A stretch of DNA of 64,000 nt from Macrostomum lignano. Its lineage: Eukaryota. The notes under the pieces were generated by a model. It was given only the letters and a program-made list of their open reading frames with translations. It did no database searches and was not told the origin of the DNA. A program made the position numbers and the translations under genes. This document shows positions 1-64,000 of the stretch, piece after piece. The stretch covers positions 62,001 through 126,000 of the forward strand of contig NIVC01001286.1 in assembly GCA_002269645.1 (NCBI GenBank), in the 5' to 3' direction. Within the stretch, counting starts at the first letter, position 1. Each line of letters begins with the position of its first letter.

Positions 1-3000
1 GCGCCTCTCCAGCTCCGCCTCCAGTGCGATGCCAACTGCTTCCTGAGAGATTTAGGTTGGATTACTTGTAGTAGTTAAAATTCAAAGTGGTGTAGATTTA
101 GTGATGTAGTACGCGAGCACTTGGCATATGAGAAAATATCTACAAGTCTTCGAATTCATTTTGAGTCCTGCAACATGTGAGCGATTCCCCAATGAATCAC
201 ATTCACAAATGGTCCTGAAATTGTTCGTTTGACATTATGACATTAAGTAAACGACCGCTAGGAAATATATTTAAGTGGACAAAGATTCAAACAGATAAAG
301 TGAAGAGGACAAATAATCATATGAGACAGTGAGAGTCAAGTGGACAAAGAGTCAAGTGGACAAAGAGTCAAGTGGACAAAGAGTCAAGTGGACAAAGAGT
401 CAAGTGGACAAAGAGTCAAGTGGACAAAGAGTCAAGTGGACAAAGAGTCAAGTGGACAAAGAGTCAAGTGGACAAAGAGTCAAGTGGACAAAGAGTCAAG
501 TGAACAAAGAGTCAAGTGGACAAAGAGTCAAGTGGACAAAGAGTCAAGTGGACAAAGAGTCAAGTGGAGAAAGAGTCAAGTGAACAAAGAGTCAAGTGGA
601 CAAAGAGTCAAGTGGACAAAGAGTCAAGTGGACAAAGAGTCAAGTGGACAAAGAGTCAAGTGGACAAAGAGTCAAGTGAACAAAGAGTCAAGTGGACAAA
701 GAGTCAAGTGGACAAAGAATCAAGTGGACAAAGAGTCAAGTGAACAAAGAGTCAAGTGGACAAAGAGTCAAGTGGACAAAGAGTCAAGTGGACAAAGAGT
801 CAAGTGGACAAAGAGTCAAGTGGACAAAGAGTCAAGTGGACAAAGAGTCAAGTGGACAAAGAGTCAACTGGACAAAGAGTCAAGTGGACAAAGAGTCAAG
901 TGGACAAAGAGTCAAGTGGACAAAGAGTCAAGTGGACAAAGAGTCAAGTGGACAAAGAGTCAAGTGGACAAAGAGTCAACTGGACAAAGATTCACTGTTA
1001 ACCTCCAATAGAGTTGTCTTATTTCTCACCTGCGACGGAGTTGGACAAGTGTAACAGCAGTTCCTGTGCACCACCTGCAGATGCTTGATCAGCTCTTCCG
1101 GTCCAATTGACCATCCGAGCTTCCAGCCAGTTGCGCTGAACGTTTTACCAGCGCTGCCAACGGTGATGGTGCGCTCCCACATGCCCGGCAGAGTTGCTAT
1201 GCGCCGATGCCGATGGCCCGGGTACACCTAGACCAATTAGAGGGTCGAAAATCGATTTACATTTAGATTTTGAGAAAATATAAATACTCGCATCCCAGAT
1301 TGTATTATTCATTTCGTAGTCACTATTACAAAAATTAAACTAATAATATGCTCGTAATATTTGTTTCATTTTTCTGCCATTTCTTGTTCTAGAACTCTTA
1401 TACGACTCAGCTTCAGGTATTAAACGACGATTAGATTTTATAAAGCAAGGTTTATTTGTAGCCCGTATATTATATTTAATAAGTGTTAGAGCTACATGCA
1501 ATGGTACATTAATAATAATAATAATAATAATAATACTTGATTACACCTGCCCCAATGGGCAGATGTGCAACCGACAGCTCAGCCGCAGCTATTGCGCGGC
1601 ACATCTGAAGGCTGCGTACGGCTGTTCAGTCCAAGGACTGGGGGGTCGCCACACACACACCCTCAATTACCCCAGCTAATGCTGGCACCCATTTTACAGC
1701 TGGGTGAGCTGAAGCAATGCAGAGAGTTAAGTGTCTTGCTCAAGGACACAAATTGTTCCAGTGGGATCGGGAATCGAACCTCCGACCTTCAAGTCGTGAG
1801 TCCGACGCTCTAGCCACTAGGCAACAACGTAAATAGCAACGGCCGTTAAATTCGTGACCACTACAAAAGGAGCTTCGAGCTGATCTATTCATGGCTGTTT
1901 GCATTGTAACCTGCCTAAATATTTACTTCCGTGTTAAGATCTACTATAGACAAGGATGCAGAAAGAGCGGTTGAGCAGCTCAGAGGTAACGCGTCTGACT
2001 CCCGCATCCGGGTTAGATTTTGTGCTCGGTGCAGGGTAACCTGGGTCTGGTGGACAAAAGTTGGCCTTACAAAGTGATGAACCCCAATGATGCAGAGTGT
2101 ATCGAATAAAGCGCCTATAGACGAGAAAGTCAGGGCCGCTGTGCACTCTATGTGAGCGTGTGATTTAGTACGTAACCGTGTGCGTGTAAGGGCTCAAGGG
2201 TCGACGGAATGGACACGAGGGCTTGAATACTCGTGGCTGCAGGTCGGCTGTCGCTTTGATATGCAGCAGCACCCAGAGCCCCCCTACGAAATGACTGACT
2301 TGACTATCACTGATTTGCCAGATAATCATCAACCTATGCAAACACGTAGCTACATGTACTAATACGTACGCATTAAACCGCAACAACTCCTAACTAACCG
2401 ATCAATCTTACCAGCCATTCGTACACTTCGTCGCTAAGACACAAAACATCGTGCTTGCAGCACAGCTCGGCAAGCAATTTCAATTCGTCAGAGTCGAACA
2501 CCTTGCCAATTGGATTATTTGGCGTGTTCATTATCAACATTTTGGTTCGAGGCGTGAAGGCGGCCCGGAGCTGCTCGGCATCCCAGCGCCAGTCCTGCGC
2601 AGAACGATGGCGTTGGTTCTGAGTGGTCGACCTGTCATCAGCGGATGGTCGCAGCGGAACAAAGACCGGCTGCCCACCGGCAGAACGGACCATTGGCTCG
2701 TAGCAGTCGAAAAACGGCTCAATGATGACTACTTCGTCGCCTTCATCAACTAGAGAGTGGATAGCGGAATAAAGACACATGTAGGCACCGTTGGAGATTA
2801 GAATATTCTTCATCGGATCAATTGGATTCTGCAGCTCTGTGGTGTACAGCTTGGCCAGAGCATTTACCAGTCTGGGATGACCCTAAAACGGTGGAAAGTT
2901 CTTCATAGGCATCTCAAGCGAGTCTGTGTTAAGGCTTGATGTTGAATAATCTACTCACGTATCCCCTGGTGTACTGGTGAAACATTGGGTTAGAGGAATT

Positions 3001-3426
3001 GGCCACTGAAGCAAGTGCATCGGTTGCAGACTTTGGTGGCGCATAGTCTGGGAAGCCCTGAAGGAACAGTTGGAAATAGAGATACGCCGAATTGGAGAGA
3101 AAAACTTTAGTTAGCATTGTTCAAAAATGAATTCGACTTATTTTAGAAAGCCGCTAAAGACCAAAATCATGCTACAGATTCGTGTTTGACATGATTATTT
3201 AATGCTACATAACTCACCTGTCCCAAATTGAGAGCATTGTGTTTCACAGCAAGAGCAAAGTACATCACCCTGAAATTATCCGTTATCAAATTTTAGTTAT
3301 TTATCTTGTCAACTCTAATTAAAGTTAACAGTACTAAAAATTAATCAGAACATCAAGTACAAACCAGATATTTTCAACTTTGGAAAAGGCTTCCAAACGT
3401 TTTGCAATCTTGAAACGGCTTGTCAT
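1..3426 (-). CDS. KYAT: Kynurenine--oxoglutarate / glutamine transaminase (KYAT1/KYAT3-like), paralog A; 3' end runs off the left edge
   Basis: Exons 3426-3365, 3269-3218, 3057-2959, 2882-2412, 1227-1030, 42-<1, all GT-AG with compatible phases. Spliced protein has NLGQ|GFPD, HQYTRGY|GHPRL, EPFFDCY, LNTPNNP-type MNTPNNPIGKV, SDEVYEWL and the PLP-lysine motif GSAGKTFSATGWKLGW, typical of class I/II aminotransferases of the KAT family. Confidence 0.93.
329..995 (+). repeat. 16-bp tandem array (GAGTCAAGTGGACAAA)n in a KAT-A intron
   Basis: About 41 near-perfect units; explains the 16-aa-periodic ORFs at 329-1054. Confidence 0.97.
1512..1825 (-). mobile_element. tRNA-derived SINE, family A (CORE-like central domain)
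   Basis: On -: A box TAGTGGCTAGAGC, B box GGTTCGATTCC, then TGTGTCCTTGAGCAAGACACTTAACTCTCTG...CTGTAAAATGGG, and (TAT)n tail. Homologous copies at 11592, 39470 and 51046. Confidence 0.85.
1965..2170 (+). mobile_element. Dispersed repeat, putative SINE family C
   Basis: CAGCTCAGAGGTAACGCGTCTGACT tRNA-like head and AGAAAGTCAGGGCCGCTG block shared with 3875-4075 and 24880-24970. Confidence 0.55.
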
Positions 3427-3874
3427 GCTGCTTGTTGGCTTTGGTTTGTTGGTAATAACAATTTTTGTCTGAAATTAAGCAACTTAAAATTAAAAAAAAT
3501 TAAACACTATACATTCCTAAAATATTTAGTAAAATTAAACTAATTTATCATTTAACAATTTCCGAAATGAGTATTCATTCAATTTTATTTTTATTTTAAT
3601 TGCGTTAACTACAATTTGATTAGTGCTTAAGAACAAACATTGACTATGGTTTCATGTAAATTCATCAAGTAATTGATAATAAATCACTGAAAATGATAAC
3701 AGATTCGCAGAAAATGCACCTTCGTAGCATTCCGATAGATTTAGTGCGATTATATAGAGCAACAAAAACAACAGACTACGGATACGATCGTATAAAACAC
3801 TACGTGTAATAAACATATTTAATATAGCAAGTTCGTATACTGCCGTGGAAACAGGCAATTTTAAGGAGACTGCA

Positions 3875-4075
3875 AAACAGCTCCAAGGTAAACGCGTCTG
3901 AATCTCGATTCCGTGTGCGGCCATCCATTTTGGGCCTGTGTGCACGAAAATTCGCCGGAAGTCGTCGTGCGATTCACATCCGGGAGGACCAAACCCCGAG
4001 GCGCAGAGACTGTACATGCCTGACGATTAGAAAGTCAGAACCGCTGTCCACCCCTGTGTCAGCCTGCAAATAAGT
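3875..4075 (+). mobile_element. Putative SINE family C copy
   Basis: CAGCTCCAAGGTAAACGCGTCTGA head and TGTACATGCCTGACGATTAGAAAGTCAG block. Confidence 0.55.
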
Positions 4076-4394
4076 GCGTGCCTGCGCGAAGAGTATCCAG
4101 GAGTCAGCAGAATTGCTGAGGCAGAATTGGGACAAATTTCGCCGAAGGCGTTGCGTCGGGGTGCTCAGAACCCTCCTACGATCTACTCATACCTCGTAGA
4201 GATAGATGGTCTCAAAAACATAAAAGGCCTTTCAAGATATAAAACAGCAAATATACGAGTAGCTAACGCCCTAAGTGCAGAAAGTTGGACAGTTAATAGT
4301 TGCAAAAACGAAAGTGGTCTAATTTAAGTTTCAACCCAGGTGAATGTAGAGTTTCTAATCACCAAATGGATTCAAAATCTACAATTTACAACTT

Positions 4395-6612
4395 TTATCC
4401 AATTATTGAAGACGACGCAGCCAAAGAATCAGCCGCAGCCAAAGCAGCCTCTAAAAGCTTCAAGCCCTCCACCAGGGTCTCCCGTCGCTTATTTAAGCAC
4501 AATCGCAAGTAGCCGTGACCAACTGTGCAACGAAATTCTTCCGAATAGAACATCGACGCTGGAATAGTTGCCAAGCGGATTTTCTTCGTTATCAGTTCAA
4601 CAATTGACACGTCCGAAGCTGGCCCTTTGGAAGCTGATGTATCCCTTAGCAACGGCAGTAATCTGGGAGCAACGGGAACCAGCATGAACCAGCCGCCGCT
4701 GGGTATCACGCAGGACAGGCCCATGCGAGACAACTCAGCCACGGCGAGATCACGATTCGCTTTTACATGACTTCTCAGCTTGGCTAGGCAGGAATCGTCC
4801 TTGCCTTTAATATTGTTGAGTTCAGAGCGAAACACCCGACCAATAGCGGCTTGCAGAGGACTGGCTACGCTGAAAACTACTTCGCTTTGAACCGTGACCA
4901 CGTGACTAATCAGCGCGGCAGGTCCGACGCACCAGCCTACGCGCCAGCCAGTGATGTTAAAACATTTGCCAGCGCTGCTCACCGTTATAGTTCGGTCCCA
5001 CATACCTGAATGTAATTGATTGTAAAAGATAAATTATAATTTTTATCTGTTTGCAGCCACATTCGTCGGAGTCAGTACAAAAAATTGTCGTATAAATACC
5101 TGGCATTGTAGCCATCCTCAAACGTTCACCGCTGTCAGTTAAAACCATCCATTCGTAGACCTCGTCGCTTAAGCAAACGACATCGTGTTTTTGGCACAGC
5201 TCCGCCAATACCAACAACTCATCGCGGTTGTACACTTTCCCCAACGGATTCTGTGGAGAATTCAGTACTAATAGTTTGGTTCGCTGCGAAAATACGCTGT
5301 CTAATTGGTAACGATCCCACTGCCAATCGTTTGCATTGACACTTGTTGCGCCATCTGTTGAGGACTTTGGTGGCAACAGAGGTACGAACACTGGCTTAGC
5401 ACCGACAGCTTGAACCATAGACGGGTAGCAGTCGTAGTGCGGGTCAATTATAACCACTTCGTCGCCCGGGTTCACTAGAGCGTTGATCACATTAAATATG
5501 CAGCCCTGGAATGAAACGGCCGCATTAATTAGATGCTCGTGCAGGGACGTTCGTCGGGGCGTTTAATGCAAATCTCATAGGCGCAGATTGTTTACAATGT
5601 CTGATGATAGAATGTCTGTTATTGTACACTCTATGCTGCTTTTGTGTGTTCCTGCGTAAGTAGATATAATACGCGGGTACGTGCCTGTTCCGCAGTCAGC
5701 GGCGTGGACATAAATTAGCTAACGAAAAAAATATCTATATAACCTCAGCCCTTCTGAAATTATTTTTAAGTGCAACAATAACATACAACTCACTTGAGCA
5801 CCAATGCCTACAGACAAACAGCCATCTTCAGGCCGAATTTTATGGCTCATCTCGGTTGTGTAAACATCAGCCAAAGCTGAAATAAGTTCTGGATGCCCAA
5901 CCAATGGTGCATATTGATGCGTAGCAGCTGATATCTTGCAGTCACTGATGGCATCTTCTAGGACAGAAGTGAGAGCTTTAGACAATTCAACTGGTGGATT
6001 GTAATCTGGAGCACCCTGCGTGGGTAGAGGGTTGTAGACTATTAGTTTTTTCCCTCACTTTTTAAACACAAATTTTGGTTGAATAAAGGCATCTTTGATT
6101 GATTTAAACATTTACATCAAATATTCAGTAATTTCAACTTTCAAATAGTAAAAAAAGAAATTAATGAGAAGACATTTAAAACTTTGAACTTTTTGATAGC
6201 TACAGACAATTATGAGTAGCATAATGTCATGGTCAACTTATTAATCTATTTCATTGTGTTGACTTGAACAATGTGTCAATCAATTCTTCTATGATTACTC
6301 TTATAAAATCATGCAATTTTGTACATGAAAAGTTTCTTACCAGGCCCAAGTTGACTTTTGCATATTTATCAGCCAATGCTTTGCAGCTTGCCCTAAAAAT
6401 AAATCAATAAATACTATAAGTTGTACTCTTGGTAGATATAGTTTCTAGATTTCAAACAATTTTTCAGAGTGGTTATAGACTTCAAATTATAGAACTATAT
6501 ATATAAACTAATATAATTTTGGGGTATATAAAACAGTATTAATTTAAAAAACTTACCATAAATTTAGTGTTACATGGGAGTATCTGCTAGCAATTTTAAC
6601 CTTTAATGACAT
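4395..6612 (-). CDS. Divergent KAT-like PLP aminotransferase, paralog B (about 448 aa)
   Basis: Exons 6612-6557, 6392-6341, 6015-5794, 5505-5100, 5005-4395 (1347 nt, in frame). Motifs VNLGL|GAPD, HQYAPLVGHPEL, DPHYDCY, LNSPQNPLGKV, SDEVYEW, SSAGKCFNITGWRVGW, GYLRLCLNK. Confidence 0.9.
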
Positions 6613-8509
6613 GTTAGTTGTTTAAATTCATAAATATAATAATCAAATTTTATTTTTTAAATACAACAATTAATTTAGACTTTTTAATATTTAAAAGTAG
6701 GTTCTGCATGCAAATAGCAATGAAAATTTATTAATGAGTCAGAATTTTCCTACTTTGTCAATATATCAATATTACAAAGGCCTTAGAGGGCAGACGTTTT
6801 TAAGCTAAATTGTTAAACTTGAAATCATATAGTTTTTTAATAAAAAAAGGTTAAAATTAACAACATTATTTAAAAATTTTCAATTAAAAAAGATACTAGA
6901 ACTGAAACCAAGAAATACATTTTTGCCTCAAAATACACCTAAAACTTTAAGGTTCTAAGAAATTTACTGTTAAAGGTAATATATATTTTCTTATGGTTCT
7001 AATTATATGAGTATCTAATTGCTAAACTAATATCTACCAATACTACTGGCAATAGTAAATCTAAAGTAAGGCTAAGGAGAAAGAGGTCATGCGGCCCATG
7101 CCACCCTTAGCCTTAGCTGGAGGCTGGAGCCAAAAAATTGCCAAATATATAAAAATAGTTCTTTAAAAATAAAATGCATAGCAGGTATGAAGTTTGATAT
7201 TTGCCAAAACTTGAAACTTGCCATCTGAAAAACTAAAAAGAATAAGCATTAATTAAGGAAAGTTGTCTGTGAATTCGGAACATAGTGGAAAAAACAATCA
7301 GAAAGGAAGCACAAATCTTTAGAACGATGTACGATCGTTCTTATAAAACTTCACTTTTAAATCTGATCGTAAAGATTAAGATATCTTCTTTGGGCATTAG
7401 AATGCAATTATAATAGCTTAACAAAAAAGTTAAAATCAAATCGGTGCAAATTCTTTTTCAGAGACAACAAGTAACATTTTATTTTGTTAATGTGCTTCAC
7501 TGCGATAATTTTTTGGTTTTCGTTTCAAAGAAGCGTGCATGTACAGTCTACATTTTATTACATGTGCAATCACGCATCCCGTGTAGATTAGTTTGTAATT
7601 CGTTATCTTACCACTTACAATTTTTATATACAGTCAGTAATGTCTATACTTTTGGTCAGATTTGTTTTATATTGCTGCATGCTAGTATCTTTATTTACTG
7701 AAATAGCTGAAGGGATCTTAGGATCTGCTGTCCAAGGTGAGTTGTGTTAGTAATTTGTAATTACCATGCCTTTTTAAAATTGGTTTTGAGGGTCATTTAT
7801 TTGCATTGAATTGTCCAGCTTTTTACTCCACATTTTAAACAGCAATCATTTTCCTGACATTTAAAAATAATTTTTTCTTTTATAATTAAATTGATAATTA
7901 ATAATAAAATTCTATTACGACAGAACAAAAGCATAACGGAACAACACAAAATTTATAAATTAGCAACTATAACTTACAGTGTAAATAGGGTAACTGGAAA
8001 CGGTTAAACCAACATGGATGCCATTTTAGGTCATCGTTTATTAATATAAGGATTCAGGAAAATTGGAATTAATCATACCCAAGGCTTGCTGATGAAATTT
8101 ATAAGCATTCTTCTGCATAATTAAAACATAGTGGTTATTTTTCGATGTACTTTTAATAGGTATTTCGATGTCGGAGCATTTTGATTTAGAAGAATTAAGA
8201 CTCAAATTTTAGAATGCTGAAATCAATGATTATTAAAGTCAAAATTCACTTACAAAATTCTGCCATTATTGTAATCATACTGAATTTTTGGAGTTAAAGT
8301 TCTTGCTTTAAAAAGAGCCTTTTAATGTATCATTATGTAAATATGTATATCAATGTACAATAACTGCAAAACTTCTTGATTTAACAGCCTATATCAGTAT
8401 ATTTCAGGATCAATTGAGCAGTAAACTTAAGTGTTAAGTATTTTAAAACAGTTGATTTATATTTTTTTATCGATAGGTTTAAGGTATCTAAATTTAAATT
8501 GTAATTTTT

Positions 8510-11500
8510 ATGTATTTTTTGGTCATAACATTGAATATCTGTCAAACTTTGTGTTTAATGGTATTGTACTTTTTTCATTTATGATAAATTTAAGGATTTC
8601 TGATTCCATTTACAGTTTTCATACCTTTCAGAATACCTTAAGAGTCACCTGTCGTCATATGACTTAATCGAATCAAATAGGCTGATCAGTAAACGAAGCA
8701 TTGGAATGGAGACCAAAACAGTTAAGTTGGTAGCTTTTAACAGGTAAGCCCTGACTGATTTTGACGATTAAAAACACTTCCCATTATAGAGTTGGAGTAC
8801 TTATGTCTGCAACTTCTATTTTAGAACATTTAGTCTAGTTTTGACACCGGAAAAGTCTGAAGCACTGGATTCAAATATTTCTATTTCTGTAATGGATTCA
8901 ACTTTAGATGAGAAGTCAAGGTTGAACTATTCCTCTGAAATTTTGAGTGGTTTCTACACTGGTGTTGTTGATGGTAATCTTTTTCAGTGAAAATATGAGT
9001 CGCGATTTTAATAAAATAAACAAACTACTTTATAAACTTTATGCAAATAATACAACTTAAAAATCTATAGGCGACCCGAAGTCAAAAGTCAGAGGTTATT
9101 TTACTGCAAATCAACTGCTGTGCTCGATATACTTTGGCAATGGCGAAGTATTAAGCATTGAGGTGATTATAGCTCAAGTCTGATTGTTAATTTCCATGCT
9201 GCATACACACATTTTCTAACACTTCTTTTCTCGTTTCAATTTTGAAGCCACTGGCAAAATTTACCGAAAATGCATCTGAAACTCAACTTCTGGCATACTA
9301 CGATTCACAATTGAAAGACAGGTAAAGACAGACATTTTACTCTCAGTAGTGCTCATAATTTTAATTTCCTTTTTCATAAAATGATTTGCTTACCTTCAAT
9401 TGCTTTTCTTCTGCTACTCCAGTGTTCCCGGGGCTTGTGAAACAAGCGAAAATTCATCAAAGGCAAAGAACTACAGTTCCAATGGTAGACAGCGGTTTAT
9501 ATCGAGGTCTAATAATATATCTGCTACTACTTCAAGTAGGTCGATACGATCAGCAGAATATGAACGGTACACCTGCTCCATAAAAGTTGTTGTTGATCAT
9601 TTATTTTATGACCGAATCGGTATAAGCCACATTGGTTCAACTATGAGGACCATTGTTAAAATAATTGACGACGTTAATGAGGTATTCTTCACTACTAAGA
9701 TGCCGCATCCGACAGACGCTGGGAAAACTTTACCATCAATCGGATTTAAATTGGCGTCACTGTTCGTTTTCACCAAGCCGGACAAATCGCCCGACTCCCT
9801 TAACGCGGCTCTCGTTCCGAAGAAAGCTTATTCAGCCGCAAAACTATTGAAACAGTTTAGCAAAATCGAGCGTAAGTTTGCGGATTTATACAGTCACTGC
9901 CTAAATCATCTGTTCACCTATAGGTAAGTTGTATTTATTTATATTGAATTTGAAAAATTATTTTACGGCTTGGGCTTTTAAAAATTGATCTGAGGAATTT
10001 TGTACGCGGAGTGTTACCTGTAATTAGCCGTGATGTAGGAGCGGAGTTAATTATTAAAACGAAATCACTAATTGGGGAGTCCCCACCCAACGGCTACTAA
10101 TTAGAAGGACTCGTAGAAGGACGTGCAAACCTAGACATCTAGACAGTGAGCCCGGATTGTTTGAAGGTAACACGCCAGAGGCGTGCCCGTCACCAGTCAC
10201 CTGTACAGACGAAGGTTCTTGACTCCAACTGTACTAGAAAAGGCCGATTAAGGGACTATGCGAGGCATACGAAGGACAATCTCGTCAGAGCTGGAAACTA
10301 AGACTTTTGCATAGGGGGATCTTTTAGCTGGTGAAAGATTTTATAAATAACGTAGATAATACGTAACAACATCTAATGTCTTTCCTCCTAGATGGGTTCG
10401 ATGCGGCAGGGGATGGGGAGTGCAGGTCCCAGAGCTCTTCCCCTCGTGGTGGACATTCTATGGGGACTTATTTAGAAGTGCAGTTACTGCACTATAGTTA
10501 ATCATTTTTTTTAATTCGGCTAATACTCGGTGATCTTCCAATCTGGTCCTCAGCTTCTATTCCTTGCCCTGCGATAGGCGCACTCACTACTCACAACTCA
10601 AAAGGACTCAAAACTGGCTCCTATTTATAGCCGTGATGCATGCATGTATTGAAGGCCATAACCTGCCCTTGGCCTCCGTTATCAAGCAGCCCTGATGACG
10701 TCACCCGTCAGTTGCGCTGTGATTGGACGTGAAACTGGCTGGAGCGCAGCGGAGAAAATGGTTTAGGAGGGGGGGGATTACGTAGCAGGCGGGAAAAAGA
10801 GCTTGAAGGGATAGGGATAAAAAATTGTCACACGCACGACTGATTTTGAACAATAGAAAAGAGGTGGGGTTGATCCGCGGAGGAGTGGGTGGGTGATGAG
10901 TCATAACAATACTCACAGACAGACAGGGTTCTATTGGAGCAGAATAAGTTAAGATTGAAGGATTAGGAGATTGTGAGCAATGGGGGAGATCGGGCTTTGA
11001 CGATACCCTAGGGCAGCGCAGCTAGCAGATCACTTACAGACGCGACCGACGGGTAGGGTTGCTTGGCGGGGTGGTCTTATCGGATGGTCACGGCGGCGGC
11101 TGCAGTCACGGACAATCAGTCCAGATAAGACGCGTCAGAAAGAAGGTTAAAATCAAGACGTGTCACCACGAGAGTTGAGAGAGGAAGAATAAAACACTCA
11201 AAAAATTTAAATGTGGGGCGAACGGCTGCTGCTCAGGGCTCAAAACGGGCTCTGATTTATATCCCTGACATCACGTGAGCATGATGCGTGTTATTGAAGG
11301 CTGTGACCAAGGACTACTCAGCTAGAAACACGAGATGCTACGTACGTTTCTTAGAATATGTTAATGAGGCTGGTTTTCGCCGAAAACTACACTACGGAGA
11401 TAGGAACTTTTCACTTTTTTCATATTAAAATTGTTATTGCTTTCGATAGGAGGCAGACCTAATGTTCATCTTTAGATGTCTTGTGCCTTTCTTATAGCTC

Positions 11501-12965
11501 TATTGATATTCATTAACCTTTTCGTTTCGAAAATTCAGAAAATCTTCTGAAAAAAAATGCTGAAAAATAAATAACGTCTACCTCCCTAGAAGCCTAAAAG
11601 CATGAATAGAGCGTCGGACTCACGACAAGAAGGCCGTAGGTTCGATTCCTGCTAAATGGGTGCCAGCATTAGCTGGAGTAATTGAGGATGTGTGTGGCGA
11701 TCCCCCAGTCCTTGGACTGAACAGCCGTACGCAGCCTTCAGATGCGCTGCGCAATAGCTGCGGCTGAGCTGTCGGCTGCACATCTGGCCCAATTGGAGCA
11801 GGTGTAATCAATTATTATTTTTTTATTACTATAATTATTTTTTTAATAATTCTTTCAGACCAATGCAAAGAAACGTGCTGGGCTTGGCCCGGGTCGGCAC
11901 TCCGTGCTTGTACGGCAATATCGGCCTGACTTCCCACAGCCAATCCTCCGGTCTTCCTCTGCTATTCCGTCAAGCTGTGTTGGTGACCGCGCACGAATTT
12001 GGTCACAACATGGGCAGCATGCACGATCCGCTCGGAGATTTAAAGTGCTCGCCAGATCCGGCCCACGGTGGCAAATTCCTGATGCACGAAAAAGCGGTTC
12101 AGGGATTTCACAAGAATAATGAGAGATTTTCACCCTGCAGCATTAGTGCCATGGCTGAAGTTATTGAGGTGGGACGAATTCGTGTGCTCTGATTTTGTCT
12201 AAGGAATCCCAAGGAGAACCCCGTTTGAGAAATCCCCAGTAGAATCCCCATTAGGGAAACCCCGAGATGGAAATCCCGAGGAGAATCCGACTTGGGGAGT
12301 CCCGAGGAGAATCCGGCTTGGTAAATCCTGGGGAGATTTCGGCTTGGGGAGTCCCGAGAAGAATCCGGCTTAAGGAATCCCGAGAAGAATCCGGCTTGGA
12401 GAATCCCGAGGAGAATTCGGCTTTGGGAATCCTGCGAAGAATCTTGCTTCGGCAATTATGAGTAGAGTCCCACGTGGAGAATCCTGAGGAGTATCCAACT
12501 TAAGGAATCCTGAAGAATTCATTTGTCTGCTGAATCCCATGCCAGTCTCATATTTTAGCGATTCGAGATGCACTAAATTTGTCATTAGAGAATCCCAATT
12601 CTGAAAGAAACTCCCTCTAGACTACTTTTCTATGAATCATGGGGGTGAACACCCTGTCATGGAAATCCCATGAGGAATCCGCTGAACAGGGATCTGACAA
12701 ACCTTATGAAACTCTGCAGCAAGCGATGAAATACTGTCTGATAAAGACTGGTCCAGTAATGTGCGGCAATTACCGACTCGACCCAGGCGAGGAATGCGAC
12801 GCGGGCATCAGTGGCGACCACTGTTGCCATGGCAACTGCAAATTTAAACCGGGTGCCGTTTGCAGTGATGCAAACTGGCCTTGCTGCAGCAACTGCAAGG
12901 TTTCTATTGCGCTCGCTTTTTTCCATTTCTGTCTGTCTGTCTTTCTGTCTGTCTGTCTGTCTTAG

Positions 12966-13014
<49 letters not shown>

Positions 13015-13803
13015 GCCTGTCTGTGTCTATTTGTCTGTCTATCTGCAATTGTCTATTGCCCTGCCTCACAAGCCCCGCTGCCCCGCCCCAGGTCGCCTCC
13101 AAGGGCACCATCTGCCTGCCAGAGTCACCCCTGCGGCCCTGCCGCGGTCCGTCCCGCTGCACTGGCTCCAGAGTCGACTGCCCGTCGCCGTCGCCACTGG
13201 CACCCGACGGCTCCGTGTGCAACAGCGGCATCGGCAAATGCCTGACCGGCGTCTGCGTGTCGGCCTGCTATCCCAACCTCGAATGCGCCTGCCCGGAGCC
13301 TCAGCACTCCTGCTTGCTTTGCTGTCGACGCGAGAATGGGGCAGATCAGAGCTGCTACCCGCTTGAACTACACGGCGGTAGAGTTAACCTGCCCGTTGAT
13401 TGGCCGTGTCGCTGGCAGGGCACCGGCGAGTTCAGGCGCCGGTGCACAGACAAAGGCACCTGCTCGATGTCATTGTCTACGGGGGCAGGTGATATTGTTC
13501 GAGGAGTAACTGGAGACTCTGAGGACAAGCCAAGTGGAAAGACCGGCGTTAGACTCATGCGGTTGAGCGTCTCGTACAGTGGAGGTCAGTCAGTCAGTCA
13601 GTCAGTCAGTCAGTCAGTCAGTCAGTCAGTCAGTCAGTCAGTCAGTCAGTCAGTCAGTCAGTCAGTCAGTCAGTCAGTCAGTCAGTCAGTCAGTCAGTCA
13701 GTCAGTCAGTCAGTCAGTCAGTCAGTCAGTCAGTCAGTCAGTCAGTCAGTCAGTCAGTCAGTCAGTCAGTCAGTCAGTCAGTCAGTCAGTCAGTCAGTCA
13801 GTC

Positions 13804-13835
<32 letters not shown>

Positions 13836-14284
13836 AGTCAGTCAGTCAGTCAGTCAGTCAGTCAGTCAGTCAGTCAGTCAGTCAGTCAGTCAGTCAGTCA
13901 GTCAGTCAGTCAGTTGCCTTCTTACTAAAGTCAGCCAGTCAGTAAAAATAGTAAAAATTTCATTTTATACAATATATTGCAGGCTCATTCGCGTCAAACA
14001 ACATCGTGTTTATTACAATAACAGTTACTCTCTTCATCTATGTCCCGTTGTGCTTGATTTTGCAGTACCGGGTAAGTTGATGCATCCGTAGTTATGTTTC
14101 GATTCCAGCTAATGTTTATATGGCATAATAAAAACTAGAATTTCTCAGGAGCCTGCCAAGAAATGACGGTCTTATAATTGTCTATTTTTTCAATTTCTTG
14201 CAGGACAAACTTGCCACTCAAGCCAGCAACGAGGATGTCCCGGATGAAGCCGTGATTTCCGATGTCACTCACGAAAAGGCTTAG
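8510..14284 (+). CDS. ADAM17: ADAM17/TACE-like metalloprotease-disintegrin
   Basis: Exons about 8510-8560 (first exon uncertain), 8616/8632-8743, 8825-8973, 9071-9162, 9248-9321, 9423-9923, 11859-12168, 12720-12899, 13092-13584, 13983-14071, 14204-14284; phases are consistent. Contains prodomain, Cys switch (PGAC), furin-like RSIR, zinc motif HEFGHNMGSMHD plus Met-turn, disintegrin CGNYRLDPGEECD, Cys-rich domain, and TM NNIVFITITVTLFIYVPLCLIL followed by DK, matching the ADAM17 pattern. Confidence 0.88.
10030..11330 (-). mobile_element. Possible LTR-derived insertion(s) in ADAM17 intron
   Basis: Two diverged related blocks (10600-10660 and 11238-11305: CTCAAAAC.GGCTC..ATTTATA...TATTGAAGGC) read as TATA-containing LTR-like segments on -. 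No ORF; boundaries not established. Confidence 0.3.
11592..11830 (+). mobile_element. SINE family A copy with internal deletion of the CORE-like part
   Basis: B box GGTTCGATTCC joins directly to AAATGGGTGCCAGC; the remainder aligns with 1512-1700; AT-rich tail. Confidence 0.8.
12195..12545 (+). repeat. Degenerate GAATCCCGAGGAGAATCC-type minisatellite in ADAM17 intron
   Basis: Repeated GGAATCCCGAGGAGAATCC variants. Confidence 0.75.
12928..13045 (+). repeat. (TCTG)n microsatellite
   Basis: Directly visible. Confidence 0.95.
13585..13914 (+). repeat. (GTCA)n microsatellite beginning at the splice donor
   Basis: About 82 units; the first GTCAGT is the inferred donor of exon 13092-13584. Confidence 0.95.
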
Positions 14285-14943
14285 CTAAGTGATGCGAATA
14301 ATGCGCGCTTGTGAACCATCGCTTGGGAAAAATGAACGCTCATCTGGCTAATTTTTTTTTTTATTTTGCCATAAGCCTTTTATCTAGTGCTATAGCTATA
14401 CATAGTTGAAATATATAGTTTGCAGTATTTTGATTCTAGTACTGTAATTTAACTCGTACAGCAAAGTGTCAAAAAACATTTTATTTCAAAGAAAAATGTA
14501 CCTTATTAATTTTGTAAGTATTTAAAAAAAGAATTTTCTAACCTATCTCTACTACTCTAGCAGAAGGATACTTTTGTTAATCTTCTCTGTGTGTCGATCA
14601 AAGAAACCTATTTTAAAATAACTACACGTGAAAAGTGCCAGTACTATTTATTCAAAACACTGATAGATAATGAATAGAAGATAAAGCTGTCTGTACATTA
14701 ATTCGTTAAATGGTTATATTTATTTTTTATCTACTCGTATTTCTTTATTGTTCCACTCGATTGTAAACCGCGGAGAATTTCTAAATTAAAGTACCGTCTA
14801 TTTGAGAACAGGTTATCTTTAGCAGTCAGCTCAGTGTAAAACCTCTCTGAATTTGAATCGTTTTAAAGCTACACTGTGGAGAGGGTTGGCGTATTATATA
14901 AATAGTCATTCAAAAAACGGTCACTTTGGCGGCATATTTTGAA

Positions 14944-17153
14944 ATGGAAGGAAAAGAGCGATTCACTGACCAGAGCCGAGCCCTGTCAGCTGCCATGAGG
15001 ACTGCGGGCTTCAAGTCCTCAAATGCAGCAGCTCAGAGCGGAGTAGCCTTGGCTCTTGAAGACTTGCTGAGGTTGCTGCTCAAGTCCCAAGATTCCTTAT
15101 TCGTGTTCGGCAGCTTCTGCGACGGCTGGGGCAGCTGCTTGAGCAAAATTGACGGCAGCATCGACTCAGACTCGGATATTGACATCACATTCGTGCTGAA
15201 GTCGAACTCGGTTCACATTACAGCTGATTGCAGTGCCTCGGAGACGAGTCAGTGCTTGGAAGGCTGCATGGTGGCTGAGTACGAGGACGGGCACGTGTCT
15301 TATCAGTCTAAAGGTGGGTCCAAGAAACGATCATTATAATTCTTTCCTGCAATGACACAAACGGTTTAGTGATGATGAGGGAGTGTTTAGAATGTGGTGC
15401 TGTGCGCCTATCCATGGGAGCCCTCACCTGCACCCTGACCTATTGGAAAGCGGCGTCCCCAGTTAGAGCTCATGTGTCAAACTGAGTTACAGCATTTTAA
15501 CACATGAAATGCGTCTCCTGGGACACCAAGAAAGGGAATTACGCTCGTAGATGGAATTTTACGACGCTTCTAGCCGCTTCTAGTTACAATTTAGTACGCT
15601 GTGAATCTCGTATTTTAGAAAGTACGCCAAGCTTACCTCTCGGGGGCGATGACCTACGCTTGTCGGATATCGACATTATTCCTGCTCGGCACTGCTGCAG
15701 CTATCCCCGCATCGAGCTGCTGTCGCCCGGCTACAGGTCCCACATTTCGACACAGATTTTGGAAGCCATCCGAACCGAGGTTCTCCAAGTGCCGCGGTGT
15801 CATGCCGTATCTGCGTCGCCTCCCGGACTAGAGGGCAGTCGGATGAGGGTGAGCACTACTCTGTTGGAGAGAATCGTCATGCACAACCTCTCCACAGTCC
15901 AAGGACAGTTGTTTGTGCTGCTCAAGTTCTTCATCAAGAGACACATCAGCTCTAAAGTGAGCGGTCTGAAGACGTACATGGCCAAGAACCTGCTGTTCTA
16001 CATGCTTGACGAGACGCCTGTCGAAGACTGGAGACCAGAAAACTTGTTGTCACTGTTGAAGCAGTCGCTGGAGATGCTGGTAGCTATGATGGAGAGCTTT
16101 GATAACGAAGAGATGAGCGATCCAACTCAAGCTGCTGCCGCAGACCGAAGACTCGAAGCCGTGTGCATGAGACACTTCTTCTTGCGCGATGCCGTCGTGT
16201 ACCTGAAGAAGGACCACGCAGACAAAAGGTCAATCGTTACTGAGACCAAAACCGCGATCGATGACATTCAGAAGATCGCTCAGGTCTTTGAAGCCGGTCT
16301 GACCAAAAACAGCGTCAGAGTTGTTCATCTTCACATTGCTCTTCAGCCTCTGATATACTTTGCTGACGTGATGCAATTTAGCAAGGGCGAGATGAACTTC
16401 AAGTGTAAAGAGATCTTCGGTATCGTGTGGGAGATTCAATCCCTGATGCACAGAGAGGCTACACCGATTCAGTGTCAGCCTGTGGCACCTGAAGACTTTG
16501 CACGGGTGCTGCAAAAAATCAGCGAGCTCGAGGGCTGTCATGAGGTAGTGAAGAAGTGTCTGACCATGATGGCTCACTACAAAGTCGGAATGCCGATAGG
16601 AGAGTCACGTGACCAGATTTTCGATGAAGAGTTCGGCGGCGTTCTGTGTCCGGAAGGAGACTCGACGCTGTCCGTGAAAGAAGGCAAAGCAGCGGTGATG
16701 AAGTTGCTGCAACGCTGCGACTCGCTCGGCATCGAGGTCTGCCATGATCGGATCTGCGCAGTGCGGTCGCTGCAGACAGAAATTTGGCAACTGTTTCAGG
16801 TGTTGTCCACATTTCTGAAAAACTGCAGAAGAAGTAGTTTATCCACCGACACTGCTCTACATGTGCTAGATTTCGCATCAGCAGCTCTACTCGCTACAAA
16901 TTTTCCTTTTCCGGTAATCAGTTCTTCTAAACCAGCTTTATTTAATCCGTCAGGAGGTTTAGGAATTTAATTATTTAATTATTTATTTTAACTTCAGGTG
17001 TTTAGAACTGAGGGCGATGGCTGGCGTTCTAGTGAAGTGAATTTCGCGCGGAATATCCTCATGATATTTTGCGAAGTTGTCGGTACCGAAGATTGTCCAG
17101 CCCTCAGAGACTGGTCAGATGACGAAGAGGAGGAAGCACTACAGTCCCAGTAA
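14944..17153 (+). CDS. Mab-21/cGAS-like nucleotidyltransferase (cGLR-like), copy 1 (about 606 aa)
   Basis: Exons 14944-15313, 15619-16913, 16998-17153 (last junction inferred from GTAATC donor and TTCAG acceptor). Pol-beta NTase signature FGSFCDGWG...DSDID, third acidic residue in SDIDIIPA, and Mab-21 helical-domain motifs CHAV, RVSTTLLER, LFVLLK, LKTYMAKNLLFY, W.PENL, MRHFFL. Confidence 0.82.
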
Positions 17154-17726
17154 TGTCAAACGTAGGCTTGATTCCATATCTCAATTTTTATAATTCGTAT
17201 GTGTTATACACTCGTGTTTCATTTTTTTGTTTTACTTTTTCAGACTGACAAAAAGTGACAACAATCATTGATGCTTTTGAATGAATTCACTGAAACTTGG
17301 GTGATCAACTTGGAAAATGGGAGAGGCTCAATACAATCTGATTTGTACTCGTATTTAGATTTATTAACAATACATAAAGATATTTTCAGATAGCCTTTTT
17401 TATGTCTGGGAGTACGCGGGCCTATAAAGCTTACTTGATAATTGAGTTAATTGGATGAATCAAGACATTTGTGATATTTACGACGATGTGTCTTCCACAT
17501 GTTGTTAGCCACCTCTTGTTACTCAGTAAATTCCTATATTTTATAAAGTTCAGCTTTGCAATCTCAAGAATGTTTAGTTCTGTTCCTTGTAAACAGTTTT
17601 TTTAATACTTCAATGTTTAAAGCTTATTTGCTAATTGCAAATTTATATAGTGTAGACGATAAAATAAAGAAATAAGTATAGTTACCCATTTCGTTCAAAT
17701 TGGTTTTGGTTTTGGTCATGTTCAAA

Positions 17727-19490
17727 CTGATCACCCATGTGTCTGACTGTTCACCCATGTGTCTGACTGATTACCCATGTCTCTGACTGTTCACCCATGT
17801 GTCTGACTGATTACCATGTCTCTGACTGTTCACCCATGTCTCTGACTGTTCACCCATGTGTCTGACTGATTACCATGTCTCTGACTGTTCACCCATGTGT
17901 CTGACTGTTCATCCATGTGTCTGACTGATTACCAATGTCTCTGACTGTTCACCCGTGTCTGACTGTTCACCCATGTGTCTGACTGATTACCCATGTCTCT
18001 GACTGTTCACCCATGTGTCTGACTGATTACCATGTCTCTGACTGTTCACCCATGTGTCTGACTGTTCATCCATGTGTCTGACTGATTACCAATGTCTCTG
18101 ACTGTTCACCCATGTGTCTGACTGTTCACCCATGTGTCTGACTGATTACCCATGTCTCTGACTGTTCACCCATGTGTCTGACTGTTCACCCATGTGTCTG
18201 ACTGTTCACCTATGTGTCTGACTGTTCACCCATGTGTCTGACTGTTCACCCATGTGTCTGACTGTTCACCCATGTGTCTGTCTCATTGCCCATGAGTTTG
18301 ACTGTTCACCCATGTGTCTGACTGTTCACCCATGTGTCTGACTGTTTACCCATGTGTCTGTCTCATTGCCCATGAGTTTGACTGTTCACCCATGTGTCTG
18401 ACTGTTCACCCATGTGTCTGACTGATTATCCATGTCTCTGACTGTTCACCCATGTGTCTGACTGTTCACCAATGTGTCTGACTGTTCACCCATGTGTCTG
18501 TCTCATTGCCCAAGTGTCTGACTGTTCACCCATGTGTCTGACTGTTCACCCATGTGTCTGTCTCATTGCCCATGAGTTTGACTGTTCACCCATGTGTCTG
18601 ACTGTTCACCCATGTGTCTGACTGTTCACCCATTTGTCTGTCTCATTGCCCATGAGTTTGACTGTTCACCCATGTGTCTGACTGTTCACCCATGTGTCTG
18701 ACTGTTCACCCATGTGTCTGACTGTTCACCCATGTGTCTGACTGATTACCCATGTCTCTGACTGTTCACCCATGTGTCTGACTGTTCACCAATGTGTCTG
18801 ACTGTTCACCCATGTGTCTGTCTCATTGCCCAAGTGTCTGACTGTTCACCCATGTGTCTGGCTGATCACCCATGTGTCTGCCTGTTCACCCATGTGTCTG
18901 TCTCATTGCCCATGAGTTTGACTGTTCACCCATGTGTCTGACTGTTCACCAATGTGTCTGTCTCATTGCCCAAGTGTCTGACTGTTCACCCATGTGTCTG
19001 ACTGTTCACCCATGTGTCTGTCTCATTGCCCATGAGTTTGACTGTTCACCCATGTGTCTGTCTTATTGCCCATGTGTTTGACTGTTCACCCATGTGTCTG
19101 TCTCATTGCCCATGTGTCTGACTGTTCACCCATGTGCCTGCCTCATTGCCCATGTGTCTGACTGTTCACCCATGTGTCTTACTGTTCACCCATGTGTCTG
19201 ACTGTTCACGCATGTGTCTGACTGATTACCCATGTCTCTGACTGTTCACCCATGTGTCTGACTGTTCACCCATGTGTCTGACTGTTCACCCATGTGTCTG
19301 ACTGTTCACCCATGTGTCTGTCTCATTGCCCATGTGTTTGACTGTTCACCCATGTGTCTGTCTCATTGCCTATGTGTCTGACTGTTCACCCATGTGTCTG
19401 ACTGATCATCCATGTGTCTGACTGACCACCCATGTGCCTGACTGATTACCCATGTGTCTGACTGATCACCCATGTGTCTGACTGATTACC
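17727..19490 (+). repeat. 20-bp minisatellite (GACTGTTCACCCATGTGTCT)n with variant units
   Basis: About 1.75 kb array; variant units ...TCTCATTGCC... and ...GATTACC... Confidence 0.96.
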
Positions 19491-20234
19491 TACAATTCGC
19501 ACAGGAGTTTTGCTACGTATTTATCTGTAACTTACGTATTTTTCTGAACACATGTACGAGCTGCTGAACACACGCCAAAGATAACTAACAAAGGCTCGAC
19601 CAACCTCGGAACCCAAGACTCTGTGAGAGCAGCTGCTAGTTGAATTACTTGATTGAGTTGCAGGCGGCATCGTCCGGCGGATGAAGCGTGGAAGCGGGCG
19701 AGACCGCTCATTACGCTAGCCCATGACGACCAATAACTTCCATAACTTCCAACAAAGTATTTTCGCAAGTCCCTTCGGCTACTCGTTGAAGCTATTTACT
19801 GGAAGTGAAAAAGGTAAACTTACTGCAGAACACAGGCAAAGAGCTGCAATACACTGCTCCCCAAACCAAGCGGCAGGTTCCTCAAGAGAAAAAATCCCTC
19901 CCTGCGTGAGGACCCAAGGACGCAAGGGAAACCGTTCCTAGCAAGCGAACATCAGCACGGAGTTACACTGACACATTAGAGGGTGGGTTTGTGGGTCCTC
20001 GGCGCCAATAAATCTGTTCAGGAAGGCCCTTCAAAGTGCGCCTTGCAAGATAAAAAACAAGAGACAGAGTCCCAGACTCTTGGACTGTTTCCAGTCAAAA
20101 AGGGTCAAATGTGAGCATCGCTGGCTGGGGAAAGAGGCCATCCCAGACTAATACTGCACAGATACATCACGCCATTTTTTGCAGGACCCGAGTTTTTAGA
20201 CGTAATCGACCTCGGCAGCCGCTAGTCGACTCAA

Positions 20235-20770
20235 TGGATGTTTGAGACGTTTCCTGGCTATCATCATCATTAGGTCGGTAAACGGTTATGGCTGTTGGTG
20301 TATCCATTTCTCGACAGCGAATCTCCAACTCCTTCGATCCAAGGCAATCCTGCTCCGCTGCACCATCCACTCTCCACTCCACTCCATCAGCTAGACTGCC
20401 TGTCCAATCACCTTGTGGCCTGCCTCTGTCCCTTCGCCCCTCACCACCAACTTCAACCACGGCCTTCAGCGCTCCATCACTTCTCGCACCATGCCTGAAG
20501 GAGCGGAATTTCCTTCCACAAGGCCTCCATCATAGATCTGTAAGTCTTCATCTCGAAAGATCTCGGTTGCTTTTCATACTTCTTCTCCATTGCCCAGCAC
20601 TCACACGCATAGAGAAGATTTGCCATGACTACCAATATCATTAGCAGCATTTTATTTTTCATGTGGATGTTTTTTGCTTTCCAGATGTTGTCCACGCAGT
20701 TTTACGAGTGCAATTTTAGCTCTTCCAGTCAGTATCAGAATCTCCTTGTCTGACTTTCCCTGCATTGTTT
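20235..20770 (-). mobile_element. 5'-truncated RTE-clade LINE fragment
   Basis: Translates on - to IWKAKNIHMKNK..LV...LLYACECW...FEMKTYR and GRRDRGRP...W; (TGA)n near the 3' end; flanked by direct repeat CTAGTCGACTCAA at 20222-20234 and 20771-20783. Confidence 0.8.
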
Positions 20771-21013
20771 CTAGTCGACTCAAGTGTAGATTGGCTGGCC
20801 AATCGCTGTTAGCGGGGCCAGAGGGGGGGTTGTCGTCGCCCGTGTTTGGGGGTGCTTGGTCCTGGGGTGGGTGTCTGTGGGGCCTTTTTAGTCCCGCGCG
20901 TTGTGCCCACCTCAGCCTATCTCTCCTCGCCAGCTTGCGTGCGTTTTTTTGCGATTTCTGGCTAGCCCAACTTAATTATTCAACTTACTCTGGGTACTAT
21001 GAGTTTGCGTAGG

Positions 21014-22047
21014 ATGACTGTAAATCAGCTACGTGAAGAATTGAGTGATAGGGGCCTGAGCACGCACGGTTACAAGAAAGACCTGGTCAGCAGACTCTCC
21101 ACTGCGATGAGCCAGAGCGAAGCAGCTAGTCGGCGGAACAAGCGGCGTCAAACTCCGCGGAGACCGACAGCGAAGGTCGGCGGCAGCAGCAGCAACAACG
21201 GCTGGAGGCAGGGGAGGCGCTGGACCTATCAGAGCTCCGGCGGAAGATAGCTAGCCTGGAATCGGAGACGGCAGCAATGCGCCAGCAGCTGGAAGGCCGA
21301 TTTAGACCAGGTGAGGTGGACCAACAGCTTCTTAATGAGCCCTCTGATTGTAGCAGCGACATGAATATCCCGAGTATACTCAGAGGTCCCGGGTTCGAGA
21401 CCAGGCTCGAGCCCTCAGTAGCTCAACTAGGGCTACGGGCGGCACCACTCGTCGTTGCGGATTTCTGCGGTTGCGACCCTCGGACGGCGTCGGCGAGTCG
21501 TAGGGAAAAGGTGCTGCATCCAACCGCCAATCAGCCTAAACCCGAATCGCTGGGAATCGGTCAGTGGATAGTCGGCAACGCGCGCATCCTCGACGCCTTG
21601 ATCTCTAGGGGACAGCTCGACCTGGAAGGCGTTCGGCAGTACTTGCAGTACAATGTACAGATCGGTGAGCTGGTCGAGGCAGGTTACGACACCACCAGGA
21701 TCATGCGGTTCGACGACGCATTCAGAAGAGAGCAGCAGGCGGGCATGCAAGACTGGGCGCGACCGAGTTTCTCGCTGGTGGCACGGCACCTCATTGCCCC
21801 GCAGCAGACTCCACAACATGCCCGTTCTCGCACGGACAGGAAGATTCCGGTGATTCAAGGAGCGCCCGTCTGCCTCAAGTTCAACACCCGTGGTGGCTAC
21901 AAGTTCCAGAATTGCAAGTACACTCATGCGTGCCGAGACGCAACACGCGGCAAAAAACAAATAGCCGCGGCTCCAGTGGCCGCAAGTTTTAATCCCAAGT
22001 TTTTACTCCATTCGCGACATCAATTTCAATCCGAGTGGCTCCCTTGA
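21014..22047 (+). pseudogene. DIRS gag-like ORF1: N-terminal SAP domain and C-terminal Cys/His finger, frameshifted
   Basis: MTVNQLREELSDRGLSTHGYKKDLVSRL fits the SAP/HeH pattern; CLKFNTRGG..FQNCKYTHAC is a degenerate C-x-C-x-H finger typical of these gags. Confidence 0.7.
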
Positions 22048-23520
22048 CGCAAATGCCTGGGCGAAGGAGCTGAACGGCGACCCCGACGGGCCTTTTTTAA
22101 TTGACGGAGTCCAAAACGGCTTCGCGCTCACTACTGAGACAGATTTTAAACCTTCCGAAGTTGAGAACTACTCGTCCGCCATTGAGTACAAGACGTTGGT
22201 TGAAGAGCAATTGCAGCGTGAGATCGCCAGCGGGCGGTATGTGTCAATCAGCCGACGTCCGTGCAAGATCTCCGCGCTTGGTGCCATCCCGAAAGAGGAC
22301 GGTGGAGTCCGTATCATCCACGACTGCAGTCGTCCGGAAGGCTATGCGGTCAACGACCACTTTATCGCAGACCACAAGATTAAGTTTGAGACGGTTAGCG
22401 GCCTCTGCTCACAACTCAAGCCCGGTGACTTCACGGCCAAGATCGATCTCAAGGAGGAGTATCGCTCAGTGGGTGTTCATCCTTCTTCTCTCGACGCTCT
22501 GGGCATCAAATGGCAATTTAGCGGCGACAGCGAGCCTACCTACCTGGTCGACACCCGGCTGAGCTTCGGCGCTGCGGCCTCGGTGTACCATTTCAAAAGG
22601 CTGTCTAATTAGGCGGTGGTGCGCATGATGCAACGGCGCGTGTTCACCTGCGTTGGCTACCTCGACGACTTCGCTGTGGCGGCGAGCACCTACGAGGCCT
22701 GTGTCGAGGCTTACGAGAGCTTGAGGAGCCTGGCGACGAGCCTCGGTTTCACCATCAACGAAAAGAAGTCTAGCGGGCCGTCGCGGCGCACGGTTTTCAT
22801 GGGCGTCCTGATTGACACAGAGTCGGGGATGCTGAGCATCCCACCGGCCAAGCTCAGTGCACTCAAAGACGCACTTGGGAGCTGCTTGCATCGACGCGGT
22901 GCCATCAGCAAGCGCGACCTTCAGCGGATCTGCGGCAAGCTGTCCTGGGTGAGCAGCGTGACCAGGAAAGGCCGAGCTTCCATCCGCCCTCTACTGATGC
23001 TGGCGAGCCGGGCGACTAGACCTGGTGACAAATTGCGGCTGACCCCGCACCTCACCGAGTCGCTGCACTGGTGGAGGAGAAGCCTTCAGTCCGTTGGCTG
23101 CGCGCCCATATAGCCTCGCTACTCTCGAAGAATCGTCATCGAGACTGACGCCTGCAACTCGGGTGGTGCCTGCATTGTTCGGGAAGCCAATAAGTCCGAC
23201 TGGCTCTACATCAACTGGAAGAACGACGCTGGTGGCCTTTTTGCTTCGGCCCACATCAACGTAAAGGAGACCATCACGCCTGTCCTCAGCATCCTCGCGG
23301 CCCCTGGGCCGCTTCGCCGGTGTGGACATCGTCGTGTACAGCGACAGCTCGGCGGCTGTCGGTGCGCTGAACAAGCTCAGCTCGCCATGTAACGACGTCA
23401 ACCGGCTCCTGCACACGCTGTCGCTTGCCTGCGACGCGTGGGGTCTGCGGCTGCGGGCCTTTCACGTTCCAGGCGCCTTCCAGGTCCTGCTGGACCCGGC
23501 CTCTCGCCTTGCTTCTAGAA
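22044..23520 (+). pseudogene. DIRS reverse transcriptase and RNase H, disrupted
   Basis: RIIHDCSRP, KIDLKEEYRSV, RLSFG, YLDDF; RNase H motifs IETDAC, HINVKE, YSDSSAA, HVPG..DPASR. Confidence 0.85.
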
Positions 23521-23565
23521 CTTTTTTCTCCGCTTCTACCGTAGCCTGCATGATTTGGCTGCTGA

Positions 23566-24597
23566 CTCCTGCTGCATCTCGCGCCGCGCGCTCTGCTCTG
23601 CCTCCGCCTCCCTTTTGCATTTACAGGTCCGGCGCCTCCTCCCTCCCACCTACCCGGGCCGCTTCTTCGCTTCCTCGCCGACGCCTGGGCTCCTAGTACC
23701 AGGGCATCGTACGCTTCAAACCTCGAACAGTGGCAGCGCTTCTGCAACCTCGAAGGTGTTCAGCCACCAGCGGCGTCCCCGGTGCACCTGGTCGAGTATG
23801 TGCGACGCCTGGCTAAGCGCGGCGTGGCACCCGGTAGCCTCGGTGGACACCTGGCGGCCATCAGCTGGAGCTTCAAGCTGGCGCAACTCCCCGACATCAC
23901 CAAGTCCGGCCTGATCGATCTGGCAGTTAAGAGCGCCAAACGGACAAGCGGCCATTCAGTCAAGCAGAAAGACCTCATCACCCCGGCGGTTCTGTTTTCA
24001 CTGGCAAATCAGGTGAACCCAAGAGACCCTGCGGACGCCGCCTTTTGGGCCGCCGTGCTCTGCTGCTTCTGGGCGCTTCTCAGGAAAGCAAGTGTCTGCG
24101 GGCACCACTCCATTCTCGTCGGCGACACTCAGGCCGATAGTCAGTGGTGGAGACTCCGAGTTCGACAGTCGAAGACCAACCAATGCGGACAAGACTACCA
24201 GGAGGCGGTGCTGCCAGCGCTCCGAAGCCACCCACTTTGTCCTGTCCAAGCCCTGCGGTGGCATTTTCAGACTAACAAGCTGCTGTCTGCACCGGCGCTC
24301 ACTTGGCTGTTTTGCGTCCACATGGCCGGAAGCTGGTGCCCGATGACATCGCGTCAATTCAACCGCCGCCTCGCTTGGGCTCTGGCAGATGCGGGTTGTG
24401 CGGCGACAGCTTTCTCAGGCCACTCTCTACGACGGGGTGGCGTCTGTCTGGCGTTCGACAGCGACCTCGACGTGGAGCAGATCAAGCGGCTGGGCGGCTG
24501 GCGCAGCGGCGCCGTTTCACGTTACCTGCCGCAGTCGGGGGGGTTGCCTCCGTCTCCTGCGCCCAAGGTCAAGCGTGTGCTGTCGGCACCTCTCTAG
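23566..24597 (+). CDS. DIRS tyrosine recombinase ORF (uninterrupted, no in-frame ATG at its start)
   Basis: Open from 23566. N-terminal WAPSTRASY...W.RFC; catalytic LLRKAS, SKT, HSLRRGG, GGWRS, SRY. Confidence 0.85.
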   Translation, partial: LLLHLAPRALLCLRLPFAFTGPAPPPSHLPGPLLRFLADAWAPSTRASYASNLEQWQRFCNLEGVQPPAASPVHLVEYVRRLAKRGVAPGSLGGHLAAISWSFKLAQLPDITKSGLIDLAVKSAKRTSGHSVKQKDLITPAVLFSLANQVNPRDPADAAFWAAVLCCFWALLRKASVCGHHSILVGDTQADSQWWRLRVRQSKTNQCGQDYQEAVLPALRSHPLCPVQALRWHFQTNKLLSAPALTWLFCVHMAGSWCPMTSRQFNRRLAWALADAGCAATAFSGHSLRRGGVCLAFDSDLDVEQIKRLGGWRSGAVSRYLPQSGGLPPSPAPKVKRVLSAPL

Positions 24598-24879
24598 CGC
24601 TCGCCTGACTCCCCCGTCGCCGTGTACCCTACTTTTTTAATCCCTTTTTCGGGTTTTTTGGGATGTTTTGCTCGTCTCGTAAGTTGCCCATACAGGGCGG
24701 TAGGATGTGTTGCTCGTGCTATCCAATTGTTGCCTTTGTTCTCTCCCTCCGGCCGTTCCGCTAATGGATGTTTGGGACGTTCTTCGACGATGTATATCCT
24801 TGAAGGCAGGTTGACACTAATTCCTTTCGACTCAAAACTCTTCGCCGATCAAGAGCCAATATCCAGCGTCGATCTGTTT

Positions 24880-24970
24880 CGTGAATTCTTCAAGGCACGG
24901 AGAGTGTACATGCCAGACGATTAGAAAGTCAGGGCCGCTGTTCACCTTGAGTGAGCGTGTGTGTGAGTTG
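24880..24970 (+). mobile_element. SINE family B/C shared central domain copy
   Basis: GAGAGTGTACATGCCAGACGATTAGAAAGTCAGGGCCGCTG matches 4008-4046 and 2123-2141. Confidence 0.6.
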
Positions 24971-25095
24971 TCGGCTTGTATACAGTATCCGGGCTTGCTT
25001 CTGCTCGTAGCTGCCGACGCTGGAAGCGACGTGCGATGATTTTGCTTATGACGTTGCGGCAGGGTGACCTTAGCTAGTCCTCCTTGCAATTATAT

Positions 25096-25521
25096 TATTG
25101 GTTTTTGCGAGCTATCTCAGCCAAGGAGCAAGCAAACTCATCCATCCCATAGATTTCAATACGACGAAGGAGGTTGTTTTAACCATAGACTATCACGTTT
25201 TTTCAACCAAACTCATCCAACGGGCGAGCAATCTCAGCCATAGCTTGTCTGCCCATTCATTTCCTCTTCCCTTCTTTCTTTCCTCCTCCTCCGATGGCTC
25301 AGTTGCGACAAACATCCAACTCCGACAGAGAGAAGCTAATCAAGTAAATTAAATTTTTCGCTTAATAAACAAGCTATGGCTGAGATTGCTCGCCCGTTGG
25401 ATGAGTTTGGTTGAAAAAACGTTATAGTCTATGGTTCAAACCACCTCCTTCGTCGTATTGAAATCTATGGGATGGATGAGTTTGCTTGCTCCTTGGCTGA
25501 GATAGCTCGCAAAAACCAATA
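25096..25521. mobile_element. MITE / foldback element with about 153-bp terminal inverted repeats, TA flanks
   Basis: 25096-25248 is the reverse complement of 25369-25521 with a few mismatches; 120-bp spacer; TA at both ends is compatible with Tc1/mariner-type insertion. Confidence 0.85.
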
Positions 25522-25751
25522 TTAATATTAAGGGCAATCTCTTCGGAATGGGAGTCTAATACCCAGTCCTTTGGTACTAAAATTTCAGAATACACGTATT
25601 GAACAGATAGAAGTAGAAGTAGGTTTCAAGCATATACTCGTAAGACACATGTACGACGTATTAGGCAACAATGATGATGTTTAATCGTCACCTAATAAAA
25701 GTATTTAAGCACATTTGAAATAAGAACTTGCGACTTCACTTACTCGTAGAC

Positions 25752-26067
25752 CATGGGTCAGCAAACTCCGGGCTGTAAAGTCTCGCTGTCCGGTCTTCGG
25801 GTCCTTTGAAGCTTCACGATAGCAATCCGACGCGCTTAAGGTTAGTCTCTTCTTAGTTCTCTCCTCTGTCTTTTGTCTCCTCTTTCAGCTTTTTACTCAT
25901 CTCTTATCTCATCGCATTTCTCATCTCGCCTCTCCTCTCTTCTGTCATCTCCTCCATCTTTTATCTCCTCCATTACCTCTCCTTTCCACTCTCTCATCTG
26001 ACCCGCAGTAATGATCTATTGTAGATTCTTTATCCGGCTCTTAAAGTAAAAATTTTGTCGACGTCTG
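25752..26067. mobile_element. Possible old hAT-type MITE
   Basis: Left CATGGGTCAGCAAACT and right AATTTTGTCGACGTCTG resemble degenerate CAGGGGTCGGCAAACT-type TIRs; flanks TCGTAGAC / ATGTAGAT are a poor 8-bp TSD. Confidence 0.4.
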
Positions 26068-26094
26068 ATGTAGATGATCAAACAAAGTTCTGAC

Positions 26095-26189
26095 TAGGGA
26101 CAACTTAAACTAGTTTAGCAGGTTTAGTTTAGTTTAGTTTAGCTGAACTAGTTTAGTTCGGCAACTTAAACTAGTTTAAGTTGTCCCTG
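26095..26189. mobile_element. 95-bp hAT-type MITE
   Basis: TIR AGGGACAACTTAAACTAGTTT (26096-26116 / 26168-26188); 8-bp flanks GTTCTGAC / CTTCTGAC (one mismatch). Confidence 0.7.
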
Positions 26190-26554
26190 CTTCTGACTTG
26201 ATTCTGTTTCAAATATACTTAATAATTCATGAATATCTAGAAAATACATTTCGTTTCCTTCTGCAACAAATACCCATTACAAAGCTTGCAATGATCAACG
26301 ATACTTCCTTTGTGTAATTGTGTGGCAGAGCTACTCCCTGTATTTTAAACGAAATTCTACCTTATACGCATACTTATACACTTTTATACGCATGTAAAAG
26401 TTATCTAGTATGACTGGTATGAATATCGTCAACTAGTGTGTAGAATATAGAAAACTAATGTCCATCAACGCATGCCAGTTGTTGTCGAACTCGTATTAAA
26501 CAATCAACCAGAAGCTTACCTGCCTGTCCTCTTTGTTTATGGGGCTTCTTTCAT

Positions 26555-26705
26555 CACTCAATCAGCATCATCAGCATCACCATCATCATCATCAGCATCT
26601 ATCATCTCAGCATTATTAACATCAGCATCATCATCATTATCATTATCTCAGCATCATCATCATCATCAGCATCATTTGCTTCATTCGAAATTCGAACAGC
26701 CATCA
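26555..26705 (+). repeat. Degenerate (CAT/CAG)n trinucleotide tract
   Basis: Directly visible. Confidence 0.85.
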
Positions 26706-26967
26706 GTATATTTGGATCAAAATTTTGAAACTAAAGAATTAAAGAAGCATCAACTTGAATAACTACAGGCAAAATGGCCTCTTTATAAAGCATAGTGTTC
26801 GGTTTGCATAGTGTACGAGCGTATTGTTATATAGTACCGCCTCTAAGGTACCTAGATATGTTTAAAAAGCTACCGAGAAAATCTCACAGAGAAATAGCAA
26901 ATCTAGGTGCTAGCAAAATTTCAATGCGACATACCGAAAGGCTGCGTTTTCTGTGTTCGGTCTTGAA

Positions 26968-29237
26968 ATGACCGATGAAGAGCGATTCACTGACCAGAGC
27001 CGAGCCCTGTCAGCTGCCATGAGGACTGCGGGCTTCAAGTCTTCAAATGCAGCAGCTCAGAGCGGAGTAGCCTTGGCTCTTGAAGACTTGCTGAGGTTGC
27101 TTCTCAAGTCCCAAGATACCTTCTTCGTGTTCGGCAGCTTCTGCGACGGCTGGGGCAGCTGCTTGAGCAAAATTGACGGCAGCATCGACTCAGACTCGGA
27201 TATTGACATCACATTCGTGCTGAAGTCGAACTCGGTTCACATTCCAGCTGACTGCAGTGCCTCGGAGACGAGCAATTGTTTGAAAGGCTGCAAGGTGGCT
27301 GACTACGAGGACGGGCACGTGTGTTATGCATCAAAAGGTTAGCCGGAACTTTCAACGATCCGAGTTTTGAAACCCTTAGCTTGATCGGCTTGATAAATAG
27401 GTTCGGCAGTTTAGTATGTAAGAGTCAGGGAATTCCTGAAAAGGGGACAAATGGGCCCTAAAGACTGGCTTTTATTTACCAACTGTAAAGAAAATAACAA
27501 GATATACGTTTCTGAATTAGACAGACAGATATTAAAGATATTAAACAGACAGAAGTAGTAAGTGGGGCGTCCAGATAATAAAAGCAGGGGTGGAGTGCGT
27601 GACTAAGGAAAGAGGCGAGATTGAGGAGCCAATCAGAATGAAGCAACTTAGCAAGGCAGAGAGAGAAGAATAACAAGATTGAACTAGACAGAGAGGCAGA
27701 GAAAACATAGTAAACAGAGACAAGTGAAGGTGAACTAAGAAACGACTAAGTCACCAATAATGCGACACACGTTAAATGTCCTATGAAATTACGAAGCATC
27801 CGACTGCATGAGAAAGACAACAAAAACAGAGCGGTTCACAAACCACAGCCGAGCGCTTAGGCCAGTGGTCTAGTATGCTGCTATATGGCCTACAAACAAA
27901 ACCACACTAATTGTGTGAACTTTTCAGAACCATCGCCCTGCCTTTCATTCAACGGGGCAACTTTTCGACTGCCGGAAATTGAAGCCATCTCTGCTCGGCA
28001 CTGCTGCAGCTATCCGCGCATCGAGCTGCTGTCGCCCGGCTACAGGTCCCACATTTCGACACAGACTTTGGAAGCCATCCGAACCGAGGTTCTCCAAGTG
28101 CCGCGGTGTCATGCCGTATCCGCGTCGCCTCCCGGACTAGAGGGCAGTCGGATGAGGGTGAGCACTACTCTGTTGGAGAGAATCGTCATGCACAACCTCT
28201 CCACAGTCCAAGGACAGTTGTTTGTGCTGCTCAAGTTCTTCATCAAGAGACACATCAGCTCTAAAGTGAGCGGTCTGAAGACGTACATGGCCAAGAACCT
28301 GCTGTTCTACATGCTTGACGAGACGCCCGTCGAAGACTGGAGACCAGAAAACTTGTTGTCACTGTTGAAGCAGTCGCTGGAGATGCTGGTAGCTATGATG
28401 GAGAGCTTTGATAACGAAGAGGTGAGCGATCCAACTCAAGCTGCTGCCGCAGACCGAAGACTCGAAGCCGTGTGCATGAGACACTTCTTCTTGCGCGATG
28501 CCGTCGTGTACCTGAAGAAGGACCACGCAGACAAGAGGTCAATCGTTACTGAGACCAAAACCGCGATCGATGACATTCAGAAGATCGCTCAGGTCTTTGA
28601 AGCCGGTCTGACCAAAAACAGCGTCAGAGTTGTTCATCTGCACAATGCTCTTCTGCCTCTGATATACTTTGCTGACGTGATGCAGCTTAGCAAGGGCCAG
28701 CTGAACTTCCATTTCAAAGAGATCTTCAATATCGTGTGGGAGATCCAAACCCTGATGCACAGAGAAGCTACACCGAGTCAGTGTCAGCCTGTGGCACCTG
28801 AAGACTTTGCACGGGTGCTGCACAAAATCAGCGAGCTCGAGGGCTGTCATGAGGTAGTGAAGAAGTGTCTGACCATGATGGCTTACTACAAAGTCGGAAT
28901 GCCGATAGGAGAGTCACGTGACCAGATTTGCGATGAAGAGTTCGGCGGCGTTCTGTGTCCGGAAGGAGACTCGACGCTGTCCGTGAAAGAAGGCAAAGCA
29001 GCGGTGATGAAGTTGCTGCAACGCTGCGACTCGCTTGGCATCGAGGTCTGCCATGATCGGATCTGCGCAGTGCGGTCGCTGCAGACAGAAATAAGGGCGC
29101 TCGTAAACTTTCTCGCTAAGTTTATTGGTAGTTCTGAAGGCAACGGAGGTTTTGAAAATCGAAGAAAAATTATAGTCTCATTATTCCATTTTTTCGTGAG
29201 TGACAAACGTTTTCAAAATGACTGCATACTCTTGTAA
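26968..29237 (+). CDS. Mab-21/cGAS-like nucleotidyltransferase (cGLR-like), copy 2 (about 559 aa)
   Basis: Exons 26968-27337 and 27928-29237 (phase 1 intron at the same position as copy 1). Same NTase and Mab-21 motifs; colinear with copy 1 without indels at offset 12309 over 27928-29092. Confidence 0.82.
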
Positions 29238-29385
29238 TGAAATATTTAATGACGACCCTGCACACTTCGCTAAAAGGATCACTGCAACTTATTTTAGGCC
29301 AAATTTCGCTTAAAATACAACTAGCTAGAAAACAATTTTTTAACCACTCTTGGTAATAAAGGACTATTTTTGCTCACCTAAAATC

Positions 29386-29735
29386 GGCCGGGGACGTAGC
29401 CCAGTGGTCTGGCGCGGCGCTCTGATGTGCCAGCGGCCCAAGCTCGAATCCAAGTGCAGTCACATTAATTTGGGGCTAAAATTGGAAACTCGGCTTGGTC
29501 TGCTCGTGCAATTAACGCTATTGACGGCCAACCCCCAAGGCACAGTGAAGTGTACATGTCTAACGATAAATAAAGTTAAGGTCGCTGTGTGAGTGTGTGC
29601 CTGCGTGTATGACTGCGTACGTATCCGCGCGCTTGTGTGCCTGCTTAGGGGAGTCGGCGAGATTGGCAGTAATGCCTCTTGCCGGTTGTGCGACAATGTC
29701 GCTTAAAGTGCGCCAGGGTGCACACAGCCTCTTAA
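29386..29735 (+). mobile_element. tRNA-derived SINE family B
   Basis: A-box-like TAGCCCAGTGG, B-box-like GCTCGAATCC; full-length homolog inverted at 58340-58670. Confidence 0.75.
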
Positions 29736-30749
29736 CTAAATACTACCTTCTGCAATGAAGATCTCAGAAAGTTGGTCCGAAGTTTGTCCGATGCAGCTCT
29801 TCAAAATTTTATAGACTTAAATTCAAGAAACCCTGAATGAGAGGCATAAAATAGGCTAAGCTGGCTGTTCGACTGCAGAGAAAAGGATGCAAAGTTGGGT
29901 CTGCATTCATTGTGCTTATTTGTCTTGTTTTGAGTATTTAGGTCCATAGAACATTGTTATGTGATTTGTACTGACAGGGTCTAACAAAAGACTATTCTAT
30001 CTACGAGTAAAACAAGACTCTTCTATCTAACATGAGACTCCAATCCAACATGATCTAGTCAGGTTTTTTCTCCCCTCAAGACGCATTAATGCTAAAAGCT
30101 ACGACCTGATAAGTTCCTGTCTCGTTAATGTATTTTCAAGCGAAATTTGGTCTTCAAATAAGTTTCTATTAAACGTTTCCTGATACAATGGTTAACTTCA
30201 AGAATGTATAATGTCTTTAATATCTTAATCTTTTCTTTAGCCAGCCGCTAAATTTGTATTGTCAATCTGCCAATTTTAGTTACCTAGGCGAGTCGGAGGA
30301 GGCGTCAATGATTTAAGTGTAAACGCGAAGATGTTTATTGATAATTTCTTGGAATACATTTGGGACACAATCGAAATGGATTTTCCGGTTCAAGTCGGCT
30401 AAATATTATCAAGATAAAAGACAGGTAATTGAAATCTAACACTTCCGTATGGTGAAGTTATTATTTTTCTGTAATGAATTATTAGCTGTTTTTATAGGCT
30501 TGAAGTTTGAGGACTTTTAGTCCAACAGGAACCATCCGTGTTTTTTTTCGGTTACACCCTAGTAGAAAGCGTTTTTATTTTGCAAGAAATGCAGTGATAA
30601 GTGCGGTTTGTTCTTTAAGATTGTAAACTGTCGAACAAACAACGCATTTGCGACGTATTTCCATTCGACTGTACGGTTTCCTTTGATGTCTATTGTATAC
30701 AGCTGATGCATGCCTGTCGAGAGTTCCTTGAGTGATCAGTCATCAGTGA

Positions 30750-32730
30750 AAACTAGTGGTACCAATGGTTGCTCTCCTGTCAAGTAGAAGAAATGGGGTG
30801 TGCTTGAGTCGTCAGTTCAAAAGCGAATTCCGAGAAGAAAAATGGGCAGTTGCTGTAGCCAGTTCTTTCCTCGCGCTTTCAGGCCAGCCTAAGCGTCCGA
30901 TGGGCTATAGTTCGACTATACCGTTGTCGCGAGGGTGTGCTGATGTGATGTATGCCGAGCAGTGTCGTCAAGTTATGCATTAGCTCCACGGAACTGCAAG
31001 ACGTGGTCACTCACCAGCGTCAGTGGCGGGCGTAACCGTGAAATACAGGGGTCTAGGAAGACGCGTCTTCTGCGTGGCTTCAATCCAGCGCGAATAGGCG
31101 TCGACCATCGTGAGCAACTAGCGGGGTCTTGGACGGACGTCGGCTGAATCTGCAGGCGGGAGCAGTACAACGAGGTCGATATATGGACTGTCGTGAAGCG
31201 TTCAGAGGGCGTCGGAAGCTGTTGCAGCGGGAATTGGACGTGACGACCTGTCTTGGACTGCTGACACAGCTGACACTCGGACACCCATTTCTGGATGTTG
31301 GTAGCTATGCACGGCCAAAAGAAACGATAGATACTGAGTCGCCGGGTGGCTTTGCTGCCAGGGTGTGCAAACAGATGCAGAGTCGAACACCGCGCACCGA
31401 AGAGCTAATTAGGGACGACTGGGCGTGGTTTTGTCAGATATAGATTTCAAACTGCAGCGGGCAGTCCTTGATGCCAATGATCTTGGGTGGGGCGGACCGG
31501 TCTTCATAGCGCGTCGGCTACGACCTTGTCTTTCCCGGAATGTGGATGATGTCGCTCACAAACTTGGTGATGACAGATAACTGGCGATCAAATTTGCCAT
31601 AAGCCGCTTTTATGGCGGATAGCTTGCGCGAGTAGAAAGCCAATGGTGAAGACTGCCTAGCCCCCACTTGATGCAACGCTGCTCCGATTGCACCTGCATC
31701 GGTTTTGATTGTGAACGTGGCGTTAGGGCGTGGGAACGCAAGCGTGACTCCATTCGCAAGGCTGTCTTGAAGTGCCTCTCAAGCGCTTTCGTGTACTCGT
31801 AGACTCGTCCAAATTAAGGGCGCAGTGAGAAGCTGTCGCTTGGGATGCACTGCTGGTAAAAACCAAAAATCACGAGGAAACGCTGCAATGATTGATAGTC
31901 AGTGGGAGCCTTGAGTTTGTCGTAGAGCTTTGACGCGGTCCGGTAGCGGCCTAATGCCGTCGGCAGCGACGAGGTAGCACAGAAACTCCACAGAGTCGCG
32001 GAAAAAGCGGCACTTTTTAGAATTTACACCCACGCCCTGGCCACTGAGACGTCGCATCACCGCTTCGATGTGCACCTGGTGCTCTTTTTGTGATTGGCTG
32101 TGTACCAGGACGTCATTGATGTACAACGTTGCGAACGGGAGATTGTGGAAGACGGAGTCTACGTACCGTTGAAACGTAGCTCGTACTAGCGGCATTCCGG
32201 AGGTCAATGGCTTTCGAAGGTATTCAAACGACCCGAACGTGCTCCGTGTATACTCTATGATGGTGAAAGTGGTTGATGTTTGGGATTGGATAGCGGTCCA
32301 GCTTTTTTTGCTGCGTTGAATGCCCGGTAGTTCCGACATATTCGCCAGGAGCCGGCCTTCTTTTTCTCCATGTGCAGCGGGGAGGCACCGAGACTGTTAG
32401 AGGGGCGGACAATCCTGAATCGTAAAAGTTTATCGAATTTCTCTTTTGCGAAGGCGAATATGGCTGTAGACAGCGGTCGTGGTCAAAAGAATATAGCTTC
32501 ACCAGTCGTTTCGATGTGGTGGCGCACTGATGTGGCAGCTACGGTGCATTGTAATTTTGGCGCTTCAAGTACTCGGGGGGGGGGATTTTGGGAGTGGTGT
32601 GGTCGGCTCCAGCTGCGTGGTGGCGAATTGCTTTGGGGAACCAACGCGCTTAGAGGAGGTCTGCACGAAAAAGCCGTCTCAGACCCTGTATGCACTGAGT
32701 TCAGGTCGATGAGGAACCCAAACTTGAGTG
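30750..32730 (-). mobile_element. Decayed Ty3/Gypsy LTR retrotransposon pol
   Basis: On - in Gypsy order: RT (DRYPIPNI, FQRYVDSVF..YINDVLV, DGIRPLPDRV), RNase H (TDAS, PLAFYSRKL, IPGKDKVVAD), integrase (CQLCQQSK, RFTTVHI, HPRDNGIVE). Multiple frameshifts; LTRs not identified. Confidence 0.85.
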
Positions 32731-32879
32731 TAGTGTGAGCATGTTACGCGAAATTGTTATATACTTTTCTTATTTGATATTTTTTATTTTCTACCTTAGT
32801 GCGTCTAAAAAGTTCTTAGACACCCGTTAATTTTAATTTAGAAATAAGTTTAAAACAACTACATGCCATTTCAGAAACC

Positions 32880-33880
32880 AGCTTGGCCCAGCGGAGGGGT
32901 CAACGCGGCCTACACCCACCAAGTTAATCTTGGCTTAAATCAGCGGACGAATCAGAGGCAGCCTCGTGGCAAAGCGAGATCTAGGCCAGGCCCCGAGAGC
33001 GCGCTGCGTGTCCAGTACAAACGAGATTAGTGATCGGCATGCCAGCCACCCACCAACCGGCTTAAGGATATAGTTTTGAATGACCATAAGTAAATTGCGG
33101 CGACGCTTGGGTCGACGTCAACCGGAGAGGCGGCTCAGCGTGCCGCCCTGCTGTCCTCAACTGTCGAGGGCGCCCAGCGACAACTGGACAAGCTAGTTGC
33201 TGTTGCGGCGAGTGTCGGCCTGGTGGTCAACACACAGAATACCATCGTGCTCTGCGAGCCGGACGACATCGAGGCTGTGATTTTGTGCCGAGGCGCTGAT
33301 GGACAGGCGACAGAGCTCTTCCACGTTGTCAGCAGTTTGTCTTCCTCGGCGGTCTGGTTGCCGGCGTCAGCGAGGAGTTGCGGCGTCGCCACGGGCTTGC
33401 CTGGGCTGCCTTTCACGTGAGGGCAGTCCTGCAGTCCGAGGCTTTACCTGACCGCCAGAAGGCGGCGTTGTTCCAGGCGGTGATCGAGACCGTCCTGCTG
33501 TACAACGCCGAGACCTAGACCCTGACGGAGTCGCTCGAGCAACAAGTTGACGCGGCGCACGCTGGCCTGCTGCGCGCCGCCTTCAAGATCGGTCACGAGT
33601 GAGTGGCCGAGTGACCAACGCGGCTTTGTATCGCCGCGCCGGCCTGGTTCGTCCAATTCAAGCGACCTGCTGCGCCGTCGGCGACTCCAGCTGGCAGGCC
33701 ACATCATCCGCGCCGAGTCGTACTGCCCAGAGTCGGTGCAGGCACGCACTCGGCGTTTCGTCGACTGCCTGCTGGCTGACGCCGGCGCCCCGGATTCGGC
33801 CGGCGGCGTGGCGTTCGTTTGCGACCTGGCCTTGAAGCGCACCCTGTGACGCTAACTGCGTATTCTGTTGTTGTTGTTAT
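32880..33880 (+). mobile_element. Internally deleted RTE-clade LINE
   Basis: LLSSTVEGAQRQLDKL...VGLVVNT and LFQAVIETVLLYNAET*TLT (RT C-terminal region) followed by a (GTT)n tail at about 33865-33878; the 32880-33135 segment is assigned as putative 5' UTR with less support. Confidence 0.8.
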
Positions 33881-35089
33881 GGGTAAAACTGCATTTTTGC
33901 CGTCTGACACTCGTTGCCTTCTTTTCTATCTTACCGATCGACAATATGCAGCGTTCCGCGCATTGAAAGCGTGCGATTCCACTCTGGCCAATAACTTGAC
34001 CTCCACGCCCGACCGCAATATAGTCTCACCAGCGAAACGTTTCTCTGCGTTGGACGTCTTGAGGGATTGTTGCGGCAATTGCGCGGTTTAGATAAAAGCT
34101 TACGAGTTAGCACAGTAGGCCAGGCCAGCCTTTAGGGAAAGACTTGCATCCGAATCGAATCTTGATTTTCAAATATTTCGATTTTTTGTCTAATAATTTA
34201 GTCGAAATTTTACGAGCATTATTACTCTTGCACTGTAAACCTTATCTGAAATCGTGTTCAACTGTGTTACTACCTGTACCGTATCATTTCCAGAGGTGAC
34301 AAGAAGCACAAAGGTCTGAAGGGCTTAGATGAGTGTGTCTAAACTGAATTACCTCAGAACTAGAATTTAGACCATAGAATTTAGCGCTCTCAATGAGGAA
34401 CTGTTAAAATTGAATATCCGCTGTATAAAACAAATATCTGATGTCTAAATCGAAGTTCACTTTGTCTAATTTGAAAGTCCAACTGAAAGTATAAAAATAG
34501 ATAGCCAATGACAGATTTGAAGTTACAGTATTTCTAGCAGTTGTCAATGGCTAGGATTCTATAGATGGATTCTAAGCTTATCGCACACTGCATTACCTCG
34601 ATCCCACACTCCATGGGCTCTGTAAAAAAACAGCATTTTCCAAAAGTAAACGATTATAAACACTTCATAAATCATTATAGGCTTTACTGAAAAGCTTAAT
34701 GCAATAATTTCTTTTAATGTATTTAAGACAGAGATTCATTCATTTTTAGATCAGAATTTCTAAGAATTTCTCTCCGAGTGAGATATTTAAGTTTGCAGAT
34801 CCTTTTATAAAGGCAGATAGTTTCAATACTCGTAAATGAATCAGAGATTTGAATCTCTGAAAGGCTAAAAAAGGGCACATGCTTTCACTATGGTTAAGCA
34901 AACCAACGCTTAAAACACAAATAATATCACAAATTTTCTTTTGACATCAATTTTTTGCAAAGAACATCAAAGCAGGCAAGATTAATTAGAAAAAAGCTAT
35001 AATGTACAAATTTGTCCATACCGACGCTTCCACTATGATCTCACAACTATTTTAGTAAATATGCTGCCGAATCTGACGATTTTGCTTTC

Positions 35090-35385
35090 AGATCTACCCA
35101 ATCGAGTTCTCAATCTATAGATATTCTGATCGCAAATCTACCAAATCTGGTCTCTCAAATCTACCGATTCTGACTCTCAAATTTACCGATTCTGACTCTC
35201 AAATTTACCGATTCTGACTCCTAAATCTACCAAATCTGGTCTCTCAAATCTACCAATTCTGACTCTCAAATTTACCGATTCTGACTCCTAAATCTACCAA
35301 ATCTGGTCTCTCAAATCTACCGATTCTGACTCCCAAAGCTACCAATTCTGACCGATTCTGATTCAAAATCTACCGATTTCGATAC
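35090..35385 (+). repeat. 22-bp minisatellite (TCTCAAATCTACCGATTCTGAC)n
   Basis: Directly visible. Confidence 0.9.
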
Positions 35386-35817
35386 CAAAATTCAATAATG
35401 TTCTTAAGTTGAAACAAAAAAAAATTATATTAGATACATTAAACTGAGAAAACGACAGTTATTTAGACTAGGCATTTGAAATAAATCTTACATGTACTGG
35501 ATGAGACAATTGATCTAGCATAGTATTGGAGATAAAACACACAAAATCTATCAAAACAAACGAACGTCAAATTTAGGGCAATCGTAATCGACTCAATTGT
35601 TTGTTCAAAATTTAATAAATATTACACATAAAAGTAAATACAACAATTTTCTTCAATAAAAAAGCTTTAGATATTGAATGATAAAAGTGTTAAATAACAA
35701 TGACAAAAAACTATTTTGAGTTTAGATTTTCACGATACTGTAGCAGCTGTTAAATGTAATAAAACGATAGTTGTAGGCTGCGTGTTACCGTGCTACTATC
35801 AGTAGCACAGTTGGTCA

Positions 35818-36974
35818 TCACAGATTCTTGCGACTGTCTGAAAAGTAAAATTCAGGGGCTGGTTTAGGGGCGATTCTTTAGCTGGTTTAGGGGCGATTCT
35901 TAAGCTGGTTTAGGGGCGATTCTTAAGCTGGTTTAGGGGCGATTCTTAGGCTGGTTTAGGGGCGATTCTTAAGCTGGTTTAGGGGCGATTCTTAACTTGT
36001 TTAGGGGCGATTCTTAGGCTGGTTTAGGGGCGATTCTTAACCGGTTTAGGGGCGACTCACCCCGATTTGGAGCAGCCCCAGACTGCATCATCATTCTCTC
36101 CAGGCGCATCTTTCGACTGCCGCCTTCGCCATCGTTGAGGCTGTCGTCTGCTGATCCGCGAGAGCCCTTAGTCAGGGATTCAAAGGCGAATAGCAAGAGA
36201 GAGATGCCTGCGAATTGGAAGGAAGGTTTCACGCACATGTTTTGCACAAGAAAAAGCCAAGGCCCGATTGAAGAACCCAAAGTCCCGATTGATGAACCCA
36301 AAGTTCCGATTTAAGAACCCAAAGTCCCAATTGAAGAATCAGAAGTCGCGATTGAAGAGCCCAAAGTCCCGATTGAAGAATTCAAAGTCCCGATTGAATA
36401 GCCCAAAGTCCCGATTGATGAACCCAAAGTCCCGATTGAAGAACCCAAAGTCCCGATTGAAGAATCCAAAGTCCCAATTGAAGAATCCAAAGTCCCGATT
36501 AAAGAGCTCAAAGTCCCGATTGAAGAACCCAAAGTCCCGATTGTAGAACCCAAAGTTTAAAGACTCTAAAACGATTCTAAAGACGCAAACGCAAATAATC
36601 ACCAATAAGTACCAATACATACCTGCAATACAGCAAGGCGATATGACTCCAAAAGTCCACACACTGGTGCCCCAAACGTATATCTCGCCGAGAAAATGTA
36701 GCAAAGTCATTAGAAAAGTTGTAACAGTTAACAGGCGAATGCAGGAATCGTCGGGATTAGCACAGAACACCAGTCGCACTAATCCGCAGAACATTGTCCA
36801 CAAGGCAAACTGTCTGGATGCCAGACGTGTAACGGACTGCGGATTCCCAGTGTACACATTTCTTGCCAATAAGTCTGGATTCCAGACAGCCTGGGCTCCG
36901 TTAATAACGGAGATTAAACCAATTGCTCCGATCCAGCCGCGAAGATAGTCAGAGAAATTGAGTAATTTTAACAT
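35818..36974 (-). CDS. ERG28: ERG28 / C14orf1-like ER membrane protein (about 172 aa)
   Basis: Exons 36974-36623, 36207-36061, 35837-35818. LRGW..., VYTGNPQSVTRLASRQFALWT, LLHFLGEIYVWGT and GVISP align with the ERG28 family pattern. Confidence 0.88.
35855..36055 (+). repeat. 23-bp minisatellite filling ERG28 intron 2
   Basis: (GCTGGTTTAGGGGCGATTCTTAA)n. Confidence 0.93.
36262..36556 (+). repeat. 21-bp minisatellite in ERG28 intron 1
   Basis: (GATTGAAGAACCCAAAGTCCC)n. Confidence 0.93.
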
Positions 36975-37124
36975 TATCACTGCTATTGGGGTGGATTACT
37001 GTGGGATTTTATGGTTGGGGGATGTTAGTTCAAGTATACAATGCAATATACAACTGTTATTAGTTAATCATTGTGGGCTTATTAGGTAAAACTAACTTTA
37101 TAGGATTTGAATCTAAAAGATCTA

Positions 37125-53145: not shown

Positions 53146-53624
53146 TGACATTTTACCAGCAGCAGAAAATGTGCTACTTTGAACTTACATTTACATTTAA
53201 AGTAGAATTTTTCCTAGAACCGTATCGTAAGTCGGTGACTGCTTGTGCAAATCCCCTAGCATTTCAGCTTTTTGAACCCCGCGTGGGTGTCCATGGCTGG
53301 CAAAATGCGCATAAACGTATTTGACAGATTGCAGTCAGTGCGTAACCCCAAAAACTTCTGATTAGGATTCCGTCGGCTGTGCAGTACAAAATGATTGATT
53401 AATTATATAGAGTCCACTTGTCGGTCGGAAATGAATAAAATTCCTTGGATCAGCGCTTGGATCTGCATCTGATGGTGTGGTATCTAAACTGTTTACGTTG
53501 AACAGGGAAAATAAAATAATAAACACAGGCAGCGAGTAATTTGCACAATTGATATAAACATGTAAATTTACTGACGCGTTAGAGAAATCTTTGTAAAGTC
53601 AGAGAGGTTGAAATAGTTCCGATA

Positions 53625-54485
53625 CATGCAGCTTCCCACACTGAATCCCATCCCCCAACCAGAATTCCCCACACTAATCCCATCCCCCACCCAGAATTCC
53701 CACACTAAATCCCATCCCCCACCCAGAATTCCCCACATTGAATCCCATCCCCCACCCAGTATTCCCCACACTGAATCCCCGGCCATCCCCCAACCAATAT
53801 TCCCCACACTGAATTGCATCCCCCATCCAGTATTCACCACACTGAATCCCATGCCCCATCCAGTATTCCCCCACATTGAATCCCATCCCCCACCCAGAAT
53901 TCCCCACATTGAATCCCATCCCCCACCCAGTATTCCCCACACTGAATCCCCGGCCACCCCCCAACCAATATTCCCCACACTGAATTGCATCCCCCATCCA
54001 GTATTCACCACACTGAATCCCATGCCCCATCCAGTATTCCCCCACATTGAATCCCATCCCCCATCCAGTATTCACCACACTGAATCCCATCCCCCATCCT
54101 GTATTCCTTACACTGAATCCCACCCCACCCAGTATTCCCCACACTGAATCCCATCCCCCATCCAGTATTCCCCACACTGAATCCCACCCGGCACCCAGTA
54201 TTCCCAACACTGAATCACATCCCCCATCCAGTATTCCCAACACTGAATCCCACCCGGCACCCAGTATTCCCAACACTGAATCACATCCCCCATCCAGTAT
54301 TCCCAACACTGAATCCCACCCGGCACCCAGTATTCCCAACACTGAATCACATCCCCCATCCAGTATTCCCAACACTGAATCCCACCCGGCACCCAGTATT
54401 CCCCACACTGAATCCCATCCCCCAACCAGTGTTTCCCACACTGAATCCCACCCGGCACCCAGTATTTCCCTCACTGAATCCTTAG
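53625..54485 (+). repeat. About 33-bp C-rich minisatellite with higher-order structure
   Basis: Unit CACACTGAATCCCATCCCCCACCCAGTATTCCC; alternating dimer in the right half. Confidence 0.93.
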
Positions 54486-55519
54486 ATACCCTCAACCCTC
54501 ATTGGGCTAATTTTGGTGCACGAGACCCAAAATGAATGTGGCACCACGGCACTGAATGGAACCACACAGGGAATTGTCAAGGTCGCGCTTTAATTACCAC
54601 CTGCAATCCTGCATCTCAAACCCCCCTAAGTTAATTTAAATCGAATACATGCATATCTGTCAAACACTAGTCTGGCTGGGTACACTGATTTATAATTAAC
54701 GCTTGTTGCTAAGGCCCCGGGGTGTGTTGAGCTCTTGAAGCTCGAGTCGGACCAGGTGCAGAGCAAATGTGTGTGGGAGTGCGCGCCTGTCACTTTACAC
54801 AATGTTTACCTTGTCCAAGTGTTTGTATTCTTAGCCACGAGAAAGCCAATCTTTATCGCAGCTGGTTGAATACGCGTAAGACCGAGCTGACGTCTGGGCG
54901 ACGAGTGTCATTGTGCAAACTAACCAAGCTGTGTACAAAGTCAAGTGGAAAGGCCGGATCGATGGATCAATCGATCATGTATGTGCAGTAAAGTCAAAGG
55001 TTTTAGACTGAAGACTTACTCGTAAAATGCAAAGCTACAACGTAACGTTTATACCTGATATCAATTAGTTAAAATAACGGTGAAGACCCATTAAAAATGT
55101 TTTCTGAATGAAAATTATTCTTATTTTATTTGATTTCTACAAAAAACAACAACAGCCGTAAGTGAGTTATAAATATATTTTACAGAAATTAGGCATGAAA
55201 TTGCGTATTTTTCGTTGCATCGGTCTAACATGCATGGCACGAGAGCGTATAAAAATTATAGAGGAAATAAAAAAGTATTTAAACACTTTTGCTACGAGTA
55301 AATCACATGTTTAACACTGCATAACACACAATACTCTATGATGTATTGCAATATTACAGATTTGTGTACTAGGAATTAAGAACAATTTTATTGCATTTTA
55401 TTCTTATAATTGCTGTCTTATTAGCCATTCAGAAGTTGAAGTAGCCGCTGGAAATCAATATTCAATTCAATGTCTGGGTATACTCTCGCTTGAGGGGTAG
55501 CTGTTGAACAGAACAGATA

Positions 55520-55900
55520 GTGAAATGGCTGCAGAACTTAGGGGTAGAAAGGGACAGGGAGTGAGGTGGCTGCGGAACTGAGGGGTAGAGAGGGACAGGG
55601 AGTGAGGTGGCTGCAGAACTGAGGGGTAGAAAGGGACAGAGAGTGAGGTGGCTGCGGAACTGAGGGGTAGAGAGGGACAGGGAGTGAGGTGGCTGCAGAA
55701 CTGAGGGGTAGAAAGGGACAGGGACTGAGGTGGCTGCGGAACTGAGGGGTTGTAGAAAGGGACAGAGAGTGAGGTGGCTGCAGAACTGAGGGGTAGAAAA
55801 GGACAGGGAGTGAGGTGGCTGCAGAACTGAGGGAAAGAAAGGACAGGGAGTGAGGTGGCTGCAGAACTGAGGGGTAGGAAAAACAGGGAGTGAGGTGGGC
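55520..55900 (+). repeat. 41-bp G-rich minisatellite just 3' of the APCDD1 stop
   Basis: GTGAGGTGGCTGCAGAACTGAGGGGTAGAAAGGGACAGGGA units. Confidence 0.93.
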
Positions 55901-55991
55901 TGTAGAAGTACTGTCCGAGCTATATTATACTTTTAAATTTTCCGGCGCTGTAAATTTGTCACGTTCTGCAATAGCGGCCCCAGTTCTAGCA

Positions 55992-58900
55992 TCAGCAAGT
56001 AGATTGACGAATCAAATCAGAAAGGAATAGCACTATTAGAAGCAATAAGGCACCGGGCTCCGTTCTTCCAGCGGCGCTAATGCCTTCTCTTCCATTGGCA
56101 GACAGTTGCTTGTTCCAGTTGTAACCAAACGTTTGCCGCTGCTGCTGCTGCTGCTGTTGCTTCTGTCGCATCAGTTGCTGTCGCTGACTCGGGGAGTTGG
56201 CGCAGCGCACCAGCGGAGGCTGAAAGCTGGTCGGCCGTTTGGCCTTCCGCATCGGCTCCAGCGTGTTGGGAATGCCGCCGACGTACAACCAGGTTTGACC
56301 GTCTCTGAGCGACATCATCATCACCTACGAGACATGATTGCAGTCATAATTGCAGTGGCAGTTTGTTACTTTGCTACCTCGTAGTTTAGCATATCCTTAA
56401 ACTGTGTTATATATGCTCACTAGCTCTAAAGCTGTTTAATCTATTAATATGTTTAATGTCGGTTAGTAGAATTTTTCTAAGGAACATCATTTTCCTGAGG
56501 AAGTTAAGAAAATGACTGCAAAAAGTCAAAACCTACTATGTAGTCTTTGTTGCCTCCCCAATGAGGGGCTCAGATGGCTAGTTCATTTACTAAAAAGATG
56601 AAAGCTTCCAGAACCCCCAAATTAATGCGAGAACCCGGCAACTCACCTGCTCACTCTTCGTAGGCACGTGCAGTCGCAGATGATCGCAGCCGTTTGTGTT
56701 GGTGACATCCTGAGTTCGATTTATCCGCCAGGATGTCCTGCCGCAGCCGTAGCCAATGTAAGTGTTCATCTGGTTCAGGCTGCGCTGATCTCTAGGCGTG
56801 ATTGACAGGCCAGTGATGAGGAAGTCGAACTGCCTAGCATCTGGATTGTGCTCGTCAATGTCTCTGGAAATCACTCGTCCGGTGGCTGTGAAACTGAAGA
56901 ACGGTCTCTTGCACAATGGATCGTGAAAGTTGTTGTACGTGCCAGTCCACTGCTGCTCAGCGTCGTTATCAAAAACCAAGCGCCGAGTCACGTAGGTGTT
57001 CCTGGGCCGGCTCTCGCACACCGAGGACACCCATTCGCCGGTCGGATAGTCGGGCAGCAGTGTTTGCAGAAGAAGTATTGGCGGAGTTTTCAGGCTGGCG
57101 TGGAGCACCGGGTAGCATCCGGGACACGGGTCGTTCTGGAGAGAGTAATGTAAGGATCGCAGCTGGCTGGCATGTCTAGGTGTATCAAGAATGCTCGAGA
57201 TGTTTTTAACACGCATCAATTGAAGAGTGGCATTTTTCGTTTTAATAGGCGCCATTTTATAGTAATCGGTGCTATTTTATTTGTGCGGGTGCCAGCTCAT
57301 TTAAATTGGCGCCATTTTATTATAATCGGCGCCATTTTATTTGAATTGGCGCCATTTCATTTTAATCGGCGCCATTTTTTTTTAATCGGCGCTATTTTAT
57401 TTGAATCGGCGCCATTTTATTCGAATCGGTGCCATTTTATTTGAATCGGCGCTATTTTATTTGAATTGGCGCCATTTTATTTAAGTCGTTGACATTTTAT
57501 TTAATCGGCGCCATTTTATTTAATCGGCGCTATTTTATTTAAATCGGCGTCATTTGAATGAACTCCAGCCTCAGCTAAGCCCGGGAATCGAACCCCCGGG
57601 TGCTTTGAAACAAGACCCAAGAGTACCTGTTCCCCACGCACTTTCTAAGAAATGAATAAACGGTTTTACACTTTCTGAAAAAAGAACTTGAAAGTGATTT
57701 ATCTCCTTTATAAGACGTGTTGCATCTCATTAGCTGTGTACTTATAAAAATACTTCACGATTGAACTAGTGTATAAAACACCTGGATGGTTGATACATCC
57801 GATACAGACATCGAAAGAAGACAGGAAACGAAACAGAAACAGACGATTTGACAGACAGACTGTTACACAGGTGTCTAACCTATCTAAAACCCTCAAGTGT
57901 CGAATTTCTAACACAGTGGAACCGGACACAAACTTCATATTTGCAAGACTTTCGACTAAAACTGCGCAATTGAAAATACTGTCGGAGAACCGTGACCTGT
58001 TTTCTTTGGTAATAAAAGCAAACGGACTGACAAACTTCGCGCTACTGAAATTTAAGAAACTGAAATTTTTGTTAAAATGTGCCGTTTGTTTTTTGTCGCT
58101 AAGATGCGCAATGGATTTTTTTTAAAGGAAAGAAAGAAAATCTCGTCAGTAAAAAGACAACAAGCTTGACTTAAAATATTCATTAAAAAGTATAATATGA
58201 GGTATCTAAATATTAAAATATTTAAAACACCCTCGTACTTCGCAGAGGCTTGGTTCTATAAGAAAATTTAATTCATTTCACTTCGCATCGAGTAACTTGC
58301 AGGAAAAGTTCGGCTTTTTAGGGATAGCAATATCACCTTTTAAGGCAGGGGGGTTGTGTGCACCCTGGCGCACTTTAAGCGACATAGGCACACAACCGGC
58401 GAGAGGCATTACTGCCCGTTCCGCCGACTCCCCCCTGAGCAGGCACACAAGCGCGCGGATACGTACGCAGGCACACACTCACACAGGAATGTACAGCGGC
58501 CCTAACTTTATATTATCGTTAGGCGTGTACACTTCACTGCGCCTTGGGTCACGAGCAGAGCCAAGCCGAGATTCCAATTCAGCCCCAACTTAATGTGACT
58601 GCACTTGGAATCGAGCCTGGGCCGCTGGCACATCAGCGGCTAGACCAGGCTGCGGCCCATACGGGACTGGCAACTGCTAGGAGTATAGGATTTCTATTAA
58701 AATGGCTTGTCTTTGTAAGTAAGCTTTCTAAGAATTGCCTTACTTAGAAAGCTGACTCTGTATGGCAGAGATTCTTAGAAATTTACGACAGGTTTACCCG
58801 CCTGCGGCATCGCAGGCAACAATTGCGCCATACCCTTATCAGATTAAAAAAATAACAGTTGTTGTTTTCTCACAGGGTCGGGTTTCTCTCCAACAGCAAA

Positions 58901-60336
58901 TCTGCGCATCGACTGATATAATTGCCTGTTTCAGTGCTGCATTGATATTCATTATTTTGTATCTGGCTTTAGTTTGTGTTTTGGCAAATACTTACTGACA
59001 TCTGTGTCTAGCGGTTATTCCTGTCTGTAGATCTAACCCTTATTCTTGTCTATAGCTCTGCCCTTTTCCTGTCTGTAGATCTACCCTATTCCTGTCTGTA
59101 GATCTACCCTTTTCCTGTCTGTAGATCTACCCTATTCCTGTCTATAGATCTGCCCTTTTCCTGTCTGTAGATCTACCCTTTTCCTGTCTGTAGATCTACC
59201 CTATTCCTGTCTGTAGATCTACTTATTACTGTCTGTAGATCTACTCTGTTCCTGTCTGTAGATCTATTCTGTTCCTGTCTGTAAATCTACCCAATTCCTG
59301 TCTATTGATCTACTTATTTCTGTCTGTAGATCTACCCAATTCCTGTCTATAGCTCTACTCTTTCCTGTCTATAGATAGACCCTATTCCTGCCTGTAGATC
59401 TACCTTATTCCTGTCTGTAGATCTATCCTATTCCTGTCTATAGATCTACTTATTACTGTCTGTAGATCTACTCTGTTCCTGTCTGTAGATCTCTTCTGTT
59501 CCTGTCTGTAAATCTACCCAATTCCTGTCTATAGATCTACCTTATTCCTTTCTATAGATCTACCCAATTCCTGTCTATAGATCTACCCTATTCCTGTCTA
59601 TAGATCTACCATATTCTGTCCGTAGATCTACCCTATTCCTGTCTATAGCTCTACCCTTTCCTGTCTATAGATAGACCCTATTCCTGTCTGTAGATCTATC
59701 CTATTCCTGTCTATAGATCTACCTTATTCCTGTCTATAGATCTGTTTTTTTTTTACGCCTCTAGATATAGGCTCCCAAACTGGTCCATAGATCAACTTTA
59801 TGTCTCTCTCTAGATCTACCATATTTTAATTTCTAGATCTCAAAATTTTCAATTTGAGATTAATTCTTAAGATCGAATCTCAATCATAGATGACTGACTA
59901 TCTATACAATAGATGCCACAAAGTCATTCATCATCACCAGCAGCTCACTCACATTCGCGTCCTCAAGAGGCGGCTGAAACCCGGATGGCCGGTGCCTTCG
60001 GCGCTGTTTCATATTAGTAGCAATTTCGCCCAGGTGCAACTGGCGACGCTTCCTTGCTGAAGCAGCCGCTGCCGCAGTCGCGTCCCCAGAAGCAGAAGAT
60101 TCTACAGACTCTTCAATTCTTAGCAGCAAAAACTCGTTTAAGTTGAAGCCCAGCTTCTCTGTACAGTCGAAATCCATCAGTACAGATTTTTTGTACTCAA
60201 CATACACCAGGATGTCGCGTGGAACTCCGTCCGCGCGCCAGACCTCCCGGTTGCGGCCGAAGCGGTAACGACAGACTGAACTGACCCGCGACTGCAGGTA
60301 AACTGCCGCCTCACTGGTGTAGGGCAGGACTGTCAC
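55992..60336 (-). CDS. APCDD1: APCDD1-like Wnt modulator, 3' three exons; 5' exon(s) not located
   Basis: Exons 60336-59953, 57135-56647, 56324-55992, all phase 0. Motifs DCTEKLGF, LHLGEI, RPSGFQPPL, CPGCYPV...PPIL, GEWVSSVCESRP, DPLCKRPFF, QDVTNTNGC, RPTSFQPPLVRC match the duplicated APCDD1 domain; hydrophobic C-terminus. Confidence 0.85.
57225..57555 (+). repeat. 20-bp minisatellite (AATCGGCGCCATTTTATTTG)n
   Basis: Directly visible. Confidence 0.9.
58340..58670 (-). mobile_element. SINE family B copy
   Basis: Reverse complement aligns with 29386-29735. Confidence 0.78.
59000..59745 (+). repeat. 23-bp minisatellite (TTCCTGTCTGTAGATCTACCCTA)n
   Basis: Directly visible. Confidence 0.94.
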
Positions 60337-60429
60337 CTGCTCGTGCGAGACAGGGGTGTCGTAAAGATTAGGAATGCGAATTCGCCTTGCTGATGATAAT
60401 AGATTCGGTTGCTGATTTGGCTGCTGTGT

Positions 60430-60935
60430 TTCTTATCTCCCCCAATCCTTCTCTCTCCTCCTTCTCCCTTCTCTCCTTCTCTCCCCTCCCTCCTTCTCTC
60501 CCCTATCTCCTCCTCTCCCCTCTTTCCTTCTCTCCCCTCCCTCCTTCTCTCCCCTCCCTCCTTCTCTCCCCTCTCTCCTTCTCTCCCTCTCTCCTTCTCT
60601 CCCCTCTCTCCTTCTCTCCCTCACTCCTTCTCTCCCTTCTCTCCTTCTCTCCCCTCTCTCCTTCTCTCCCCTCTTTCCTTCTCTCCCCTCTCTCCTTCGC
60701 TCCCCTCTCTCCTTCGCTCCCCTCTCTCCTTCTCTCCCTCTCTCCTTCTCTCCCCTCTCTCCTTCTCTCCCCTCTCTCCTTCTCTCCCCTCTCTCCTTCT
60801 CTCCCCTCACTCCTTCTCTCCGCCTCTCTCCTTCTCTCCCCTCCCTCCTTCCCTCTTCCTTTCCTTCTCTCCCCCCTCTCTTCTTTTCTCCCACTCTCCG
60901 TCTCTCCCCTATCTCCTCAATTTCTCACCTCTCTT
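60430..60935 (+). repeat. Polypyrimidine (TC-rich) tract
   Basis: Directly visible. Confidence 0.95.
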
Positions 60936-61729
60936 TTTTCATCCTATCATTAAGTCAATCATACGAGTCAATCGTAAGTCAATAGCCAACTAAGTATCCC
61001 ATACAAAAAATCAATAACTTGATGCAAGGAAAGTAAAGTCCAATAACATTTGAGATGATATTGAAAAGAGAATTAATTCAGCCAATTGGTATTACGAGCT
61101 AATTGAGCCAACTTTCACGGTTGCCTTTACAAATTATGGCAACTACAGAGTAAACTAGATAGAGAGAGAGAGAGAGTGAAGGGAGAGGGATACAACTTCA
61201 TCCAAATAGCTTCCCATCCCGTGTGAAAAGAATGTCTTTGAACAAAAAACTTTGCCAGCTAACACAGGTAGGGGGAAGGGGGTTGAAGCAGAGTTGGTGC
61301 CCACTGGAGCAAGCGACTCAGAACATTAGCAGCACCTTTAAACTATTGATGCAATACGCATTTCTGCGGGAGTATTGTCACAGAGAAAGCGAGTGACTGA
61401 CTGAGCGAGAAACTCCTGAAAGCCATTAGAGTTGACAACATAGCATCGACAAGTCTGTCCGGTTGCCAAGGATTTGGGTGGCGGGGAGGGGGTTGAGCCG
61501 TGAAGCGATGAATGAACTTTCCTAATTTTCTCTTTTTTCTTTCTGCATTAAAAATAGATGCCAATATTTTGTAGGCAGGCCGGGCGTGGCTCTGCTCCGG
61601 ACTTAACAGGAAGCTGGGCTTAAGGTGAACGTGATGAGGCATCGGTGATGGACAGGGAGCTGAACTGATGAACTGAGGGCAGGACTGGGGGACATCGAGA
61701 AGGGATATAAAAGAGAGGAGAGATGAAAG

Positions 61730-62645
61730 ATTAGAGAGGAGAGACAAGAGATAAGTAATGAGAGATGAGGATTGAAGAATGAGAAAGCGAGAGCAGAGGG
61801 CGGAAATGAGAGAAAAGAGAGCTGAAAGGAGAGAGGAGATACGCGTAGGGGAGATGGGAGAGGAAAGAGCTGAGAGGAGAGGAGAGAGGGGAGATGAGAG
61901 AGGAAAGAGCTGAGAGGAGAGGAGAGAGGGGAGATGAGAGAGGAAAGAGCTGAGAGGAGAGGAGAGAGGGGAGATGAGAGAGGAAAGAGCTGAGAGGAGA
62001 GGAGAGAGGGGAGATGAGAGAGGAGAGAGCTGAGAGGAGAGAGGGGAGAGGAGAGAGGAAGAGGAAGAGGGAGAGGGGAGAGGAGAGAGGAAGAGGAAGA
62101 GGGAGAGGGAGATGAGAGAGGAGAGAGGGAAGTTGAGGGAGGGGAGAGGGGAGATGAGAGAAGAGAGAGGAGAAAGGAGAGAGGGGAGAGGAGAGAGGGA
62201 AGTTGAGAGGAGAGAGGGGAGAGGAGAGGAAAGAGGGGAGATTAGAGAGAAGAGAGCTGAGAGGAGAGGAGAGAGGAGAGAGTAGAGAGAGGAGAGGGAA
62301 GAGGGGAGAAGAGAGAGTAGAGAGGAGAGGGGAGAGAGGGAAGAGGGAGATGGTGATGGAGAGGGAGAGGGAGAAGAGAGAGTAGAGAGGAGAGGGGAGA
62401 GAGGGAAGAGGGAGATGGTGATGGAGAGGGAGAGGGAGAGGGAGAGGGAGAGGAGAGAGGGAAGTTGAGAGGAGAGGGGGAGAGGAGAGGAAAGAGAGGA
62501 GAGGAGAGAGGAGAGAGTAGAGAGAGGAGAGGGAAGAGGGGAGAAGAGAGAGGGAGAGGGAAGTGGAGAGAGGAGAGAGGGGAGAGGAGAGAGGAGAAAG
62601 GAGAGAGCTGAGAGGAGAGAGGAGAGAGGAGAGGCGAGAGATGGC
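61730..62645 (+). repeat. Polypurine (GA-rich) tract
   Basis: Directly visible. Confidence 0.95.
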
Positions 62646-63114
62646 GGATAAATAGAGAGACGAGAGCATACTACAGCAGACAAGATAATTTCCCCTAAAA
62701 AAGCCAAGTTTTACAATTATAAATGTCACTTTACACCTTACAGGCACTTAAAAGCAACGCCAGCTTCATTGCCCTGCCGCCAGACCCCTAGCTAGTCTTA
62801 AGCGTTTGCCTCCACTAAATAAATGAGTCACTTGATTTGCAGGCTAAATGACACTTTGCAGTGCGAATTGCGATAGCAGGTCCAGCGGCCACCCAAAACA
62901 AGTTAATTAGCCCCGAGGGAAAAGTGCTGTTGCATTAGTTTGCTTAAAACTGCCCCCAGGAGTCGCTGCTCCTTATTAGTCTTGCCTGAACTTTGATTGT
63001 TTTATTGCTGGCATGAGTCACTTCGCTCTCTGTGTCAGCCAGTATTTTGTAGTACTGAATCTGAAGTTTGCAGTTTTATTGCTGGAAAGTGGTGACATTT
63101 CCTTTTTAAAATGG

Positions 63115-64000
63115 CGCTTAAATGGCGCCAAAATTTTGTGTCAGAAGACACTGAAATCGAATGACAAAAGGCGCCTAAATTTAAGTGTCAAAAAGCTTCT
63201 ACATAAGTGTCAAAAATCGCTTAAATTGAGTGTCAAAAAAACGCCAAATTTGAGTGTCAGAAAGCGCCTAAATTGAGTGTCAAAAAGCGCCTAAATTAAG
63301 TGTCAATTGGCGCCTAAATTGAGTGTCAATTTGCGCCTAAATTGAGTGTCAAAAAAGCGCCTAAATTGAGTGTCAAAAAATCCAAATTTGAGTGTCAGAA
63401 AGCGCCTAAATTGAGTGTCAAAAAGCGCCTAAATTAGGTGTCAATTTGCGCCTAAATTGAGTGTCAAAAAAGCGCCTAAATTGGGTGTCAGAAAGCGCCA
63501 AAATTGAGTGTCAAAAAGCGCCTAAATTGAGTGTCAAAAAAGCGCCTAAATTGAGTGTCAGAAAGCGCCAAAATTGAGTGTCAGAAAGCGCCTAAATTAG
63601 GTGTCAAAAAGCGCCAAAATTTAGAGTAAAAAAGCGCCTAAATTAGGTGTCAAAAAAGCGCCAAAATTGAGTGTCAAAAAGCGCCTAAATTAGGTGTCAA
63701 AAAAGCGCCTAAATTTAGTGTCAATTGGCGCCTTAATTGAGTGTCAATTTGCGCCTAAATTGAGTGTGAAAAAAGCGCCTAAATTGAGTGTCAAAAAGCG
63801 CCAAAGTTGAGTGTCAAAAAGCGCCTAAATTAGGTGTCAATTGGCGCCAAAATTTAGAGTAAAAAAGCGCCTAAACTGAGTGTCAAAAAAGCGCCTAAAT
63901 TGGGTGTCAAAAAGCGCCTAAATTAGGTGTCAATTGGCGCCAAAATTTAGAGTAAAAAAGCGCCTAAATTGAGTGTCAAAAAAGCGCCAAAATTGAGTGT
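63115..64000 (+). repeat. 23-24 bp minisatellite (AAAAAGCGCCTAAATTGAGTGTC)n, runs off the right edge
   Basis: Directly visible. Confidence 0.95.

What the first reader, a model, noticed from the sequence alone, without database searches (positions are those of the whole stretch)
14944..29237. Tandem pair of intron-containing cGAS-like receptors (cGLR/Mab-21 NTases) with an unusual signature, probably from a flatworm
Seen: two spliced genes with a complete pol-beta NTase acidic triad (GSFCDGWG...DSDID plus a third D/E) and Mab-21 helical domain, plus a long C-terminal extension I cannot assign to any domain. The usual WRxSFSxxE motif reads MRVSTTLLER and the stretch between DxD and the third acidic residue is short (about 65 aa). 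Known: animal cGLRs are pattern-recognition enzymes that make cyclic dinucleotides for STING. Inference: this is a lineage-specific, catalytically competent cGLR clade. My recollection is that cGAS/STING was reported lost in (mostly parasitic) flatworms; if STING is also absent here, the product must signal through an unknown effector.
Basis: partly seen in the sequence, partly recalled or inferred. Interest (0 to 1): 0.85.

Follow-up and report, generated by a model that had tools for sequence, protein, structure and literature searches.

The report
Two flatworm cGAS-like receptor genes
The region holds two neighbouring, spliced copies of a cGAS-like enzyme gene from the free-living flatworm Macrostomum lignano, members of a large gene family in that species that a 2023 survey already catalogued and partly tested, so they are real and probably working but not a new kind of thing.

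Summary
There are two same-strand, intron-containing genes: copy A at 14944-17153 (3 exons, 606 aa) and copy B at 26968-29237 (2 exons, about 559 aa, 3' end uncertain). Both encode a Mab-21/cGAS-fold nucleotidyltransferase with an intact GS...DxD...D/E active site, followed by a roughly 250-aa C-terminal extension. The source is Macrostomum lignano or a very close relative: the nearest proteins are 94-97% identical and every strong hit is M. lignano. An AlphaFold model matches cGAS, MB21D2 and MAB21L1 (Foldseek probability 1.0). The active-site residues are kept in 75 of 81 family domains.

The "unusual signature" falls within the published cGLR motif. The spacings are 20 and 58 residues, and R-S-T-E replaces the canonical R-S-S-E.

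The family is already on record. Li et al. 2023 (the cGLR survey) noted that only "most" platyhelminths lack cGLRs, and they cloned five M. lignano members for their 140-enzyme screen, one about 40% identical to these genes. None is among the 15 enzymes they characterised as active.

The proteins are acidic (pI 5.2-6.1), which argues against a cGAS-like basic groove for nucleic acid. The C-terminal extension is specific to this clade and could not be assigned to a fold. Whether M. lignano has STING could not be tested with these tools. Verdict: new members of a known kind, with modest interest.

The parts
14944..15313 (+). Copy A exon 1. Encodes the N-terminal helices and the NTase palm, with GS56-57 (15109-15114), D78 (15175-15177) and D80 (15181-15183).
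   Evidence: The GT donor lies at 15314.
15314..15618 (+). Copy A intron 1 (305 nt, GT...AG, phase 1).
   Evidence: It cannot be aligned with the copy B intron.
15619..16913 (+). Copy A exon 2. Encodes the third catalytic acid D142 (15672-15674), RVSTTLLE (15846-15869), the Mab-21 helical bundle and most of the C-terminal extension.
16914..16997 (+). Copy A intron 2 (84 nt, GTAATC...TTCAG).
   Evidence: The junction reproduces the P0001 protein sequence ...NFPFPVFRTEG....
16998..17153 (+). Copy A exon 3. Encodes the end of the C-terminal extension and an acidic tail, with stop TAA at 17151-17153.
26968..27337 (+). Copy B exon 1, with GS (27133-27138), D78 (27199-27201) and D80 (27205-27207).
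   Evidence: It is 95% identical to A over 26978-27339.
27338..27927 (+). Copy B intron 1 (590 nt, GTTAGC...TTTTCAG).
27928..29237 (+). Copy B exon 2, with the third acid E142 at 27981-27983. The stretch 27991-29092 is 97.6% identical to A. The last roughly 48 codons are only loosely similar to A. The 3' end is uncertain because of an alternative GTGAGT donor at 29197.

Best explanation
These are two tandem paralogues, about 12 kb apart on the same strand, separated by a retroelement and minisatellites. They belong to the Macrostomum lignano radiation of cGAS-like receptors (cGLRs), which are Mab-21-superfamily nucleotidyltransferases.

Shown: each gene is spliced and has an open reading frame. 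Each encodes an NTase palm plus a Mab-21 helical bundle with all catalytic residues in place, followed by a largely helical extension of about 250 aa found only in this clade.

Inferred: like other cGLRs, the enzyme rests inactive, is switched on by binding a ligand, and then uses two NTPs to make a cyclic-dinucleotide-type second messenger that a downstream receptor reads. Because the proteins are acidic (pI 5.2 and 6.1), the activator is more likely a protein or a non-nucleic-acid ligand than dsDNA or dsRNA lying in a basic groove. The C-terminal extension, and the N-terminal ankyrin repeats of many paralogues, are the likeliest sensor or regulatory modules.

The two copies have been partly homogenised by gene conversion. 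Introns, flanks, codons 124-145 and the 3' ends stayed divergent.
For: - Gene models and splice sites.
- Source organism: the best hits, P0001 and P0002, are 97% and 94% identical, and all strong relatives are M. lignano.
- Fold: the AF2 model has pLDDT 69.7 and pTM 0.73. The top 39 Foldseek PDB hits are all cGAS, MB21D2 or MAB21L1, with probability 0.99-1.0, about 370 aligned columns and target TM-score about 0.5.
- Sequence: a family profile searched against PDB sequences returns only cGLR1 (8gjy) and cGAS at the top, though the E-values are weak at 0.04-0.2. Pfam Mab-21_C is just below threshold for A and B (20.5 and 20.7 bits against a cut-off of 24.1) and above threshold in four of the six paralogues scanned.
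- Active site: the spacing fits the published cGLR motif. S plus three acidic residues are kept in 75 of 81 family domains, and the R-S-[ST]-E positions are conserved.
- Selection: across the Mab-21 core, A against B gives dN 0.004 and dS 0.028, which indicates purifying selection.
- Published classification: Li et al. 2023 classed M. lignano relatives as cGLRs with predicted active sites and cloned five of them. PAA57558.1 is my P0006, 39-41% identical to copy A.
- Charge: pI values come. The published rule is that nucleic-acid-sensing cGLRs have pI above 8.5 and that acidic cGLRs probably sense other ligands.
- Mosaic identity between the copies.
Against: - There is no biochemical evidence for any member of this clade. 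The 15 active cGLRs described by Li et al. come from insects, anemones, molluscs, hydras and corals, with no flatworm among them. I could not see the per-enzyme result for the five M. lignano proteins in their screen.
- Sequence similarity to characterised cGLRs is weak. Pfam is below threshold, PF03281 gives no hit, and phmmer against PDB finds nothing.
- The residue before GS is F, not Q or T.
- The structural model is of only medium confidence.
- No expression data were available, so splicing rests on consensus sites and on database gene models.
- No receptor for the presumed product has been identified.
Confidence: 0.6

Rival explanations
1. The proteins are non-enzymatic Mab-21-like scaffolds or adaptors. 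They keep the fold, and perhaps bind a nucleotide, as MAB21L1 and MiD51 do, but they signal through protein-protein contacts via the C-terminal extension or ankyrin repeats and make no second messenger.
For: MAB21L1, MiD49 and MiD51 also appear among the structural matches. No flatworm enzyme is among the published active cGLRs, although five were cloned. The motif departs from the canonical form (F-GS, STT instead of SFS). A large extra domain and ankyrin fusions suggest interaction modules.
Against: The full catalytic set (S plus three acidic residues) is retained in 75 of 81 domains across a radiation whose members are as little as 30-40% identical. Such retention is not expected without catalytic constraint. 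cGAS ranks above MAB21L1 and the MiD proteins in Foldseek. Li et al. state that many true cGLRs are inactive in vitro simply because their ligand is unknown.
Confidence: 0.2
2. The proteins are active nucleotidyltransferases with a different chemistry from cyclic dinucleotide synthesis. They might make linear 2'-5' oligonucleotides like OAS, or add nucleotides to RNA or protein.
For: There are faint Pfam matches of exon 1 to the MTPAP-like palm and to Polbeta NTase (E 0.02-0.2). One gene model in the family carries the name "PAP-associated domain-containing" (P0023). The product of acidic cGLRs is not predictable from sequence.
Against: Those Pfam hits are far below threshold and reflect the shared pol-beta palm. 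No OAS, TUTase or poly(A) polymerase appears among the 50 Foldseek matches listed. The matches are cGAS/Mab-21 family members down to rank 41 plus rank 43; rank 42 and the remaining ranks are low-probability unrelated proteins. The R-S-x-E substrate-pocket motif of cGAS is conserved (mapping it onto cGAS R376/S378/E383 is my inference from the motif).
Confidence: 0.12
3. One or both copies are decaying duplicates with no function. Copy B is the likelier candidate.
For: Copy B has an E for D at the third acid, a diverged block at codons 124-145, and a different, shorter C-terminus without the acidic tail. The C-terminal extension evolves fast between the copies (dN/dS about 0.7). The locus is full of repeats and a retroelement.
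Against: Both reading frames are open over more than 550 codons with consensus splice sites. E is an accepted residue at that motif position ([DE]). The Mab-21 core shows purifying selection (dN/dS about 0.14).
Confidence: 0.08

Closest known systems
Macrostomum lignano cGLRs listed by Li et al. 2023 (screen entries 89-93: PAA86972.1, PAA45980.1, PAA57558.1, PAA93208.1, PAA68676.1)
   Same: They share the species, the family-specific motifs (GSxxxGWG, SDxDxT, RVST/SFxxER, GLKTYHAK, CMxHFF) and the C-terminal extension. PAA57558.1 is my P0006, 39-41% identical to copy A.
   Different: The window genes are other paralogues, closest to UniProt A0A1I8HU34 and A0A1I8H961. They lack the N-terminal ankyrin repeats that at least three of the five listed proteins carry (PAA86972.1, PAA45980.1 and PAA68676.1). 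None of the family has a reported product or ligand.
Vertebrate cGAS (for example PDB 4K98, 4K9B, 4O6A)
   Same: They share the bilobed NTase-plus-helical-bundle fold (Foldseek probability 1.0), the GS / DxD / D catalytic set, and an RxSxxxE pocket motif.
   Different: Sequence identity is only 12-17%. The window proteins are acidic rather than basic. I did not recognise the cGAS zinc-thumb H(X5)CC(X6)C motif in the sequence, though I did not test this formally. They have an extra C-terminal domain of about 250 aa and no disordered basic N-terminus.
Acidic, ligand-unknown cGLRs (for example Pocillopora Pd-cGLR at pI about 5.0, and human MB21D2)
   Same: These also have a low pI, which implies a non-nucleic-acid activator. 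MB21D2 is among the structural matches (7lt1).
   Different: Pd-cGLR is auto-active in vitro and makes a known product. Nothing is known for the flatworm proteins. MB21D2 lacks the C-terminal extension.
MAB21L1/2 developmental proteins and MiD49/MiD51
   Same: They share the Mab-21 fold.
   Different: According to Li et al., the Mab21L1/2/3 proteins lack a predicted functional active site, whereas the window proteins keep theirs. M. lignano has a separate canonical Mab-21 (PAA76228.1, pfam03281 E 4e-91).

Membership tests
cGAS-like receptors (cGLR), criteria of Li et al. 2023 | Active-site motif h[QT]GS - X8-20 - [DE]h[DE]h - X50-90 - h[DE]h | tested here: met
   The sequence reads VFGS56-57, then 20 residues, then D78-I-D80-I, then 58 residues, then I-D142-I in A or I-E142-A in B. 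The only departure is F where Q/T is expected. The five M. lignano proteins accepted by Li et al. read M/L/F/T at that position. The motif is conserved in 75 of 81 family domains.
cGAS-like receptors (cGLR), criteria of Li et al. 2023 | [quoted passage not shown] | tested here: met
   Foldseek alignments of about 370 columns cover whole cGAS catalytic domains. By sequence only the helix bundle is detectable: the profile against PDB gives E 0.04-0.2 to cGLR1 and cGAS, and Pfam PF20266 gives E 5e-4.
cGAS-like receptors (cGLR), criteria of Li et al. 2023 | Predicted structural homology to known cGLR/CD-NTase enzymes by AlphaFold modelling | tested here: met
   The model has pLDDT 69.7 and pTM 0.73. 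The top 39 PDB matches are cGAS, MB21D2 or MAB21L1, with E down to 9e-5.
cGAS-like receptors (cGLR), functional definition | Ligand-activated synthesis of a nucleotide second messenger | not testable with these tools
   This needs recombinant enzyme assays. No flatworm enzyme is among the 15 published active cGLRs.
cGLR-STING pathway | A STING receptor encoded in the same genome | not testable with these tools
   No eukaryotic genome collection can be searched here. A word-indexed protein search with a recalled vertebrate STING would give an uninformative negative, so I did not run it. Table S5 of Li et al. has no Macrostomum entry. The platyhelminth rows displayed (four cestodes) are 0 cGLR / 0 STING.
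Pfam Mab-21 (PF03281 Mab-21; PF20266 Mab-21_C) | Score at or above Pfam's gathering threshold | tested here: not met
   PF20266 scores 20.5 bits for A and 20.7 bits for B against a cut-off of 24.1. PF03281 gives no hit at E<=10. Paralogues do pass PF20266: P0021 28.4, P0022 28.1, P0016 26.2 and P0018 24.6 bits. The shortfall reflects divergence, not absence of the domain.
MAB21L1/2-type non-catalytic Mab-21 proteins | Degenerate active site and high cross-phylum sequence conservation | tested here: not met
   The catalytic set is intact. The clade is restricted to Macrostomum. The canonical Mab-21 of M. lignano is a different protein, PAA76228.1.
OAS / other pol-beta NTases | Best structural or profile match to OAS, TUTase or poly(A) polymerase folds | tested here: not met
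   None appears among the 50 Foldseek matches listed. Pfam MTPAP and Polbeta hits are only faint (E 0.02-0.2).

The most novel reading that the evidence does not exclude
Macrostomum lignano, unlike the parasitic flatworms and planarians examined so far, has kept and greatly expanded an acidic cGLR clade of dozens of genes. Many are fused to ankyrin repeats, and all carry a private C-terminal domain. If STING is missing here as in other flatworms, these enzymes would feed a nucleotide signal into a receptor or effector of a kind not yet described in animals. Alternatively, the C-terminal domain itself could act as a built-in effector or sensor.
Probability: 0.2. Interest if true: 0.75.

Novelty: new member of a known kind. 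Interest (0 to 1): 0.3.

Why it matters
Flatworms are usually cited as a lineage that lost cGAS-STING signalling (Schistosoma, Schmidtea, cestodes). M. lignano is the exception, with a large cGLR radiation that has no published ligand, product or receptor.

The two genes here are clean, ankyrin-free, full-length representatives. That makes them convenient for expression, and M. lignano is, to my knowledge, a transgenic and RNAi-tractable model.

Finding their activator and their downstream receptor would show how cGLR signalling is wired in a spiralian lineage. It would also show whether the pathway can run without STING. In themselves, though, the genes add paralogues to a family that has already been catalogued.

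Tried and rejected
- phmmer of the protein against PDB sequences found nothing relevant.
- Pfam on the ORF pieces and on the spliced proteins gave only a sub-threshold Mab-21_C hit.
- I modelled the C-terminal extension alone with a 12-sequence alignment. The result had pLDDT 51 and pTM 0.39, too poor to interpret. Foldseek on it gave no match with E<0.7, so the domain stays unassigned.
- A second word-indexed search with the family alignment added only more M. lignano paralogues.
- A search for further copies or fragments in the window found none.
- I looked for a copy-A-like exon 3 downstream of copy B and found none.
- A tRNA-like stretch at about 29385-29460 is not called as a tRNA gene by ARAGORN.
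- I considered searching for STING with the last protein search and rejected it. The index needs shared 5-residue words, I can only supply vertebrate STING from memory, and a negative result would mean nothing.
- Literature searches for Macrostomum together with cGLR, STING or Mab-21 found no paper that discusses these genes in its main text.
Full report
**1. What is in the sequence**

The interval contains two genes on the + strand.

Copy A starts at ATG 14944. Exon 1 runs to 15313 (donor AAG|GTGGGT). A 305-nt intron follows, then exon 2 at 15619-16913 (acceptor TTTTAG|, phase 1; donor CCG|GTAATC). An 84-nt intron follows, then exon 3 at 16998-17153, ending in TAA. The product is 606 aa. The exon 2-3 junction is not a guess: it reproduces the peptide ...NFPFPVFRTEGDGW... 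of the database gene model P0001.

Copy B has exon 1 at 26968-27337, a 590-nt intron, and exon 2 from 27928. The frame is open to TAA at 29235-29237, giving 559 aa. A consensus GTGAGT donor at 29197 could lead to a different short ending instead.

tblastn with both proteins and with family members finds no further copy in the window.

**2. Relationship of the two copies**

The two loci align only in two blocks. The first is 14954-15315 against 26978-27339, at 95% identity. The second is 15682-16783 against 27991-29092, at 97.6% identity.

The promoter regions, the introns, the first 21 codons of exon 2 (codons 124-145, which include the third catalytic acid) and the 3' ends are diverged. In codons 124-145 nearly every codon differs, and dS is saturated. 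The alignment with paralogues shows that the tail of B is still loosely homologous to that of A.

I infer that this mosaic reflects older duplicates partly homogenised by gene conversion. Within the shared blocks, dN/dS differs by region:
- The Mab-21 core (codons 146-355) gives dN/dS of 0.004/0.028.
- The C-terminal extension (codons 356-511) gives 0.042/0.060.

So the core looks constrained and the extension evolves fast. The counts are small.

**3. Source organism**

All 15 hits of the first protein search and all 24 of the profile search are Macrostomum lignano proteins. With the corrected gene model, P0001 is 97% and P0002 is 94% identical to copy A. P0002 is evidently the same gene with a frameshifted stretch in the model.

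The window comes from M. lignano or a very close relative. The abundance of 20-23-bp minisatellites and a tyrosine-recombinase retroelement show a repeat-rich locus.

**4. What the proteins are**

Sequence signals to known families are weak but all point the same way:
- Pfam Mab-21_C (PF20266) scores 20.5 and 20.7 bits against a cut-off of 24.1. PF03281 gives no hit.
- A single sequence searched against PDB finds nothing.
- A profile of the family puts cGLR1 (8gjy) and 14 cGAS sequences at the top of the PDB list, with E 0.04-0.2, aligned over GLKTYxAKxLLFYML...CMxHFF.
- Four of the six paralogues scanned pass the Pfam threshold.

Structure gives the clearer answer. An AlphaFold2 model of copy A has pLDDT 69.7 and pTM 0.73. 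Its first 39 Foldseek matches in the PDB are all cGAS, MB21D2 or MAB21L1. Probability is 0.99-1.0, E reaches 9e-5, about 370 columns align, and the TM-score is about 0.5 when normalised to the target. MiD49 and MiD51 follow. No OAS, TUTase or poly(A) polymerase appears among the 50 matches listed.

**5. Active site**

The sequence VFGS(56-57), then 20 residues, then D78-I-D80-I, then 58 residues, then I-D142-I (I-E142-A in copy B) fits the cGLR definition used by Li et al. 2023: h[QT]GS X8-20 [DE]h[DE]h X50-90 h[DE]h. The only exception is F at the [QT] position.

It keeps the R, S and E of WRxSFSxxE, and other M. lignano paralogues read FRVSFSFQEK and LRVSFGFQEK, which bridges to the canonical form.

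Across all family domains I could align, 75 of 81 keep S plus three acidic residues. One of the six exceptions is the frameshifted model P0002. R-S-[ST]-E dominates at the second motif. Mapping these residues onto the cGAS substrate-pocket residues R376/S378/S380/E383 is my inference from the motif and was not tested by superposition.

**6. The family**

A profile search of 1.84 billion representative proteins gives 578 hits at E<=1e-3 and 76 at E<=1e-30.

Of the 15 hits with E<=1e-18 that I looked up, 13 are M. lignano. The other two are an unnamed JGI metagenome protein (P0075, on a 3.2-kb contig) and an unnamed ENA protein (P0096). P0075 also covers the C-terminal extension (profile positions 182-572); P0096 reaches only profile position 447.

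Weaker hits, at E about 1e-12 to 1e-20, are from a bivalve (Mercenaria, Sinanodonta), an annelid (Lamellibrachia) or a cnidarian (Actinostola), or are unnamed. They match mainly the Mab-21 core.

Many M. lignano members are 900-3400-aa proteins with long N-terminal ankyrin arrays. The two window genes lack these.

The C-terminal extension, about residues 350-606 of A, aligns among the M. lignano members compared and has no Pfam match. Modelled alone it gives pLDDT 51 and no structural neighbour. It remains an unassigned, mainly helical, clade-specific domain.

**7. What is already known**

Li et al. [quoted passage not shown]

Their table of the 140 cloned enzymes contains five M. lignano proteins, rows 89-93. 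One is PAA57558.1, which is my P0006 at 39-41% identity to copy A. Their domain table lists M. lignano accessions with Ank_2 fusions, and lists PAA76228.1 as the canonical Mab-21.

The 15 active enzymes they describe come from insects, anemones, molluscs, hydras and corals. They note that many cGLRs were inactive in vitro, probably for want of the right ligand.

Their table of cGLR and STING counts has no Macrostomum entry. The platyhelminth rows displayed (four cestodes) score 0 and 0. Loss of cGAS and STING is reported for Schistosoma (PMC4117786) and Schmidtea (PMC13563047).

No paper in the searchable library discusses the Macrostomum genes in its main text.

**8. How it most likely works**

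Shown: two intact spliced genes, a cGAS/Mab-21 fold, and a catalytic set under family-wide conservation.

Inferred: a ligand-gated nucleotidyltransferase that makes a cyclic-oligonucleotide-type signal.

Both proteins are acidic (pI 5.2 and 6.1), as are all 15 paralogues I checked (pI 5.1-6.7). Li et al. found that dsDNA- and dsRNA-sensing cGLRs have pI above 8.5. They proposed that acidic cGLRs respond to non-nucleic-acid ligands. I therefore favour a protein or small-molecule activator. I also think the fast-evolving C-terminal extension, and the ankyrin repeats in paralogues, are the sensing or regulatory part. That last point is inference only.

My confidence that these are cGLR-family proteins with a competent-looking active site is about 0.9. 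My confidence in the whole mechanism is about 0.6.

The rivals, described in their own sections, are:
- a non-catalytic scaffold (0.2);
- a different NTase chemistry (0.12);
- decay of one copy, most likely B (0.08).

**9. Novelty and score**

However, the family has already been catalogued and sampled experimentally, and the supposed oddities of the signature are within the published definition.

What remains open is the ligand, the product, the role of the C-terminal domain, and above all whether M. lignano has STING. I could not test the last point because no eukaryotic genome collection is searchable here.

I rate this as new members of a known kind, with interest 0.3. The reading that would make it important is a large cGLR radiation signalling without STING. 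I give that about 0.2 probability, because published surveys found that cGAS-type enzymes and STING tend to be kept or lost together.

Noticed in passing
window 20999-24597 (+): A retroelement lies between the two genes. It has a SAP-domain ORF (20999-21250, Pfam SAP E 7e-10), reverse-transcriptase pieces (22196-23113, RVT_1 E 1.4e-5) and a tyrosine recombinase/integrase-like ORF (23782-24597, Phage_integrase E 1.7e-3). That is a DIRS-like tyrosine-recombinase retrotransposon layout. The ORFs are split across frames, so it may be degraded.
   Followed up: partly
window 14954-15315 / 26978-27339 and 15682-16783 / 27991-29092: The two gene copies are 95-97.6% identical only in these two exon blocks. 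Introns, flanks, codons 124-145 (around the third catalytic acid) and the 3' ends are diverged. This mosaic suggests gene conversion between older duplicates. dN/dS is about 0.14 in the Mab-21 core and about 0.7 in the C-terminal extension.
   Followed up: partly
window 17726-19484; also 332-994, 38145-38764, 43546-45006, 45651-46379, 59016-59743, 63154-64000: The window is unusually rich in long minisatellites with 16-23-bp units. A 1.76-kb array of a 20-bp unit lies directly downstream of copy A. These arrays create long spurious ORFs.
   Followed up: no
window 47041-49579; 13585-13914; 52802-53147: There are long tetranucleotide microsatellites: (TCTA)n of about 2.5 kb, (GTCA)n and (CTGT)n. 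The first explains the extreme GC and AT skew at 46-50 kb.
   Followed up: no
window 4395-5003 (-), 36339-36980 (-), 56590-57255 (-): Exon-sized ORFs of ordinary neighbouring genes are present: a class I/II aminotransferase (E 1.6e-17), an Erg28-like protein (E 2e-22) and an APCDD1-like domain (E 1.9e-12). I did not build gene models for them.
   Followed up: no
window ~29385-29460 (+): A tRNA-like stretch (GGGGACGTAGCCCAGTGGTC...CTCGAATCC) lies just downstream of copy B. ARAGORN calls no tRNA gene, so it may be a fragment of a tRNA-derived SINE.
   Followed up: partly
P0075 (JGI/IMG metagenome protein, 467 aa, contig 3238 bp): Of the hits I looked up, this is the only relative not named as M. 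lignano that also covers the clade-specific C-terminal extension (profile positions 182-572, E 5.6e-52). It presumably comes from environmental flatworm DNA in a metagenome.
   Followed up: no
P0158/P0159/P0161, P0023, P0091 (M. lignano database proteins): Some family gene models or cluster mates carry the names Skp1, BTB, PAP-associated or Bromo domain. They could be further domain fusions to the cGLR module or merged gene models. P0016 contains two cGLR modules in one 1346-aa model.
   Followed up: no

What the first reader, a model, noticed from the sequence alone, without database searches (positions are those of the whole stretch)
15314..29092. Mosaic identity between the cGLR copies: near-identical exon cores, unalignable introns and flanks
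Seen: 15684-16330 vs 27993-28639 differ by only 2 amino acids in about 215 codons with a handful of silent changes, and there are no indels over 1.16 kb. Yet the shared-position intron (305 vs 590 bp), the 5' flanks, the first 21 codons of exon 2 and everything after 16783/29092 do not align. A plain recent segmental duplication would have copied introns too. Inference: old paralogs homogenised by exon-limited gene conversion or recombination among family members, shuffling variable modules around a constant enzyme core, as in other diversified immune-receptor families.
Basis: partly seen in the sequence, partly recalled or inferred. Interest (0 to 1): 0.75.

Follow-up and report, generated by a model that had tools for sequence, protein, structure and literature searches.

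The report
Gene conversion between tandem cGLR-like paralogs
Two neighbouring copies of a flatworm (Macrostomum lignano) cGAS-like enzyme gene are old duplicates whose coding sequence has been partly overwritten from one another by gene conversion, a real but ordinary process in tandem gene families.

Summary
Two same-strand, intron-containing Mab21/cGAS-like genes lie 12.3 kb apart: A at 14944-17153 and B at 26968-29237. They share two ungapped blocks, 14954-15315 (95%) and 15682-16783 (97.6%). Intron 1, the 5' flanks and the 3' flanks score no better than shuffled sequence.

Three young tracts have dS of about 0.03. They alternate with older patches: dS 0.34 at the end of exon 1, saturated in the first 21 codons of exon 2, and 0.16 in an internal patch at 16331-16468. 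The 21 codons still align in register (30/63 identities, mostly at codon position 2), so they are old homologues and not unrelated sequence. Intron 1 has the same position and phase as in a paralog that is 39% identical.

Best explanation: old tandem paralogs, repeatedly and partially homogenised by interlocus gene conversion whose tracts stop where homology runs out.

"Variable modules around a constant enzyme core" is not supported. The most divergent segment lies inside the nucleotidyltransferase core and carries the third catalytic residue (Asp in A, Glu in B).

This is a new instance of a known process, of moderate-to-low interest. Read-level validation was not possible.

The parts
14944..15313 (+). 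Gene A exon 1 (codons 1-123 plus 1 nt). It holds the spine helices, the GS motif (G56 S57) and the catalytic D78/D80.
   Evidence: Sequence reading, translation, family alignment. The gene model matches UniRef A0A1I8H961 = P0002.
15314..15618 (+). Gene A intron 1: 305 bp, GT..AG, phase 1.
   Evidence: No significant similarity to intron B. No repeat hits.
15619..16913 (+). Gene A exon 2.
   Evidence: The C-terminal junction ...NFPFP|VFRTEG... is confirmed by P0001 and P0002.
16914..16997 (+). Gene A intron 2: 84 bp, phase 0. Its position is within 1-2 aligned residues of intron 2 of the distant paralog P0009.
16998..17153 (+). Gene A exon 3, with stop codon TAA at 17151-17153.
26968..27337 (+). 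Gene B exon 1.
27338..27927 (+). Gene B intron 1: 590 bp, GT..AG, phase 1, in the same codon as in A.
27569..27750 (+). Interspersed-repeat fragment inside intron B.
   Evidence: 84% identity to L001 12427-12603, which lies in intron 2 of the P0009 gene on another M. lignano contig.
27928..29237 (+). Gene B exon 2, read through to the first stop. Homology to A ends at 29092. The last 145 bp have non-coding-like composition (GC 0.36). No counterpart of A's intron 2 or exon 3 was found.
14954..15219 (+). Young tract 1 (matches 26978-27243): 4 mismatches in 266 bp, dS 0.034.
15220..15313 (+). Older patch at the end of exon 1 (matches 27244-27337): 14 mismatches in 94 bp, dS 0.34, with mismatch density rising towards the intron.
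15619..15681 (+). Oldest coding segment (matches 27928-27990): 30/63 identity in register, pS 0.81. It contains the third catalytic acid (D142 in A, E142 in B).
15682..16330 (+). Young tract 2 (matches 27991-28639): 6 mismatches in 649 bp, dS 0.034.
16331..16468 (+). Intermediate-age patch (matches 28640-28777): 17 mismatches in 138 bp, dS 0.16, dN 0.12. Nine of the ten amino-acid changes are B-specific when compared with P0001.
16469..16783 (+). Young tract 3 (matches 28778-29092): 4 mismatches in 315 bp, dS 0.028. It ends abruptly at 16783/29092.
17726..19484 (.). 20-bp satellite (about 88 copies) in the spacer between A and B.
20999..24597 (+). Degenerate tyrosine-recombinase (DIRS-like) retroelement in the spacer. 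The ends given are approximate.
   Evidence: RVT_1 hit at 22616-23113 and Phage_integrase hit at 23782-24597, both below Pfam cut-offs, with reading frames broken into several ORFs.
29426..29729 (.). SINE-like interspersed repeat about 190 bp downstream of the gene B stop.
   Evidence: Copies at window 58349-58632 and at L001 12665-12968. ARAGORN finds no tRNA.

Best explanation
Genes A and B are two old tandem, same-strand paralogs of a Macrostomum lignano Mab21/cGAS-like nucleotidyltransferase family. Their coding sequences have been partly and repeatedly homogenised by interlocus (non-allelic) gene conversion.

Proposed mechanism: a break in one copy is repaired using the copy 12.3 kb away as template. 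Each event copies a few hundred bp to about 1 kb. A tract can only start and end where the two copies are still similar, so tracts stop short of the intron and the flanks, which have no homology left. Successive events with different end points leave three age classes:
- dS about 0.03: 14954-15219, 15682-16330, 16469-16783.
- dS about 0.16-0.34: 15220-15313 and 16331-16468.
- Never or anciently converted: intron 1, the first 21 codons of exon 2, and both flanks.

Shown: the mosaic, its statistical significance, its presence at synonymous sites, the shared ancestral gene structure, and the cGAS-like fold with catalytic motifs.

Inferred: the repair mechanism, the number, order and direction of events, and whether the unconverted segments are kept distinct by selection or simply by lack of homology.
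For: (1) There are only two ungapped similarity blocks. The introns and 1-kb flanks score at shuffle level.

(2) Nei-Gojobori dS by segment is 0.034 / 0.335 / saturated (pS 0.81) / 0.034 / 0.164 / 0.028. The heterogeneity at synonymous sites is significant by Fisher tests: p = 6e-13, 0.006 and 0.02.

(3) Scan and run-length permutation tests give p < 1e-4.

(4) Age of the gene pair. The start codon is at the same offset, 10 nt before the homology starts. Intron 1 is in the same codon and phase in A, B and the 39%-identical paralog P0009. The 63-nt segment is conserved at codon position 2 only. In that segment A-B identity (0.38) is no higher than A against distant family members (maximum 0.35), whereas in core1 it is 0.99 against 0.64.

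(5) It is not ordinary rate variation. The distribution of A/B amino-acid differences over segments departs from that of another close family pair, P0003/P0004 (chi-square 54.7, p = 1.5e-10). Core3 is as fast-evolving in the family as the patch, yet it is 97% identical between A and B against 78% for the patch.

(6) At least six old/young switches are seen along 1.5 kb of coding sequence. A single unequal crossover would give one.

(7) Gene A's combination of segments is reproduced by an independently produced database protein (P0002), apart from two single-base indels.
Against: - Only two genomic copies could be compared at DNA level. No orthologues and no DNA of other close paralogs were retrievable. 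Segment-wise phylogenetic incongruence, the classical proof, was therefore not obtained.
- The three young tracts have the same dS. This would also fit one recent whole-gene event followed by replacement of the intervening pieces.
- The 3' limit at 16783/29092 may be a structural breakpoint and not a tract end. B lacks the family's intron 2 and exon 3, and continues in AT-rich sequence.
- M. lignano is a neopolyploid that is hard to assemble (PMC10733133). Reads were not available to verify the two loci.
Confidence: 0.68

Rival explanations
1. A recent whole-gene tandem duplication (dS about 0.03) was followed by overwriting of parts of one copy from other, more divergent family members (third-party conversion or template switching) or by rearrangement. 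The parts overwritten would be the 5' flank, the end of exon 1 with intron 1 and the start of exon 2, the internal patch, and the 3' tail.
For: - The three young tracts have indistinguishable dS: 0.034, 0.034 and 0.028.
- In the patch, nine of the ten amino-acid differences are B-specific compared with the third copy P0001.
- B's tail has no detectable similarity to A's and has a non-coding composition.
Against: - It needs at least four separate replacements, including both flanks, while keeping the start codon, the intron position and phase, and the exact 63-nt length of the replaced exon piece.
- No candidate donor exists among the 15 family proteins found. B's segment 124-144 is at most 25% identical to any of them.
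- It is still gene conversion among paralogs, differing only in order and donor.
Confidence: 0.15
2. Assembly or polishing artefact. The near-identical stretches, or the tandem arrangement itself, would come from collapse, chimeric joining or cross-paralog consensus correction in a neopolyploid genome.
For: - M. lignano has three homeologous subgenomes and is described as difficult to assemble (PMC10733133).
- The database model P0002 equals gene A apart from two compensating single-base indels. One of them is a hybrid of the A and B/P0001 states at codon 170, which looks like a consensus error in that other assembly.
Against: - The two loci have entirely different introns, flanks and neighbouring repeats, and 45 fixed differences inside the blocks. 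Haplotypes or homeologs placed in tandem would have alignable introns.
- Polishing cannot turn saturated divergence into 99% identity over 650 bp while leaving a 12% patch in the middle.
- Gene A's full arrangement is seen independently in P0002.
Confidence: 0.07
3. No exchange at all: old paralogs whose similar parts are held by purifying selection, including selection on synonymous sites or an overlapping element, while the rest drifted.
For: - The similar parts are coding.
- Core1 is the most conserved part of the family.
Against: - dS of 0.03 sits beside saturated synonymous sites in the same exon.
- Core3 is poorly conserved in the family (median 21% identity to other members) yet 97% identical between A and B.
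- The same core between distant paralogs is only 73% identical at DNA level.
- The antisense ORFs are short and were not followed up; there is no evidence that they are functional.
Confidence: 0.03
4. Selection-maintained cassette system. Conversion homogenises a scaffold, while specificity-determining segments (residues 93-144, 362-407 and the tail) are kept different, and are recombined among many family members to create receptor diversity.
For: - The divergent segments coincide with the least conserved parts of the family.
- Segment 93-144 lies between the catalytic strands of a cGAS-like fold.
- The family is expanded in this species, with at least 15 members, some carrying ankyrin repeats.
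Against: - dN/dS is below 1 in all segments.
- Only three close copies are known, and the third shows no new combination.
- Lack of homology alone explains why the intron-adjacent and terminal segments escape conversion.
- B's tail looks like read-through and not like a module.
Confidence: 0.07

Closest known systems
Interlocus (non-allelic) gene conversion and concerted evolution in tandem duplicated genes. Textbook cases, from my own knowledge: human gamma-globin HBG1/HBG2, RHD/RHCE, opsin and MHC genes.
   Same: - Two same-orientation copies lie a few kb apart.
- Sharply bounded stretches of near-identity extend to synonymous sites and are embedded in anciently diverged sequence.
- The tracts are a few hundred bp to about 1 kb long.
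- Tract ends fall where homology decays.
   Different: - Here the introns have no residual similarity, so conversion is confined to coding DNA.
- The tracts are interrupted by two intermediate-age patches.
- Neither the direction of conversion nor the donors can be named.
- No population or cross-species data were available.
cGAS-like receptors (cGLRs) as defined by Li et al. 2023 (PMC9980059).
   Same: - The predicted fold matches cGAS, MB21D2 and MAB21L1.
- The G[S/G] motif is present (G56-S57).
- The [E/D]h[E/D] X50-90 [E/D] triad is present: D78, D80 and D142 in A, E142 in B, with 61 residues between.
   Different: - Sequence similarity to known cGLRs is marginal: Pfam Mab-21_C scores 20.7 bits, below its 24.1 cut-off, and the PDB profile search gives E = 0.04-0.2.
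- There is an additional C-terminal extension of about 250 residues with no match.
- No ligand, product or STING partner is known.
[quoted passage not shown]
Mab21-like developmental proteins (MAB21L1/L2).
   Same: The overall fold is the same (5eog and 5eom hits). UniRef names the relatives 'Mab-21 domain-containing'.
   Different: - The genes here keep a full acidic catalytic triad.
- They belong to a lineage-specific expanded family and are not a single conserved orthologue.

Membership tests
cGLR (criteria of Li et al. 2023, PMC9980059) | Predicted structural homology to cGAS | tested here: met
   AlphaFold2 model of gene A (pLDDT 69.6, pTM 0.72). The top 46 Foldseek PDB hits are all cGAS, MB21D2 or MAB21L1 (best E = 6e-5, target TM about 0.53). 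Model and match quality are moderate.
cGLR (criteria of Li et al. 2023, PMC9980059) | G[S/G] activation-loop motif | tested here: met
   FGSFCDGWGS. S57, G61, W62 and G63 are invariant in the 16-sequence family alignment. The motif is identical in A and B.
cGLR (criteria of Li et al. 2023, PMC9980059) | [E/D]h[E/D] X50-90 [E/D] catalytic triad | tested here: met
   D78-I-D80 are invariant. The third acid is D142 in A and E142 in B, 61 residues downstream. The assignment of the third residue rests on the family alignment and on the DhhPA-like motif, not on a structural superposition.
cGLR (criteria of Li et al. 2023, PMC9980059) | Ligand-activated synthesis of a nucleotide second messenger that signals through STING | not testable with these tools
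   Needs biochemistry. No STING search was made.
Pfam Mab-21 family (PF03281 / PF20266) | Score above the curated gathering threshold | tested here: not met
   Only Mab-21_C (PF20266) is hit, at 20.7 bits against a cut-off of 24.1 (E = 5e-4) for both A and B. There is no PF03281 hit. Several more distant family members do carry a precomputed PF20266 hit.
Interlocus gene conversion between paralogs | Two distinct loci with non-homologous surroundings | tested here: met
   Flanks and introns score at shuffle level. The two loci have different repeats in and around them.
Interlocus gene conversion between paralogs | Segments with significantly lower divergence than neighbouring homologous segments, also at synonymous sites | tested here: met
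   dS of 0.03 against 0.16-0.34 and saturated. Permutation and Fisher tests are significant. A control with the relative rates of another family pair gives p = 1.5e-10.
Interlocus gene conversion between paralogs | Segment-wise phylogenetic incongruence with additional paralogs or orthologues | tested here: inconclusive
   Only one extra close sequence was available (P0001, protein only). The patch, the start of exon 2 (G133 onward) and the tail group A with P0001; in the last part of exon 1 (residues 112-121) P0001 matches B or neither. Core1 and core3 are star-like. No DNA of other copies was retrievable.
Interlocus gene conversion between paralogs | Both copies verified by reads or an independent assembly | tested here: inconclusive
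   Gene A is reproduced by P0002 from another annotation or assembly. No B-like protein is present in the 5.8-billion-protein database. Reads were not available.

The most novel reading that the evidence does not exclude
This flatworm-specific expansion of cGAS-like enzymes would use conversion as a diversification device. A homogenised scaffold would be combined with a few anciently diverged cassettes that are protected from homogenisation by selection and reassorted among paralogs, homeologs and strains. The cassettes would be the beta-segment between the catalytic strands including the third catalytic acid, a two-helix patch in the C-terminal extension, and the tail. This would give enzymes with different ligand or product specificity, in a phylum reported to have mostly lost cGLR signalling.
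Probability: 0.08. Interest if true: 0.6.

Novelty: new member of a known kind. Interest (0 to 1): 0.3.

Why it matters
If it is confirmed, paralog trees for this family would be misleading unless they are built per segment. The young tracts would also date a recent exchange (dS about 0.03) that is close to the amino-acid divergence from the third copy, P0001. The finding marks two segments for testing functional divergence between neighbouring cGAS-like enzymes: residues 93-144, which include the D142/E142 difference, and residues 362-407. It does not reveal a new mechanism. Partial concerted evolution of tandem paralogs is well known.

Tried and rejected
- DNA of other close copies. The look-up of encoding contigs for P0001, P0002 and the two long window ORFs returned nothing. 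Only the distant paralog P0009 could be fetched (L001). It served for intron positions and repeat identification.
- Introns aligning once insertions are removed. Local alignment finds nothing, with or without the repeat fragment at 27569-27750.
- Homology of the 3' tails. The BLOSUM62 local score equals the shuffle level (p = 0.71). tblastn with A's tail finds no exon-3-like sequence downstream of B. My first impression of a residual 'EGDG/EGNG' match was therefore dropped.
- An alternative acceptor at the conserved CTGCAG (15696-15701). It gives a frame that stops after 45 codons, so it was rejected by reading the sequence.
- My first exon-3 join for gene A (donor at 16800) gave stop codons. 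It was replaced by the donor at 16914, which P0001 and P0002 confirm.
- GC-biased conversion. GC3 is 0.64-0.69 in young tracts, 0.61-0.65 in the intermediate patches and 0.48-0.52 in the 21-codon segment. There are too few sites to conclude.
- Positive selection. dN/dS is below 1 everywhere.
- tRNA origin of the SINE-like repeat. ARAGORN finds none.
- Literature. No paper links cGLRs with gene conversion or with Macrostomum.

Full report
**What the window is.** The sequence is eukaryotic (44% GC, rich in satellites and retroelements). The protein encoded at 14944-17153 finds only Macrostomum lignano proteins, which UniRef names 'Mab-21 domain-containing'. The best hits are 87-90% identical and the rest 37-54%. 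One hit, P0002 (A0A1I8H961), equals gene A once a one-base deletion in a G-run and a one-base insertion at codon 170 are allowed for. The window is therefore M. lignano, a neopolyploid flatworm with three homeologous subgenomes (PMC10733133).

**Gene models.**
- Gene A has exon 1 at 14944-15313, a 305-bp phase-1 intron, exon 2 at 15619-16913, an 84-bp intron, and exon 3 at 16998-17153. The C-terminal join is confirmed by P0001 and P0002.
- Gene B has exon 1 at 26968-27337, a 590-bp intron in the same codon and phase, and exon 2 from 27928 with an open frame to 29237.
- The distant paralog P0009 (39% identity), fetched with its DNA as L001 from GCA_002269645.1, has intron 1 in exactly the same codon and phase. 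Its intron 2 lies within one or two aligned residues of A's. The three-exon structure is therefore ancestral to the family.

**Checking the observation.** Self-BLAST gives only two A/B blocks, both ungapped: 14954-15315 (95.0%) and 15682-16783 (97.55%, 27 mismatches). Local alignment of the introns, of 1 kb upstream and of 1 kb downstream scores no better than shuffled sequence. Three refinements matter.
1. The first 21 codons of exon 2 are the same length in both genes and share 30/63 bases in register (p about 1e-4). Identity is 15/20 at codon position 2 and 5/20 at position 3. This is old, protein-constrained homology with saturated silent sites.
2. The 'core' contains a 138-bp patch (16331-16468) with 17 mismatches, flanked by stretches at about 1%. 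The last 94 bp of exon 1 are 15% divergent, with mismatch density rising towards the intron.
3. Intron B contains a 182-bp interspersed repeat that also occurs in an intron of the P0009 gene. This explains part of the length difference but does not make the introns alignable.

**Is it more than chance or constraint?** Nei-Gojobori estimates by segment:

| Segment | Coordinates (gene A; as set, offset ≤2 nt from the mismatch-based boundaries used elsewhere) | dS |
|---|---|---|
| Exon 1, constant part | 14956-15219 | 0.034 |
| End of exon 1 | 15220-15312 | 0.335 |
| First 21 codons of exon 2 | 15313 + 15619-15680 | saturated (pS 0.81) |
| Core1 | 15681-16331 | 0.034 |
| Patch | 16332-16469 | 0.164 (dN 0.117) |
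| Core3 | 16470-16784 | 0.028 |

Scan permutations give p < 1e-5 and 9e-5. Synonymous-site Fisher tests give 6e-13, 0.006 and 0.02. A Sawyer-type run-length test gives p < 5e-5.

Ordinary rate variation along the protein does not explain the pattern. Core3 is as poorly conserved in the family as the patch, yet it is 97% identical between A and B against 78% for the patch. In residues 124-144 A and B (38% identical) are as far apart as A is from the most distant family members (at most 35%). The distribution of A/B differences over segments departs from that of another close family pair, P0003/P0004 (chi-square 54.7, p = 1.5e-10).

**What it is.** The best-supported reading is two old tandem paralogs that have been partly homogenised by interlocus gene conversion in several events. 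The age of the pair is shown by four things: the conserved start-codon position 10 nt before the homology starts, the shared ancestral intron, the saturated 21-codon segment, and the unalignable intron and flanks. The recent exchange is shown by three tracts with dS of about 0.03.

At least six old/young switches occur along 1.5 kb of coding sequence. This argues for non-crossover conversion and against a single unequal crossover. The intermediate-age patches point either to earlier events with different end points or to a discontinuous tract. Tracts would end where homology becomes too low, which explains why nothing in the intron or the flanks was copied.

Inferred, not shown: the mechanism, the number, order and direction of events, and any role of selection in keeping the divergent segments apart. 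dN/dS is below 1 in every segment.

**The 3' limit.** This boundary needs separate caution. After 29092, B has no detectable similarity to A's tail. It lacks the family's intron 2 and exon 3, and it continues in sequence with non-coding composition (GC 0.36 against about 0.54). It may be a structural truncation of B that conversion simply runs up to. A candidate phase-0 donor exists at 29103, but no downstream exon could be recognised.

**The third copy.** P0001 (A0A1I8HU34) is a further close copy, known only as protein. It agrees with A in the patch, in the start of exon 2 and in the tail. It agrees with B at four positions where A carries singletons (170, 289, 407, 458). This fits ((A,P0001),B) in the old segments and a star in the young ones. 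That is compatible with conversion, but it is not proof of module reshuffling.

**Is it a cGLR?** Sequence evidence is weak. Pfam Mab-21_C scores 20.7 bits, below its 24.1 cut-off. A family profile against PDB sequences finds cGLR1 and cGAS only at E = 0.04-0.2. An AlphaFold2 model of A (pLDDT 69.6, pTM 0.72) does find cGAS, MB21D2 and MAB21L1 as all of its top matches (E = 6e-5, target TM about 0.53).

Li et al. (PMC9980059) used three criteria: structural homology to cGAS, a G[S/G] motif, and an [E/D]h[E/D] X50-90 [E/D] triad. All three are met here by G56-S57, D78, D80 and D142 in A, with E142 in B. I therefore call the genes cGLR-like by those criteria. Activity, ligand and a STING partner are untested. 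The same paper says that most platyhelminths have no cGLRs beyond Mab21-like proteins.

'Old paralogs homogenised by gene conversion' is supported. 'Exon-limited' is true only in the sense that no non-coding DNA was copied; all tract ends but one lie inside exons. 'Variable modules around a constant enzyme core' is not supported. The most divergent segment (residues 93-144) lies between the DxD strand and the strand with the third catalytic acid, inside the nucleotidyltransferase core. The other variable parts are two helices and the tail of a C-terminal extension of about 250 residues that is not part of the cGAS fold.

**Rivals.**
- A recent whole-gene duplication followed by third-party overwriting of at least four pieces is possible. 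It is less economical and has no candidate donor.
- An assembly or polishing artefact cannot be excluded without reads. It is unlikely given completely different introns, flanks and repeats, a 12% patch inside the similar block, and independent support for gene A.
- Constraint alone is contradicted by the synonymous sites.

**Novelty and interest.** Partial concerted evolution of tandem paralogs is textbook biology. I found no paper that links it to cGLRs or to Macrostomum. This is a new instance of a known process, useful mainly as a warning for phylogenies of this family and as a pointer to segments worth swapping in functional tests. Interest is scored at 0.3.

Noticed in passing
window 15642-15646 and 15756-15758: The database protein P0002 (A0A1I8H961) is gene A with one G fewer in the GGGGG run and an extra C at AGA[C]TTTTGG. 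This puts 37 residues out of frame. The second change is a hybrid of the A state (ATT) and the B/P0001 state (ACT) at codon 170, which suggests a consensus error in the assembly behind that model. P0001's odd junction (KLTSRGDD) can be reproduced by reading A's sequence with four Gs from an alternative AG acceptor; only the P0002 reconstruction was computed.
   Followed up: yes
window 15619-15681 vs 27928-27990 (residue 142): The family-conserved third catalytic Asp is Glu in gene B: DIDIIPA in A against EIEAISA in B. This is conservative, but it sits in the most divergent segment.
   Followed up: partly
window 29093-29237: Gene B's reading frame continues for 48 codons in AT-rich sequence (GC 0.36) with no similarity to the family tail. 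B appears 3'-truncated, or it uses an unrecognised downstream exon. A candidate donor is CTC|GTAAAC at 29103, and there is an AATAAA near 29357.
   Followed up: partly
window about 20999-24597: A degenerate retroelement with a reverse-transcriptase fragment (22616-23113) and a tyrosine-recombinase (phage-integrase-like) ORF (23782-24597), i.e. DIRS-like, lies between the two genes. Its frames are broken into several ORFs.
   Followed up: partly
window 17726-19484: A 20-bp satellite (consensus ACTGTTCACCCATGTGTCTG, about 88 copies, 83% matches) starts about 570 bp after gene A's stop.
   Followed up: no
window 1517-1765, 11654-11840, 51050-51288; 29426-29729, 58349-58632; L001 11977-12968: Three interspersed repeat families of the window, including the one in intron B, all occur side by side inside intron 2 of the distant paralog P0009 on another contig. 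The 300-bp family looks SINE-like, but ARAGORN finds no tRNA.
   Followed up: partly
window 43533-45006 and 51880-52248: A satellite with a 21-bp period spans about 1.5 kb, with an inverted partial array about 7 kb downstream at 85-90% identity.
   Followed up: no
window 13585-13914, 12928-13045, 52802-53143: Long tetranucleotide arrays: (GTCA) about 82 copies at 99% purity, and (TCTG) about 30 copies with related arrays near 52.8-53.1 kb and 48.6-49.6 kb. The region 46-50 kb has extreme GC skew (-0.45 to -0.64) and a spurious 895-aa ORF.
   Followed up: no
window 4395-5490 (-) and 56590-57255 (-): Other genes in the window. Two adjacent ORFs match consecutive parts of aminotransferase class I/II (Pfam E = 1e-17 and 9e-21). 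A separate ORF has an APCDD1-type domain (E = 2e-12).
   Followed up: no
proteins P0007, P0011, P0014, P0015: Some members of this M. lignano family carry N-terminal ankyrin repeats fused to the cGAS-like domain. P0015 has His at the third catalytic position.
   Followed up: no
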